DNA of 64,000 nt from assembly GCA_965242925.1 (NCBI GenBank), contig CBDEUM010000014.1:1-64000 (forward strand), given 5' to 3'. The translations under genes and the position numbers were made by a program. The DNA comes from Roseibacillus sp. (GTDB lineage Bacteria > Verrucomicrobiota > Verrucomicrobiia > Verrucomicrobiales > Akkermansiaceae). Positions 1 to 64,000 of this stretch are shown in pieces. Within the stretch, counting starts at the first letter, position 1. Each line of letters begins with the position of its first letter. The notes beneath the pieces are model-generated. The model was not told the origin of the DNA and did not search any database. It saw only the letters and a list, made by a program, of their open reading frames with translations.

Positions 1-1893
1 ACGGTGCGCCCGGATCTGGCAGCGGGAATGTTAATCGAAATGGATTTCAGCCTGGGGGTCGCTTACCTGCGTCTCGGTGAGACGCAGAACTGCTGTCTGC
101 GCAATACCCCCGACAGCTGCATCCTTCCGATTCGCGGGAGCGGGATTCACACCGACAAGAAGGGGTCGTCGAAGGCGGCCAAGCACTTCGAACGGGTGGT
201 GCGCGCGACCCGGCCTGCCATGCCGTTTCACCAACGCGCACTCTGGTTGCTCAATATCGCTCACATGACGCTGGGGACCTTTCCCGAGGGGATCCCACAA
301 GAGTTTCGCCTTCCCCCGGAATCGTTCCAGTCGGAGGAGATCTTTCCACGGTTCCGCAACATCTCAAGCCGCCTCGGCCTGGACACTTTCGGTCTCTCCG
401 GTGGCGTGATCGCGGACGACTTCGACAACGACGGCGACCTCGATTTGCTGGTCTCGCGGTGGGATCCCTCCGGGCAGATCCGCTATTTCAGCAATGCGGG
501 CGACGGCACCTTCGTGGACCAGACCGAGGCGGCCGGGCTGATCGGGATCCTCGGCGGCCTCAACCTGGTGCAGGCAGATTACGACAACGACGACCGACTC
601 GATGCTCTGGTCCTGCGCGGCGCCTGGCTCGACGAGCAAGGGCATCACCCCAACTCGCTCTTGCGCAATGTGGGCGATGCCCAAGGAGTGAAGTTCTCCG
701 ATGTGACCTTCGAAGCCGGCTTGGGAGAAAAACACTCCCCCACCCAGACCGGCTCCTGGGCTGACTTCGACCGCGACGGCGACCTCGATCTCTATGTTGG
801 AAACGAATCGGGGCCGAAGCGAACCTCCCCGGTGCCGAGCGAACTCTTCCGTAACAACGGGGATGGCACCTTCACCGATGTGGCACCAGCCGCCGGAGTG
901 ACCAACGAGCGCTGGTCCAAGGCGGTGGTGTGGGGCGACTACGATGCCGATGGCTTTCCCGATCTCTATGTCTCGAATTTCGAGAGCGAGAACCGGCTCT
1001 ATCGCAACAACGGAGACGGCACCTTTCACGATGTGGCCGCGGCGCTGGGAGTGGTCGGCCCGCGTGAGAGCTTTCCGGCCTGGTTCTGGGACTACGACAA
1101 CGATGGGCACCTCGATCTCTACGTGAGCGCCTACGGCGCCGAGATCGCCGATCTCGCTGCCATACGCACGGGATTACCGATTAAAAAGGAGACCGCCAAG
1201 CTCTACCGCAACAACGGAAGCGGCGGCTTCGTGGACGTGAGCAGGGAGGCCAGGGTGACCGGTCCCAGCGCGCCCATGGGGGCCAACTTCGGCGACCTCG
1301 ATAACGACGGCTACCTCGATTTTTATCTGGGCACTGGATACACCGCGATCTTCCAGCTCATGCCCAATGTGATGTATCACAACCGCGGCGGTAAATACTT
1401 CGCCGATGTCACTATTCCCGGCGGATTCGGCCATTTGCAGAAGGGACACGCCATTGCCTTTGCCGATTTCGACAACGATGGCGATCAGGACGTCTTCGAG
1501 CAGATGGGGGGAGCCTACTCGGCCGATCAGTTTCACGACGCCCTCTACGAAAACCCCGGCTCCGACAACCAGTGGGTGTGTTTGAAACTGGTCGGGGTTC
1601 AATCAAACCGCTCCGCGATCGGTGCGCGAATCCGGATCGAGGTCGCCACCGATTCCGGCCTCCGATCAATCTACAAACACGTCAATAGCGGAGGCTCCTT
1701 CGGCGCCAACCCGTTGCGACAAACCATTGGCCTGGGCGATGCAAGATCGATCGTAAAAGTTGATATTCTCTGGCCACGTCAAAAGGGACAAGAGGTCGAG
1801 GGCGTGAAGATGGGAAGGGCCTGGAAGATTGTCGAGGGGCAGGAAAAGGCCATGCAATTGCCTTTCACCCGGATCACGCTGAGTGGCCTCTAA
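1..1893 (+). CDS. CRTAC1/ASPIC-UnbV family protein with FG-GAP/VCBS-type repeats (5' partial)
   Basis: Repeated DxDNDGDLDL Ca-binding blades; C-terminal ASPIC/UnbV-like segment (SNRSAIGARIRIEV...GGSFGANPLRQTIGLG); frame open from base 1. Confidence 0.85.
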   Translation, partial: TVRPDLAAGMLIEMDFSLGVAYLRLGETQNCCLRNTPDSCILPIRGSGIHTDKKGSSKAAKHFERVVRATRPAMPFHQRALWLLNIAHMTLGTFPEGIPQEFRLPPESFQSEEIFPRFRNISSRLGLDTFGLSGGVIADDFDNDGDLDLLVSRWDPSGQIRYFSNAGDGTFVDQTEAAGLIGILGGLNLVQADYDNDDRLDALVLRGAWLDEQGHHPNSLLRNVGDAQGVKFSDVTFEAGLGEKHSPTQTGSWADFDRDGDLDLYVGNESGPKRTSPVPSELFRNNGDGTFTDVAPAAGVTNERWSKAVVWGDYDADGFPDLYVSNFESENRLYRNNGDGTFHDVAAALGVVGPRESFPAWFWDYDNDGHLDLYVSAYGAEIADLAAIRTGLPIKKETAKLYRNNGSGGFVDVSREARVTGPSAPMGANFGDLDNDGYLDFYLGTGYTAIFQLMPNVMYHNRGGKYFADVTIPGGFGHLQKGHAIAFADFDNDGDQDVFEQMGGAYSADQFHDALYENPGSDNQWVCLKLVGVQSNRSAIGARIRIEVATDSGLRSIYKHVNSGGSFGANPLRQTIGLGDARSIVKVDILWPRQKGQEVEGVKMGRAWKIVEGQEKAMQLPFTRITLSGL

Positions 1894-1912
1894 CCGCTGG
1901 AGATCCACATGC

Positions 1913-1942
1913 TTGACGCCTGACAGCTCCCTCTCCTAGATT
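1913..1942 (+). promoter_or_regulatory. Candidate sigma70 promoter
   Basis: TTGACG-N18-TAGATT about 30 nt upstream of the ATG at 1972. Confidence 0.4.
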
Positions 1943-1971
1943 TGAAGTCCACTGAATAAAACCCTGAAAGC

Positions 1972-4900
1972 ATGATCTCCTTACCATCCTTCCGCGGATT
2001 TGGAGCGAGCCTGATCACCGCGCTTGTTCTCACCCTCACCCTTACGTCCAAAGCTGGGAGCCTCCTCGGCTACTACCCCTTCGAAGGAGACTACGATGAC
2101 TCCTCGGGGAGCGGCAACAACGCGGCACCTGGACAGAATCCTGGTGAGATCAGCTTCGTCAGCGGTTTTCGCGGTCAGGGAGCGGATATCAATGATCCCG
2201 CTGCCTCGGGTGGAGGCAACACAGGTGGAACCATCGATATTCCCATCAATATCGATCCCGGGGCACTGCCCAGTGTCAGCTTTGGTGGTTGGGTCAATGT
2301 GGAAACCAACAACGGCTTTCCAGGGTTCATGGCGACCGACAACGGGGGATGGGATCGCGGGATCAGTCTCAACAACAATCAGTGGTCGATCGAAAGCGGC
2401 GGGAACGTCAACTCCGGCATCGTCCCGGTGCTGGGGGAGTGGGAATACGTGGTGGGAACCTTTGACGGGGCAACCGCAACCCTCTACCATGGAACCGCCG
2501 ACGCGGGCAGCCTCACAACCTCCACCACGACGCACGCCGACAACCAGACCACACCGGGGTTGGGGTTCATTGAGATCGGTCGCTATGACAACCAGGACTT
2601 CGACGGACAGGTCGACGACATCTTCGTCTTCGACTGCGCTCTAAGTGCCGCCAAGGTGAACGCCATCCGCAACCTGCGCCTCCACCCCATCGACTACTCT
2701 CCGGCGAACGCTGCTGCCTTGTTTGATCTGTTCGAAACCGGGACCTCAGGCGCCATAACTGGAGTCGATTGGGCTCCTGCCGCCGGATTGGCGGGTGACC
2801 CGGGTGCGGTGATCTCGGTGGGAGTCGATCAACTCCAAGTGATCCTCGATGACGCCGGGAATGGAATGGTGGGAACGATAGGAATCCCCCTCGATGCAGA
2901 CAACGACACTCTCCTCGATACCTGGGAGCAGGCAAGGGCAGGCAACCTGACCGACCTGGACGGAACAGCCTGGGACGGCAATGGAGCGACCCCCGGACCC
3001 GGCGCGGGAACAGGTGACTTTGATGGCGATGGCCGCAGCGACAGCCAGGAGTTCGACGATGGAACCGATCCCACCAATGACGACAGTGATGATGACGGCT
3101 CCAGTGACGGCGATGAAGCCACCCTTGGAACCGACCCCCGCGATTCCGACAGCGACGACGACGGCTTGCTTGACGGGGTGGAGACCAACACAGGGACCTT
3201 TGTCGATGCCAACGACACCGGCACCGACCCACTCGATGGCGACAGCGATGATGACAATGCCGGCGACGGGCTTGAGGTGGACGAAAACACCGATCCGAAC
3301 GATGCTGGCAGCGCTCCGATCATCCCTGGTACTGTGCCAACCTGGAACTTCGGAAATAATGGTGATGGGACGAACCAGGGATGGACGGTGACAGCTGGCC
3401 ATTTCGCTAACGATGGCAACGGCATTGAACCCGCCCAGGCAAATGGCATCAGGGCTCACGATGCCGCTCACCCGGTTGCGGTCCTCACCTCCCCAACCGT
3501 CAATTTCAGCCTCCTCAATGTGAGTCCGGCTGGCAATGTGATCGATATTCTCTGGGAAGGTGGGCAGGGAAACCAGAACGGCTCCCCTGATCCTGCGGAC
3601 CTGGCGGCGGTGATGGATTATAACGGCGGCAACACGAACAACGTCGGTCAGAAAGGCCTCGGCTTCCGCAACCTGAACACCGGGGAATATGATTTTGTCA
3701 GTTACGACTCCACGGACGGTGGTGGAATCCAGACGGATTCATTCACCCAGGCTGATCTGGTCGCCAATGGCATCGATCCCAACTCCAGCTATGAATTGGA
3801 TTTCTTCACCACCGACGATGGTGGTTGGGGCTGGACTCGATTAAACGAGGTCAACCTCTCTGTCGGTGCGATCGGTCCCGGGGAGCCGCCGACAGACGAC
3901 GACAACGACACCCTCCGTGATCACTGGGAACAGGCCCAGGCAGGCAACCTGACCGACCTGGACGGAACGGCCTGGGACGGCAATGGCGTGACCCCCGGAC
4001 CCGGCGCTGGAACAGGTGACTTTGATGGTGATGGCCGCAGCGACAGCCAGGAGCAGGACGGTAGAACCGATCCCACCGATGAGGACAGCGATGATGACGA
4101 CCTCACCGATGGGGAGGAAGCTGACCTTGGGACCGATCCCCGCAATTCCGACAGTGACAGCGACGGTTTGACCGACGGCGAAGAGGTCAATACCCACATG
4201 ACGGATCCCAACAATGAAAACAGCGATGGAGACAACTTCAGCGACGGTGAAGAGGTCAACGCAGTTCCCCCCACCGACCCCAATGACCCCAACGACCCGC
4301 CGCCCCCGCCGAAAGACCTGCTCGCCTATTTCCCATTCGAGGGCGACTACAACGACGCAAGTGGGAATGGCAACGATGCGGCTCCCGGCCAGAATATCAC
4401 CGAAGTAAGCATCACTGCGGACGGATTCCGCGGGCAGGGTGCCGACATCAACGATCCCGATGCGAATGGTGGCGGTAACACCGGGGGCACGATCGACATC
4501 CCCATCAATGCCAATCCCGACGAGTTGCCGGAGGTGAGCTTTGGGGGATGGGTGAATCTCGAAACAAATAACGGCTTCCCGGGATTCATGGCCATCGACA
4601 ATGGCGGCTGGGATCGGGGTATGCACTTGAACACTAACAGCTGGGGCATTGCGAGCGGTGACAACACCCCGGGGGTGGCGCCTGCCACCGTGGGCGAATG
4701 GCAGTTCGTGGTCGGCACCTTCGACAAACCGAACGATCAGGCGGTCCTCTACGTGGGAGATGACGACCCGTTCAACCAAACCACGATTACCGGGGTGCGC
4801 CCGGATGCCGGGATCAACCCGGGTGAAGTGATGATCGAGATCGGGCGCTACGACAACCAGGATCTCGACGCAATCGTTGACGATATCTTCGTATTCGCTG

Positions 4901-5889
4901 GGGCCCTGAGCGACCACCAGGTCAACGCCATTCGAAACCTTGCCTTGAGCAGCGTGAACCTCTCGCCCCTCGGCGCCGCAGAACTGTTCGCCCTCTTCAC
5001 CTCCGGATCCAGCGGCACCGCCGGAGGCCTGAGCTGGCTCCAGGCCTCGGGACTCGATGCCACCAATCCCGGCGCGGTGGCAGACGGCGGCGGATCTGTC
5101 ACGGTCGTCCTCGACGATTTGGGTAACGGGATGAGATCCGGGGCCCCATTCCGCTTTGAGGTCAGGCGGGCGGCCAACGGCGGCCTCGATCTGGTCTGGG
5201 AAAGCAAGAACGGGAAGCTTTACCGGGTCCGAAGCGAAACTGATCCCGCATCCGCCTCGTCTGGCGACTGGCCCATCTTCGACGGCCATACCGACATCGC
5301 GGCCACCCCGGACGAAAACACGCTCAACATTCCGCTACCCGCCGAGCTCTCCAGGTTCTTCGTGATCGAGGAGTACAATCCCCCGCCCGTCACGGTCTTG
5401 TCGGATGACTTCGAAAACGGCCAGGGCGGATGGACGACCGGCGTTGATGACGCGACCGGAAACACGATCTGGGGGTTTGGATTACCCGCGGTGACGGGAC
5501 CCGTCGCTGCCAGTAGCGGAGTCAACTGCTTTGGAACCAACATCGATGACAACTACGAAATAAACGCCAACATCTGGCTACGCTCCCCGACCATCGAACT
5601 CCCGCCTGGCGCAGAGTCGGCAACCCTGAGGTACTCCGAGTTCAGGGACATCGAGGCCGCTTTCGATGCTGGACAGCTCGCAGTGCTCGACGCCGCTGAC
5701 GACTCGGTCCTGGCTGTCCTGCAGGCTGACATTGACGGAGATAATGGATGGGACTGGGCACAGGTAACCAGGCGCTTGCCGGCCGCGGTTCTCGACAGGG
5801 ACATCAAGATTGAATTCCGATTCCAATCTGATGATATCCAGAACTTCGCCGGCTGGTACATCGATGATGTGGAGCTGACCGTGCCCTAG
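1972..5889 (+). CDS. Secreted protein with two LamG-like jelly-roll domains, TSP3-like Ca-binding Asp-rich repeats and a C-terminal MAM/choice-of-anchor-J-like domain
   Basis: Signal peptide; LLGYYPFEG...VDDIFVF..AL module twice; many DSDDDGLxDGxE...GTDP repeats; ends GWYIDDVEL. Confidence 0.8.
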   Translation: MISLPSFRGFGASLITALVLTLTLTSKAGSLLGYYPFEGDYDDSSGSGNNAAPGQNPGEISFVSGFRGQGADINDPAASGGGNTGGTIDIPINIDPGALPSVSFGGWVNVETNNGFPGFMATDNGGWDRGISLNNNQWSIESGGNVNSGIVPVLGEWEYVVGTFDGATATLYHGTADAGSLTTSTTTHADNQTTPGLGFIEIGRYDNQDFDGQVDDIFVFDCALSAAKVNAIRNLRLHPIDYSPANAAALFDLFETGTSGAITGVDWAPAAGLAGDPGAVISVGVDQLQVILDDAGNGMVGTIGIPLDADNDTLLDTWEQARAGNLTDLDGTAWDGNGATPGPGAGTGDFDGDGRSDSQEFDDGTDPTNDDSDDDGSSDGDEATLGTDPRDSDSDDDGLLDGVETNTGTFVDANDTGTDPLDGDSDDDNAGDGLEVDENTDPNDAGSAPIIPGTVPTWNFGNNGDGTNQGWTVTAGHFANDGNGIEPAQANGIRAHDAAHPVAVLTSPTVNFSLLNVSPAGNVIDILWEGGQGNQNGSPDPADLAAVMDYNGGNTNNVGQKGLGFRNLNTGEYDFVSYDSTDGGGIQTDSFTQADLVANGIDPNSSYELDFFTTDDGGWGWTRLNEVNLSVGAIGPGEPPTDDDNDTLRDHWEQAQAGNLTDLDGTAWDGNGVTPGPGAGTGDFDGDGRSDSQEQDGRTDPTDEDSDDDDLTDGEEADLGTDPRNSDSDSDGLTDGEEVNTHMTDPNNENSDGDNFSDGEEVNAVPPTDPNDPNDPPPPPKDLLAYFPFEGDYNDASGNGNDAAPGQNITEVSITADGFRGQGADINDPDANGGGNTGGTIDIPINANPDELPEVSFGGWVNLETNNGFPGFMAIDNGGWDRGMHLNTNSWGIASGDNTPGVAPATVGEWQFVVGTFDKPNDQAVLYVGDDDPFNQTTITGVRPDAGINPGEVMIEIGRYDNQDLDAIVDDIFVFAGALSDHQVNAIRNLALSSVNLSPLGAAELFALFTSGSSGTAGGLSWLQASGLDATNPGAVADGGGSVTVVLDDLGNGMRSGAPFRFEVRRAANGGLDLVWESKNGKLYRVRSETDPASASSGDWPIFDGHTDIAATPDENTLNIPLPAELSRFFVIEEYNPPPVTVLSDDFENGQGGWTTGVDDATGNTIWGFGLPAVTGPVAASSGVNCFGTNIDDNYEINANIWLRSPTIELPPGAESATLRYSEFRDIEAAFDAGQLAVLDAADDSVLAVLQADIDGDNGWDWAQVTRRLPAAVLDRDIKIEFRFQSDDIQNFAGWYIDDVELTVP
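2899..4053 (+). repeat. Intragenic direct repeat of about 153 bp (2899-3051 and 3901-4053)
   Basis: Both copies encode DND.L.D.WEQA.AGNLTDLDGTAWDGNG.TPGPGAGTGDFDGDGRSDSQE with near-identical DNA. Confidence 0.9.
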
Positions 5890-5970
5890 CGGTTGAAAGG
5901 ACCATCTGATCCCCAATCCGCCGGAAAGGGGTCTTGCAGAGCCTTGCCCGCGCAGTGAGGATTGGGGCTC

Positions 5971-8900
5971 ATGATCCCCTGCCTCTCCCCCCAGCGGCGG
6001 CCACGATGGCTCCCTGTCCTTGCCGCCCTTGCTCTTCCTGGCGAGGTGGCGGGAGCCAGCTTACTCGGGTTCTACGAGTTCGAGGGAAACTATGAAGATT
6101 CGACCGGGAACGCCAACCATGGGGTTGTCTCTCAGAACGCCGGAGAGGTAAGCATCGTTAGCAGGGGTTTTCGCGGTCAAGGTGCTGACATCAACGATCC
6201 CGCCGCCTCGGGTGGAGGCAACAGCGGTGGGTCGATTGACCTTCCCTTCAACCTCAGTCCTGACGAGATGCCGGCGGTGACCTTCGGGGGCTGGGTCAAT
6301 GTCGAAACAAACAACGGTTTCCCGGGCTTCATGGCCATCGACAATGGCGGCTGGGATCGCGGGATCCACATGCAGGACAACTGGAGTGTCGCCAGCGGCG
6401 GCACCACCAACAACATCGCGCCGATCGCGATCGGTGAATGGCAGTATGTGGTGGCCACCTTCGACAGGCCGGCGAACGAGGCAACCCTCTACGTGGGAGA
6501 TGACAACTCTCTCACTCAGACGACCACCTCGGGCACGCGCGAGGATGGCGGCGCCACCCCGGGATTGGCCGTGCTCGAGATCGGCCGTTACGACAACCAG
6601 GATCTCGACGCGATCGTTGATGATATCTTCGTCTTCGAGGGAGCCCTCACCGATCATCAGGTCAATGCCATCCGGAACCTGCGCCTCAGCGCGCTCAACT
6701 ACTCGCCCGCCGACACCGCTAAGATCTTCGACGGATTTGAGGGAGACACCACCGCCCTCGTCAATGCCCTTACCTGGGGACCGGTCGGAGGACTCGATGC
6801 CTCGGTCCCTGGCCATCTCGTCGATCTGGGCGCAGGACAATTCACCCTCGTGCTCGCCGACGACGGTAGCGGCATGACGACCGTTACCGGTCTCTTCGAT
6901 CCGGCTTCCAACGACGGGGACGCGCTCGGGGACGCCTGGGAGACCTTCTACTTCGGCAATCTCTCCCGCGATGGCACCCTCGACTTTGACAGCGACGGGC
7001 GCTCCGACTTGGAGGAATGGTCGGATCAGACTGATCCCTCCGACAGCGACAGCGACAACGACGGATTGACTGACGGACAGGAGGCGACTGCCGGAACCGA
7101 TCCGCTCGATAACGACAGCGACGACGACGGCTGGAACGATTCGGAGGAATTCACGGCCGGAACCGATCCCAACAACCCGGGCAACAATCCCGGAAACATC
7201 CCGCCCCCACCGCCGCCCATTCCGGTCTTCACCCCCAGCGTCCCGGGAAACCTGCGAGACAGCGTAGTCGTCTTCAACGAGATCCATTACCAGCCTTCGG
7301 CCGACGATTCTTCGCTCGAATTCGTCGAGCTCTATAACCAGATGGCGATCGATATTGATCTCTCCAATTGGCGCATCGGTGGGATCGGCTATAACTTTCC
7401 CGAGGGAACGGTCCTGGGTGGCGGAGACTATCTCGTGGTGGCCAAGGATCCCGCCGCCCTGCAGGCGGCCACCGGTTACGCGGGCGCTTGCGGCCCGTAT
7501 TCCGGGTTTCTCTCAAACTCCGGGGAACCCCTGCGGATCTTCACTCAGCAAGTGGCCTTCCGTACCTCGCCAGGCGGAAGGAGCCCGGGCGAGGTCTCCG
7601 ACTCGCTCGAGGGGCGGCGCATCATGGACGAAATCGACTTCAGCGACCTCTACCCCTGGCCGGCGGGAGCGGACGGTTCCGGCGCGACCCTCGCCAAACT
7701 CGATCCCACCACAGGCAGCGCCCATCCAATCAACTGGGCGGCGAGCCGGGAGCAGAACGGCACGCCCGGTAGTGAGAATACCTTTGCGAACGTTCCTGCC
7801 CTCGCTTTCAACGAATCCTCCGCGACCACCGATCCCAATTTTCAAATCGAGCTCTATAACTACGGTACCATCCCGATTTTCCTCGGGGGAATGGTCGTCG
7901 CCTCCTCCGATCCTGCTAACGATGCCTATATCCTGCCGCCCGGCAACCTTGCCGCTGGAACCTATCTCACCATCGACGCCGCCACCCTCGGCTTCATACC
8001 AATCGACAACAACCGCCTCTTTCTTCACTCGGGGGGCAAGACGAGGCTCATCGATGCCGTGCGGGTGGACAACCGCCCCCTGGCTCGAAACCCGGAGGGC
8101 ACGGGGCGCTGGTTGCGCCCGGACGTGCCGACATTCGGTGATGCAAACAGCTTCGCCTTCACCGACGACATCGTCATCAACGAGATCTTCTATCACGCCT
8201 ACCCGCAGCGCGCGACCGGCGGCAAGCCGCCGTCGTTCGACGAAACGGTCGTGATCGACTTCGATGCGAGTTGGCGCTTCGAAGAAAACGCGGGATCAGT
8301 CGGACTCCCGGCCGGCTGGGAAGACGTCGCCCATCCCGCGTGGCCAAGCGGTCCGGGAATCCTCGCCCAGGAAACTTCTACTCTGGGTGAACCCATTCTC
8401 ACCGATCTCGATCTCGCCCCGCCCACCGTGACCTACTACTTCGAAACGGACTTTGTCTACACGGGAAACCCCCTCGACGAAATGGTGGTGGAACATTACG
8501 TCGACGACGGCGCGATATTCTATCTCAATGGCGTCGAGCTCCATCGTTTCAACATAGGCGACGGCCCGGTCACCCCGGGCACGACCGCCTCCCCCGGCGT
8601 CGCGGATGCCAGGCTGGAAAGTTTTTCGGAGGCCAATCCCAATCTGATCGTGGGAACAAACCGCATCTCGATCGAGGTGCATCAATCCACGACCGGGAGC
8701 ACTGATGTGGTCCTCGGCGCGCGGGTCACCCTTCGATCCCTCGCCCATTCCGCCAATCCCCCTCTGCCTTATGCCGAGCGCGACGAGGAATGGATCGAAC
8801 TTTACAACCGTGGGTCGGCTCCCGTCGATCTCACCGGTTGGAAACTGGACGGCGGAATCGGTTACGACTTTCCGATCAACACGTCCATTCCGCCCGGTGG

Positions 8901-11900
8901 CTACCTCGTGGTCGCGAAAGACGCGGTCTCGCTGGCGACCAAGCATCCGGGAATCGTGATCGTCGGCGATTTCTCCAACCGCCTCGGCAATGGGGCCGAC
9001 TTGATCGTTCTCGAGGACCCCGTTGGAAATCCCGGGGATGAAGTGATTTACCACGACTCCGGCCACTGGCACGGCGCAGCCGACGGAGGGGGCTCCAGCC
9101 TCGAGTTGCGCGATCCGAATGCCGACAACACGAATGCTCAGTCGTGGGCGCCCAGCGATGAATCCCTCCGCACCAGCTGGCAGACCTATACCTATGAGGG
9201 CGTGCCCGAAAGCGACGGCCAGGGGAACAATGTCTATCACGAATTCCTGCTCGGTCTCCTCGACAGCGGGGAGCTCTTACTCGACGACGTGAGCGTAATT
9301 GAAAATCCAGGTGGGGCGAACATCGAATTCATCCAGAATGGCAGCTTCGAGCGGGACGCCGTGGGAGCCAACCCGGACAAGTGGCGTTGCATCGGCACCC
9401 ACGGCAGCCACGGGCGAACTGTGGTGGTCAATGATCCCGATGACCCGGGCAACAAATGCCTGCACGTCGTGGCCACCGGCCCGACCGAGGACAAGCACAA
9501 CAAGATCGAGACTACCTACGCGAATGGCCAGCAGATTGACGTGAGGCGACCCTACCTTATCACCTTTCGGGCCAAATGGCTGAGCGGTTCAAACCAGGTC
9601 AACACCCGGCTCTACTTCAGCTACCTGCAGCGCACTCAGCTCCTCGAAGTGGCGGAGGTCTGGGGTACTCCCGGTGCCCCGAACACCACTCTGATCGCCA
9701 ATGCCGGTCCCGCCATCTCGGGCTTCCAGCACGACCCCGCCGTTCCCGAAACCGACGAGGGCGTCACCGTCTTTGCGAAAGCGGATGACCCCGATGGCGT
9801 CACCAGCCTGACCCTCTTTTACTCGATCGATGACCGCAGACTTCAATCGCAGGCGATGACCACCGATGGCAACGGCATCTACCGCGCCTCCCTGCGGCCC
9901 CAATCGGCTGGCCGGATCGTGCGCTTCTACGTGCGGGCCGAAGATGGCTCCGGCGCCGAGTCTTTCTACCCCCCAGATGCTGGCAAAGGAGGTGCCTTCT
10001 ACAAGGTCCAGGATGGCCGCGCCAATACTTCCGGCGTCCGACACAACATCCGAATCGTAATGGCAGAAAACGATCGTCAGTTCCTCATGACCAACACGAA
10101 CCGACTGAGCAATGCCCGCTTTCCGGTCACCGTGATCGAGGACGAGAGCATCGTCTACTACGATGTCGGCCTGCGTCTCAAGGGTAGCGCTTTTGGACGA
10201 TTCAACGGATCCCACTACGGCTTCAATCTGCAGTTCCAGCCCGACAATCGTTTTCGCGGCGTGCACGATTCGATTTCCATCGAGCGCAGCCCTCCCCTCA
10301 AGGAGATGTTCGCCAAGCACCTCCTCAATCGTGCCGGGGGCGCCTATACCTCGTTCTACGATGACGTCGCGCAAATCTTGAATCCCACCACCAGTGACCG
10401 TTCGGTTGGCCTTCTTTCCATGGCGCGGCACACCGAATCCTATTTCGACAGTCTCTTCCCCAATGCGCCCACCTCCGGCACTCTCTTCAACCTGGAATTG
10501 CTCTACAATCCCAACGGGACGGATGGCGGACCCGAGGGATTGAAGCGGGGCAATCCCTACAATCACACCAACGGTCGCTACGAACTCCGGGACCGGGGCG
10601 ACAACCAGGAACCCTACCGCTGGGGGTTCCAGATCCGCAACGCCCGCGGCCGCGACGACTACTCGAAAATAATTGCTCTTAACCAGGCGATCGGAAATCT
10701 CAGCGGCGCCGCCCTAAAAGCCGCGCTCGATCCACTCATCGACGTGGACCAGTGGATGCGAAGCTTTGCCATGATGTCCCTCAACGGAACCGACGACATT
10801 TACGGCCGCGTGTGGGAACATAACTTCCGCTTCTACTCCCGCCCCACCGATGAGAAGATCATGGTCTACCAGTGGGATCTCGATCGGAGTTTCCAGCTAA
10901 GTTCGAGCGCCTCCATTCCTCCGGGCGACAATGTCGGCAAGGTCTTCAGCATTCCCGAGTACCGCCGCATCTTCAACGGCCACCTGCTCGATCTCATCGA
11001 ATCCACATTCAACTCGACTTACCTGACACCCTGGGCGAGCCACCTTACGACCGCTACCGGCAACTCGCAGAACAGTCTGCCAGGTTACGTGACCAATCGC
11101 GCAAACTTTATCCTCTCTCAATTGCCGGACCGGATCCGACTCCGAATCACTACCAACGGCGGCGCCGATTTCTCCGAACCGGACAGTGTCGTGGACATTG
11201 CGGGCGACGGTTGGATCGACGTTTTCTCGATCGAGGTGAATGGCGCTCCCACCCCGGTCACCTGGACCGACGGCAACAGCTGGCGCATCACGGTTCCCCT
11301 CGCCGTCGGGGCAAACCCGCTCACCATCTCGGGCTACAACAATCGGGGCACGTTGGTTGGAAACGACTCCATCACGGTCACCAATACGAGCACCGTGGAC
11401 CTCGCCAATGCGAGCAACACCATCATCAGCGAGCTGCACTACCACCCCTCAAACCCGAGTGTGGCGGAACTCGATGCCGGCTTCACCGATCCCGACGCTT
11501 TCGAGTTCGTTGAGATCACAAATATTGGTGCCTCCCACATCGATTTCACCGGCGTCAGTTTCTCCGACGGCATCACCTTCGACTTTCCCACCAGCACCGT
11601 TCTCGGGCCAAACGCAAAGCTGATCGTGGTCGCCAACCGGGCCGCCTTCGAACTCCGCTACGGGGCCGCTCTCGCCACCATCGCGGGGGAGTACTCCGGA
11701 AGCTTCCGCAACAGCGGCGAACACGTCCGTCTGGAAGCCGCGGACGATTCGCCCATCGCCGATTTCAGCTATGGCGATAGCTCACCCTGGCCCGACAGTG
11801 CGGATGGTTCCGGCTACAGTCTCGTCTTTATCGGAGCGAGTCCCGCCGATCCGTTCAATTGGCGCTCGAGCACGGCCCCCGGAGGCAGCCCGGGATCCGG

Positions 11901-12204
11901 GAACTCGCTACCCTTCAGCGGGACTGCCGATGACCTGCTTTCCTATGCCCTGGCTGCAGCCCCAACTGCCGGTTTCGAGGGAGGCGAGTTTGTCCTGAAC
12001 GTTTCGCTGGATCTCCTCGCCCATGACGTGCTGGTCACCACGCAATTCTCGCTCGACCTTATCAACTGGACCGATGCCTCCGGCTCCGACTTAAAGTCCC
12101 GCGTCAACAACGGTGACAACACCGAGACCCTGAACTTCACTTCGCCTCTGCCTCCGGGCAACCTCGCCCGGCAATTCGCGCGGGTCCGCGTGGAACTCCG
12201 TTAG
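5971..12204 (+). CDS. Large secreted LamG + lamin-tail-domain + CotH kinase family protein
   Basis: N-terminal LamG; several lamin-tail units (VVFNEIHY..EFVELYN; WP..ADGSG.SL); CotH motifs GLRLKGS, HNFRFY, WDLDRSF; alternative TTG start at 5962. Confidence 0.85.
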   Translation: MIPCLSPQRRPRWLPVLAALALPGEVAGASLLGFYEFEGNYEDSTGNANHGVVSQNAGEVSIVSRGFRGQGADINDPAASGGGNSGGSIDLPFNLSPDEMPAVTFGGWVNVETNNGFPGFMAIDNGGWDRGIHMQDNWSVASGGTTNNIAPIAIGEWQYVVATFDRPANEATLYVGDDNSLTQTTTSGTREDGGATPGLAVLEIGRYDNQDLDAIVDDIFVFEGALTDHQVNAIRNLRLSALNYSPADTAKIFDGFEGDTTALVNALTWGPVGGLDASVPGHLVDLGAGQFTLVLADDGSGMTTVTGLFDPASNDGDALGDAWETFYFGNLSRDGTLDFDSDGRSDLEEWSDQTDPSDSDSDNDGLTDGQEATAGTDPLDNDSDDDGWNDSEEFTAGTDPNNPGNNPGNIPPPPPPIPVFTPSVPGNLRDSVVVFNEIHYQPSADDSSLEFVELYNQMAIDIDLSNWRIGGIGYNFPEGTVLGGGDYLVVAKDPAALQAATGYAGACGPYSGFLSNSGEPLRIFTQQVAFRTSPGGRSPGEVSDSLEGRRIMDEIDFSDLYPWPAGADGSGATLAKLDPTTGSAHPINWAASREQNGTPGSENTFANVPALAFNESSATTDPNFQIELYNYGTIPIFLGGMVVASSDPANDAYILPPGNLAAGTYLTIDAATLGFIPIDNNRLFLHSGGKTRLIDAVRVDNRPLARNPEGTGRWLRPDVPTFGDANSFAFTDDIVINEIFYHAYPQRATGGKPPSFDETVVIDFDASWRFEENAGSVGLPAGWEDVAHPAWPSGPGILAQETSTLGEPILTDLDLAPPTVTYYFETDFVYTGNPLDEMVVEHYVDDGAIFYLNGVELHRFNIGDGPVTPGTTASPGVADARLESFSEANPNLIVGTNRISIEVHQSTTGSTDVVLGARVTLRSLAHSANPPLPYAERDEEWIELYNRGSAPVDLTGWKLDGGIGYDFPINTSIPPGGYLVVAKDAVSLATKHPGIVIVGDFSNRLGNGADLIVLEDPVGNPGDEVIYHDSGHWHGAADGGGSSLELRDPNADNTNAQSWAPSDESLRTSWQTYTYEGVPESDGQGNNVYHEFLLGLLDSGELLLDDVSVIENPGGANIEFIQNGSFERDAVGANPDKWRCIGTHGSHGRTVVVNDPDDPGNKCLHVVATGPTEDKHNKIETTYANGQQIDVRRPYLITFRAKWLSGSNQVNTRLYFSYLQRTQLLEVAEVWGTPGAPNTTLIANAGPAISGFQHDPAVPETDEGVTVFAKADDPDGVTSLTLFYSIDDRRLQSQAMTTDGNGIYRASLRPQSAGRIVRFYVRAEDGSGAESFYPPDAGKGGAFYKVQDGRANTSGVRHNIRIVMAENDRQFLMTNTNRLSNARFPVTVIEDESIVYYDVGLRLKGSAFGRFNGSHYGFNLQFQPDNRFRGVHDSISIERSPPLKEMFAKHLLNRAGGAYTSFYDDVAQILNPTTSDRSVGLLSMARHTESYFDSLFPNAPTSGTLFNLELLYNPNGTDGGPEGLKRGNPYNHTNGRYELRDRGDNQEPYRWGFQIRNARGRDDYSKIIALNQAIGNLSGAALKAALDPLIDVDQWMRSFAMMSLNGTDDIYGRVWEHNFRFYSRPTDEKIMVYQWDLDRSFQLSSSASIPPGDNVGKVFSIPEYRRIFNGHLLDLIESTFNSTYLTPWASHLTTATGNSQNSLPGYVTNRANFILSQLPDRIRLRITTNGGADFSEPDSVVDIAGDGWIDVFSIEVNGAPTPVTWTDGNSWRITVPLAVGANPLTISGYNNRGTLVGNDSITVTNTSTVDLANASNTIISELHYHPSNPSVAELDAGFTDPDAFEFVEITNIGASHIDFTGVSFSDGITFDFPTSTVLGPNAKLIVVANRAAFELRYGAALATIAGEYSGSFRNSGEHVRLEAADDSPIADFSYGDSSPWPDSADGSGYSLVFIGASPADPFNWRSSTAPGGSPGSGNSLPFSGTADDLLSYALAAAPTAGFEGGEFVLNVSLDLLAHDVLVTTQFSLDLINWTDASGSDLKSRVNNGDNTETLNFTSPLPPGNLARQFARVRVELR

Positions 12205-12243
12205 CTCTTGGACAAAGCAGGATTCCCCGGACGGCAACAGGAC

Positions 12244-13056
12244 CTACCGCCAGCGATATTTCCGAATCCCTTCCGCGATGGCCTGGGCCGCGGTGGTCTG
12301 GAAGGAACTGGTCACGCACCGCGCACGCTCGCTCGGATTACTGATGAAGCCACACTCCACCAGAACGGCCGGACACTTCGTCTGCACCAGCACGGAGAAA
12401 CGGGCGAAGCGGACCCCCCGGTTCTTCATCTGGCACTTGCTGGCCAGTTCCCGGTGAATGGAGGAGGCCAGCTGACGGCCAGCCGCCCCTGCATAAAAAG
12501 TCTCCGCTCCACGCACCCATGTATTGCGGGTGGCGTTGAAGTGAATGCTCACAAAGATTGCATTGCGGTAGCGATTCGCAATGGACGCCCGACGGGAAAG
12601 CGAAAGGAAGGAGTCGCTCCGACGCGTCATCACCACCCGGTAGCCGTGCCGCTTCAGGTAGTATTCCAGCTTGCCGGCTACCTTCATGTTCAGGTAGGAC
12701 TCCTTTACCCCACCGCGATAGGCCCCCCAGTCCTTTCCTCCGTGGCCGGCATCGATCACCACCGTCTTGCCCCGTCCCACGCTGGAACTGGGATAAGAAC
12801 TCGTCGTCTTCGTGCTGCTTGTGCTCCGGGAGCTACTTCCCGGAATCTTGATGCGCTGCCCGATCTGCAGACTCCGGTGATCGCGGATCCCGTTGTGGGA
12901 TTTCAGTTGTGCCACCGAGGTCTTATACTGCCTCGCCAGGCCATAGAGGGTCTCCCCCTTGCGCAGGGTGTGGATGCCTCCAAAAAGGACGGTGCCCGAG
13001 CAGAGAAACATCAGGGCCGTCACCAGGGTCAGGTGAATGCGTTTGACGGGGTACAT
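12244..13056 (-). CDS. LysM-domain N-acetylmuramoyl-L-alanine amidase (Amidase_3)
   Basis: LysM (HTLRKGETLYGLARQY); VVIDAGHGG, E, FVSIHFN and VLVECGFISN zinc motifs. Confidence 0.92.
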   Translation of the reverse strand: MYPVKRIHLTLVTALMFLCSGTVLFGGIHTLRKGETLYGLARQYKTSVAQLKSHNGIRDHRSLQIGQRIKIPGSSSRSTSSTKTTSSYPSSSVGRGKTVVIDAGHGGKDWGAYRGGVKESYLNMKVAGKLEYYLKRHGYRVVMTRRSDSFLSLSRRASIANRYRNAIFVSIHFNATRNTWVRGAETFYAGAAGRQLASSIHRELASKCQMKNRGVRFARFSVLVQTKCPAVLVECGFISNPSERARCVTSSFQTTAAQAIAEGIRKYRWR

Positions 13057-13073
13057 GAGAACAGCAGACCCAA

Positions 13074-13102
13074 AAACTATTCTTTAATTTTAAAAAAGTC
13101 AA
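13074..13102 (-). promoter_or_regulatory. Sigma70 promoter of the amidase gene
   Basis: Minus strand TTGACT-N17-TAGTTT in a strongly AT-rich intergenic patch. Confidence 0.6.
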
Positions 13103-13129
13103 ATAGTAAAGGTATTCTAAGTAATTTGC

Positions 13130-13984
13130 TCAACCTTCTCCCTCGTCCACCGGGATTTCTTCCCCCTCTGAATCAAGCATTTCCTCCACTGCCTTGCGCC
13201 GTTGAACAGAGAGCATGGGACGGATTAATCCGTAGATGAGGTAAGCAGAAAACCACACGGCCGGCAGCACCTGGAAAAAAACGATGGTGGCCCCTACGAA
13301 AATTATACCCAGAGCAAGCAGAGGGACACTCGACCGCGTACTCCAGCCGATCTTCTTGAAACTGGGATAGCGAATGCTGCTGATCATCAGGAAGGACAGA
13401 CCGAGCATCGCACCCGCCAGCACCCAGTTCCACGCCCCAAGTTCGCGGTCGTTGTCGTGGAGATAGATGATCAGAAAGGTAAGGGAGGCGATGAATCCGG
13501 CAGCCATCGGGATTGGAATCCCGCGAAAGGTCTTGAGATCCTCTTCCGATCCCATCATCGCCAGACAGTTGAAACGCGCGAGACGGATGGCCCCGCAGAG
13601 AAGATAAATAAAGGCGATGGCCCAGCCTACTCCCGGCTCCGCCCGCTGGAATCCTTCCGGCAATTCCAGATTCAGAAGAACCGCCTTGGAGCACAACAGG
13701 GCAGGTGCCATCCCAAAGGAAACAAGGTCCGCCAGCGAATCAAACTCCCGCCCGAAGTCCGACTCCTGCCCGCCCAGCCGCGCGAGGCGACCATCCAGCA
13801 AATCAAAAAGGCAGGCTCCGAAGATGAGAAGGAGGGAGGTTTCGTAGTAATGCTTGGCATCCCCGAACTCGGGCATCTGCATGCCCTTGAAAATCGTAAG
13901 AACCGCAAAAAATCCGCAGCACAGGTTCCCTGCCGTCATCAGGTTGGGCAGGAGATAGACCCTGGGCTCCTTGTCATGCTCCAT
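13130..13984 (-). CDS. pssA: CDP-diacylglycerol--serine O-phosphatidyltransferase
   Basis: LLPNLMTAGNL; DLLDGRLAR...FGREFDSLADLVSFG CDP-alcohol motif; RLARFN; F.GIPIP. Confidence 0.9.
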   Translation of the reverse strand: MEHDKEPRVYLLPNLMTAGNLCCGFFAVLTIFKGMQMPEFGDAKHYYETSLLLIFGACLFDLLDGRLARLGGQESDFGREFDSLADLVSFGMAPALLCSKAVLLNLELPEGFQRAEPGVGWAIAFIYLLCGAIRLARFNCLAMMGSEEDLKTFRGIPIPMAAGFIASLTFLIIYLHDNDRELGAWNWVLAGAMLGLSFLMISSIRYPSFKKIGWSTRSSVPLLALGIIFVGATIVFFQVLPAVWFSAYLIYGLIRPMLSVQRRKAVEEMLDSEGEEIPVDEGEG

Positions 13985-14132
13985 CACTCCGCCACTATAC
14001 GGACATTTCTCCCAACACAAACACTGGAAATTCGAGCCAAGAGAGTCATGCTCTCCCCGAAACCGGAGATCTCAAGGTCCGTGCCAACCAGTGCATGGGA
14101 GATCTTCTCCCTGATCCCTTGAACTCATTCCC

Positions 14133-15104
14133 ATGAACCGCCGCAACTTCCTTGCTACCTCCGGCAGCACCGTCGCCGCCCTCGGCACCGTCTCTGCCGT
14201 GGAACCGCAACAACTCCAGGCAGACAAGAAGCCCGAACTCATGCGCCCCCACCGTGGACCCAACCGCATCGGTGTCTCCTCCTATTCCTTCTGGGGATTC
14301 CGCCGCAAGGAGTTGCGCTCCCTGCACTCCAATCTCGAGCACGCAGCCCGCATGGGCTTTGACGGACTCGAAATCCTGCAGAGACAACTGGAATCCACGG
14401 ACAATGCCACCCTGCAGAAGATCAAGCGTCACGCCTTCGTCCTCGGCCTCGACCTCATGGGCTACTCCACCCACCAGGGATTCCTCTCGCCCGAGAAGGA
14501 GAGGCGGCAGAAAAACATCGACCACACGATCAACTGTCTCGAGCAGGCCTATCAACTCGGCATTCCCACCATGCGGGTAAACTCCGGCACGTGGGGCACC
14601 TCAAAGAACTTCGACGATCTCATGGCCAAGCGGGGAATCGAGGAACCCCTCAAGGGATACACCGAGGAAGATGCCTACAAGTGGGTGATCGACGCCTATG
14701 AGAAACTCGTTCCCGAGGCCGAAAAGCGCGGCGTCATCATGGGGCTGGAAAATCATTGGGGCCTCGGAGTCACCCCGGAGGGCATCAAGCGGGTGGTCAA
14801 CGCGGTCGATTCGGAGTGGCTCCAGGTGACTCTCGACACCGGCAACTTCCTGGAGGATCCATACGCAAGACTGGCCCAACTGGCACCCCGGACCGTGCTC
14901 ATGCAGTGCAAGACCTACTTCGGAGGAGGTCGTTGGTACACCCTTGACCTCGATTACGGCCGCATTGCCGGCATCATGAAAAACGCCGGTTTCAAGGGTT
15001 ACGTCTCCCTTGAATTCGAAGGCAAGGAGGACCCCCTCACCGCGATCCCCAAGTCGCTTCGCCTGCTGCGCAGACACTTCGGGGCAACGGCCTCGAAAGA
15101 TTGA
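14133..15104 (+). CDS. Tat-exported sugar phosphate isomerase/epimerase (xylose-isomerase-like TIM barrel)
   Basis: NRRNFL Tat signal; GFDGLE, LENHWG, LDTGNF, SLEFEG motifs. Confidence 0.85.
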   Translation: MNRRNFLATSGSTVAALGTVSAVEPQQLQADKKPELMRPHRGPNRIGVSSYSFWGFRRKELRSLHSNLEHAARMGFDGLEILQRQLESTDNATLQKIKRHAFVLGLDLMGYSTHQGFLSPEKERRQKNIDHTINCLEQAYQLGIPTMRVNSGTWGTSKNFDDLMAKRGIEEPLKGYTEEDAYKWVIDAYEKLVPEAEKRGVIMGLENHWGLGVTPEGIKRVVNAVDSEWLQVTLDTGNFLEDPYARLAQLAPRTVLMQCKTYFGGGRWYTLDLDYGRIAGIMKNAGFKGYVSLEFEGKEDPLTAIPKSLRLLRRHFGATASKD

Positions 15105-15270
15105 ATGGTTCCCGGCCAGTTGGCGCCGTGTGCCAGTCGCGGATAGCAGGTCGTAGCTGCCTGAGCTTCGCCTGTCTCGTTCCCGGGCTGACGTTATCGA
15201 CCTGGCCACAACAATTGAACGCGGCGCCTTGAAGCTTCCCATCGAACCATCCGCTGTCACCCTCCTGCCC

Positions 15271-15879
15271 ATGAAAGCGCTTCTCATGCTCGGCGTCCTC
15301 CTGTTCCCTTCGTTCACCGTTTCTGCAGGACCGGAGTGGAAACCACTCTTCAACGGCAAGGATCTGAACGGCTGGCATCCCGTTCCTGGCGGCAAATGGG
15401 AAGTGGTCGACGGGACCATCCTGGGCACTTCGCCCCGCAGCGAACCACGACACGGTCTCCTCATGACCGACAAGCGCTTCAGGAACTTCAAGGTGCGCGC
15501 CAGATTCAAGGTCACCAGTGGGGACAGCGGATTCTACTTCCGGGTGGAAAAAACCAAGACCCATGTCAGCGTAAGGGGCTTCCAGGCCGAAGTCGACAAC
15601 TCCAGGGAAGTGGGCGGACTTTACGAGACGTCCATGCGCGCCTGGGTCAGCAAACCCGACCCCAAGCTCATCGCCCGGACGGTGAAGCCTGGCGAGTGGA
15701 CCGATCTCCTCGTCACCGCGGTCGGAGACGACATCACGGTCTCCCTCAATGGAGTGAAGGTGACCGAACTGCTGGGTGACGGGAAATGCCTCAAGGAGGG
15801 TCACATCGCCCTCCAGCTGCACGGGGGCCAGGACATGAAGGTGCAGTTCAAGGATCTCGCGATCATGGAGCTACCCTAG
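15271..15879 (+). CDS. DUF1080 (3-keto-disaccharide hydrolase-like) protein
   Basis: LFNGKDLNGW, DSGFYFR, GHIALQLHG; signal peptide. Confidence 0.88.
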   Translation: MKALLMLGVLLFPSFTVSAGPEWKPLFNGKDLNGWHPVPGGKWEVVDGTILGTSPRSEPRHGLLMTDKRFRNFKVRARFKVTSGDSGFYFRVEKTKTHVSVRGFQAEVDNSREVGGLYETSMRAWVSKPDPKLIARTVKPGEWTDLLVTAVGDDITVSLNGVKVTELLGDGKCLKEGHIALQLHGGQDMKVQFKDLAIMELP

Positions 15880-15973
15880 CCCACTCGCCCCGGAACGACC
15901 CGCCCGCCCTGAGAGGCCGCTTCCCCGGCTTCAACGGACGGCCCCGGCGTCCAATCCCCTCCGGCGCACTATC

Positions 15974-16294
15974 CTACCACACCCCCACCAGCACCAGGGT
16001 CAGCAGGGTGATCGCCAGGAGCACCGCGGTCACCACCCAATACCACCTGATCCGTATCGCCTTGGAGGTCCTGTGCCCGAATTCACGTGCGACGAAGTCC
16101 TCGTAGTCAAATTCCTCGTCCGGCAAATCAAGACCATCGTGGGTGTCGTCCTGCTCCCATGACCGCCGCCTGGGCCGGGTTCGGGCGCTCTTGTTCCGTT
16201 TGCGCATCCGGGTCTCCGGACCACAACCGGGACACGCCATTCCCACCTTCACTTCTGCCCCGCAGGTGGGACACATGTAGCAGTCGGAGGCCAT
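15974..16294 (-). CDS. Small zinc-ribbon protein with a C-terminal membrane anchor
   Basis: CPTCG...CPGCG, basic then acidic linker, terminal hydrophobic helix. Confidence 0.7.
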   Translation of the reverse strand: MASDCYMCPTCGAEVKVGMACPGCGPETRMRKRNKSARTRPRRRSWEQDDTHDGLDLPDEEFDYEDFVAREFGHRTSKAIRIRWYWVVTAVLLAITLLTLVLVGVW

Positions 16295-16371
16295 CCGTGG
16301 AGTTTCAGCAGTCAGACAGGTTCCATTGCCCTGCCGGGGAACTCCAGGATCCCGGGTTCCCGCATCTTCGC

Positions 16372-17784
16372 CTAATAACGATAGTGTTCCGCCTTGTAGG
16401 GGCCTTCCACCGGCACATCGATATAGGCCGCCTGCTCGGGTGTGAGCTTCGTCATCTTGCAGCCGATCTTATCGAGGTGCAGCCGCGCCACTTCCTCGTC
16501 GAGCTCCTTGGAAAGCACCTCCACCCCGATCCCGCGGGTGTCCTTTGTCTCCCAGAGCGCGATCTGCGCCAGGGTCTGGTTCGTGAAGCTATTGCTCATC
16601 ACGAAGCTCGGGTGCCCGGTGGCGCATCCGAGGTTCACGAGGCGGCCCTCAGCCAGCATGTAGATGCTGTTGCCGGCCGGGAAGGTGTAACGGTCCACCT
16701 GCGGCTTGATGTTGAGCTTCTGAATCCCCTCGATCTGCTCGAGCTTGTCGATCTGGATCTCGTTGTCAAAGTGACCGATGTTACAGACGATGGCCTGGTC
16801 CTTCATCTTCTCCATGTGCTCGGCACGGATGATGTCGAAGTTGCCAGTGGTGGTGACATAGATGTCCCCCCAGCCAAGGGTGTCCTCCACGGTCAGGACC
16901 CGGAATCCCTCCATCGCGGCCTGCAGCGCACAGATCGGGTCGATCTCGGTTACCACGACCTGCGCCCCCTGCGCCCGGAGCGCCTGTGCGCAACCCTTGC
17001 CGACGTCGCCGTAACCACACACCACGCCGACCTTACCGGAGATCATGACGTCGGTGGCACGCTTGATGCCGTCGATGAGCGACTCGCGGCAGCCGTAGAG
17101 GTTGTCGAACTTCGACTTCGTCACCGAGTCGTTCACATTGATGGCCGGGAAGAGTAGCTTGCCGTCCCGCTGCATCTGGTAGAGACGGTGCACCCCGGTG
17201 GTGGTCTCCTCGGAAACCCCCTTGAGCTCCGGCACCCACTCGTGAAACACGCCCGGGCGTTCCGCGTGGATTTTCTTGAGGAGATCCTTGATGACCTGCT
17301 CCTCGTGGTTGCCGCTGGGCGTGTTCACCCAGTCGCTGCCCTCCTCAAGTTCATAACCCTTGTGAATCAGGAGGGTTGCATCACCACCGTCGTCGACGAT
17401 GAGCTGTGGACCCCTGCCCTCCGGGAACTGCAGGGCCTGCCAGGTGCACCACCAGTATTCCTCCAGGGTCTCACCCTTCCAGGCAAAGACGGGAGTGCCG
17501 GCGGCCGCGATCGCCGCCGCCGCATGGTCCTGTGTTGAGAAAATATTGCAGGAACACCAGCGCACATCCGCGCCCACTTCCTTCAACGTCTCGATCAGCA
17601 CCGCGGTCTGAATGGTCATGTGGAGAGACCCCATCACCCGAACGCCGTCCAGCGGTTTCCCTGGCCCGTACTTATCCCGGCTCGCCATCAGGCCCGGCAT
17701 CTCGTGCTCGGCGATATCGATCTCCTTGCGGCCGAAATCGGCCAGACCGAGGTCGGCTACCTTATACTCTTCCTTTGCACTCAT
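16372..17784 (-). CDS. ahcY: Adenosylhomocysteinase
   Basis: [52 protein letters not shown]. Confidence 0.99.
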
Positions 17785-17819
17785 GATTCGTCAGTCGTGG
17801 GGTTGTTCACCGCTCCAGA

Positions 17820-19022
17820 TCATCCCTTCAGTGCCCGCTTGAGGGCTGCCACCCTGTTCGTCCTCTCCCACGTCAGGGCCGGATCATCCTTGCCGAAGTG
17901 GCCGTAATTCGTCGCCCTGCTGTAAATCGGCCGGAGGAGATTCAGGTCCTTCACAATGTCGGCCGGCTTGAAGCTGAAGACCTCCAGAACCGCCTTCAGG
18001 ATTGCGTCGTCCGGAACGGTGCCGGTGCCAAATGTATCGATGTGGACGCTCACCGGGCGCGGGTGGCCGATCGCGTAGGCGAACTGTAGCTCGCACTTGC
18101 CCGCCAGCCCCGCTGCCACGACGTTCTTGGCCACCCAGCGGCCCATATAGGCGGCCGAGCGATCCACCTTCGACGGATCCTTGCCGGAAAACGCCCCCCC
18201 GCCGTGACGGCCGACCCCACCGTAGGTATCCACGATGATCTTGCGCCCCGTCAGGCCACTGTCGCCCTGCGGACCGCCAATCACGAACTTGCCGGTCGGG
18301 TTGATGAGATACTCGGTGTCCTTCGTCAGCATCCGCTTGGGCAGCACCTTCCTGATCACCTTCTCGATGATGAACTTCTCGATCTCTCTGTGCTTCACGC
18401 TCTCCGCGTGCTGGGTGGAAATCACGGCGTTCACAATGCGTTTCGGCTTGTCGTCAACATATTCGACCGACACCTGGCTCTTCGCGTCGGGACGCAGCCA
18501 CCTGGCCTGCTTGCCCGCCTTCCGGATCTTCGTCAGGGCCGCACCCAGACGATGGGCATACATGATCGGCGCCGGCATCAACTCGGGCGTCTCGTCACTC
18601 GCATAGCCGAACATGATCCCCTGGTCACCGGCACCCTGCTCCGCCGTCTTCTTGCCCACTGCCTTCTTGGCATCGACGCCCTGTGCAATGTCCACCGACT
18701 GCGAGGTCAGCAGGTTCTGGATGAAGACCTTGTCCGAGTGGAACACATCATCGTCGTTCACGTAGCCGATTCCGCGGATCGCGTCGCGCACGATCTTCTC
18801 AACGTTGATGACTTCCCCGAGCGGCTTGCCCGCAGCCTTCGGAATCGTAATCTCACCACCAAGCACCACCATGTTGCTTTTCACAAAGGTCTCGCAGGCC
18901 ACCCGACTCGTCTTGTCCACCCTCAGGCAGGCATCGAGAATTGCGTCCGAGATCGTGTCCGATACCTTGTCCGGGTGTCCTTCACCGACCGATTCCGAGG
19001 AAAAAATGAATGTGTTAGCCAT
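17820..19022 (-). CDS. metK: Methionine adenosyltransferase
   Basis: [36 protein letters not shown]. Confidence 0.99.
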
Positions 19023-19040
19023 CGCTTTATGCTGTTTTAT

Positions 19041-19064
19041 ATCAACAAATCGTGATTTGTTGAT
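19041..19064. promoter_or_regulatory. Palindromic operator between divergent metK and the ArsR-methyltransferase regulator
   Basis: Perfect 11-bp inverted repeat ATCAACAAATC-GT-GATTTGTTGAT in a 63-bp intergenic gap. Confidence 0.75.
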
Positions 19065-19085
19065 GCGACTTACGCCGCCTCGCCT

Positions 19086-20000
19086 ATGTCGTCAATCCTC
19101 AATTCCCTGAAACTGATCGCCGATCCGACGCGGCTCCGGCTCCTCCTTCTATTGGCCGAGGAATCCCTCAGCGTGGCGGAACTGCAGGAAATTCTCGGGA
19201 TGGGCCAGTCCCGGATCTCGACCCAGCTCGCCCAGCTCAAGAAAGGGGGACTCGCCGACAACCTCCGGTCCGGCAAGAACAACATCTATTCCTGTTGTGC
19301 TCCCACTGAACTCCTGACGATCGCCCGACAGGCCGCCGACGAAATCCCCGCCCGCCCGAAGGACGAAGCGGCCCTCGCCCACCTCCTGCACAAGCGCAAG
19401 GACCGCACCCGGGCCTACTTCGACAAGCTGGCCGGGAAGTTCGGCCGTCATTACGTCCCGGGCCGTTCGTGGAAGGCACTCGCCGAGGGCCTGCTCAAGA
19501 TCCTCAACTTCAAGGTCGTTGCGGATCTCGGGGCGGGCGAAGGTACTCTCTCCCAGCTCCTCGCCCAGCGTGCCCGGCAGGTCATTGCCATCGACCATTC
19601 AAAGAAAATGGTGGCCTTCGGCAAAAAGCTCGCCAGCGAGAACGGTCTGCCCAACCTCGAATACCGGCTGGGCGACATTGAAGCACCCCCCATCGATGAC
19701 AACTCCATCGACCTCGCCTTCCTCAGCCAGGCACTCCACCACGCTACCAACCCCGCCCGCGCCCTGCAGGAGGCACACCGCATCCTCAAGCCGCAGGGCC
19801 GGCTGGTGATCCTTGATCTCCTTCAGCACTCCTTCGACAAGGCCCGCGAGTTGTATGCCGATACCCACTTGGGTTTTGCCGAAGTGGAGATCGCTGGTCT
19901 GCTGGAGAACGCCGGCTTCAGGGACGTGGAAACCGTCATCGTGGACCGCGAGGAAGCCCCGCCCCACTTCCAGACGCTTCTGGCGGTGGCCCGGAAGTAA
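19086..20000 (+). CDS. ArsR-family HTH fused to a SAM-methyltransferase-like domain (SahR-like regulator)
   Basis: ADPTRLRLL...[35 protein letters not shown]-binding motif; adjacent to metK-ahcY. Confidence 0.88.
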
Positions 20001-20076
20001 TCCCGGGGCGAACCGCATGGTTTAAGGAGTGACGGCGGCGGCCCCGACTGGCAGCTTGGATCCGAATCGGTGCCCC

Positions 20077-21291
20077 ATGCATTTTCCCTCCTCCCAGTCC
20101 CGATCCCTTGTGCTGGCCTGCCTCTGCTCCGCTGCTCTTCCTTCACAGGGCGGTGACTGGCCACATTGGCGGGGTCCGGACCGCAACGGCATCTCCACCG
20201 AGAACCTGCCCGCCGGTGCTCTGAACAACATTGGCGGAAAGATCGTCTGGAAGGCGGAAGTGGGAACAGGATTCGCCTCGGTTTCCGTGGTGGGCGACCG
20301 CCTCTTCACCACGGGGCACCGCAAGGGCACCGATACCGTCTACTGCCTCAGCACGAAGGACGGCTCGATCCTCTGGAAGCACTCCTTCAACTCGGATCTC
20401 GGCGACAAGTTCTACGAGGGCGGCCCCGGGGCCACCCCGACGGTGGCGGGTGAGAGAGTCTACCTTCTTTCCAAGTGGGGCGACCTCTTCTGCCTCAGGA
20501 GCACCGACGGAGCAGTGGCCTGGAAAAAACAGCTTCGCGAAGAGGCCGGGGTCCGGGTCCCGACCTGGGGATTCAACGGATCCGCCACCGTGGTGGGCGA
20601 TGCGGTTTTTCTCAATGTCGGCACAGCGGGGATGGCCCTGAAAAAGGATGATGGTGGAATCCTCTGGCACTCGGAGAAGGGTGACCCGGGCTATTCCACC
20701 CCCCTCCCGGTCAAGTTGAACGGAACAGCCGCGATCCTGCTGGCGAGCGGAAAGTACTATCTGGCGGTCGATCCCGCTACCGGCAAACGGCTCTGGTCCC
20801 ACCGCTGGATCACCCGCTATGGCGTCAATGCCACCGATCCCCTCGTGAACGGAACCCGGGTGTTCATTTCCTCGGGCTATAACAAGGGCTGCACCCTGCT
20901 CGAAACCGGCGACAACCAGGTGAAGACCATCTGGAAAAACAAGGAACTGCGCAATCAGTTCAGCGGATCGGTATTGATTGACGGGCACCTCTACGGAATC
21001 GACGGGGACTCCAATGGGGACGCCTCCCTTAAATGCCTGGACTGGAAGACCGGGGAGGTGAAATGGAGCTTCGACAAGTGCGGCTTCGGATCCCTCCTCG
21101 CCACTCGTGATCAACTGCTGGTTCTCGATCACGGCGGCACGCTCTGGGTCGCTCCTGCCTCGGCCACTGGATTCAATCCCTCGTCCAGCGGGAAGATCCT
21201 GGATGGAAAGTGCTGGACCGTGCCGGTCCTGGCCCACGGAAAACTCTACGCCCGCAACGCAAGTGGAACTCTGGTTTGCGTGGAGTGGTGA
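20077..21291 (+). CDS. PQQ-binding-like (BamB-like) beta-propeller protein
   Basis: DWPHWRGPDRNG start; repeated G.xxW blades; YSTP; W..PVLAHGKLYARN. Confidence 0.85.
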   Translation: MHFPSSQSRSLVLACLCSAALPSQGGDWPHWRGPDRNGISTENLPAGALNNIGGKIVWKAEVGTGFASVSVVGDRLFTTGHRKGTDTVYCLSTKDGSILWKHSFNSDLGDKFYEGGPGATPTVAGERVYLLSKWGDLFCLRSTDGAVAWKKQLREEAGVRVPTWGFNGSATVVGDAVFLNVGTAGMALKKDDGGILWHSEKGDPGYSTPLPVKLNGTAAILLASGKYYLAVDPATGKRLWSHRWITRYGVNATDPLVNGTRVFISSGYNKGCTLLETGDNQVKTIWKNKELRNQFSGSVLIDGHLYGIDGDSNGDASLKCLDWKTGEVKWSFDKCGFGSLLATRDQLLVLDHGGTLWVAPASATGFNPSSSGKILDGKCWTVPVLAHGKLYARNASGTLVCVEW

Positions 21292-21337
21292 ATTGTATTG
21301 AATGGGGCGTTCCGACGCCCTCGATCCTCCTTCACTC

Positions 21338-22654
21338 ATGAAACGCAGAGTATTCGTTACCGCCGCAGCCGCCACCAGCCTGCTCAATCAGGTTCCTCTC
21401 CTGGCCGCCGCCGGGAAATCCGGAAAGAAGTACCGCACCGCCCTCATCGGTTCGGGCTGGTGGGGCATGAACATCCTCCGGGAAGCAATGGCCTCGGAAA
21501 CGATCCGGGTCGTCGCTCTCAATGACGTCTCGGATGACGCCCTTGAGGTGGCCGCCGAGGAAGTCCACGACCTCTCCGGTGACAAACCGAAACTCTACAA
21601 GGATTACCGCGAACTCCTGGAGAAGGAAAAGCCGGAGATCGTCATCATCTCCACCCCGGATCACTGGCATGCGCTCCAGACCATCGCGGCCGCCCGGGCC
21701 GGCGCCCACGTTTTCGTCGAGAAACCCACCGGCCATACCATCCAGGAGAGCCGTGCCATGGTAACCGCCACCAGGGATTCCGGCAAAACCATCCAAGTCG
21801 GTTTGCATCGCCGCATCGGTCCCCACCACGTGTCCGGGATGGAATTCCTCAGGAGCGGGAAGGTCGGCAAGGTGGGCATGGTCCGTATGTTCGTGGCCGG
21901 TGGCGGTGGCGCCGAGAAACCGCGTCCCAACTCGGAACCCCCGGAGGGAATGGACTGGGACATGTACTGCGGGCCCGCTCCGCTACGTCCCTTCAACAGC
22001 CGCATCCACCCGGGAGGATTTCGCCACTTCCTCGATTTCGCCAATGGCACCCTTGGGGACTGGGGAGTCCACTGGCTTGACCAGGTTCTCTGGTGGACGG
22101 AGGAAAAGTATCCCCGACGCGTGTATTCCACCGGGGGCCGTCCGGTCAGGGGTGAACCGGTCCTGACCGACACGGAGCAGACCACCGACGCTCCCGACAC
22201 CCAGGTCGCAGTCTACGAGTTCGAATCCTTCACCGCCACCTGGGAACATCGCCGCTACGCGGAAAACCCACCTGAGAAACACAAGATCGGTTGCTACTTC
22301 TACGGCGAAAACGGTGTCTTCCACATGGGTTGGCGCGACGGCTGGACATTTTACCCCACCAACTCCAGGGAAAAGATCATCCACCAGGACTCCCGGCTGC
22401 AGGAACCCGACGGTCACAACCTCCAACTCCTCTGGAGAGACTTCATCGACGGTATCGAGGGGAAGAAAGAGACGGTTTGCGGCATTGAATCCTCGCACCG
22501 TTCCTCCGTCCTCCCGATGCTGGGCATGATGTCCCTGAAACTGGGACGAAGCATCCATTGGGACGGAACAAAGGAGCAGGTCGTCGGTGATCCGGAGGCC
22601 AACAAGCTCCTCAAGCGCGACTACCGCGACCCTTGGGTCTATCCGGAAAGCTGA
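21338..22654 (+). CDS. Tat-exported Gfo/Idh/MocA oxidoreductase
   Basis: KRRVF Tat-like leader; IGSGWWG, TPDHWH, EKP, DWGVHWLD. Confidence 0.9.
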   Translation: MKRRVFVTAAAATSLLNQVPLLAAAGKSGKKYRTALIGSGWWGMNILREAMASETIRVVALNDVSDDALEVAAEEVHDLSGDKPKLYKDYRELLEKEKPEIVIISTPDHWHALQTIAAARAGAHVFVEKPTGHTIQESRAMVTATRDSGKTIQVGLHRRIGPHHVSGMEFLRSGKVGKVGMVRMFVAGGGGAEKPRPNSEPPEGMDWDMYCGPAPLRPFNSRIHPGGFRHFLDFANGTLGDWGVHWLDQVLWWTEEKYPRRVYSTGGRPVRGEPVLTDTEQTTDAPDTQVAVYEFESFTATWEHRRYAENPPEKHKIGCYFYGENGVFHMGWRDGWTFYPTNSREKIIHQDSRLQEPDGHNLQLLWRDFIDGIEGKKETVCGIESSHRSSVLPMLGMMSLKLGRSIHWDGTKEQVVGDPEANKLLKRDYRDPWVYPES

Positions 22655-22672
22655 GGCAACGTGGGCGCGGCC

Positions 22673-23242
22673 ATGAACCTGTCCCTGGAAGAAATCTTTG
22701 CGGAGATCGGAGGTCAGCCCAACAGCTGCTCCCTCGAAGAATACTATGCCTGGGCCCGCCATATCCAGAGCGTCCCCTCCTGTCGCTTTCTCGTCTTCGG
22801 GGTTGGCCGTGATTCGGTTGCCTGGCGACAGGTGAACCAGGGAAATCCCACTCTTTTTCTTGAGAACAACGAGGAGTGGATCGAGAGGGTGGCCACCCAG
22901 ATCGGGAGCGCGCATATCCGCTCCGTGGACTACGGGCAGAACTTCGGAGAGTGGGAGGAGACCATGTTCTCAGAACACGCCGTGATTCTTCCCGCCATGG
23001 CGGACCCGCCCTTTGATGGGAGCTGGGACTGCGCCTTCGTGGACGCCCCCTGGGGCCCCACCTTCGGTCGCCACCAGAGCGCACACGCGGCCACCTGCGC
23101 TGTCAAACCGGGTGGACTGATCGCCCTCCATGACTGCGAACGGGAGCACGAACAGATCGTCTGCAGGATCCTCCTCCAGGGCCGCGGATTTGAATTGGTG
23201 GAGGAGGTTGAGCGCCTGCGAATCTACCGGGCGCCTGCCTGA
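22673..23242 (+). CDS. DUF579 / glucuronoxylan methyltransferase-like (Polysacc_synt_4) SAM-dependent methyltransferase
   Basis: CRFLVFGVGRDS..W..VN.G.TLFLE...W, WD..FVDAP.G...GR, HD..R..E and RLR.Y occur in the same order as in plant DUF579 proteins; alternative GTG start at 22661. Confidence 0.7.
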   Translation: MNLSLEEIFAEIGGQPNSCSLEEYYAWARHIQSVPSCRFLVFGVGRDSVAWRQVNQGNPTLFLENNEEWIERVATQIGSAHIRSVDYGQNFGEWEETMFSEHAVILPAMADPPFDGSWDCAFVDAPWGPTFGRHQSAHAATCAVKPGGLIALHDCEREHEQIVCRILLQGRGFELVEEVERLRIYRAPA

Positions 23243-23383
23243 AATTATTCCGACCTCCACCATCCTCCCTGGAGCAACCAAGAGACACCAGAAGACGTGC
23301 CCCCTGCCCCCGAGCCGGATGCTTTCAGGGGGGAGACCCCATCACTGGCGCACTCCCCCCCGAAAAATGTGAAGCGCCCGTTT

Positions 23384-25609
23384 CTATTGCGCCTTCAGCA
23401 GGGCCACCACGTCACTGAGCCCATTGTTGAGGGCCATTTCAAGTGGGGTCCTGTTGTTGTTCCCCCCCCGGAGATCAGGATTCGTTCCGTGCTTGAGAAG
23501 CAACTGGATACATTTCAGGTAGGGCTTGTTGAACTCGTCCTTGCCATTGACCATGTTCCACATGGCGTAATGCAGCGCGGTCTGTCCATTTCTGGAGCGC
23601 AGGTTCGGGTCGATCTTCGCCTCCGTGAGCAGGAACTCCAGCATCTCCGGTTGTCCCCAGAAGGCGGATTCATGGGTCACAAAACCGCCATTCCCGTTGG
23701 CCAAGCCGACCTCGGCTCCGTTGGCAAGCAGCAGCTTTGCCGACGCAATATGGGAGGAGCCTGCCGTCACGTTCAGCGGGGTTTTCATGAAGCGGGCCCT
23801 CCTGTTCACATCAGCCTTGTGGGCAATAAGGAGCTTCATGATCTCCAGATGGCCTCCGATCCCTGCATACCCGAGCGCCCCATAGGAGTTCCGGGATGCC
23901 GTATCAGGACTCACCCCAGCCTTGAGCAATTCCGCCACCTTCTTCTTGTTTCCATCGCGGGCTGCAATCAGGAGCGCCTCCTCCGGATGGCTCATTCGCC
24001 TGTATACCCCGGAATGCGAATTGTTGACCCAGGCTTTCTGGGAGGCCTTGGCGATCACCCTCAGGGAGTCCTGCATCGGAATGAACTCCCCCTCCAGAGG
24101 AGTAGAGAGGTTGATGCGACCCTGGAGGTTGGCCCCGACGGCCGGCAACCATCCATTCTCGTCCGCACCAATGCCATCGAACGCGTTGTTCGCTGACCGG
24201 GAGGCGAGATTATTGTCCAGATAGAGCCTTACTCCCTTGTCCTTTTCAGTCACGGCAACCAGATGGTGCATCTTCCCATCATCAATCTTGGTGTTGTTCC
24301 GGGCCCACATCCCCCCAACGAATCCCATGTTGTTGGTTAAATTGAACCGATGAATTCGCCAGTCGGATGGCCCAAGGTCTCCCATGGCCAGGAGAGTCTG
24401 CCAACGCTTGTCGAACTTGTTGGCACTGAACCACAGTGAGACCGTAATGCTGCCACTGGCCGGGGTGTAATCCGCTGCCTTTCCCCCAAGGGTAACAAAT
24501 TGATTGTCCCCATTGAGCTGCAGAGCCAGCCCGGTCTGGCCTTTCACGAATCCTGGTGAGTTCTCACCCTTGCCATGACGTCCGTTGCCACTTGCATCCT
24601 TCAGGTTGCCATCAAACGGCCAGTGGCCGATCAGGCCCTCTGACAGTCCCTTGGAAACCTTGGCGGAACCCTGTCCTCTATTCCACAGGGACGCTATGTC
24701 ATCGTCGCCAAGGGCTCTTCCCCAGATCCTGACATCATCAACTCTTCCGTTCCAGGTGCGATCCTTGTAAAACCAGTCAGATCGGAAAGTCGTGTGAACT
24801 GCCTTCCGGTTCGTCTCCACGAAACTTCCGGATCCTCCCAGCAAAAGCTGTGGATCGAGCGTAAAGTCGGTGCTGGGCAGGTTCGTGTTGATGCCCTGGA
24901 TCGCAATCACATTCTTACCGGTCCGGAATGCGCTGGCATATTCACTGAGGGAGAAATACTCCGCCCCGTTGGCCTCGTGGTTGGTAACAGTGGTTTCTCC
25001 CGTTTTCTCATCGACCGTCACGTTGCTCGAACTGAACAGGCGCCGACCGTTGGCATGGAGAATGAAGCCATCATCATAATTGATCAAAAGGCCCAGGCCC
25101 TTGAGCTCCACTTTCTCAGGCAATTCAAACTCCCGCCGGATGAACACGGAAAGGTATTTGCCCTCCATGTCATCAAGAACGGTTTCATCATCGTCATCGC
25201 CGTAGCCGAATCCGGCTTTTCCGGTCTTCCAGCCCGCCTTCCCCGCATCGAAGGAAAGCCCGGTCCATGAACTGTCCTTCGGGATCTTTCCTCCCGCAAG
25301 ATAGTGCCATTCAGATCCCTGTTCGATGATGGTCTTGCTTTCGCCGTCGGCGGATGAATCCAGTTTCAGGTCAGATGTCCGCTCAACTCTGAGATTTCCC
25401 TTCCAGTCGTAAAACGTACTGGTCACTTTGCCGGGAGAGATTCTCTTGATCTCATACTGGTCACCCCGGTACATGATCCAATCACCACTGACCTGCTTCA
25501 GCAGGTCGGGAGGATCTTCCGCTTTTCCGGGTTGGGTCCAAACCACCAACCAGACAGGCACAAGTAGTTTGATAAGTTTCTTATCTATCGTTGTCAGCGT
25601 TTTCATCAT
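23384..25609 (-). CDS. Secreted protein with jelly-roll and LamG domains and C-terminal ankyrin repeats
   Basis: Signal peptide; GFGYGDDDD..YDDGF domain; GLIGHWPFDG LamG; ankyrin repeats (TPLN.TA, TALHYA, TPLEMA). Confidence 0.8.
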   Translation of the reverse strand: MMKTLTTIDKKLIKLLVPVWLVVWTQPGKAEDPPDLLKQVSGDWIMYRGDQYEIKRISPGKVTSTFYDWKGNLRVERTSDLKLDSSADGESKTIIEQGSEWHYLAGGKIPKDSSWTGLSFDAGKAGWKTGKAGFGYGDDDDETVLDDMEGKYLSVFIRREFELPEKVELKGLGLLINYDDGFILHANGRRLFSSSNVTVDEKTGETTVTNHEANGAEYFSLSEYASAFRTGKNVIAIQGINTNLPSTDFTLDPQLLLGGSGSFVETNRKAVHTTFRSDWFYKDRTWNGRVDDVRIWGRALGDDDIASLWNRGQGSAKVSKGLSEGLIGHWPFDGNLKDASGNGRHGKGENSPGFVKGQTGLALQLNGDNQFVTLGGKAADYTPASGSITVSLWFSANKFDKRWQTLLAMGDLGPSDWRIHRFNLTNNMGFVGGMWARNNTKIDDGKMHHLVAVTEKDKGVRLYLDNNLASRSANNAFDGIGADENGWLPAVGANLQGRINLSTPLEGEFIPMQDSLRVIAKASQKAWVNNSHSGVYRRMSHPEEALLIAARDGNKKKVAELLKAGVSPDTASRNSYGALGYAGIGGHLEIMKLLIAHKADVNRRARFMKTPLNVTAGSSHIASAKLLLANGAEVGLANGNGGFVTHESAFWGQPEMLEFLLTEAKIDPNLRSRNGQTALHYAMWNMVNGKDEFNKPYLKCIQLLLKHGTNPDLRGGNNNRTPLEMALNNGLSDVVALLKAQ

Positions 25610-25966
25610 ATCAATCTTTGTGGATTCTTAATTCGGAGCACCTCCCGGAGGCCTCCTTACCATGCGTCATCCGCCGGCATTCCGTGTCAGTCATGCCCAA
25701 CTCGATTCCGTTGAAGGATCCAATCAGAGGAGCGGGAATTCATAACCAGGAAAGGAAATCCTAAGAATCTTCGCAGCACCAGCATAAGAGCCCTCCCTTT
25801 TCAGGGAATTTCACGTGTCTTTACGACAATATTACGGTCCAACGAATTACCAAGGTCCCCCCCATATCCCTTTCCCTACGTCCGGTCAGGACATGGCCCG
25901 GATCCCGAGATCCATGAAGGCCTCGAAACCTCTTCGATCGCACCCCCCGGGGGCCACCTTCCTGGC

Positions 25967-27592
25967 TCACTTCCCGGCGGAGCGTCGGGACGAATCTATC
26001 AATTTGCCGTCCGCCGTCATGGCCTCATACAAAACATGGTTGTCTCTGAGAGTGACCTTGATCAGGTGATTAGTGGCTTCGGCATGGGCAAGAAAAGGCC
26101 GGGTTTTCGTTACATTTCTTGCCACCCCTCTGGTTCTCGTCCCCCACGCCCCGTCACCCATGTATACCACGCCTCCGGCATCATCACGCCTGCCCGCCGT
26201 AAGGGGATGGGTTCTCTTGTAAACATGATGATCATTTTCAAAAACGGCATTCACGCGATGCTGCTCGAACAGAGGGCACCATGATCGCTGAATCTCGACG
26301 GCATCCGGCTTCGCACCCGTTCCCCACGCGGGCCGGTGGTAGCACACGAATTTGCGGGAAAACCCTGCGCGACTCTCCAACGTTTCGCGCAACCACTGAG
26401 TCTGCGTCGCGACATTCTCCGTATGGCCCGAGTCCAGGGCGATGACCGTCATGTAGCTCCCGAAATCAACGGCAAACTTGCTCCCGTCTGTCATCCCATG
26501 AAAGAGGCTGTAGAAGTGGGGGGCCTGAATCCTGGGAGGGGCATTCGTCGGGCGGTAAGCGGCACCTTTTACCTCATGATTGCCGATCACCGGAATCATC
26601 GGGATGAGGCGACCATCCGGTGCGATCGCACATTGGTTCCATGATTCTATCCATTCCAGCCAGCGATCCCCATCAACACCATTCGCATAGGCGAGATCAC
26701 CCCCGAGAAGCGCAAAAAGGGGAGATTCTGTCCCCGCTCTTCGGTTCATGGCATCCAGCATCTCTCTCGTATGAAACATGTCACCACCCGTGACGAAGCT
26801 GATCCCATCCTCGAATTCCCGGGGAGCTGTTTCAAAGAACCACGTGCCCAGGAGGTGGCCTTTCCACAAGAGTTTGAAGACGTAGCGTGAGCGCGGAGCA
26901 AGGTTGTCCAGATCCACGGAAAAAGCACGGTAACGGGTCTCTCCAAAGGGCCTGCTGGCGATCTCGGCACTCCCCCATTCGTCTCCCTCGCGAAGCCGGT
27001 AGGCAAAGACAAAGCCCTGTTCCGGTTCAACAAGCTCTTCAAGGGGCGGCACTTCGTTCCAGCGGACATCTTTTGAAGATCCCGGAAGATAATTCCAGCT
27101 GCTGTTCCCATCGCAGAGAGCCATCCGCCTGTTCCCGTCCCTGACGAAAACAGTTGGTCCATGCTTCGGATCGCCTGCAGATCGATCTGCCTTTCGAATT
27201 GAGAGCCCGAGCAACACCCTGCCGCCCGCGAATTTCTGCCCAATTCGAAACTCCACCGACTGGCCATCATCGGGAACCTGCCCGATTTCCTCACCATTCA
27301 TGTAAGCGTTGAAAGAATACCCCCCCGGCCATTCCACCACGATCAGCGATTCCCCGGTGAGACCCACGGGCAATTGAATGGGTCTGCGCAGGAACAGTGT
27401 CTGGTTCTCACCGAAATGATACGGTCCGGCAGCAACTCTCCACACCTCTGGCGATTCCTCATTGTTCTGCACCCAGTGAATTGCCATTGAGGTGCACGGA
27501 TCCCGATGCCACTGGCAGATAGGTCCGAAAACGGCCGAGGAGGCCTCGCCGAACGGAAGGCCGGCCAACAAGATAAGAAACTTTTTCGTCAT
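25967..27592 (-). CDS. Secreted metallophosphoesterase (purple acid phosphatase-like)
   Basis: GGDMFH, GGDLAY, GNHE, YHRP and DHHVYKRTH motifs; FN3-like N-terminal domain. Confidence 0.85.
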   Translation of the reverse strand: MTKKFLILLAGLPFGEASSAVFGPICQWHRDPCTSMAIHWVQNNEESPEVWRVAAGPYHFGENQTLFLRRPIQLPVGLTGESLIVVEWPGGYSFNAYMNGEEIGQVPDDGQSVEFRIGQKFAGGRVLLGLSIRKADRSAGDPKHGPTVFVRDGNRRMALCDGNSSWNYLPGSSKDVRWNEVPPLEELVEPEQGFVFAYRLREGDEWGSAEIASRPFGETRYRAFSVDLDNLAPRSRYVFKLLWKGHLLGTWFFETAPREFEDGISFVTGGDMFHTREMLDAMNRRAGTESPLFALLGGDLAYANGVDGDRWLEWIESWNQCAIAPDGRLIPMIPVIGNHEVKGAAYRPTNAPPRIQAPHFYSLFHGMTDGSKFAVDFGSYMTVIALDSGHTENVATQTQWLRETLESRAGFSRKFVCYHRPAWGTGAKPDAVEIQRSWCPLFEQHRVNAVFENDHHVYKRTHPLTAGRRDDAGGVVYMGDGAWGTRTRGVARNVTKTRPFLAHAEATNHLIKVTLRDNHVLYEAMTADGKLIDSSRRSAGK

Positions 27593-28042
27593 CGCTTCAA
27601 AAGAAAGGGTCCGGGGAAGCTCCCTGACCACTTGTGGATGCTTGCTTGATTTACTGTTTTCCGAATCCCGGAACGATTCCTGGCTCCCGAATGATCCGCC
27701 TCTTCATGCACAAACGGACCGATATCAAGAGCAAAGGCTCCCCATCTTCCCAAAACGGGCGAATATCCGCCCCCGCAGAAGGCAGGTATTCCCTGCTCTC
27801 TGTTCAGGATGGCAGCGCGCCTCTTACCAGATCAGCTCCGCCTGCGAGAAAAAGACCCGGCCTCAGCGAAAGCTCCGACATCGTTCCTCCTCCACCCGGA
27901 AACCTGATCACAAGAGTGTTGTCCCCGCCGGGTCACCGCCCGGTGAGGCCGGACCTGATAATCTCCCAGCTCCCCTCTATTGCCCCTCCGGTGAAAAGTT
28001 GCTCCCTTGCATTGCCCCCGGCCTGCGCCACCCTGTGACCGT

Positions 28043-28987
28043 ATGCCCGACCATTTCCCTTCTCCGGGAATCACGGTCGTGATGGCCATCGCCCTCACGT
28101 GCGTGCTTCTCCCTGGTTGCACCTCGCAATCCCGTAGCCCGGGCAAGGCCCGATTCACCCGCCCCTTTGCCACCGGACCCTCCTCCGAACATCTCCTCTC
28201 CGGTCCGAACCCTGACTATCCGGCAGACCCCGGTGCACGCGTTGAGGTCCCCCTGCCCGGCTCCGACACCGCGCCCTCCTTCCTCGACCTGCAACGGCCC
28301 CGGCAGCCGCTCTCTGCCGGCATTGAGCAGGTGACCTCCCGCGGCATCGCATTCACCTTCTTCCTCTTCGACGATCGCAATTATGAAATTTCGGTGGGGG
28401 ACAAGCAGGGTGGCCCCGGGACCGAGTGGCCCTCCGCCATGGAGGCCGCCAAGGCGCACGGAGCACTGGCTGCCATCAACGCCGGATTCTTCACCCCGGA
28501 AGGCAACCCGCTCGGACTGGTAATCGAGAACGGCAGACGTATCGGAACCTGGAATGCAGGTTCCTCCCTCACTTCCGGAGTTCTTTCGGTGGAAAGATCC
28601 CCGCGTCTTCTCCGCCGGCGGCACTGGCGCTCCTTCTCCCCCACCCGCCATCTCATACAAGCCGGCCCCTTCCTCATCGAGAATGACATCGCGGTGACCG
28701 GTCTGAGCAATCGCGACCGAAGTCCCCGTTCCTTCCTCATATGGGACGGTCGGCATTACTGGGCTCTCGGCTTTGCCGACAAAGCCACCCTTTCCGAACT
28801 GGCTTCCGCCCTCGCAGCCCAACCACTCTCCAGGCTCAGCATCACCACCGCGCTCAACCTCGACGGGGGACGATCCAGTGATCTGTGGGTCTCCCCACAG
28901 GTGCACGGCGGCCCGGTCTCCACCCGCCGAAACTGGAACAACCCGGTTCGGAACTACCTCCTCGTTCATCACCGCTCCCAACCATGA
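28043..28987 (+). CDS. Phosphodiester glycosidase (NAGPA/DUF2233) family lipoprotein
   Basis: AINAGFF, QAGPFL, ALNLDGGRS; lipobox LLPGC; start uncertain (28043 or 28082). Confidence 0.8.
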   Translation: MPDHFPSPGITVVMAIALTCVLLPGCTSQSRSPGKARFTRPFATGPSSEHLLSGPNPDYPADPGARVEVPLPGSDTAPSFLDLQRPRQPLSAGIEQVTSRGIAFTFFLFDDRNYEISVGDKQGGPGTEWPSAMEAAKAHGALAAINAGFFTPEGNPLGLVIENGRRIGTWNAGSSLTSGVLSVERSPRLLRRRHWRSFSPTRHLIQAGPFLIENDIAVTGLSNRDRSPRSFLIWDGRHYWALGFADKATLSELASALAAQPLSRLSITTALNLDGGRSSDLWVSPQVHGGPVSTRRNWNNPVRNYLLVHHRSQP

Positions 28988-29222
28988 GCCCGGTCCCGCG
29001 GTTCCTTGAATCGCATTTCAGTCCTTTCCCTTCCCTGCCGGTGCGAACAGTTACACATCTGTTCTTGTCCTCCTGACAATCACCCCCCCGCAACGATCAA
29101 TGCATCCTTTGAAGAAAGGTGCTCTATCCGTGAACAGCTTGCTCACAATCGTGTCTGTATTCCTTACGCGTCGATACTGGTCGTCGGCCTGTTCCTCCGC
29201 ACTCAATAGCCTGCCAATCCGT

Positions 29223-29645
29223 ATGCGTCGCCCTCGCTCCACCTCCCTGCTTCTGGCATCTCTGGCCTTTTTCCCTTCCTGCTCCCCCCTGAAGTTCTTG
29301 GAACCGCCCAACGTGCGGGGCAAGGTGACCAAGGGCGATATTGCCACCTTCAAACTCCGTGACCTGACCCGTTTCGGTCAACCCCACCTCGTCAAGGTGA
29401 GCGCCGGCGAGATCAAGCAACTCGATCGCAGCGAGCTGAAGAAAGGCCGCATGGCCTCTCTCGATGCCCCGCACGACTACGAACCGGTCAATTTCATTCC
29501 TCCAAGTCTCCCCGACAGAAGTATCAATTTCGATGGCAGCATCCTCCCTCCCAAGGACGGCGGCGCACCCCGTGGAGGCCCTGGATCCTTCCCCGGTGGA
29601 GCTGCTTATCCAACCGATATCCCACAGAATTTCTCGATCGAGTAG
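29223..29645 (+). CDS. Hypothetical lipoprotein
   Basis: MRRPR...LAFFPSC lipoprotein-like leader; typical codon usage. Confidence 0.6.
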   Translation: MRRPRSTSLLLASLAFFPSCSPLKFLEPPNVRGKVTKGDIATFKLRDLTRFGQPHLVKVSAGEIKQLDRSELKKGRMASLDAPHDYEPVNFIPPSLPDRSINFDGSILPPKDGGAPRGGPGSFPGGAAYPTDIPQNFSIE

Positions 29646-29693
29646 CAGCTTGGAGTGGTCAGGCGGGCCGATCTCGGCTACAGGCTGCTGCCC

Positions 29694-30815
29694 ATGCTCA
29701 AGGCCGGTATCGTGGGACTGCCCAACGTGGGCAAATCGACGCTCTTCAATGCGGTCACCCGCACTCGCAAGGCGCAGGCGGAGAACTACCCGTTCTGCAC
29801 CATCGAGCCCAACATCGGGGTGGTCAGCGTGCCGGACGACCGGATTGCCCCGCTGGCGGCACTGACTGGATCACGGAAGGCCATTCCCACTGCCATCGAG
29901 TTCGTCGATATTGCAGGCCTCGTAAAGGGTGCGAGCGAGGGCGCGGGCCTGGGAAATCAGTTTCTCGCCAACATCCGTGAAGTCGATGCCATCGTCCAGG
30001 TGGTACGCTGCTTCGAGAACGACGATATCATCCACGAACTGGGATCGGTCGATCCCATCCGGGACATCGAGATCATCAACACCGAGCTCATCCTGGCTGA
30101 CCTCGCCTCCACGCAGAAGCGCCACGCGTCCCGGGAGAAGAGGGCCAAGGGAGGCGACAAGGAGGCCGCCCGTGAACTCGCCGTGACCGCAAAGCTCCTC
30201 CCCCACCTCGAGGATGGCAGACCCGCTCTCACTCTGGAGCTCTCCGCGGAGGAAACCCTGCTCCTGCGCGACTTCTTCCTGCTTTCTGCCAAACGCACCA
30301 TCTTCGCCTGCAACGTGGCGGAAGACCAACTCGCTGGATCCCTTGAAAATCCCGGACAGCATCCCATGATTGCCCGCGTGCAGGAATTTGCCGCAGCTTC
30401 GCACGGCGCGGAAGCGGTCATCATCTCCGCCCTCATCGAAGAGGAACTGGTTTCCCTTGAAGCTGAGGAGGCCGCCGAGTTTCTCGCCGACATGGGAGTG
30501 TCCGATTCCGGCGCCACCGCTCTCATCCAAGGGGTCTACCGTCTCCTGAACCTGCGCACCTTCCTCACCTCCAACGGGAAAGAAACCCACGCCTGGGCCA
30601 TTGCCGGGGGGACCAGGGCCCCGGCCGCCGCCGGCGTCATTCATACCGACTTCGAACGTGGATTCATCGCCGCCGAAGTCTGCCCTCATCAGGATCTGGT
30701 CGAGGCCGGCTCCAGATCCGCCGCCCGTGACACCGGCAAGATCCGCATGGAAGGCAAGGACTACGAAGTCCTGGACGGCGATGTGATCGAATTCCGCTTC
30801 AACGTCCAGAGCTGA
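29694..30815 (+). CDS. ychF: Redox-regulated ribosome-binding ATPase YchF
   Basis: [57 protein letters not shown]. Confidence 0.97.
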
Positions 30816-30906
30816 ATAAGGGCCTCGTTTTCACGCTCCGGCCCTTCAATCGCAAAATCGACGATCCAGCCTCACTGCTGACCAGATCATGACACCGCAG
30901 CGGAGT

Positions 30907-31404
30907 CTAATAGTATGGCCTGTTCTTCTTCTCAGACTCCTTCCGTGCCTTTTCATCCCGGTCCCTGTGTTCGGCCAGCCTGGCCTGTCGCTCCTCCAGT
31001 TCGACCGCATGTCGCTTCTTCCGCATGGAGCGGGATATTTTGTAACGCATGCCGCAGTACGGGCAGTGCACCGGCCTGACATAAGTCGCAAGGACAAGGG
31101 TGGTGTGGAGGGTGTAACTGCCGAAGACGCGCTTCGCTGTCCCGTGCTTGGCACACCGCATCCCCCGCAGGAGTGATCCCCCACAGCCCAGACAGCGCAC
31201 CGCCGGTGACTCGATGAGAAAGATCATCAATGAGAGAAGGAAGATCCCACCCGCAATGCCCACCGGGAGCAGCCAGCCGGTATCGGTGGTCACCAGCACG
31301 ACGATCAGGAAGGCCATCCCCAGGGCCAGGGAGATCCATCGGATCAAACTCACCCAGGCTACCCAGAAATAGCGGATGGCAAGATTTGCACGCCTTTTAC
31401 TCAT
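30907..31404 (-). CDS. Hypothetical membrane protein with a zinc-finger-like cytoplasmic tail
   Basis: Two TM helices, then CLGCG...C..H...CPYCG and a basic tail. Confidence 0.65.
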   Translation of the reverse strand: MSKRRANLAIRYFWVAWVSLIRWISLALGMAFLIVVLVTTDTGWLLPVGIAGGIFLLSLMIFLIESPAVRCLGCGGSLLRGMRCAKHGTAKRVFGSYTLHTTLVLATYVRPVHCPYCGMRYKISRSMRKKRHAVELEERQARLAEHRDRDEKARKESEKKNRPYY

Positions 31405-31675
31405 TACCTGATTGGTGGAGAGACCACTCTGTTTGAATGAACACACCGAACAAGGCGAGCGATTTCAGCTTCTGCGCGTGTCGTTGAACAGCGAGCAGAG
31501 GGTCTAACAGGGAGATCTCCCGCTCCGTTTCCGGGCGAATCGCCCCGAATCCAACCTGCCGCAATTATATTGAAACCGCTTCGCTCGTTTTTTCTGCTTC
31601 CCGCGGTCCGACGATTCATTTGGCCGGCATGCGAATTCCGCTTTATTCTGTCTGGAATCCGCCTAGCTTCCCGCC

Positions 31676-33166
31676 ATGAATAAACTCCTGCTGTTCGGCA
31701 GCAGTGTCGCGCTTCTCAATCCCCTTGCGCTGGCGCAGAACCCGGAAGAGACCGGCAACCGGAACGCCGACATCTACAAATCGGTCGTCCGCATCGAATC
31801 CGCTACGCAGGTGGCGGATTATCGCACGCCTTGGAACTCCGGGCGTTTCGGAGGGGGCACCGGTTCGGGATTCATGATCGGCCCGAACCAGTTCCTGACC
31901 AACGCACACGTGGTCTCCAATGCGAACCGGGTTCTCATCACCCGGCGCGGCTCGGCCAAGAAGCACCCGGCTCGGGTCGTTCACATCGCCCATGACTGTG
32001 ATCTCGCCCTCCTCGAGGTCGAGGATGACGCCCCCTTCGAAGGACTCCATTACCTCAATTTCGGTGACGTGCCTGCCCTGGAAAGCCAGGTTCGCGTGAT
32101 TGGCTATCCGGTCGGTGGAGATCGCATTTCGGTGACCCGCGGGGTGGTTTCGCGCATTGATTTCCGCCCCTACGCGCACTCCCGCGTAGACTCGCACCTG
32201 GTTGTGCAAATCGACGCCGCCATCAACCCCGGCAACTCCGGTGGTCCGGTCCTGCAGGACAGCAAAGTGGTGGGTGTCGCCTTCCAGGGACTGCGTCAGG
32301 CCGACAACACAGGTTACATGATCCCCACTCCGGTCATTCAGCGCTTCCTCAGGGATATCGGCGACGGCCGCTATGACAAATACGTCGATCTCGGCATCAC
32401 CGAGTTCGCACTCTTCAATCCTGCCATGCGCAAGGCTCTTCAGGTTCCCGAGAACGGACTGGGCGTCATGGTCGCCTCCGTCCTGCCTACCGGACCCTGC
32501 GATGGCGTGATGGAACCCGGTGACGTTCTCCTCTCCATCGACAACAACCCAGTTGACAATGCCGGCAACATCGAGGTGGAGGGGGAAAAGGTCGTCCTGC
32601 ACGAGGTGGTCGAACGCAAGTTCGCAGGCGATGAAGTCAAACTCGAGTTCCTGCGCAGGGGCGAGAAGAAGGATGTCACCGTCACCCTCAAGGCCTTCCC
32701 CCATTCCCGCATTTACGCGGTCCGCTACGGCGAGCGACCCCGCTTCGTCTTCTTCGCCGGCCTGGTCTTCCAGCCCCTCGACTTCAACCTCTACTCCGCC
32801 TACGGCTTCGATAGCCCGCGCGTACGCAAGATCTTCCAGAACTACGTACGGGATGCCCTCTTCAAGGAGCGCGAGGACGTGGTGGTGCTCACCCGGGTGG
32901 AGAGCGATCGCCTGACCTCATTCATCACCGGCTTCAATGGCACAGTAGTGGATGAAATCAACGGTACCAGGGTAAAGGACCTCCGGCATGCTCACGAACT
33001 CCTGTATGCCGCGGACCAGCCCGAGTTCATCACTATCAAGTGCAACGGGGTCGCCCGCCCCATCGTGATTCCTTCGATCGAGGTGGAATCCGCCAACAAA
33101 CGCATCATGCAGCAGAACGGCATCTTCCGTTCCCATTATCTCGGCGACTCCCAACCCCCATCCTGA
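31676..33166 (+). CDS. Deg/HtrA-family serine protease with PDZ domains (active)
   Basis: LTNAHVV, HDCDLA and INPGNSGGP triad; AGLVFQPL second PDZ as in the Deg2/Deg10 type. Confidence 0.92.
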   Translation: MNKLLLFGSSVALLNPLALAQNPEETGNRNADIYKSVVRIESATQVADYRTPWNSGRFGGGTGSGFMIGPNQFLTNAHVVSNANRVLITRRGSAKKHPARVVHIAHDCDLALLEVEDDAPFEGLHYLNFGDVPALESQVRVIGYPVGGDRISVTRGVVSRIDFRPYAHSRVDSHLVVQIDAAINPGNSGGPVLQDSKVVGVAFQGLRQADNTGYMIPTPVIQRFLRDIGDGRYDKYVDLGITEFALFNPAMRKALQVPENGLGVMVASVLPTGPCDGVMEPGDVLLSIDNNPVDNAGNIEVEGEKVVLHEVVERKFAGDEVKLEFLRRGEKKDVTVTLKAFPHSRIYAVRYGERPRFVFFAGLVFQPLDFNLYSAYGFDSPRVRKIFQNYVRDALFKEREDVVVLTRVESDRLTSFITGFNGTVVDEINGTRVKDLRHAHELLYAADQPEFITIKCNGVARPIVIPSIEVESANKRIMQQNGIFRSHYLGDSQPPS

Positions 33167-33168
33167 TC

Positions 33169-34647
33169 ATGTTTCCGCCCCGTCCGCTTTTCTTCTGTCT
33201 CTCCCTTCTGCTTGTCGTGGGAGTCCTCCCTGCCCCGGCCCACGCGGCAGTAAAGGCAAAGGGACTCCTTCGCATCAACACCACCACCCAGACCTACAAC
33301 GTCGCCCAGCCGTGGGAACTCAACCAACCCCAGCGTCGCCGTGGCCTGGGAGCCATTCTTGAGGACGGCAACATTCTCACCACCGGCGAGATGGCCGCCA
33401 ATTCAACCTATATCGAGTTCGAGTCCGCTGACGGCGCCCACACGGTCCCCGCCGAGGTGATCGCCATCGACTATGAAGCCAACCTTGCCCTCCTTGCACC
33501 GGAGAAAGGGGCCAACCGAGAGTGGATCGACAAGCTGGGCACACTCGGCATCAATGGTCCGGCCAAGATAGACGATAAGGTCAACATCTGGCAACTCGAG
33601 GACAACGGCGACGCCATCCGCACCGAAGGCACGGTGCGCTCCGTCGACCTCCTCTCCACCTTCGCAAGCGGCCACTACTTCCTGTGCTACGAAGTGAAGG
33701 CCTCCATGCAGAGTGCCTCCAGCAGCTACACTCTACCGGTCACCCGGGACGGCAGGCTCCTCGGCATCCTCGCCAGCTACAATTCCAAGGACCAGATCAG
33801 CGACGTGGTAGCTCCCGACATCCTGAAGCGCTTTCTCGAAGACATCAGGGACGGCCGGCACGAGGGCTTCCCCTCTCTCGGCATCGCCACCGTGCTCACG
33901 GAGGACCCCCAGTTCCGGAAGTGGCTCGGCCTGGGGGACGAACAGGGAGGGCTCTATGTGAGCCGCGTTCTGCCTGAAAGCGGCGCGGACGAAAGCGGCC
34001 TGAAAAAGGGTGACGTTCTTCTCACTGTGAACGGGCATTCAATCGATCGCCGCGGATATTACGAGGATCCAACTTATGGGCGTCTCGTCTGGAGCCACCT
34101 TGTGCGCGGGTCCGGACAGGTTGGTGACAAACTCGCCCTCCTCATCATGCGCGATGGGAAGGAACAACAGCTGGAGGCTGTCCTCCAGCGTCCGCCCGAC
34201 CATCTCATTCCCAGCCACATGTACGACAAGGCCCCGCCCTATCTCATCAAGGGCGGTCTGGTTTTCCAGGAACTCAACCGCCCCTATCTCGAAGCCTTCG
34301 GCAAGGAATGGCGGAGTCGTGCTCCTCTCGATCTGCTCGATGCGCTCAATAACCCCGAGGACTACGAGGAGGGCCGGAAGCGCCTTGTCTTCCTCAGCCG
34401 CGTCATCCGGACCCCCGCCACCATAGGCTACGACCAGGTCAACAACCTGATCGTCACCGAAGCCAACGGCCAGAAGGTAACAGACATGAAATCCCTCGCC
34501 GCGGCCCTCACAAATCCAAAGAACGGACTTCACTCCATCCGTATTGACGACATCCCCTACGTGATCTACCTCGACCCCGAAGCGAGCGACCTCGTCGACA
34601 AGGCCCTCCTCAAGCGTGGCCTTCCCGCCCTCCAACGCCTGCCCTGA
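33169..34647 (+). CDS. Deg/HtrA-like paralog lacking the catalytic triad
   Basis: Colinear with the upstream protease but LTTGEMA, YEANLA and SASSSYTLP occupy the triad positions; GGLVFQEL PDZ kept. Confidence 0.8.
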   Translation: MFPPRPLFFCLSLLLVVGVLPAPAHAAVKAKGLLRINTTTQTYNVAQPWELNQPQRRRGLGAILEDGNILTTGEMAANSTYIEFESADGAHTVPAEVIAIDYEANLALLAPEKGANREWIDKLGTLGINGPAKIDDKVNIWQLEDNGDAIRTEGTVRSVDLLSTFASGHYFLCYEVKASMQSASSSYTLPVTRDGRLLGILASYNSKDQISDVVAPDILKRFLEDIRDGRHEGFPSLGIATVLTEDPQFRKWLGLGDEQGGLYVSRVLPESGADESGLKKGDVLLTVNGHSIDRRGYYEDPTYGRLVWSHLVRGSGQVGDKLALLIMRDGKEQQLEAVLQRPPDHLIPSHMYDKAPPYLIKGGLVFQELNRPYLEAFGKEWRSRAPLDLLDALNNPEDYEEGRKRLVFLSRVIRTPATIGYDQVNNLIVTEANGQKVTDMKSLAAALTNPKNGLHSIRIDDIPYVIYLDPEASDLVDKALLKRGLPALQRLP

Positions 34648-34687
34648 GCATACGTCGCCGCCAACACGTGCTTCATTTCTTCCTCCC

Positions 34688-35152
34688 TTAGCGACTCATC
34701 TCCTCCTGGGTCACGATCTTCACCCCGGCGCTGTGAAGCACGGACTGGGCGAATTCGACATCCTCTACATGCAGGGCCACCATCGTCCGCCCCTCCGGGT
34801 GAGGCAGCAGGGTGTAGACGAAGTCGACGTTGGTTTCCGCCATCCGCAGTTCATGCAGACACTTCTGGAACTCTTCCGCGGCATGCAGCAGGGCCACCAC
34901 CACCAGGTTCGCCGTGGTGTGGGGGATACCTTTCTCCAGGAAGATCTGCTGGGTTGATTCAGGATCGCTGGTCACAATGCGTGCCACCGTGGCATCGCGG
35001 GAATCCTGCACGCTGAATCCCAGCAGTTCCACCCGCGATTGATGCAGGAGCTGAATGAGAGCTTCCAGCGATCCGGCCCGATTCTGCAGGAAAACGGAGA
35101 ATTGCAGAACAGGCACGCCCATCGGCGCAATGGCATCAGAAGCGTCCCCCAT
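34688..35152 (-). CDS. ACT-domain protein (Bt0572-like)
   Basis: QFSVFLQNRAGSL...; NVDFVYTLL tandem ACT pattern. Confidence 0.8.
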   Translation of the reverse strand: MGDASDAIAPMGVPVLQFSVFLQNRAGSLEALIQLLHQSRVELLGFSVQDSRDATVARIVTSDPESTQQIFLEKGIPHTTANLVVVALLHAAEEFQKCLHELRMAETNVDFVYTLLPHPEGRTMVALHVEDVEFAQSVLHSAGVKIVTQEEMSR

Positions 35153-35192
35153 CAACGTCTGTTAGAACACAGATAACACTTCTTCTCAACCG

Positions 35193-35669
35193 CTATTGCG
35201 TCCGATCCCTCAAGTTTCGGAGTCCACACAACACACATTCGCCATTCTTCACCTTCCACGCCACATCAAGATCAAAGATCCGCAGGAAGCAGGTGCGCTC
35301 CTGTTTTTCGTGGAAAGCCGGACGGGCATCAAGGTTGAGCGTCTCCAGGATCACCTCCCGCTGTTCCTCGGAAATTTTCGAGAACGTCCCACTGGCCTCT
35401 TCCGACACCCGGACCGGCAACCGCTCCGGGGCCTCCGTTGCCACCCCGGACCAGGCGCCGGGAATCAGGTCCACGCAGGGAAGATAGGGCTTCACATCAA
35501 GCCCCACCGTACCATCCACCAGGTCTATCCCCGAAACGACAAGGGCGGATCCACCCCCCTCCCGGTCGAACCCGTGAAATCTGCAGGCTGAAATCCCGAT
35601 CCGGTTGGACCGGAAAGGGGACCGGGTCGCGAAAACACCCAGCTTCTCGTTCCCTCCCAGGCGAGGAGG
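35193..35669 (-). pseudogene. trmO: 5'-truncated tRNA m6t6A37 methyltransferase TrmO (TsaA) remnant
   Basis: Frame reads PPRLGGNEKLGVFATRSPFRSNRIGIS...SGIDLVDGTVGLDVKPYLP; an in-frame TGA lies five codons upstream and the N-terminal part is absent. Confidence 0.75.
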
Positions 35670-35727
35670 ACCTCCTCTCCGGCATCAGGAGGAGCAGCTG
35701 AAAAACGGAAGACTGCCTGGCTGACTG

Positions 35728-36456
35728 CTACTTCAGCACCTTCAGACGGATGTCCTTGTAGTGCACGATCATTCCGGGGTCGTGCAACTGGAGCTGGATC
35801 ATGCCACTGTGCAGACGTTTCTCCTCGGGAAGATGCTCAACAAATTCGGCTGAAGGCTTGCCGTTGAGGAAAAACTGAAACCTGTTCCCTTTTATGATGA
35901 TGTGCAACTCGTTCCAGCCTCCCTTGTTGATATCCTTTGCAGTGACTGCATCCTTGAGGGGCGTGATGGTGGGCTGGTCATCCTTGTCGATGACCAGACT
36001 GTCCCCCCGGAAGCAACGATGCTCCCGGCGGCCCGGGGTGTGGAAATCCCATGCCCCCAGGACTTGCCCCCCAATGCCCACGTGTCCGATATCCGCGTGA
36101 TAGCCCTGGAACTTACGACGACCTGTCTTGTCTACCCTGGACCGGATGTTGACTCCGCTGTTCCCCTTGCCCGGAAAGCGGTAGAGAAACTTGAGTTCAA
36201 AATCAGCAAGGTTCCTGTTTCTGCTGTAGACGAGATATCCGCGACCCTTGTCACCCTCCCCGACAATCATACCGTCCGCCACACTCCATGCCTTCTTCTT
36301 CACACTGGGCATCTCCTCCCATCCGTCGAGCGTCTTGCCGTCGAAGATCGCTTTGAAGCCGTCATCTTTTTTCCCTGGAGCCTGGTCGCCGAAGAGCGTT
36401 CCCGCTGCGCCAAGGACAACCATGCCAACGAGAGTGAGGAGAGAGCTGCGTATCAT
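35728..36456 (-). CDS. DUF1080 protein
   Basis: IFDGKTLDGW, GNSGVNIR, GMIQLQLHD; signal peptide. Confidence 0.88.
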   Translation of the reverse strand: MIRSSLLTLVGMVVLGAAGTLFGDQAPGKKDDGFKAIFDGKTLDGWEEMPSVKKKAWSVADGMIVGEGDKGRGYLVYSRNRNLADFELKFLYRFPGKGNSGVNIRSRVDKTGRRKFQGYHADIGHVGIGGQVLGAWDFHTPGRREHRCFRGDSLVIDKDDQPTITPLKDAVTAKDINKGGWNELHIIIKGNRFQFFLNGKPSAEFVEHLPEEKRLHSGMIQLQLHDPGMIVHYKDIRLKVLK

Positions 36457-36607
36457 AGGTTATTGATGACACACCGCTCGCCGCCTGTGTCAAGAGTATG
36501 CAGATCGGATCACGGCAGGGCCGCTGCCGGCCCATGCCATCATCAGGGGGAGGTCAAAAGAGGGAACACCGGAAATCCGCCGGTAGTGGAGATTCCATCG
36601 TCTCCAG

Positions 36608-36976
36608 TCACCCTTTCGAAAATTCACCCGCTCGGAACAGCAAAATCCCCCACCCCACCAGAAACGCGACGCCCCCGAGCGGAGTGACCATTCCCAGTAT
36701 GGTAAAATTGGTTAGCGAGAGGACGTAGAGCGATCCGGAAAAGAGCACCGTCCCCCCGGCAAAGGAGAAACAAGCCACTCGGGACGGAGCCGGGAGGAGG
36801 CCCAGAACCAGCAGGGCCAGGGCATGCACGAGATTATAGAGCACCGCGGTTTCCCACGTGTCTGTACGTTCGTTCGTCACCAGGAGATCATTCAGGCCAT
36901 GGGCCCCAAATGCCCCGAGAGCGACTCCAAGGAAGCCGAAGCAGGCCCCGAGGCGGATGACGGTGGATCGATTCAA
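36608..36976 (-). CDS. DUF423 (YgdD/TMEM256) membrane protein
   Basis: GVALGAFGAHGL, W.TAV.Y..VH, FSGSLYVL, TPLGG; TTG start inferred. Confidence 0.88.
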   Translation of the reverse strand: MNRSTVIRLGACFGFLGVALGAFGAHGLNDLLVTNERTDTWETAVLYNLVHALALLVLGLLPAPSRVACFSFAGGTVLFSGSLYVLSLTNFTILGMVTPLGGVAFLVGWGILLFRAGEFSKG

Positions 36977-37159
36977 AATCCAATTAAGCGGCGATGGCCC
37001 CGGGACTGAGGAACGGTCCCTCTCAGACCGGGCTTCAGGAGCCCGGGTTGTTCCCTCCCCATGTCCGTGCCGAAGCAACCTACCGGCCTACCGTCCGGGA
37101 CGCGACCTTTATTCACGCTCATTCCCCAGCGCTGCAGGGTAAAAGCCGATGAGAAGATC

Positions 37160-37196
37160 AAAAAAAGCCCGGCTCCTTCTTTCGAAGAAGCCGGGC
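37160..37196 (-). terminator. Rho-independent terminator of the rRNA operon
   Basis: Minus strand GCCCGGCT...AGCCGGGC hairpin followed by T7, just downstream of 5S. Confidence 0.85.
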
Positions 37197-37200
37197 AAAT

Positions 37201-37316
37201 ACCTGGCAACGACCTACTCTCGCGGGGCCTTTCGCCCAACTACCATCGGCGCGGCAACGTTTCACTTCCGGGTTCGGAATGGGACCGGGTGGTTCCATTA
37301 CGCTCTGGTCACCAGA
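37201..37316 (-). rRNA. rrf: 5S rRNA
   Basis: Reverse complement contains CCCATTCCGAACCCGGAAGTGAA...GCCGATGGTAGT...GAGAGTAGGTCGTTGCCAGG. Confidence 0.95.
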
Positions 37317-37477
37317 GGCCGGGTGTTGCGTGGGTATTCACCCAGCACACGGCCTCCAGTTACCATCGCGTCAGCCGCTCCCTGACATCCATGTGAAGAA
37401 TTCGATCATTTGCTCTGCGTCCCGATCTCTTTGACCTAGTCCGTCTTGGTCCTTGAAATTCCCGATCTCGAGAGAGA

Positions 37478-40311
<2,834 letters not shown>

Positions 40312-40726
40312 CTGTTCTCGAAATCAGCTAACGACGCAGGTGCTTAACTCCTGCATCGTAAGTCGAAACCGGCTTACTCCCACCGTGGTGGGAACCGGTT
40401 TCATAATTTTGCCGTATGGCCCCACATCCGAAAATCAGATGCAGGACATACTAAAAAGGTCGAGTCATTCCAAGGACTGCAAGACAGACTCAGTTGATTT
40501 GAATTGTCTATAACTCAAATCGATCAGATCGATTCGATTGCAGAACTTTAGAAAGAATCTTCACATGGATGTCAAAGAGCGGCCGAAATCTGCCTGGGGG
40601 TATTGTTGATCCTGAGGCGGAAGCACTGCCATCCGAAGATCGCCTGGCAAGGCTGAAGGCCGAAAGGCCCCGCTTTGCCCGCGAACGACGAGAAGCATTC
40701 TTCATTCTCATTACTTGAGCGAAGAA

Positions 40727-40803
40727 TGGTGGGCCAGGTTGGACTTGAACCAACGACCCCGCGCTTATCAAGCGCGTGCTCTAACCAACTGAGCTACAGG
40801 CCC
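40727..40803 (-). tRNA. tRNA-Ile(GAT)
   Basis: GGGCCTGTAGCTCAGTTGGTTAGAGC...TTGATAA...GGTTCAAGTCC...CCCACCA; CCA encoded. Confidence 0.97.
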
Positions 40804-40933
40804 GTTTTTGGTGACCGGTCGTCAGTGGCCGGTTGGTTGCCCGTCTGTCTACCTGACTTGCCATTCGAAGCTTGAGAGGAGAAGCAGGTGAAATGAATCG
40901 CCCTTCTCCGCTTTCGTTTCCTCAAGCACAGAA

Positions 40934-41006
40934 TGGAGGCAAGGAGACTCGAACTCCTGACATCCTGCTTGCAAAGCAGGCGCTCTACCAACTGAGCTAT
41001 GCCCCC
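40934..41006 (-). tRNA. tRNA-Ala(TGC), CCA not encoded
   Basis: GGGGGCATAGCTCAGTTGGTAGAGC...TTTGCAA...GTTCGAGTC...GCCTCCA followed by TTC; G3:U70 pair present. Confidence 0.96.
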
Positions 41007-41192
41007 TCATGATTGGATCGTGGAAAGATAAGAGCTAAATTGTGCGCTGCCTGACGGCTCGCTGACACACAGGTAAAAGATCGAGTATTAAAGGTTGCCT
41101 TCGCTTTCGCTCCAGCGGTGCCGACCAACAGGTTCATCCCATTGGCGACGGCATCGACCTACGCCCCCGGTTGAATTGGGGGCATTACTCCG

Positions 41193-42737
<1,545 letters not shown>

Positions 42738-42935
42738 ATTTTGATCGGCTTGATCGCTGTTCAAAGCAATTGCCAAAATTGACCTGCCGTGGAGTCGTGA
42801 AACTCCCCGGCCCTGCGCGTCGGTGAAACCAATCACGCAGCACACAATTTAGCTTTATCTTCCCATCCCGCGAATCTGATCGAGGGTGGCACGGAATGTG
42901 CAACCAACGAGTGCGCAGACGCACGGGACCAATAC

Positions 42936-42947
42936 TGTAAAAGAGCT
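42936..42947 (-). promoter_or_regulatory. boxA antitermination element in the rrn leader
   Basis: AGCTCTTTTACA versus consensus TGCTCTTTAACA; a second copy CGCTCTTTGACA lies in the ITS at about 40570-40581. Confidence 0.6.
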
Positions 42948-43030
42948 TTCTTCCGTGGGGACGAAAAAGCCGACCGGACTTTCGTCGCGATCGACCTTTT
43001 GGTTGTCTCTCACGTGCCGCTTCGCGCGGC

Positions 43031-43097
43031 GGGCGGGACCATAGCCGCAAGAATTAGGGCGTCAACTGGTTTCCGTGTTTTTTTGGATGTTTTTTTC
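43031..43097 (-). promoter_or_regulatory. rRNA P1-like promoter
   Basis: A-tract UP element, TTGACG-N16-TATGGT, GC-rich discriminator CCCGCCC. Confidence 0.75.
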
Positions 43098-43393
43098 GGG
43101 GCCACCGCGAGTTAGTCAATTTCCCTTGTATTTAAAGCTCAACCCGAGCCGCCACCTTCCTGCAACGCGGGTTCGACTATCCTGCACTGCATTTCAGCTC
43201 CGCGTCCATCTCCAGCTTCACTACCAATCCGCCCCCCTCCCGGTTGCTCGCCCCAATGCACCCTCCCAATCCTTCCCCCCACGTCTTCGCGATCGCTGGT
43301 CCCAGCCCCCGGACCCGGCAACACGATAGGATTCCCCAAATACGTCGCGGGGGAAATTGAACAGAGCCCCGCAACATTGTAGTGTTTGGCCGA

Positions 43394-46300
43394 ATGGAGG
43401 GGCACACAGGACACGATTCCCCGGTACACGGCTCCTTTGCAGCGCCGGATTGTCCCACGCTCAATGCGCTTCTACCGGCCTTCCTGTTCCACGAACTGAT
43501 CGGCTGCGGGGACAGGGGAGCCGTCTACCGCGCCCAACAGATTTCCCTCAGCCGGGACGTCGCCATCAAGGTGCTCCCTCCCGAACTCTCCGCTATCGAA
43601 TCCTTCGCCCGGAGTTTCAAGGTGGAAGCCCGCGCCATGGCCAAACTCATCCACCCCAACCTGATCGGGATCTACGACTTCGGAGAGGTGGCCGGCATGC
43701 TCTACCTCGTGATGGAGTTCATCGACGGCAACGTCCTCCATCGCTCCACCAAGGGCAGGAAAGTCGAACCTGTCCAAGCCGCCGAGATCGTGGAGGGAGT
43801 GGCCCGCGGACTCGGGGAAGCCCACCAGCACGCCCTCCTCCACCGCGACATCAAGCCGGCCAGCATCCTGGTCACCCGCAAACTCAAACCAGTTCTGGGT
43901 GACTTCGGACTGGCCGGGCGGGCCGACGACATGGGCCCCGGCATGAAAACGGGAACCCCCGGCTACGTGGCCCCCGAAGTCCTGCACGATTCCGCATCTG
44001 CCAGCCCTGCTTCCGACGTCTACTCGTTGGGCATCATCCTGCACGAACTGGTGACCGGTGTCGCGCCTTCCCTGGAAACGCCTGCCGACCTCTCCCTTGT
44101 TCCCGACCTCCGCGGATTGCCTGAACTCGTGGGCCGGACCCTCGCACCTGATCCCCTCGAACGACCCGCAGACGGGAAGGCCTTTGCCCACGAACTGGAG
44201 ACCTGGCTGGAGGCCGCCCGCCAGACCCGCGTTCCCCTTCTCACCCCCGTCACCCCGGGGCGGCCGTCTTCCTCCATCCTCAAAGCTCCTGCAATCCCCT
44301 CCTCCAGGTCCCGCCAGGGTCTCTCACCTCTCCTCCTTGCGCTGGTGGGGTTGATCATCGTGGCTGCGGTTGTCTTCGCGCTCACCGGAGGCAAGGGACG
44401 CACTGACCTGACACACAATGAAGCCGGCAACCCAGGAGCAAGTGGTTCATCCCGCAACCTCGCTCCCCCCGCGCCCGTCCCGGATGTTTCCACTCCCCAT
44501 CCCTCCTTCCACCTGAGAGCCCACAAGTCCGAGATGCGCAATTCCCTCATCAGCGCCGCAAACGATCTGGTGGTGGCCCGACAGCGCAACGTGGTTGGGT
44601 TCCAGCAGGAGGTGGTCGGCAAGGAACAGGCCTGGCAACCTTACCTCTCCCTCATTGATCACGGGCTCGGCCTGCTGCCCCGCTATCTTTCTCCGGAAAC
44701 GAAGATCGCCCTGGATGCCACCATGGTGGATCTCCTCAACCGCTACGCCTTCGACCACCAGAGACAACTCGAATACCAGCATGCCAACAAGGTGAAGCAA
44801 CTTCACCAGGAGAGTGTCGATACCCTGCGCCGGGAAAACGCCCTTCCGGGAAACAGGCTCTTCGAAAGCGAGATCCACTGGATCGAATGGCTGGGTGCCA
44901 GTCCCTTCAAGCTCCTGGCCCGTCCTCCCGATGAAGAGTGGGTCCTGCGCTTCGGACCCGCCGACGCCCGGGCCGTTCATCTATTCTTTGAAGGAGGTTC
45001 AACCGTCCGGCTACTCGACGGCGAAGAGCAGGCAAAGGGAACCTTCTCCACCACCGAGGACGGTGAATTGCACATCGTCCGCCCGGGGGATTCGGGAAGT
45101 TTGACCCTTCGCTGGCGCGAGCCGTGGCTCGAGGGACGGAACCAGAAGGGACAGAAGGTGCGCTTCCGGCGGCGAAACTTCACCTTTGAGGTGAAGGGGC
45201 AGAGCAACCCCCGGAACACCGCCCACCCCGACCCGCAGGATTCGCCCCGCCGCCCTGCCCCCACCGAGCCTGTCCCCAGGGATCCCCAACTGGCCCGCCT
45301 CCAGCAACAATATCGCAAAACCCTCCAAACCCGGCTGGCTACCTGGTTCAGCTCTTATGACAAACGCATCGGGCAGCTCCTTGAGCAGGCCGGGAAAGGC
45401 TCCGACAACCCCACGGTCAAACATCTCGGAGAGGAACGGGAACGCATCGCTGCACTCGAGTGGCAGCGCGGCTACCTCGCCCCCCACGCCATTATCAGCA
45501 GCAGCTTCGTGCCTCCCGAACTGAGGAGCCCAAAGACCCAGTTGCAGGCCGAGGTCGTCTCCACCCTGATCGAGATGCAGGAGACCTATCGCACCTTCCT
45601 CCTGAAACTCCAGCGCAGCCGTCTCAATGCCAATGCCAATACCGATGAAATCGACAGGGAACTGGGACCCTTCCTGACCCTTCGAAAGATCGACCTCGAA
45701 GACGTCTACAACGCCCAACCGGACAGCAGGACCTGGATCGGGAGCACTGCCAGCCAGATCGCTCCTGCCTTTACCGGCTACCGCTCGCTCCGCGGGATGA
45801 AATACGATATCGGCGGGATCCTGCAGCTCAACTCCGGCATTTACCCCGAGTCCAATTCCCGCCTCAGGGGCAAGGACATGAATGCCTACTATGGCCGGAA
45901 GTGGCCCACCGCCGTGAACGACATTCCGGTCTACCAGAAGGCCGGAGCGCTCTATCTTGTGGGAGGGTTGATCTGGAGTTACTGGGAAGAGACCGGGACC
46001 AAGGTGGCCCAGGTCACCCTCAACTATCTCGACGGAAGCAGTTCCAAGCCCTTCCCCCTGCTCTACCGTCACCATATCGCCGACTGGTATTCCTCACGGG
46101 ATATCCCCGGAGCCGACCGCATCTGGCGGGGCAAGCGGCGCGATAGCGGAAACCACCCGGCCATCTACGAGATCGAGATCCCCAATCCCCAGCCAAAGAA
46201 AGCCATCAAGTCGATCGGTATCGAGTCAGGACACCGCGCCGCCGGGCCATTCGTGCTGGGTATCACGCTGGGGGAGACCTTTCTAACCGGAGAAGGTACC

Positions 46301-46447
46301 CGGGCAACCACGCCCGGCACACCGGGAGAATCGCCCATGCAGCAGGCTGACCGGAAACTTGAGGAGCGTATTGAAAGAGAGAAGGGGGAGAGGGACCGCA
46401 GACAGCGGGAGGAGGCCAGACGCAGACGCGAGGGACTGGGGAAGTAA
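43394..46447 (+). CDS. Membrane Hanks-type Ser/Thr kinase-like protein with a large extracytoplasmic region
   Basis: VAIK, HRDIKPAS, DFG, GTPGYVAPE, SDVYSLG; one TM helix. Confidence 0.85.
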   Translation: MEGHTGHDSPVHGSFAAPDCPTLNALLPAFLFHELIGCGDRGAVYRAQQISLSRDVAIKVLPPELSAIESFARSFKVEARAMAKLIHPNLIGIYDFGEVAGMLYLVMEFIDGNVLHRSTKGRKVEPVQAAEIVEGVARGLGEAHQHALLHRDIKPASILVTRKLKPVLGDFGLAGRADDMGPGMKTGTPGYVAPEVLHDSASASPASDVYSLGIILHELVTGVAPSLETPADLSLVPDLRGLPELVGRTLAPDPLERPADGKAFAHELETWLEAARQTRVPLLTPVTPGRPSSSILKAPAIPSSRSRQGLSPLLLALVGLIIVAAVVFALTGGKGRTDLTHNEAGNPGASGSSRNLAPPAPVPDVSTPHPSFHLRAHKSEMRNSLISAANDLVVARQRNVVGFQQEVVGKEQAWQPYLSLIDHGLGLLPRYLSPETKIALDATMVDLLNRYAFDHQRQLEYQHANKVKQLHQESVDTLRRENALPGNRLFESEIHWIEWLGASPFKLLARPPDEEWVLRFGPADARAVHLFFEGGSTVRLLDGEEQAKGTFSTTEDGELHIVRPGDSGSLTLRWREPWLEGRNQKGQKVRFRRRNFTFEVKGQSNPRNTAHPDPQDSPRRPAPTEPVPRDPQLARLQQQYRKTLQTRLATWFSSYDKRIGQLLEQAGKGSDNPTVKHLGEERERIAALEWQRGYLAPHAIISSSFVPPELRSPKTQLQAEVVSTLIEMQETYRTFLLKLQRSRLNANANTDEIDRELGPFLTLRKIDLEDVYNAQPDSRTWIGSTASQIAPAFTGYRSLRGMKYDIGGILQLNSGIYPESNSRLRGKDMNAYYGRKWPTAVNDIPVYQKAGALYLVGGLIWSYWEETGTKVAQVTLNYLDGSSSKPFPLLYRHHIADWYSSRDIPGADRIWRGKRRDSGNHPAIYEIEIPNPQPKKAIKSIGIESGHRAAGPFVLGITLGETFLTGEGTRATTPGTPGESPMQQADRKLEERIEREKGERDRRQREEARRRREGLGK

Positions 46448-46578
46448 GGGGTCGCCGGCCCCGGAAGCACCCGCCTGTCACCTGTCTGTCAAAATAGAAC
46501 CGGCTCCCGCAATCAGCACCGGGACCAGCTCGTATTCGCATTGCCAACCACCCCCCCGCCCCCTATCACAGCCCCACC

Positions 46579-47232
46579 ATGAAACTGCTCAGCACTCTCG
46601 CCTTCATGCTCACGCTGTCAGGCCTTGCCCTGGCCGACCATCACAAGTCCAAGGACAAGGACGGATTCTACGAACTCTTCAACGGCAAGAACCTCGATGG
46701 CTGGACCATCAACGAATCGCCCGCCTCCTGGAAGGTGGACGATGGCAAGATCATCGTGAAGGGACCCCGCTCCCACCTCTTCTACAGTGGCAAGGTGAAC
46801 AAGGCCAATTTCAGGAACTTTGAGGCCAGGCTCCAGGTCCTCACCAAGAAGGGCGCCAATGCCGGTTTCTACTTCCACACCAAGTTCCAGAAGAACGGCT
46901 GGCCCAAGAAGGGCTACGAGGCCCAGATCAACGCCACCCAGGGAGACCCCAAGAAGACGGGCAGCCTCTACGGTGTACGCAATGTCATGAACACTGCTCC
47001 CCACAAGGACGAGGAGTGGTTCGACTACCACATCACCGTGAAGGGCAAGAGCATCACCATGAAGGTCAACGGCAAGACCACGGTGGAGTACACCGAACCG
47101 AAAGATGGCCCGACCAAGGCGGAGCGCGGTGGCTTCGACCGCTTCCTCGACAGCGGCACCTTCGCCATCCAGTGCCACGACCCCGGCAGCGAGGTTCATA
47201 TCCGGAGTGTCAAGGTCAAGCCCCTCGACTAG
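46579..47232 (+). CDS. DUF1080 protein
   Basis: LFNGKNLDGW, ANAGFYFH, GTFAIQCHDP; signal peptide. Confidence 0.9.
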   Translation: MKLLSTLAFMLTLSGLALADHHKSKDKDGFYELFNGKNLDGWTINESPASWKVDDGKIIVKGPRSHLFYSGKVNKANFRNFEARLQVLTKKGANAGFYFHTKFQKNGWPKKGYEAQINATQGDPKKTGSLYGVRNVMNTAPHKDEEWFDYHITVKGKSITMKVNGKTTVEYTEPKDGPTKAERGGFDRFLDSGTFAIQCHDPGSEVHIRSVKVKPLD

Positions 47233-47294
47233 CTGTGGCCGGACCTTCCCAAGTCGGAATCTGAAGGCCGCATCAGTTGAACATCATTCTCTGG

Positions 47295-47330
47295 AACGCT
47301 CCCCGGTCATGCGCCCGGGAGCGTTTCTTG
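47295..47330 (+). terminator. Probable intrinsic terminator
   Basis: AACGCTCCC...GGGAGCGTT hairpin followed by TCTTGT. Confidence 0.5.
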
Positions 47331-47533
47331 TCTACGCGACTACCCTTCCCGGAGAACGCCATTCCGCCCGCCAGAGACTGAAGCCCTCAAATCACAAGCT
47401 TCCATCCACCCCCCTTCCCTCCCTTTTCGACAATCCCGTGATCGATTTTCGGCCATGGAACCCGTAATCTGGCGCAAGCGTACGGAGCCCAGCCACAGAA
47501 GGCGGATCTCTTGCACCCCCCACTTTGACCCCG

Positions 47534-50098
47534 ATGCCAGATCAACACAGGGCAGCCGATGACGCCTCCGGGACTCCGAAACCGAAGGAGCTCAATGCCC
47601 TCCTGCCTGCTTACGAGGTCAAACAACTAGTGGCCCGTGGCAGCATGGGAGCAGTCTACCTCGCCCGGCAGAAATCCCTCGACCGTGATATTGCACTCAA
47701 GATCCTCCCCAGGAAGTTCGGCCGCGACCCGGCTTTCCGTGCCAGTTTCGAGGAGGAGGCCAGAACCATGGCCAGACTACGCCACCCGAACCTGATCGGG
47801 GTGCACGACTTCGGCGAAATCAAAGGCTACCTCTACCTCATCATGGACTTCGTGGACGGGAAGTCCCTTCGCAACTCGGCGCGCGGCCGGGCGATCGCAC
47901 AGAAAACCGCCGCCCAGGTAGTGTTATCCATCTGCGAAGGACTTGCCCAGGCACATAAGGCCGGCATCGCTCATCGCAACCTCAAACCCTCGAACATCCT
48001 GATCGGCTCCAACCGGAAACCACGGATTGGTGATTTCGGACTGGTCGGACATTCCAACGAGACGGAGGACTGCGTCTCCCCGCAATATTCCAGCCCGGAG
48101 GCAATGCAGAATCCTCCCAAGGCCAACGAACGATCCGATGTCTACTCCGTGGGCGTGATCCTCTACGAGTTGCTGACCGGAGAACTCCCCGGCGAGAACT
48201 ACGCTCCTCCCTCCCGGACCAAGGACCAGAAGGTAGACGCCCGGTTCGACAAGATCGTGCGTCGGGCCATGCACCCCGCTCCCGGCATGCGCTTTGCCAA
48301 CGCCGGGGCGATGGCCAGGGAGCTCGAACCCCTCGTCGATCATCTGGACGACGAGGACGGCAGCAGCCTGCTGAGTAGCAGGAGCAACGAACCCGCAGCC
48401 GAGTTGCAGACTTCCGACGAAGTGGAGGAATCGCACGGACGGGCGGTCCAGCAAAATGAGACTCTCGCGGCGATGGCGGCCACCGAGTCCAGACGTTACG
48501 ACCGCCTGATCGCATCCAAGATCCTGATAATCGCCATCCTCCTGATGGCCCTCCTCTACGTTTGGTCCGCCTACAACCGGAGAAAAGAAGACTCGGAACG
48601 CCGGGCCGACATGGCTGAAAAACTGAAGGGTGCAAATGACTCGAAAGGCCGGAAGAACCCCTGGGCCGACCTCACGAACACGCCGCTCACGAACAAGCCG
48701 CAACAGCCCGCACCCCCGCAACCGCGCGCATGGACCCTCCCCAATCTCCAGGACCGGCTCCTTCGCGGGGAACGGAGCCGGTTCCCCGAAGGCACCTGGG
48801 ACCTGGCCACCCGCAAGGTCTATTTCGTGGGGTCAGCCATGAGCTGGGGCGACGCCAGCAAGTTCGCGGAAGCCCACGGCGCTCATCTCGCCACCATCCG
48901 CAACGAGGAAGAGCGCATCGCCCTGGTCGCCCGGCTCCCCGAGGGGAAGACCACCTGGCTGGGAGGAGGGATGACCGGGGCCAAAACCTGGGGATGGGTG
49001 GATGGAACCACCTCTCCCCTGAGTAAGCCCACCGAGGCGACCGGCCGCTACCTCAACATGAGCGGAGGTGGAACAATTCGGGCCCTCCCCGGAAAGGCCA
49101 AGCATCCCTTTTTCCTCCAGTGGCATCTGGACGGCAGGAACCCGGGATCCTTCAATGCTCAGCTCCAGCGCTTCAACTTGTCGATTGACCAGCGGCTGCC
49201 GGCCTTCCCCCCGGGCACGGTCACGAGTGGAGAACGACATTACCTCGTCCTCGAGCGAAAGCTGGGATGGGAAAAGGCCCGGGACCTGGCCAGGGAAGCC
49301 AATGGGCACCTGGCCATTCCGGGAAACCAGGCCGAGCACGACTACCTCAAGCGCGTACTCAGCACCTGCCTGCAGGAAAATATGGCCGCCTGGATCGGGG
49401 GCTACTATAAAGGCGATTCGTGGCAGTGGGTCACCAAGGAACCCTGGTCCTTCACCGCCTGGTCCCCACCCCCTGCCCGTGGTCTTGATCCCGGGGCCAC
49501 CTCGCTCTGCTTCACGGCCGGGGAGGCCGCCGGCTGGGATAATGTGGCCCCCACGGTTGAACTCCCTGCTCTCGTCATCGAGTGGAGCAAGGACCAGTTC
49601 GCAGCGGAAACTCCTCCCCCCGGGAAGTCCGAATCCTGGACCAAGCTGCGCAACCAGTGCACGGTCAATCTCACCAGCAAGCGGGAAAGGTTCCTGAAAC
49701 TTCTCAAGAGCAACGGCACCGCCATGAACACAGCCCTCGAGAACTGGTACAATGCCCTCGCTCTCCAGGATCGAGGACGCCACTCCATCGCGTTCCAGCA
49801 GGCCCGGGCAAAGGTCGCACAGGATGGACGCATCAACGAAGAAGGCCGGTTCCCGCCCCTTCCCTCCGAAATCGCCTCGGTGTGCAATGCCCACCTGCGT
49901 GAGCAGCGCGAACTTGATCGGGAATACGCCGATGTGCTGGAAACCGCTCGCAAGACCTACGTGCAAAAGCTGGGAGTCCTCCTGACGGAGGCCCAGCGCG
50001 AACGCCGCTTCGCCGGGGTTATTGAGATTGAAAATGAACTGGACGCGGTGGATGACACCCAGTCCTTCGCAATCCACTTCAAGGTCGCCGGGACGTAG
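47534..50098 (+). CDS. Membrane Ser/Thr (pseudo)kinase with two C-type lectin-like domains
   Basis: IALK, HRNLKPSN, DFG, YSSPE; TM helix; W..A...A...G.HLA.I...E...W(L/I)GG...W.W(V) twice. Confidence 0.85.
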   Translation: MPDQHRAADDASGTPKPKELNALLPAYEVKQLVARGSMGAVYLARQKSLDRDIALKILPRKFGRDPAFRASFEEEARTMARLRHPNLIGVHDFGEIKGYLYLIMDFVDGKSLRNSARGRAIAQKTAAQVVLSICEGLAQAHKAGIAHRNLKPSNILIGSNRKPRIGDFGLVGHSNETEDCVSPQYSSPEAMQNPPKANERSDVYSVGVILYELLTGELPGENYAPPSRTKDQKVDARFDKIVRRAMHPAPGMRFANAGAMARELEPLVDHLDDEDGSSLLSSRSNEPAAELQTSDEVEESHGRAVQQNETLAAMAATESRRYDRLIASKILIIAILLMALLYVWSAYNRRKEDSERRADMAEKLKGANDSKGRKNPWADLTNTPLTNKPQQPAPPQPRAWTLPNLQDRLLRGERSRFPEGTWDLATRKVYFVGSAMSWGDASKFAEAHGAHLATIRNEEERIALVARLPEGKTTWLGGGMTGAKTWGWVDGTTSPLSKPTEATGRYLNMSGGGTIRALPGKAKHPFFLQWHLDGRNPGSFNAQLQRFNLSIDQRLPAFPPGTVTSGERHYLVLERKLGWEKARDLAREANGHLAIPGNQAEHDYLKRVLSTCLQENMAAWIGGYYKGDSWQWVTKEPWSFTAWSPPPARGLDPGATSLCFTAGEAAGWDNVAPTVELPALVIEWSKDQFAAETPPPGKSESWTKLRNQCTVNLTSKRERFLKLLKSNGTAMNTALENWYNALALQDRGRHSIAFQQARAKVAQDGRINEEGRFPPLPSEIASVCNAHLREQRELDREYADVLETARKTYVQKLGVLLTEAQRERRFAGVIEIENELDAVDDTQSFAIHFKVAGT

Positions 50099-50229
50099 CA
50101 GGTGAACCACCCGATGACCCCTATTAATTTAATCGCCACCTGCTTCCCATGATATGCCCATCGGTTAATCGTCCGCGTCGACCCTCATGCTGTAAGGTCT
50201 CATTTCTCCGAATCCTCCAAAACCATCCC

Positions 50230-51678
50230 ATGAAAACACTCCTCCTGCCCGCTCTCCTCGCCTTGGCTTCCCTCTGTGTCCAGGCCGATCCGCTCATCTC
50301 CTCTTGGTACACCGAGGAGTCCGGAAGCTACGCCCGGATCTACCGCAACCTGGTCGACGAAAGTGCCGGGGATGCGGTCACCACTTGGAGCCGGGGCCAG
50401 GGCAACCAGACCCAGCCCACCTACGGCGGGGTCCACAGGATCGAATCCTCTTCCGACTGGATCTACATCCACACCACCGGACTGGCTTCCAGCCACGTGA
50501 TGGGACCCTGGTATGGAGACGAAGCCAAGACCCTGCCTTTCCCGAATTTTCCATCCAATCAAGCCGTCATCTACCGTATCCCGAGGGACCCGGCCATCCC
50601 CGCTAACCTTACGGCCACATCACTCGGGGCCGTTGGATACTTCGTGGACGGGGTGGCCCAGTTCGACGGTCAGGACGGCTTTTCCTATGGCAGCTTCAGG
50701 GGCGAGGACGCCTCCCCCGGCAGTGGTTACTGGAACCACGATGCCTACGTCAGCGAGGGAGTGACCTTCGACAATGCCTTGGCACACCAAGCTGGGGGCA
50801 ATCACCACTATCATGTCAATCCCCCGGCCCTCCGTCATGCCCTCGGGGACAGTGTGGATCACGACATCGCCACAAATACCTACGCTGAAAACTTCAACGG
50901 TCGGCACTCTCCCATCATCGGCTGGGTCGCCGATGGCTACCCGATTTACGGACCCTACGGTTACTCTGATTCCGAGGACCCTTCCAGTCCCATCCGCCGC
51001 ATGATTTCCGGTTATCAACTGCGAACCGACCTTGCCAGCGGCGCAGCACGAGCCAGTTATCCTGCCTGGGCCGAGCGGTTCCACGGTGTTGGCCCCGCTC
51101 TCTCCGGCAGTCAACTCGGTCCCAACGTCAACGCCGAAATCGACGGGGAGACCTATTCCCTCGGTCGCTACCTGGAGGACCACGACTACAAGGGCGACCT
51201 CGACATGACGCTCGGGGAAGATTTCGATCTCAACGAACAGAACGGCCGCTTCTGTGTGACCCCGGAGTTTCCCGGGGGCACCTGGGCCTACTTCACCTGT
51301 ATCGATCCCGATGGCAACCCGGTCTTTCCCTACAACATCGGTCCTCAGTTCATTGGATCCCCCACCGGGGGAACCGTGAATGCCGTCACGGAAAGCACCA
51401 CCGTCCACTTCCTGGGCGGACCCAACATGGAAGACACGATTGATGCCGTCCGTCACAGCCCCGATTCAGATGAGATCATCCTCACCTGGTCCACGGTTGA
51501 AGGCGGCACCTACCAGGTCGAGTCTTCTGCCGACCTCCAGGCATGGGTCGAAGAAGGCGCGGCGTTCAGCATGGATGCCAATCAGGTGACCGTGACCGAT
51601 GCCCGAGATCCCGGAGGAAGCTTCTTCTATCGCCTCGTCCGCAAAAGCATCGCGGACTATGACGACACCGGATTCTGA
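50230..51678 (+). CDS. YHYH-family secreted protein 1
   Basis: GYFVDGV, AHQAGGNHHYH, HSPIIGWVADGYPIYGPYG, DL.E.NGRFCVTPEFP.GTWAYF. Confidence 0.85.
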   Translation: MKTLLLPALLALASLCVQADPLISSWYTEESGSYARIYRNLVDESAGDAVTTWSRGQGNQTQPTYGGVHRIESSSDWIYIHTTGLASSHVMGPWYGDEAKTLPFPNFPSNQAVIYRIPRDPAIPANLTATSLGAVGYFVDGVAQFDGQDGFSYGSFRGEDASPGSGYWNHDAYVSEGVTFDNALAHQAGGNHHYHVNPPALRHALGDSVDHDIATNTYAENFNGRHSPIIGWVADGYPIYGPYGYSDSEDPSSPIRRMISGYQLRTDLASGAARASYPAWAERFHGVGPALSGSQLGPNVNAEIDGETYSLGRYLEDHDYKGDLDMTLGEDFDLNEQNGRFCVTPEFPGGTWAYFTCIDPDGNPVFPYNIGPQFIGSPTGGTVNAVTESTTVHFLGGPNMEDTIDAVRHSPDSDEIILTWSTVEGGTYQVESSADLQAWVEEGAAFSMDANQVTVTDARDPGGSFFYRLVRKSIADYDDTGF

Positions 51679-51999
51679 GACTGCAGGACAGGCCTCCCGG
51701 CGGGAACAAGCAAGTGATTCGCAACTGTCGGGATCTGCTCCATACTCTCGTTCCTCCTGGGCGTTATCCTAACAGAATCGGGTTACTCCCCACCTCTACT
51801 TCCTCCGTTGGAAATTCTTCGAATTGGAAGGTGCCCTGTGCGAAGGGTAATGCGTCTCGCCGGGTTTTCAGGGATGTTGCCTGCACCTGCTAAGGCTCGA
51901 TTTCGACAGCACCTCAATAATGTTAAGCTGGTGTAAAAAAGGTTCCAAAAAAACCGTGAGTGAGTAGGTGATTCCATGCGCTCGGAAACCCCCGGATCC

Positions 52000-53760
52000 A
52001 TGCCTGCTCCGTCCCCCTGCCTGATGCCCCTGCTTGCCGCATTGTGTTTACCGGCTGCTGCGGAGCCTCAATTGACTTCCTGGTACACCGCGCAGAGTGG
52101 AAAATACGCCCGTATCTTCACCAGTAAGGAAAACGAGGCGGCAGGCATCACCTCGACCACCTGGAACCGGGGTCAGGGTACGCAGGCCTCCCCGACCTAC
52201 TCAGGGGTGCACGAGATCCACCATGACGCCACCTGGGTCTACATCAGGACCAGCGGGCTGGGTTTCCACCCCATGGGGCCCTGGTACCTTAATGAAGCCA
52301 AGACCCGAAACTTCCCGAACTTCCCCGCAAACACTGCCACGACCTACCGCATCCCGCGCACCCCGACCTCCTTCAACGGCACCATTACCACCGGCTTCGG
52401 CTCGATTGGCTACTTCGTCGATGGTGTGGCGCTCTTTGACGCCACCGACACCTTCTCCTACATCAACAGCAGCAGCAGTGATGCAAGCCCCGCGGGAGGC
52501 GGGCGAGGGGATGGCGTCTGGAACCGCGATGCCTACGTCAACGAGGGGGTGACATTCGATTCCGCCAATGCTCACCAGGCGGGGAGCCTGCACCATTATC
52601 ACGCTAATGCTCCTGCCATCCGGCACCTGCTTGGTGACAGTGTTGACTACGAGGCCGGCGCTAATGCCTATACCGAGAACTTCAACGGCGGGCACTCGCC
52701 GATTCTGGGCTGGGTGTCGGACGGGCACCCGATCTACGGTCCCTACGGCTACGGCGATCCCAATGACCCTGGTTCTCCTGTGCGGCTCATGACCAGCGGC
52801 TACCAGAAGCGCGACGGCAGCAACGGCTCCACCTCCCTGAATCGGACCGGGCGGACCAGTCTTCCACTATGGGCCAACCGGTTACAGGGACGCACCACCG
52901 TCCTTGCCTCCAACCGCTACGGCCCCAATGTCAGCACCGCCTACGTTCTCGGCCACTACCTTGAGGACTACGCCTACATGGGGGATCTTGGCCTCAGCCA
53001 GGGCCCCCACTTTGACCTCGACGAATACAACGGACGCTTCTGTGTCACCCCGGAGTTCCCTGAGGGAATCTGGGCCTACTTCACGACCATCGATATGGAT
53101 GGCACCCCGGTCTTCCCCTACAACATCGGGCGCAACTTTTACGGCACCCCCAGCGGCGGCAACACCAACACTATTCCCGCCGGGTCCACCAGGGCCTTTA
53201 TCGGTGGGCCGAGCAAGCAGCACCGCGCAAGCGATGCCACCAGGGAAGACGGGGTGCTGACCCTCACCTGGTCCACGGTTGAAGGTGGCGCCTACCAGCT
53301 CGAGTCTTCTCCCAATCTCGGAACGTGGACCGAGGAAGGTGCGGACTTCACGGCACAATCAATCACGCAAACCACCAGTGACACGCCAAGTCCCGCCACT
53401 GAACCAACCCAATTCTATCGTCTCAAGCGCACCGGCATCGCCACCTATGACGATTCCGGCTTCGACAACCAGTTCGAAGGCACTGGCGGAAATAATGGCG
53501 GCGGGGGCGGGGGCGGCGCGGACAACTTCGTCGCCAACTTCACCGGACCTCCCCTTCCTCCGGCCAACGTCATCCAGGAACTGCGAATCGGTAATCCCGG
53601 TATTCCGGCCACCCTCGTCAGCCTCGACTCAAGAACCCAACTCACCGTCTCGTTTGACGCCAGCGCCCTCCCTCCCGGAAGCCATGCCGTCTACGTCATT
53701 TTCACTCCCCCGGGACGTCCCCTGCTCACCCTTACTTCCACCAACCGCTTCTCCCCCTGA
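52000..53760 (+). CDS. YHYH-family secreted protein 2 with a Gly linker and a C-terminal Ig/IPT-like domain
   Basis: Paralog of the upstream gene (AHQAGSLHHYH, HSPILGWVSDGHPIYGPYG); start uncertain (51976, 52000 or 52024). Confidence 0.85.
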   Translation: MPAPSPCLMPLLAALCLPAAAEPQLTSWYTAQSGKYARIFTSKENEAAGITSTTWNRGQGTQASPTYSGVHEIHHDATWVYIRTSGLGFHPMGPWYLNEAKTRNFPNFPANTATTYRIPRTPTSFNGTITTGFGSIGYFVDGVALFDATDTFSYINSSSSDASPAGGGRGDGVWNRDAYVNEGVTFDSANAHQAGSLHHYHANAPAIRHLLGDSVDYEAGANAYTENFNGGHSPILGWVSDGHPIYGPYGYGDPNDPGSPVRLMTSGYQKRDGSNGSTSLNRTGRTSLPLWANRLQGRTTVLASNRYGPNVSTAYVLGHYLEDYAYMGDLGLSQGPHFDLDEYNGRFCVTPEFPEGIWAYFTTIDMDGTPVFPYNIGRNFYGTPSGGNTNTIPAGSTRAFIGGPSKQHRASDATREDGVLTLTWSTVEGGAYQLESSPNLGTWTEEGADFTAQSITQTTSDTPSPATEPTQFYRLKRTGIATYDDSGFDNQFEGTGGNNGGGGGGGADNFVANFTGPPLPPANVIQELRIGNPGIPATLVSLDSRTQLTVSFDASALPPGSHAVYVIFTPPGRPLLTLTSTNRFSP

Positions 53761-53846
53761 GGGGACACCTTGCCATTGCCTAAAGACGAAGTCTGCTTCC
53801 CTGTTGGCAGGGACCGACGCCCCAGCTATCCTCCGGACTAGGATCC

Positions 53847-55598
53847 ATGACCGCGCGCCTTCTCTGGCTCTCTAGCCTCCTCACCGTCGGCTCGCATCTG
53901 CAGGCTGGCGTCTCCCTTGAGTTCAGGCACCTCTGGGAGGGCAAACCCTTCACTATTCCCAGCGGGCCTTTCATCACCAGGTCCGGGGAGACCATCGAAC
54001 TTTCACGCCTCGCCTACCTTCTCTCCGAACCCCGCCTCCTCAGCCGCGGGAACAATACCTCCTCCGGGACCTGGCTGCGCCGCCACGACTGGTTCGCCTA
54101 TATCGATGGTTCCAGCCCGGGCGGTGTCAGTCGTCTCGATCTGGGTGACCTTCCCCGCCGGACCTACACCGTTTTGCAGTTTCATATCGGACTTGACCAG
54201 GAAACTGACGAGACCGATCCCAGCCAATACCCGGCAGATCATCCCCTCAACCCCAACCTCAACAATCTCCATTGGACTCCCCAGGGAGGTTACATCTTCC
54301 TCGCCATGGAAGGTCACCTTCGCAAGAACGGGGATACCGGCGGCTTCGCCTATCACCTGGGCAATGCCTGGAACCGGACTCCTGTCTCGCTGCCCCTCTT
54401 GCTCGAAATCACCGGTCCTGTCACCATTGCCATCGATATCCACCTCGATCGTCTTTTCAACGGCGCCGAACCCCTCCAGATCGCTGCCAATCCTTCCACT
54501 CACTCGCGCAAGGGCGACGAGATCGCGCAACTGCTGAAGAGCCGGATTCCTTCCGCCTTCTCGGTCCGTGAAATCCGGCAGGCGCGTCCGCCTGCCCCGG
54601 CGGATCCCCCCGCTCCCGGAAACCTGGTCGGCACGCCCTATCGTTTCCGGCTGGCCCGGGGCTTTCCCATTCCAGAGTTGCCCACCGACCCCCCGCTCAC
54701 CAACGAGGGCGTCGCCCTGGGCAAACGCCTCTTTCACGACCCCCTGCTTTCCGTCACCACCAAACAGTCCTGCTCCTCCTGCCACCAGATCGCTCACGCC
54801 CTTTCCGATTCACGCCGCTTCAGCGAGGGCGCAAGCGGATCACTGGGAACACGCAACGCCATGCCCCTCTTCAACCTCGCCTGGAAAGACTCGTTTTTCT
54901 GGGATGGCCGTGCCCCCTCGCTGCGGGTCCAGGCCCTGCAACCGATCCAGAATCCAATCGAGATGCACGAATCTCTTCCCAATGCCATCGCCAAGCTGAA
55001 AACCGCCAATTACGGCCCCCTCTTTCAGGCGGCCTTCGGCACGGCCGGCATCACGGAGGAGCGCCTCGGGATCGCCCTTGAACAATTCCTGCTGACCAAA
55101 ACATCCTACCGCTCCCGCTTCGATCAGGCTGCCAGGGGTGAGGGTGAACTGACGGACCAGGAGAAACGCGGATTCGAATTGTTCATGACGGAATACGATC
55201 CCCGCCGCGGTCTCAAGGGAGCCGATTGCTTCCACTGCCACGGCGGCGCTTTCTTCACCGATCACCGCTTCCACAACAATGGACTCCGGGATGATGAAGA
55301 TCGTGGACTGGAATCGGTGACCGGCAGGCCCACCGACCGCAATCGCTTCATCACGCCCTCTCTCCGCAACATCGCCCTCACTGCCCCCTACATGCACGAC
55401 GGCCGCTTCCAGACTCTGGAAGCGGTCATCAATCACTACAACTCGGGACTCCACCGCAGTTCGACCCTCGATCCCAACCTGGCCAAGCATCCCCCGGAGG
55501 GGCTTGGTCTGGGCAGGGAAGACAGAACCGCCCTCGTCGCATTTCTCAAAACGCTCACCGATCCCCAGTTCCTGCCGACGGCAAAAACGGGGAATTAG
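53847..55598 (+). CDS. MbnP-like domain fused to an MbnH/MauG-type di-heme cytochrome c peroxidase-family enzyme
   Basis: N-terminal L.Y..S..L, F.IG, HWT.QGGYIFLAMEG, YHLG (MbnP-like); CSSCH and CFHCH; FWDGRA; TPSLRNIALTAPYMHDG; VINHY. Confidence 0.82.
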   Translation: MTARLLWLSSLLTVGSHLQAGVSLEFRHLWEGKPFTIPSGPFITRSGETIELSRLAYLLSEPRLLSRGNNTSSGTWLRRHDWFAYIDGSSPGGVSRLDLGDLPRRTYTVLQFHIGLDQETDETDPSQYPADHPLNPNLNNLHWTPQGGYIFLAMEGHLRKNGDTGGFAYHLGNAWNRTPVSLPLLLEITGPVTIAIDIHLDRLFNGAEPLQIAANPSTHSRKGDEIAQLLKSRIPSAFSVREIRQARPPAPADPPAPGNLVGTPYRFRLARGFPIPELPTDPPLTNEGVALGKRLFHDPLLSVTTKQSCSSCHQIAHALSDSRRFSEGASGSLGTRNAMPLFNLAWKDSFFWDGRAPSLRVQALQPIQNPIEMHESLPNAIAKLKTANYGPLFQAAFGTAGITEERLGIALEQFLLTKTSYRSRFDQAARGEGELTDQEKRGFELFMTEYDPRRGLKGADCFHCHGGAFFTDHRFHNNGLRDDEDRGLESVTGRPTDRNRFITPSLRNIALTAPYMHDGRFQTLEAVINHYNSGLHRSSTLDPNLAKHPPEGLGLGREDRTALVAFLKTLTDPQFLPTAKTGN

Positions 55599-55717
55599 CA
55601 CTGCGCCCCCGGACGATGACCCGCTCCGCGCAGGGTTCGGTGCAAAGGCTGCCCTCCGCCACTCCCGGTCCTGAACTTCATGCAAAGTGTTGGACTCCTC
55701 GGGATCTTCGACCCACA

Positions 55718-56314
55718 GTGAGCCCGTTGAACCTGCCCAACTCGCTCACTGTCTCCCGCCTCGTTCTCACGGCCATCTTCGTGATCGGTTTCATACTGGG
55801 TAGCTGGGGTCCCATCGGCTACGGCATCGCCCTGGTGGCCTTCATCGTGGCTGCCGTCACTGATTTCCTGGACGGTTACTTCGCGCGCAAACTCAACCTC
55901 GTCACCTCCCTCGGCAAACTCCTGGACCCCATCGCCGACAAGGTCCTCACCGCCTCAGCCTTCATTTTCCTCTGCGACCACGAAAAAATACCCTGTCCGG
56001 CCTGGGTCGTCGTCATCATCCTCGCCCGCGAGTTCCTGGTGACCGGCCTGCGCCAGATTGCAGTCGAAAAGGGACAGGTTATCGCCGCGGACTGGAGCGG
56101 CAAATGGAAGACCGGATTCCAGATCGGATTCTGTATCACCGCCCTGGTCTGGCTTTTCCTGGAGTCCCTTGGACAGCAGGAATTCTTCCTCGCCCGACTG
56201 GCCCATCCCGACTCCTTTCTCATGCCCTCCTTCCTCTGGCTCTCCCTCGCCCTTACCATCATCTCCGGTCTCCACTACGTCCGGAACGGACGGGACCTCC
56301 TGCGGGACCATTGA
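55718..56314 (+). CDS. pgsA: CDP-diacylglycerol--glycerol-3-phosphate 3-phosphatidyltransferase
   Basis: NLPNSLTVSR, TDFLDGYFAR...GKLLDPIADK, REFLVTGLR, GKWKT; start GTG 55718 or TTG 55727. Confidence 0.9.
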   Translation: MSPLNLPNSLTVSRLVLTAIFVIGFILGSWGPIGYGIALVAFIVAAVTDFLDGYFARKLNLVTSLGKLLDPIADKVLTASAFIFLCDHEKIPCPAWVVVIILAREFLVTGLRQIAVEKGQVIAADWSGKWKTGFQIGFCITALVWLFLESLGQQEFFLARLAHPDSFLMPSFLWLSLALTIISGLHYVRNGRDLLRDH

Positions 56315-56564
56315 ACCAGGGCCCCGGAAGGACTTCATGCCCACAGGCATCAACGAAAAATACCGGTGGAACGGGGCCTGCAAGGTGGTTCTTTCCAACT
56401 GTCCCCGGCGGAGCCGGGACCTCCTGATGGAACGCCTTCCGGACAACCATTGTCCTCGGAAGAATCTGAATTCGTGGGCCTGAGACTCTCTAGGAAAATG
56501 AATCCTTTTCTCCTGATTATCCGGATTGCCAAATAAAACAGAGGTAGGTAGCATTCCCAGCGTT

Positions 56565-57326
56565 ATGAAACGATATGCCTTGATCAAGCCCGCCGTCCTT
56601 GCTGGTTCGGCCCTCTTCGCGGGATTCGCCCTTGCCGGTGAGCCTGCTCCCAAAGCGGCTATTACCCCTGCTCCTTCGTCGGACCTCGAAGTCAGTTTCG
56701 GGGTGGGATATACCTCTGAGGATGTCTGGCGAGGCAACAATAGAGGAGATGACCTCTTCGATGCCAGTATCGGAGTGTCCGGAAGCGGATCCTTGGGTGG
56801 TCTCGGAGACCTCGATCTGTCTGCTGGCCTTCATCTCCTCACCAGAAGCAATGGGACGCGATCTGCCACATCAGGCGCCCAGGAACTGCGTATCAACATG
56901 GAAGCCTCCAAATCGCTGGGCTGCTTTGACCTCGCGGTCGGGGTCACCAACTACTCCGGGTTCGGGGATTGGAGCGGCAGGGAGGACCTCCTTGAGCCCT
57001 ATGTCGCTCTCATTACCAAATTGGCCGGCTTGAACGTCGGTATCGGCGTCTACGATGATCACAACGACGTGACCGGCAGTGATGATCCCTACATCGAAAT
57101 CACTGCAAGCAGGTCCGTGGCCCTTGGTGGTCTCGGACTCAGCGTAGAAGGCGTTGTTGGCACTTGGAACGAATTCGATGATACCCACTACGGCCTCTCG
57201 ATTTGTCGGCCCATTGCCGCTTCCGACAGCATCACCGTCACTCCCCATGTCTCGGCGATCTTCGGGGATACTTCCTCTGGTGATGACGAGTTCACCGCGG
57301 GCGTGAATCTCGGCTTTGGATTTTAA
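56565..57326 (+). CDS. Outer-membrane beta-barrel (TorF/Gcw_chp-like), copy 1
   Basis: Signal peptide; GYTSEDVWRG; alternating beta strands; C-terminal Phe. Confidence 0.7.
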   Translation: MKRYALIKPAVLAGSALFAGFALAGEPAPKAAITPAPSSDLEVSFGVGYTSEDVWRGNNRGDDLFDASIGVSGSGSLGGLGDLDLSAGLHLLTRSNGTRSATSGAQELRINMEASKSLGCFDLAVGVTNYSGFGDWSGREDLLEPYVALITKLAGLNVGIGVYDDHNDVTGSDDPYIEITASRSVALGGLGLSVEGVVGTWNEFDDTHYGLSICRPIAASDSITVTPHVSAIFGDTSSGDDEFTAGVNLGFGF

Positions 57327-57358
57327 GGGCTCTGGAATCGTAGGATCTTCTAACCTTC

Positions 57359-57385
57359 AGGGGGAGCCACTAGGCTCCCCCTTTT
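57359..57385 (+). terminator. Intrinsic terminator
   Basis: AGGGGGAGCC-ACTA-GGCTCCCCCT-TTT. Confidence 0.85.
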
Positions 57386-57555
57386 CGTGTTTATCAGCCC
57401 CAGATCCGTTTTTTTGACCCTTCCCTCCGGTCTCACCGGGGAATTATTGACTCTTAAAAATGGGGCGAAACCTCGATCCTGTCCTCTTATGAGGTGATCT
57501 CACGTGATTCTGCAGGTTGTAAAAGGGCTCAGAAAACGGTAAAGGGCTCCCCGTC

Positions 57556-58281
57556 ATGAAACTAAACGTGTTCATCAAGCCTGCCGTCCTTGCTGGATCG
57601 GCACTCTTCGCAGGATTCGCCCTTGCTGGCGATCCCTCCTCCAAAGCAGCTATTGCCGCTGCTTCTTCGTCAAACCTCGCGGTCAATTTCGGCGCAGGTT
57701 ATTCGTCCGATTATGTCTTTCGCGGAAACAACAACGGAGCTGACCTCTTTGACGCCAGCATCGGTGTTTCCGGCAGCGGGGACAATTTCGACTGGGCGGC
57801 TGGCCTCTGGCTCGCTTCCTATGAGGGTGGCAATGAGTTGGACATCCATATGTCGGCGTCCAAGTCACTCAGCGACAATCTGGATCTGACGCTTGGAGTC
57901 ACCAACTACTCCTACTTCGGGGGTGCTGCCGGCGGTGACGACCTTGAGCCCTATGTTTCCCTGGGTACCTCTGTGGGAGGGATCTGCCTGGGTGTTGCGG
58001 CATACTACAACGAGAGCGGCGCAGCCGCTGCCCACGACATCTACTGGGAGCTCACCGCTGGTCTGGTAGAAATGGACCTTGGTGGCAATATGACGCTCGG
58101 TATCTCGGGTGTGCTCGGTCACTTCGATGATGGTCCGGTTGATACCTTCTACGGTATTAGTGCCGGCCTGAGCATCGCCGCTTCGGACAGCATCACCGTT
58201 ACTCCTCACATCACGCACACCATTGATGGTGAGAGCGGCGACGAGACCGTCACCGGCGTGAGTGTTAATTTCGCATTCTAG
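57556..58281 (+). CDS. Outer-membrane beta-barrel (TorF/Gcw_chp-like), copy 2
   Basis: GYSSDYVFRG signature; C-terminal VNFAF. Confidence 0.75.
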   Translation: MKLNVFIKPAVLAGSALFAGFALAGDPSSKAAIAAASSSNLAVNFGAGYSSDYVFRGNNNGADLFDASIGVSGSGDNFDWAAGLWLASYEGGNELDIHMSASKSLSDNLDLTLGVTNYSYFGGAAGGDDLEPYVSLGTSVGGICLGVAAYYNESGAAAAHDIYWELTAGLVEMDLGGNMTLGISGVLGHFDDGPVDTFYGISAGLSIAASDSITVTPHITHTIDGESGDETVTGVSVNFAF

Positions 58282-58315
58282 TCTGAGCGAGACGACTCAA
58301 TTTTGATATACCGGG

Positions 58316-58342
58316 AAGGGGAGCCGTCAGGCTCCCCTTTTT
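58316..58342 (+). terminator. Intrinsic terminator
   Basis: AAGGGGAGCC-GTCA-GGCTCCCCTT-TTT. Confidence 0.85.
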
Positions 58343-58376
58343 GCGTCCCTTGTTCCACCTTACCCTGTTCCTCCTC

Positions 58377-59370
58377 ATGGGGACTCGCTGGAAGCAGCAA
58401 ACAACCCTTCCTGCCCGCATCGAAGTCCTCTCCCTCACTTTTCACGAGTCCAAGATCGTATCGCGCAGCGACCCCGTACTCGGCTGGCGGGTCACCCCCT
58501 ACGCCTACTTCCTCCTCAAGTGCAGGGGCCCCGAAGTGGACAGCATCCCTCCGCTCTCCATCGATCTCGATTTCCTCGACACCTCCGGCTATGTGGTCCT
58601 GCCCATTTCCACCTCTGCCCTTCCCATCGATGCCTCCAAGCCATCCCAGGCGCGACCCGTGCGCGACTTGAAGGTTGCCCTCACTCTCGATGAACGGACC
58701 GCGGAAGAGGAGGATAGCCTCCACCTCGATGTGAAAGCTTCGGGTCACGGGCTCATTCCACCCTTGGAAGTTCTGCTCGATCTCCCGCCCGCCGGCTTCA
58801 CAATTGCCGACACCGAAGACCGCGAACTTCTCATCGAGGAACTCGATGCCGAAACCGATGACGGTGCGCCCCTCTCAACCCACGAGTGGCGCGTCAAGCT
58901 CGTTCCGGAAGGAGACCGCGCCCCCAAGGAGTTTACCTTTCCCTCCGTGCAGGTCGAGACCGCGGGGGAAGAGGGACTGACCCTGCAACGCTACGAGGAT
59001 GTCGACCTCGTTTCCGTTCCCGCCACCGTCACCCTCGGCGCCAGGATGGGCCTTGGCTTCACCGTGGCTCCTCCTCCTTATCATTCCAGCCCTGGCCCTC
59101 CTCTCCTTCGTCCTCCGGTTGGTTCTGCGCCGCAGCGGACCGTCTCCGGTCCCCTACACCGGGCCAGACGTCCCCTCCACCCTCACCCCAGTCACACTCC
59201 TCGCCTTCCTTAAGCGGCTCCGCGCCTACGAGGGACTAAGCAAGGATCGACGTAGAGCTCTCGAATCCGAGATCACCCTCCTGCAAGACCGCTTCTTCGG
59301 ACCCGGACAGGAGAGCGCGGCCACCACCGATCTCCACGAAATCGCCCTCAAGTGGAAGCCCGCCGCTTAG
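58377..59370 (+). pseudogene. 5'-truncated, frameshifted remnant of a larger membrane-anchored hypothetical protein
   Basis: Protein-like frame to about 59040 (EVLSLTFH...TPYAYFLLK...DLDFLDTSGYVVLP); the TM helix and tail (PWLLLLIIPALALL...TPVTLLAFLKRL) continue in the +1 frame to 59370. Confidence 0.6.
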
Positions 59371-59390
59371 ACTGGTTGCCGGCCAGCGGT

Positions 59391-60764
59391 CTAACTTGAG
59401 GCTTCCGGTTTCGGCTCCAGGATGCCCTTCTCTCCTTCGCTCTTCGCGATCACCACCGCTGCGCAGGAATCGCCAAGCACATTGACTGCGGTACGGCTCA
59501 TGTCGAGCAGGCGATCGACAGCGAGCAGGGTCATGATCGCGATCTCCGCTCCCGGGATCCCGGAGTTCAGGAGAATGATGAAGATCGCCACCAGGCTGGC
59601 CGAAGGAATTCCCGCCACCCCGATACTGGTGAGCAGAGCCGCCAGCACCACGATGAATTGCTGCCCGAAGCCCATCTCAATGTTCATTACCTGTGCCACG
59701 AAGATGACCGCCACGCACTCATAGAGCGCAGTGCCGTTCATGTTGACCGTCGCGCCAAGCGGAAGGGTGAAGCTGGCGATCTTCTTGGAAACACCGGCAT
59801 TGTCCTGAACACAGCGCATGGTCACCGGCAGAGTAGCGGAAGAGGAGGCTGTGGAAAAAGCGGTCAGAAGGGCGGTCCGCATGGCCCTGAAGTGCGCCAG
59901 CGGGCTGACCTTTCCCACGTAGCGCAGGATGAGTGGCATGATCACCACAAAGTGAATGAGGAGGGATGTCAGCACCGTGAAGAAGTACTTGCCAAGAACC
60001 AAGAAGATCTCGCCGCCCGACTTGTAAACCACGGGAAGTAACAGCGCGTACACCCCGATCGGAGCGAGCGCCATGATCCAACGCGTCAGCAGGATCATGA
60101 CATCATTCAGCGATTGAAAGAACTCCCGCATGGTCCCCATGCTGTCCACGGGCAATCGCGTGATGGCCACCGCAAAGAGAATGCTGAAGAAGATCAGCCC
60201 TAACATCGCACGGTTGTCCGAGGCCGCCTTCATCACATTGGCGGGAATCATCCCCTTGACGAAATTGGCCATCAGCTTGAAGAATCCGCCCGATCCGGGC
60301 CCGATGCCTTCGGCCTCGGCCTTTGCTGCCGCGACCTTCTCCTTGTCGGTCTCCGAAGCACCCTCGAATTGATCCTTGAATGCTTTCTCGATGGTCTCAT
60401 TCGGCTCGCCGTCAGTGAGTCCCGGCTTGATGAGATTGACCATGGACAGCCCCACCAGAATCGCGAAGAGGCCGGTGAACGCGTAGAAGCCGGCTGTCTT
60501 CCCGAGCATGCGCCCAAATCCCTCCATCCCGTGCAGGCTCGCAATACCCGCCACTACCGAGGAGACAATCAGGGGCACGATGATCATCTTCAACAGGTTC
60601 ATGAAGACGTCCTTGCCGAGGAATTCAAAGGTCTTCACCGCACCTGAGACGAATCCCGAAGCCCCCGACCCGTTCCCATTATCGATACTACGAAACAGGA
60701 AGGCAGTCAGCGTCGCCAGGACCAGCGCCGCGAGGATTTGCCAGTGCGGCTTGATCTTCGTCAT
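59391..60764 (-). CDS. Dicarboxylate/amino acid:cation symporter (DAACS, GltP/GltPh family)
   Basis: [46 protein letters not shown]. Confidence 0.93.
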
Positions 60765-61023
60765 CCTCGGCATCCTACCCAAATTCGGACCCTGCGGTCA
60801 AATCCTCCCGTCAGATCCGCGATGTCACCACGATCAGGAATCAACCTTTTGTCGCCGGGAATCGAAATCCCTCCCCCTGCCAGCGCTTCGGTGGAGCGGA
60901 CTTTGGAAGCCATCGTCTTCGCACGCCGATCGCCCACTCCGGGCTGACTGGGAAGTTTCCCTAATCTCTTCTTTCAGCCCTGCCACCATTGCCGGCTTGG
61001 CAATCCGGCGCTATACGAAGTCG

Positions 61024-62334
61024 ATGTCACGCCCGGTCCGCACCCGCTTCGCTCCCTCACCCACCGGCTATCTCCATGTTGGAGGGGCCCGAACCGCGCT
61101 TTTCAACTGGCTCTTTGCCCGCCAGCACGGGGGTGCCTTCATTCTCCGGGTGGAAGACACCGACGAGGCCCGCAACACCAGGGAGGCCCGGGACGCCATC
61201 TTCAACGGGATGCGCTGGCTGGGCCTGGACTGGGATGAGGGCCACGAGACCGGCGGCGCCTGTGGGCCCTACTTCCAGTCGGAGCGCTCGGAAATTTACG
61301 AGAGATGGTTTGAGAAACTGCGCACGTCCGACCGTGTCTACCAGGACGAAGGAGCCTGGCGCTTCCGCTTCGAACGCAGACCGGTCACCGTGCACGACCT
61401 GGTGTGCGGCGAAGTCACCATTGACTACCGTGACGAGTCCAACACGCCCGATATGGTAGTGCGGCGCTCGGATGGCTCCTTTGTCTTTCATTTTGTCAAC
61501 GTGGTGGACGACATCGAAATGGAAATGAGCCACGTCATCCGTGGTGAGGATCACCTCATGAATACCCCCAAGCACCTCCAACTCTTCGAGGCGCTGGACC
61601 AGCATCCGCCCGCCTACGCACACATCCCGTTGATCATGAATGCGGATGGCAGCAAGATGTCCAAGCGTGACCAGGGAGCGGCGGTCCACGAATACCAGGA
61701 GCGCGGGTTCCTCCCGGCCGCAGTGAATAATTTCATCGCCCTCCTCGGATGGTCCCCGAAAGACGACGACGAGTTCTTTTCGACTCCGGATCTGGTGGAA
61801 CGGTTTTCGCTGGAAGCCGTCAACCGCTCCCCCTCGCGCTTCGACTGGGACAAGTGCCAGTGGTTCAACCAGCAACACCTCATGGCCCTCCCTCCCGGTG
61901 AGTTTGCGGCCGCGGCAAAACCCCATGTGGAGCGCTCGGGCTTCGTCATGACCGGGGACTATGAAGCGATGGTGGCCAGCGTGCAGGAGAAGGTCCAGAC
62001 GCTCTCCGAGGTGGCCGGGATGATCGACTTCTATCTCGAATTGCCTCCTCCAGACGAAGAGACCATGGGCAAGGTGCGTAAAAACAGTGATGCGGCCGCC
62101 CTCCTCGGCGACCTTGCCACGCGAATGCAGGAGGTCACCGACTGGTCGCTGGCCACGGAGGCAATCGCCGCCACGGCCGAGGCGCACGGCGTCAAACCAG
62201 GCAGGCTCATGTTCCCCCTGCGGGTAGCCCTTTCCCGCCGGACTGCAGGTCCGGCCCTGAACGACATGCTTGCCATTCTGGGAAAAGAGGAGTCCATTCG
62301 CCGTATCGAACTCCTGACCGGAGATCTCTCCTGA
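61024..62334 (+). CDS. gltX: Glutamate--tRNA ligase
   Basis: RFAPSPTGYLHVGG, LRVEDTD, HVIRGEDH, KMSKR, anticodon-binding domain (PLRVALS). Confidence 0.95.
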   Translation: MSRPVRTRFAPSPTGYLHVGGARTALFNWLFARQHGGAFILRVEDTDEARNTREARDAIFNGMRWLGLDWDEGHETGGACGPYFQSERSEIYERWFEKLRTSDRVYQDEGAWRFRFERRPVTVHDLVCGEVTIDYRDESNTPDMVVRRSDGSFVFHFVNVVDDIEMEMSHVIRGEDHLMNTPKHLQLFEALDQHPPAYAHIPLIMNADGSKMSKRDQGAAVHEYQERGFLPAAVNNFIALLGWSPKDDDEFFSTPDLVERFSLEAVNRSPSRFDWDKCQWFNQQHLMALPPGEFAAAAKPHVERSGFVMTGDYEAMVASVQEKVQTLSEVAGMIDFYLELPPPDEETMGKVRKNSDAAALLGDLATRMQEVTDWSLATEAIAATAEAHGVKPGRLMFPLRVALSRRTAGPALNDMLAILGKEESIRRIELLTGDLS

Positions 62335-62348
62335 GGACGAGGACGCAC

Positions 62349-63284
62349 ATGAAGGATGTCTATACTCTCGATGACCTGGTAAGCCGTTCACGGTTGGACG
62401 AGGGAGCAGAACAACCCGCTCGCCTCGCTGTGCTCGGGTCCCCGGTCGCTCACTCCCTCTCCCCTCAACTCCATCAGGCTGCCCTGGATGAGACGGGAAC
62501 CGGAGGACGCTACATCCGTCTCGAGGTGCCTGCCGGGGAAGTGGCCGGAACCCTCGACCGCCTGCAGGAACTCGAATTCATCGGTGCCAACATCACGGTC
62601 CCCCACAAGTTCGAAGCCCTCTCCGCTGCCGACGAGGTGGATGGCGCGGCCGCCATGCTCGGGGCCGTGAACACCATTCTCTTTGAACGCGGACGCAAGC
62701 TCGCCTTCAATACGGACGGACCCGGATTCGTGCGTGCCATCCACGAGGAGTTTCTGGTGGATGTGAAGGACCTGCGCATCATGGTGGTTGGCGCGGGCGG
62801 AGGTGCCGGGCAAGCCATCGCCGCCCAGTGCGCACGGGAAGGATGCGAACGGCTCGTATTGGTCAACCGCACGGTAGAGAAGGCCGAGGAACTGGCTTTG
62901 CGCCTCTCTCCCTGTTTCGAGAGCGAGCGTCTGGAGGGCCCGGGGGAACGTCTCCAGGTCTTCTCTCCCGACTCTCCGCAACTGGTACCTGTGTCCGATC
63001 ATATCGACCTCATCGTCAACACCACCTCGGTGGGTCTCAAGCGAACCGATCCATCGCCACTGCCTCCCGCCTGCCTCCAGCCTCACCATCTTGTCTTCGA
63101 CACCATCTACAATCCGCCGCAGACCCGCCTGCTGGGAGAGGCCTCCCAGGTGGGTGCGAGAAGCGCCAATGGCCTTTCCCTCCTTCTCTACCAGGGAGTG
63201 CTTTCCTTTGAGCTCTGGTTTCCCGGCCAGCACCCACTCACAACCATGCACTCGGCCCTCCAAGCCACGCTCAGCCACCCCTGA
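62349..63284 (+). CDS. aroE: Shikimate dehydrogenase
   Basis: HSLSP, NITVPHK, AVNT, NTDGPG, GAGGG, NRT, D.IYNP. Confidence 0.93.
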   Translation: MKDVYTLDDLVSRSRLDEGAEQPARLAVLGSPVAHSLSPQLHQAALDETGTGGRYIRLEVPAGEVAGTLDRLQELEFIGANITVPHKFEALSAADEVDGAAAMLGAVNTILFERGRKLAFNTDGPGFVRAIHEEFLVDVKDLRIMVVGAGGGAGQAIAAQCAREGCERLVLVNRTVEKAEELALRLSPCFESERLEGPGERLQVFSPDSPQLVPVSDHIDLIVNTTSVGLKRTDPSPLPPACLQPHHLVFDTIYNPPQTRLLGEASQVGARSANGLSLLLYQGVLSFELWFPGQHPLTTMHSALQATLSHP

Positions 63285-63377
63285 ACCGGGAAATCAGACC
63301 ATCCAGAGGAGAACTGACCAGTCGCGACAGAGGCCAGAAACCATTCTGGAGTTGATTCAAACTGGCCTCCAGGCCCC

Positions 63378-64000
63378 TCAGGGAAGGACCCACTCCTCCG
63401 TGACCAGTTCCATGATCTCCAACTGGTTCACCTTCCCCCCCCCCGCCGGTTTCGACACGCGGACAATAGCGCGGACTTCCTCTTTCCGGTCCAGGATGAA
63501 ACGACCGAAATGAAAGAGACTGAGAAGTTCTTCATCAAGGGAAGATCCCGCCGGAACAAACCCCCAGAGCTGCAGATCCGCCCCGGGCATGGTAATGAGA
63601 TACCAGGAACGCTCCTGGTCTGGCTTGCTGTCAAAATGCGGCTCCTTGTGGAGAAAGCAGCGCAGCATTACGTTTCGCTCCGCCACAGCCGTCGACACTT
63701 CGCTGATGGGCACTTCGGACCAGGCGGTTGAGGCGGCCCAGTCCATCCGGAGGCCCTCTTCCGGTTTGACGAAGTAGGAACGAAAAGTGCTCTGATCTTC
63801 CCGCAATCCCTCCAGAACAAGATAACCGACATTCTTGGTATTCCCGATGCTCCATTGAAACTGCCGCGGATCGGTGGTCATGAACCCCGAGGCCCAACCG
63901 AGCCCGCGGGTGGCAATCTGCCTGAGGGTAACCTCCTCGCGACGGAAAACCGCATCGGGCACAGTTCCCTCGGCGGACTGGTTCAGCTTGTCGAGGATTC
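63378..64000 (-). CDS. Hypothetical protein (5' partial)
   Basis: Frame open to the window end; protein-like sequence (LRMDWAASTAWSE). Confidence 0.65.
   Translation of the reverse strand, partial: ILDKLNQSAEGTVPDAVFRREEVTLRQIATRGLGWASGFMTTDPRQFQWSIGNTKNVGYLVLEGLREDQSTFRSYFVKPEEGLRMDWAASTAWSEVPISEVSTAVAERNVMLRCFLHKEPHFDSKPDQERSWYLITMPGADLQLWGFVPAGSSLDEELLSLFHFGRFILDRKEEVRAIVRVSKPAGGGKVNQLEIMELVTEEWVLP

Follow-up and report, generated by a model that had tools for sequence, protein, structure and literature searches.

Genes for long-form YHYH proteins are paired with a gene for a single-chain MbnP-MbnH-like di-haem protein in many Verrucomicrobia

The locus described here lies in a stretch of 64,000 nucleotides from a Roseibacillus sp. 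genome (hereafter the window) and comprises three genes. The first (positions 50149/50230-51678, + strand) encodes YHYH-A, a predicted secreted long-form YHYH protein of 482 amino acids, and the second (51976-53760, +) encodes its paralog YHYH-B of 594 amino acids, both belonging to Pfam family PF14240. The third (53847-55598, +) encodes a protein of 583 amino acids in which an MbnP-like part (PF20243) and a MauG/MbnH-like di-haem part (PF03150) form a single chain. The order, positions and strand of two YHYH paralogs upstream of an MbnP::MbnH fusion are therefore as the original prediction had given them. It had also described the three genes as co-oriented and secreted; the co-orientation stands, while secretion is predicted from hydrophobic N-terminal leaders with A-x-A-like ends, recognized by inspection only.

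Both YHYH proteins score above the Pfam cut-off of 25 bits (122.7 bits for YHYH-A and 118.1 bits for YHYH-B), in agreement with the proposed family membership, and translation confirmed the His motifs on which that proposal was based, AHQAGGNHHYH and RHSP in YHYH-A, and AHQAGSLHHYH (at residue 199) and HSPILGW in YHYH-B. YHYH-A consists of a YHYH core (residues ~20-385) followed by a C-terminal beta-sandwich-like domain; YHYH-B is 56% identical to it and additionally carries a linker rich in Gly and another domain at its C-terminus. In an alignment of 25 sequences, four His of YHYH-A are invariant, namely His186 (nt 50785-50787, +), His193 (50806-50808, +), His195 (50812-50814, +) and His226 (50905-50907, +), as are Asp181 and Asp235, and the conserved AH...[HY]HYH motif with acidic residues, a putative metal site, is present. 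PF14240 is a large orphan family without a solved structure or a tested function; a profile search yielded 3144 cluster representatives (E <= 0.001), and the family is represented in bacteria and diatoms as well as in phage tails and giant viruses. According to PMC7824862, phage tail YHYH domains are predicted to be hydrolases whose Zn is bound by three His and one Asp, and a 3-His metal site is also predicted for the family in a preprint (10.64898/2026.10.18.759936).

Long-form YHYH proteins share with short ones the core motifs AH...[HY]HYH, GW..DG.PIYGP and GRF..TPEFPGGT, and differ from them in three conserved additions: one insert carrying His226, another carrying Trp280, and an N-terminal extension that holds Trp26 and Trp53. 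Matches of the canonical short form, to which phage tail and giant-virus proteins belong, cover about 590 nt at 181-258 bits and lack both inserts and the extension. An AlphaFold2 model of YHYH-A (residues 20-400) reached a pLDDT of 96.6, replacing an earlier model from a shallow alignment (pLDDT 55.5) that was discarded. Thirteen predicted viral structures match this model at E <= 0.001, consistent with its likeness to canonical YHYH proteins. By contrast, no solved structural relative of this high-confidence predicted fold was found in searches of the PDB, as Foldseek gave no matches at E <= 0.001, VIA-align gave none at Z >= 2 among 48,161 chains (a zero that is unusual for VIA-align and may partly reflect the method), and a second-look fold comparison gave 0 of 279. 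Likewise, the ESM Atlas returned only YHYH clusters and no other family, and a PDB sequence search with YHYH-A produced only noise (E 1.8).

The N-terminal domain of the fusion protein (nt 53907-54503, +; residues 21-219) is free of cysteine and matches the broad MbnP family PF20243 at 86.7 bits (cut-off 27), as had been anticipated. However, it misses the strict MbnP model TIGR04052 (MbnP_like_WxW; 24.9 bits, cut-off 140), and the WxW motif that had been expected is not kept; the fusion reads H-W-T-P, in which the first Trp is invariant and Pro145 occupies the position of the second. Pro is found at this position in about 43 of the 120 best homologs, the remainder having mostly WxW. Also missing is the four-Cys motif for which the 7l6g chain is named, with no Cys in residues 1-300; among the same 120 homologs, 76 have no Cys before the first haem motif and 40 have one. 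The invariant residues of the domain are His132, His142-Trp143 (Trp143 at nt 54273-54275, +), Tyr149, Glu155, His170, His219 and Asp224. In a PDB profile search its only match was MbnP (7l6g_A, E 2.2), with LHWsWqgGY aligned to AWNWQAG. A poorly conserved Pro-rich linker (about residues 238-265; nt 54558-54641, +), visible as variable alignment columns, separates the two parts. The claim that enzyme and substrate are fused thus holds as far as the single chain is concerned, and this arrangement is not rare, being present in all 120 best homologs, but the identity of the substrate needs a caveat because the TIGR04052 cut-off is missed, the four Cys are absent, and WxW retains its first Trp but not its second.

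The di-haem domain (nt 54705-55595, +) matches CCP_MauG (PF03150) at 167.3 bits over residues 287-432 (cut-off 25.6) and contains the haem motifs CSSCH (residue 309; nt 54771-54785, +) and CFHCH (residue 461; nt 55227-55241, +); two CxxCH motifs are found in 119 of the 120 best homologs. Trp352 in FFWDGR (nt 54900-54902, +), the Trp between the haems, is invariant in the fusion alignment and aligns with Trp in 6e1c, 9qdt and 1iqc. Tyr531 in VINHYN (nt 55437-55439, +) occupies the predicted distal-ligand position in place of Met, and the Tyr noted there in the original prediction was borne out by its alignment with Tyr294 of the MauG chains and the Tyr of 6e1c, the correspondence being counted from the printed alignment. 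Tyr294 of MauG is a haem ligand, and by that alignment Tyr531 would have the distal ligand role. The best solved relative of the fusion is 6e1c_A (E 9.2e-43 over residues 265-577), presumably MbnH, with the database title 'Di-heme enzyme'. Neither equivalog was reached, with 216.2 versus 362.85 bits for MbnH (TIGR04039) and 183.8 versus 443.85 bits for MauG (TIGR03791).

The 4.58-Mb genome has only two YHYH matches and one MbnP match, all inside 5.4 kb, and this clustering is therefore not due to chance. The next gene, pgsA, begins 17 nt past the fusion gene and is unrelated. Consistent with the absence that had been reported from the sequence, a scan of 42 window ORFs revealed no TonB-dependent receptor and no methanobactin genes. 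The classical MbnPH context, with an adjacent TonB-dependent transporter (MbnT) and sigma/anti-sigma genes, is thus not reproduced there. Sulfatases are absent from the window as well, also as domains of its YHYH proteins. Nor does the window have a two-component sensor of the heavy-metal type, and no sensor system adjoins the cassette. No RNA element was found by Rfam across positions 46000-60000, and a promoter/terminator scan remained at chance level (2 promoter-like sites versus 1.1 expected). Near-identical pieces of all three genes occur in RNA-library contigs from four runs of three studies at a depth of 2-7, for which DNA carry-over is a possible source; no contig from these runs crosses from a YHYH gene into the fusion gene with 31 letters to either side.

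The pairing extends well beyond this genome. In a sample of 401 genomes of the same class, MbnP occurs in 51 and long-form YHYH in 51, and both occur together in 47, compared with about 6.5 expected (51 x 51 / 401), although related genomes are not independent. A long-form YHYH gene lies within 10 kb of MbnP in 41 of the 51 MbnP genomes and within 5 kb of 40 of the 61 MbnP matches, and 37 of 41 YHYH-MbnP pairs are on the same strand. In this sample, proximity to MbnP is characteristic of the long form (46 of 64 matches) as opposed to the short form (5 of 55). Querying with the fusion retrieved 80 loci. The fused form is present in 28 of them, 17 with a long-form YHYH, whereas all 52 split or partial loci lack a long-form YHYH. 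Adjacency, proposed as a check on the original prediction, is thus strongly conserved, and the pairing of YHYH with a fused MbnP-MbnH has been maintained in many Verrucomicrobia; we found no publication describing it. On the other hand, 10 of the 51 MbnP genomes and 7 of the 24 fused loci with a usable upstream flank have no adjacent YHYH, so a YHYH partner is not required for the fused enzyme to function. A PATR-repeat protein that takes the place of YHYH at one locus (L020) was rejected as a YHYH protein, as profile comparison found no YHYH domain in it.

In relatives, sulfatase domains are fused to YHYH in 11 of 36 long representatives (25 have none), multicopper-oxidase domains in 2 of 36, and Ig, lectin or cadherin-type domains are found as well. 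The sulfatase domains fused to or adjoining YHYH are of the Cys type, with CSPTR or CSPMR in all eight examined, and the source genome itself has 118 sulfatase matches and 9 FGE-sulfatase matches. A two-component system often adjoins the cassette in relatives. Its sensor is best matched in NCBIfam by the heavy-metal sensor kinase in 4 of 7 adjacent systems, at 249-284 bits and below the cut-off of 292.6; the heavy-metal regulator model is the top match for 3 of these 4 at 215-230 bits, below its cut-off of 279, and the remaining 3 of 7 systems look CpxA/OmpR-like. One fused locus without YHYH is adjoined by a galactose-oxidase-like giant protein, and one relative (locus L094) has a convergent TonB-dependent receptor.

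The closest known counterpart is MbnP/MbnH of Methylosinus trichosporium OB3b (7L6G and 6E1C; TIGR04052 and TIGR04039), where a MauG-like di-haem enzyme is likewise encoded alongside a partner that bears a Trp and belongs to the MbnP fold family. To our knowledge, MbnH-type enzymes are the only type known to make kynurenine-copper sites. As stated in PMC11951088, MbnH converts a Trp of the WxW motif of MbnP to Kyn174, thereby creating a copper site. Unlike that pair, the two parts here are fused into one chain, the MbnP-like part is cysteine-free with only the first WxW Trp, and the constant neighbour is a long-form YHYH rather than a TonB-dependent transporter or methanobactin genes. It also resembles MauG and pre-methylamine dehydrogenase in having a di-haem enzyme of the Tyr-ligated type beside a candidate protein substrate, except that there are no methylamine dehydrogenase genes, the candidate substrates have other folds, and the 183.8 bits fall well short of what the MauG model requires. 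MopE and CorA, secreted or surface copper-binding proteins with a site of His and kynurenine, are encoded beside a di-haem peroxidase and offer a possible analogy for YHYH as a modified protein, although neither their sequence nor their fold showed a relation to YHYH. These copper proteins and their di-haem partners are named in PMC3621798 and PMC11951088.

Taken together, we hypothesize, with a probability of roughly 0.4, that the three genes form an extracytoplasmic and probably copper-centred cassette, in which a self-contained MbnP-MbnH unit serves the YHYH proteins as metal clients or as second oxidation substrates. The di-haem domain would take peroxide, or O2 and electrons, to reach a high-valent bis-Fe(IV) state, and in this state would oxidize Trp143, the invariant neighbour of His142, in the cysteine-free MbnP-like domain tethered to it. 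With the invariant His132, His170 and His219, the oxidized Trp143 would then make up a copper site resembling the one that kynurenine forms in MbnP. As clients of this unit, the two long-form YHYH proteins would be secreted enzymes whose four-His centre receives the metal or a second oxidative modification from it. They would probably act on extracellular sulfated polymers, because such clients in relatives are part of polypeptides that bear sulfatase or multicopper-oxidase domains. The domain make-up, catalytic motifs, conserved gene pairing and fusion partners are observed; that the Trp is oxidized, which metal is involved and which way it is transferred are inferred.

Several features favour this hypothesis, namely the clustering in the genome, the class-wide pairing, the association with fused loci, the MauG/MbnH hallmarks, and the invariant His142-Trp143 with three further His, and the four invariant His of YHYH along with the published 3-His site predictions count with them. 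Copper, or metal in general, is hinted at by the multicopper-oxidase fusions, the galactose-oxidase-like neighbour and the two-component systems of apparent heavy-metal type. By contrast, the failure of the strict MbnP and MbnH models, the Pro in place of the second WxW Trp and the fused loci without YHYH argue against the hypothesis, and copper in particular is called into question by heavy-metal sensor scores below cut-off, by the CpxA/OmpR-like remainder, by the lack of such a sensor in the window, and by the published prediction of YHYH as a zinc hydrolase.

Alternatively, YHYH might be the true substrate. In the manner of MauG acting on pre-methylamine dehydrogenase, the di-haem domain would oxidize from a distance one of the conserved Trp, Tyr or His residues in the long form and install a protein-derived cofactor at the His centre, while the MbnP-like domain would act as a docking module or metal donor. 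We regard this as less probable. In its favour, the pairing is specific to the form with extra conserved elements, the second WxW Trp is dispensable in the MbnP-like domain, and MauG-type enzymes act on separate proteins (PMC11951088). However, invariant Trp143 and His142 in the tethered domain fit a substrate in cis, and a fifth of the genomes with the fused enzyme have it without YHYH.

It is rather unlikely that nothing is handed over at all, with YHYH being a zinc hydrolase of envelope or glycan polymers and the di-haem protein a peroxidase or copper binder that shares only its regulon or a habitat-specific island. The zinc site and hydrolase role predicted in PMC7824862, the sulfatase, Ig, lectin and cadherin-type fusions typical of glycan-degrading enzymes, the many sulfatases of the genome and the unrelated pgsA so close to the fusion gene are all compatible with it; yet same-strand, back-to-back adjacency across many families of the class, together with joint occurrence in 47 genomes versus about 6.5 expected (a count among relatives that are not independent), goes beyond what an island held in common normally produces, and the Tyr-ligated MauG type differs from the detoxifying peroxidase type. 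The Cys-type sulfatases linked to YHYH might suggest instead a periplasmic sulfatase maturation system, in which YHYH and the di-haem oxidase convert the Cys of CSPxR to formylglycine after export. This is very improbable, given that neither the window nor its YHYH proteins contain a sulfatase, that the genome has 9 FGE-sulfatase matches for its 118 sulfatase matches, and that the oxidase is constantly accompanied by YHYH and not by a sulfatase, which most long representatives lack.

Extending the hypothesis of a copper-centred cassette, long-form YHYH proteins might constitute a new class of secreted metalloenzymes with a fold unlike solved structures, in which an active site with copper, a protein-derived cofactor, or both would be built by the dedicated single-chain MbnP-MbnH maturase, and which would join sulfatases in attacking sulfated polymers of marine origin by oxidation. 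We consider this extension improbable as a whole. If true, it would represent a third MauG-type maturation system and would, for the first time, assign a function to PF14240 as a whole, phage and eukaryotic proteins included. The pairing with MbnP-MbnH is in any case the first functional lead for the orphan YHYH family, and it suggests that MbnP/MbnH-like chemistry may reach beyond copper uptake by methanotrophs, into sulfatase-rich marine polysaccharide degraders.

The cassette on the forward strand at 50230-55598 consists of three ORFs in the same orientation, and Pfam matches bear out the original prediction that two YHYH paralogs are followed by a single polypeptide joining an MbnP-like domain to a di-heme enzyme. 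The first two genes, YHYH-A (50230-51678, 482 amino acids) and YHYH-B (51976-53760, 594 amino acids), match the YHYH family (PF14240) at 122.7 and 118.1 bits, respectively, against a cut-off of 25, and are 56% identical in alignment. The third gene (53847-55598, 583 amino acids), hereafter the fusion, matches MbnP (PF20243, residues 21-219, 86.7 bits, cut-off 27) and CCP_MauG (PF03150, residues 287-432, 167.3 bits), with a Pro-rich, weakly conserved linker between the two domains. The genes are separated by 297 and 86 nt, pgsA starts 17 nt past the fusion, and a hydrophobic leader, judged by eye, is present at the N-terminus of all three proteins. Promoter-like sites occur in the region at about the frequency expected by chance; one of them, at 53804-53832 on the forward strand (9 of 12 matches), is 15 nt 5' of the fusion start. 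Beyond the cassette, the 4.58 Mb genome has no match to either the YHYH or the MbnP family. No sensor pair, sulfatase or TonB-dependent receptor was found among the 42 window ORFs scanned, which agrees with the predicted absence of a TonB receptor nearby.

Directly upstream of the cassette are two large Ser/Thr protein kinases identified by Pfam (43382-46447 and 47525-50098, forward strand), the second of which has two C-type lectin domains. A complete rRNA operon (37201-42736) is located on the reverse strand, with the 5S (37201-37316) and 23S (37478-40310) genes, two tRNAs (40730-40803 and 40934-41006) and the 16S gene (41196-42736). Two paralogous secreted proteins are encoded on the forward strand at 56526-57326 and 57556-58281, the latter with a weak, sub-threshold match to a TorF-family putative porin (28.8 bits; cut-off 47.15), and two giant secreted proteins (1305 and 2080 amino acids; 1972-12204, forward strand) contain Laminin_G_3, bacterial TSP3 repeats, lamin-tail domains and a CotH kinase-like domain. 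Contigs of four RNA-library runs from three studies, sourced from seawater, marine or related metagenomes, contain near-identical stretches of each of the three cassette genes at depths of 2-7; such contigs prove neither transcription nor a common transcript of the cassette. In one of them, YHYH-A is missing and position 50120 is connected to 51783 through 18 letters of other sequence. Given a side of only 30 letters and a likeness threshold of 90, this contig may be artefactual or may come from a related strain that has just one YHYH gene.

The partnership between YHYH and MbnP-MbnH genes is very probably real. Among 301 genomes sampled across the phylum, MbnP was found in 10 and YHYH in 18, and the coordinates place YHYH within ~3 kb of MbnP on the same contig in nine of the 10 MbnP genomes. 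In the class sample (401 genomes), MbnP was present in 51 genomes (61 matches) and YHYH in 97. By score and span, 119 listed YHYH matches of this sample were typed as long-form, i.e., extended like YHYH-A and YHYH-B (64), or short canonical (55). Some 31 listed matches that were only partial, most of them covering model positions 2-112, were set aside, and 39 more fall outside the listing. The predicted adjacency recurs across these genomes: among the YHYH matches listed, a long-form YHYH lies within 10 kb of MbnP in 41 of the 51 MbnP genomes (same strand in 37 of the 41 pairs) and within 5 kb of 40 of the 61 MbnP matches. Also among the matches listed, 46/64 long-form vs. 5/55 canonical YHYH are near MbnP, and both long-form YHYH and MbnP are present in 47 genomes, each being present without the other in four; no probability is attached to the class-sample counts because related genomes are not independent.

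A separate set of 80 loci, fetched from species genomes using the fusion as query, was scanned with purpose-built profiles. The fused form is present at 28, of which 17 also have a long-form YHYH, located upstream on the same strand in 16 and 8 kb downstream in one. Fifteen of the 16 upstream genes directly abut the fusion, with a response-regulator gene intervening at the other (L036). Of the 11 fused loci without YHYH, four have no upstream flank, and the other seven are YHYH-less despite at least 4 kb of it. At the 52 loci where the form is split or partial, the profile scan found no YHYH; these are mostly from Bacteroidota and have MbnP and MbnH as separate genes, plus an additional peroxidase-like gene. 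The fused form itself is common, with 5453 homologous proteins at E ≤ 1e-5 (8000 candidates scored) and both Pfam domains in all of the best 120 listed, mostly from Verrucomicrobiota. Database labels of the fused form include "MbnP family protein" and "cytochrome c peroxidase", and the component domains of the cassette are already known. A full-text literature search, with many subscription papers outside its coverage, found no published link between YHYH and MbnP/MbnH; as far as this search reaches, the pairing is absent from print.

A review describes MbnH as converting Trp174 of the WxW motif of MbnP to kynurenine, which completes a copper site of His, Met and water (PMC11951088). The claim of an MbnP-like N-terminal domain in the fusion held for the broad Pfam model and not for the strict one (TIGR04052, 24.9 bits vs. 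a cut-off of 140), and the second Trp of WxW is replaced by Pro, as in ~43 of the 120 closest homologs listed (WxW is present in ~75). A profile of eight such domains had MbnP 7l6g_A as its sole, weak match in the PDB (E 2.2), in which the motif LHWsWqgGY was aligned with AWNWQAG. His142-Trp143, His132, Tyr149, Glu155, His170, His219 and Asp224 are invariant in alignments of the fused family. The solved MbnP chain is named "four-Cys motif protein", whereas the window's MbnP-like domain has no cysteine.

All 30 PDB matches of the di-heme domain are di-heme peroxidases or MauG. Among solved structures, the best match is 6e1c_A (E 9.2e-43, residues 265-577), named "Di-heme enzyme" in the database, which we take to be MbnH of Methylosinus trichosporium. 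The two CxxCH motifs and the HY of VINHYN were read correctly in the original prediction: the motifs are at residues 309 and 461, and Tyr531 pairs with residue 294 of MauG chains by counting along the alignment, Tyr294 being the distal heme ligand of MauG. Trp352 (FFWDGR) pairs with Trp in the top three PDB matches. The fusion does not reach the strict NCBIfam models for MbnH (216.2, cut-off 362.85) or MauG (183.8, cut-off 443.85).

Across 25 long-form YHYH sequences, there is no variation at His186, His193, His195 and His226 (YHYH-A numbering) or at several acidic and aromatic positions. Relative to a canonical YHYH, the long form is extended at the N-terminus and has two inserts, which hold His226 and Trp280, respectively. 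A model of YHYH-A residues 20-400 (74 sequences; pLDDT 96.6, pTM 0.94) matched 13 predicted viral YHYH proteins (E ≤ 0.001) and no solved fold relative by Foldseek or VIA-align. The YHYH C-termini (YHYH-A residues ~395-482) share the motif TY.VE.S.DL..W ... FYR with a PATR-repeat protein that takes YHYH's place in a relative (L020:4634-8014); profile comparison gave this shared C-terminus, which may represent a common domain for sorting or attachment, a low probability.

Pfam scans around the cassette in 30 YHYH-linked relatives found an OmpR-type regulator, with or without a kinase, adjoining it at 10 loci, an EF-hand protein at three and a short canonical YHYH downstream at several. A heavy-metal sensor kinase is the best NCBIfam match in four of seven adjacent systems scanned (249-284 bits, cut-off 292.6), for which the heavy-metal regulator model scores 215-230 bits (cut-off 279) and is the top match in three of the four; the remaining three systems are CpxA/OmpR-like. 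Loci L097 and L098 have the window's YHYH-YHYH-fusion order together with a sensor pair. In these two related genomes, a radical SAM protein of ~390 amino acids is encoded beside the sensor kinase (L097:3197-4393, L098:3187-4350). In one genome from the same family as the window's organism, a TonB-dependent receptor (L094:3143-5485) and the fused gene are convergent, on either side of a gene for a CBM96 protein, the sole such case among the loci scanned. Among YHYH-less fused loci, L026 and L041 have a DUF1501/DUF1800 pair as neighbor, and at L030 the adjacent gene (L030:5917-12162) encodes a 2081-amino-acid protein with glyoxal/galactose-oxidase-like, Kelch, legume-lectin, PKD, partial CCP_MauG and cytochrome c domains; weak profile matches suggest that a similar protein of ~2100 amino acids is likely encoded at L031:11658-18188 and L038:8946-16079.

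Several roles can be weighed for the cassette, whose mechanism we infer. Eight loci of the 30 relatives encode a YHYH protein with a fused sulfatase domain, and a separate sulfatase adjoins YHYH at no fewer than two more; all eight linked domains inspected carry CSPTR or CSPMR and are genuine Cys-type sulfatases; the window's organism is sulfatase-rich, with 118 sulfatase and nine FGE-sulfatase matches in its genome. A sulfatase-maturation role is nevertheless very improbable. In a set of 36 long cluster representatives of the YHYH long form, sulfatase domains are present in 11, multicopper-oxidase domains in two and tandem pairs of YHYH domains in nine, with Ig, cadherin, FG-GAP or autotransporter repeats in the others. 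The genes might also merely be co-regulated, YHYH being a Zn hydrolase and the fusion a peroxidase or copper protein, which we consider unlikely. In the sources found, the only functional statements on YHYH are two predictions, namely that a phage-tail YHYH is a Zn-dependent hydrolase (PMC7824862) and that YHYH, called an uncharacterised family, has a three-His metal site (preprint 10.64898/2026.10.18.759936). The main rival, slightly less doubtful than co-regulation, is that YHYH itself is the oxidation substrate.

Taken together, we favor, with a probability of about 0.4, a copper-centered cassette, in which the di-heme domain would mature the MbnP-like domain tethered to it, with YHYH as the client of this MbnP-MbnH unit.
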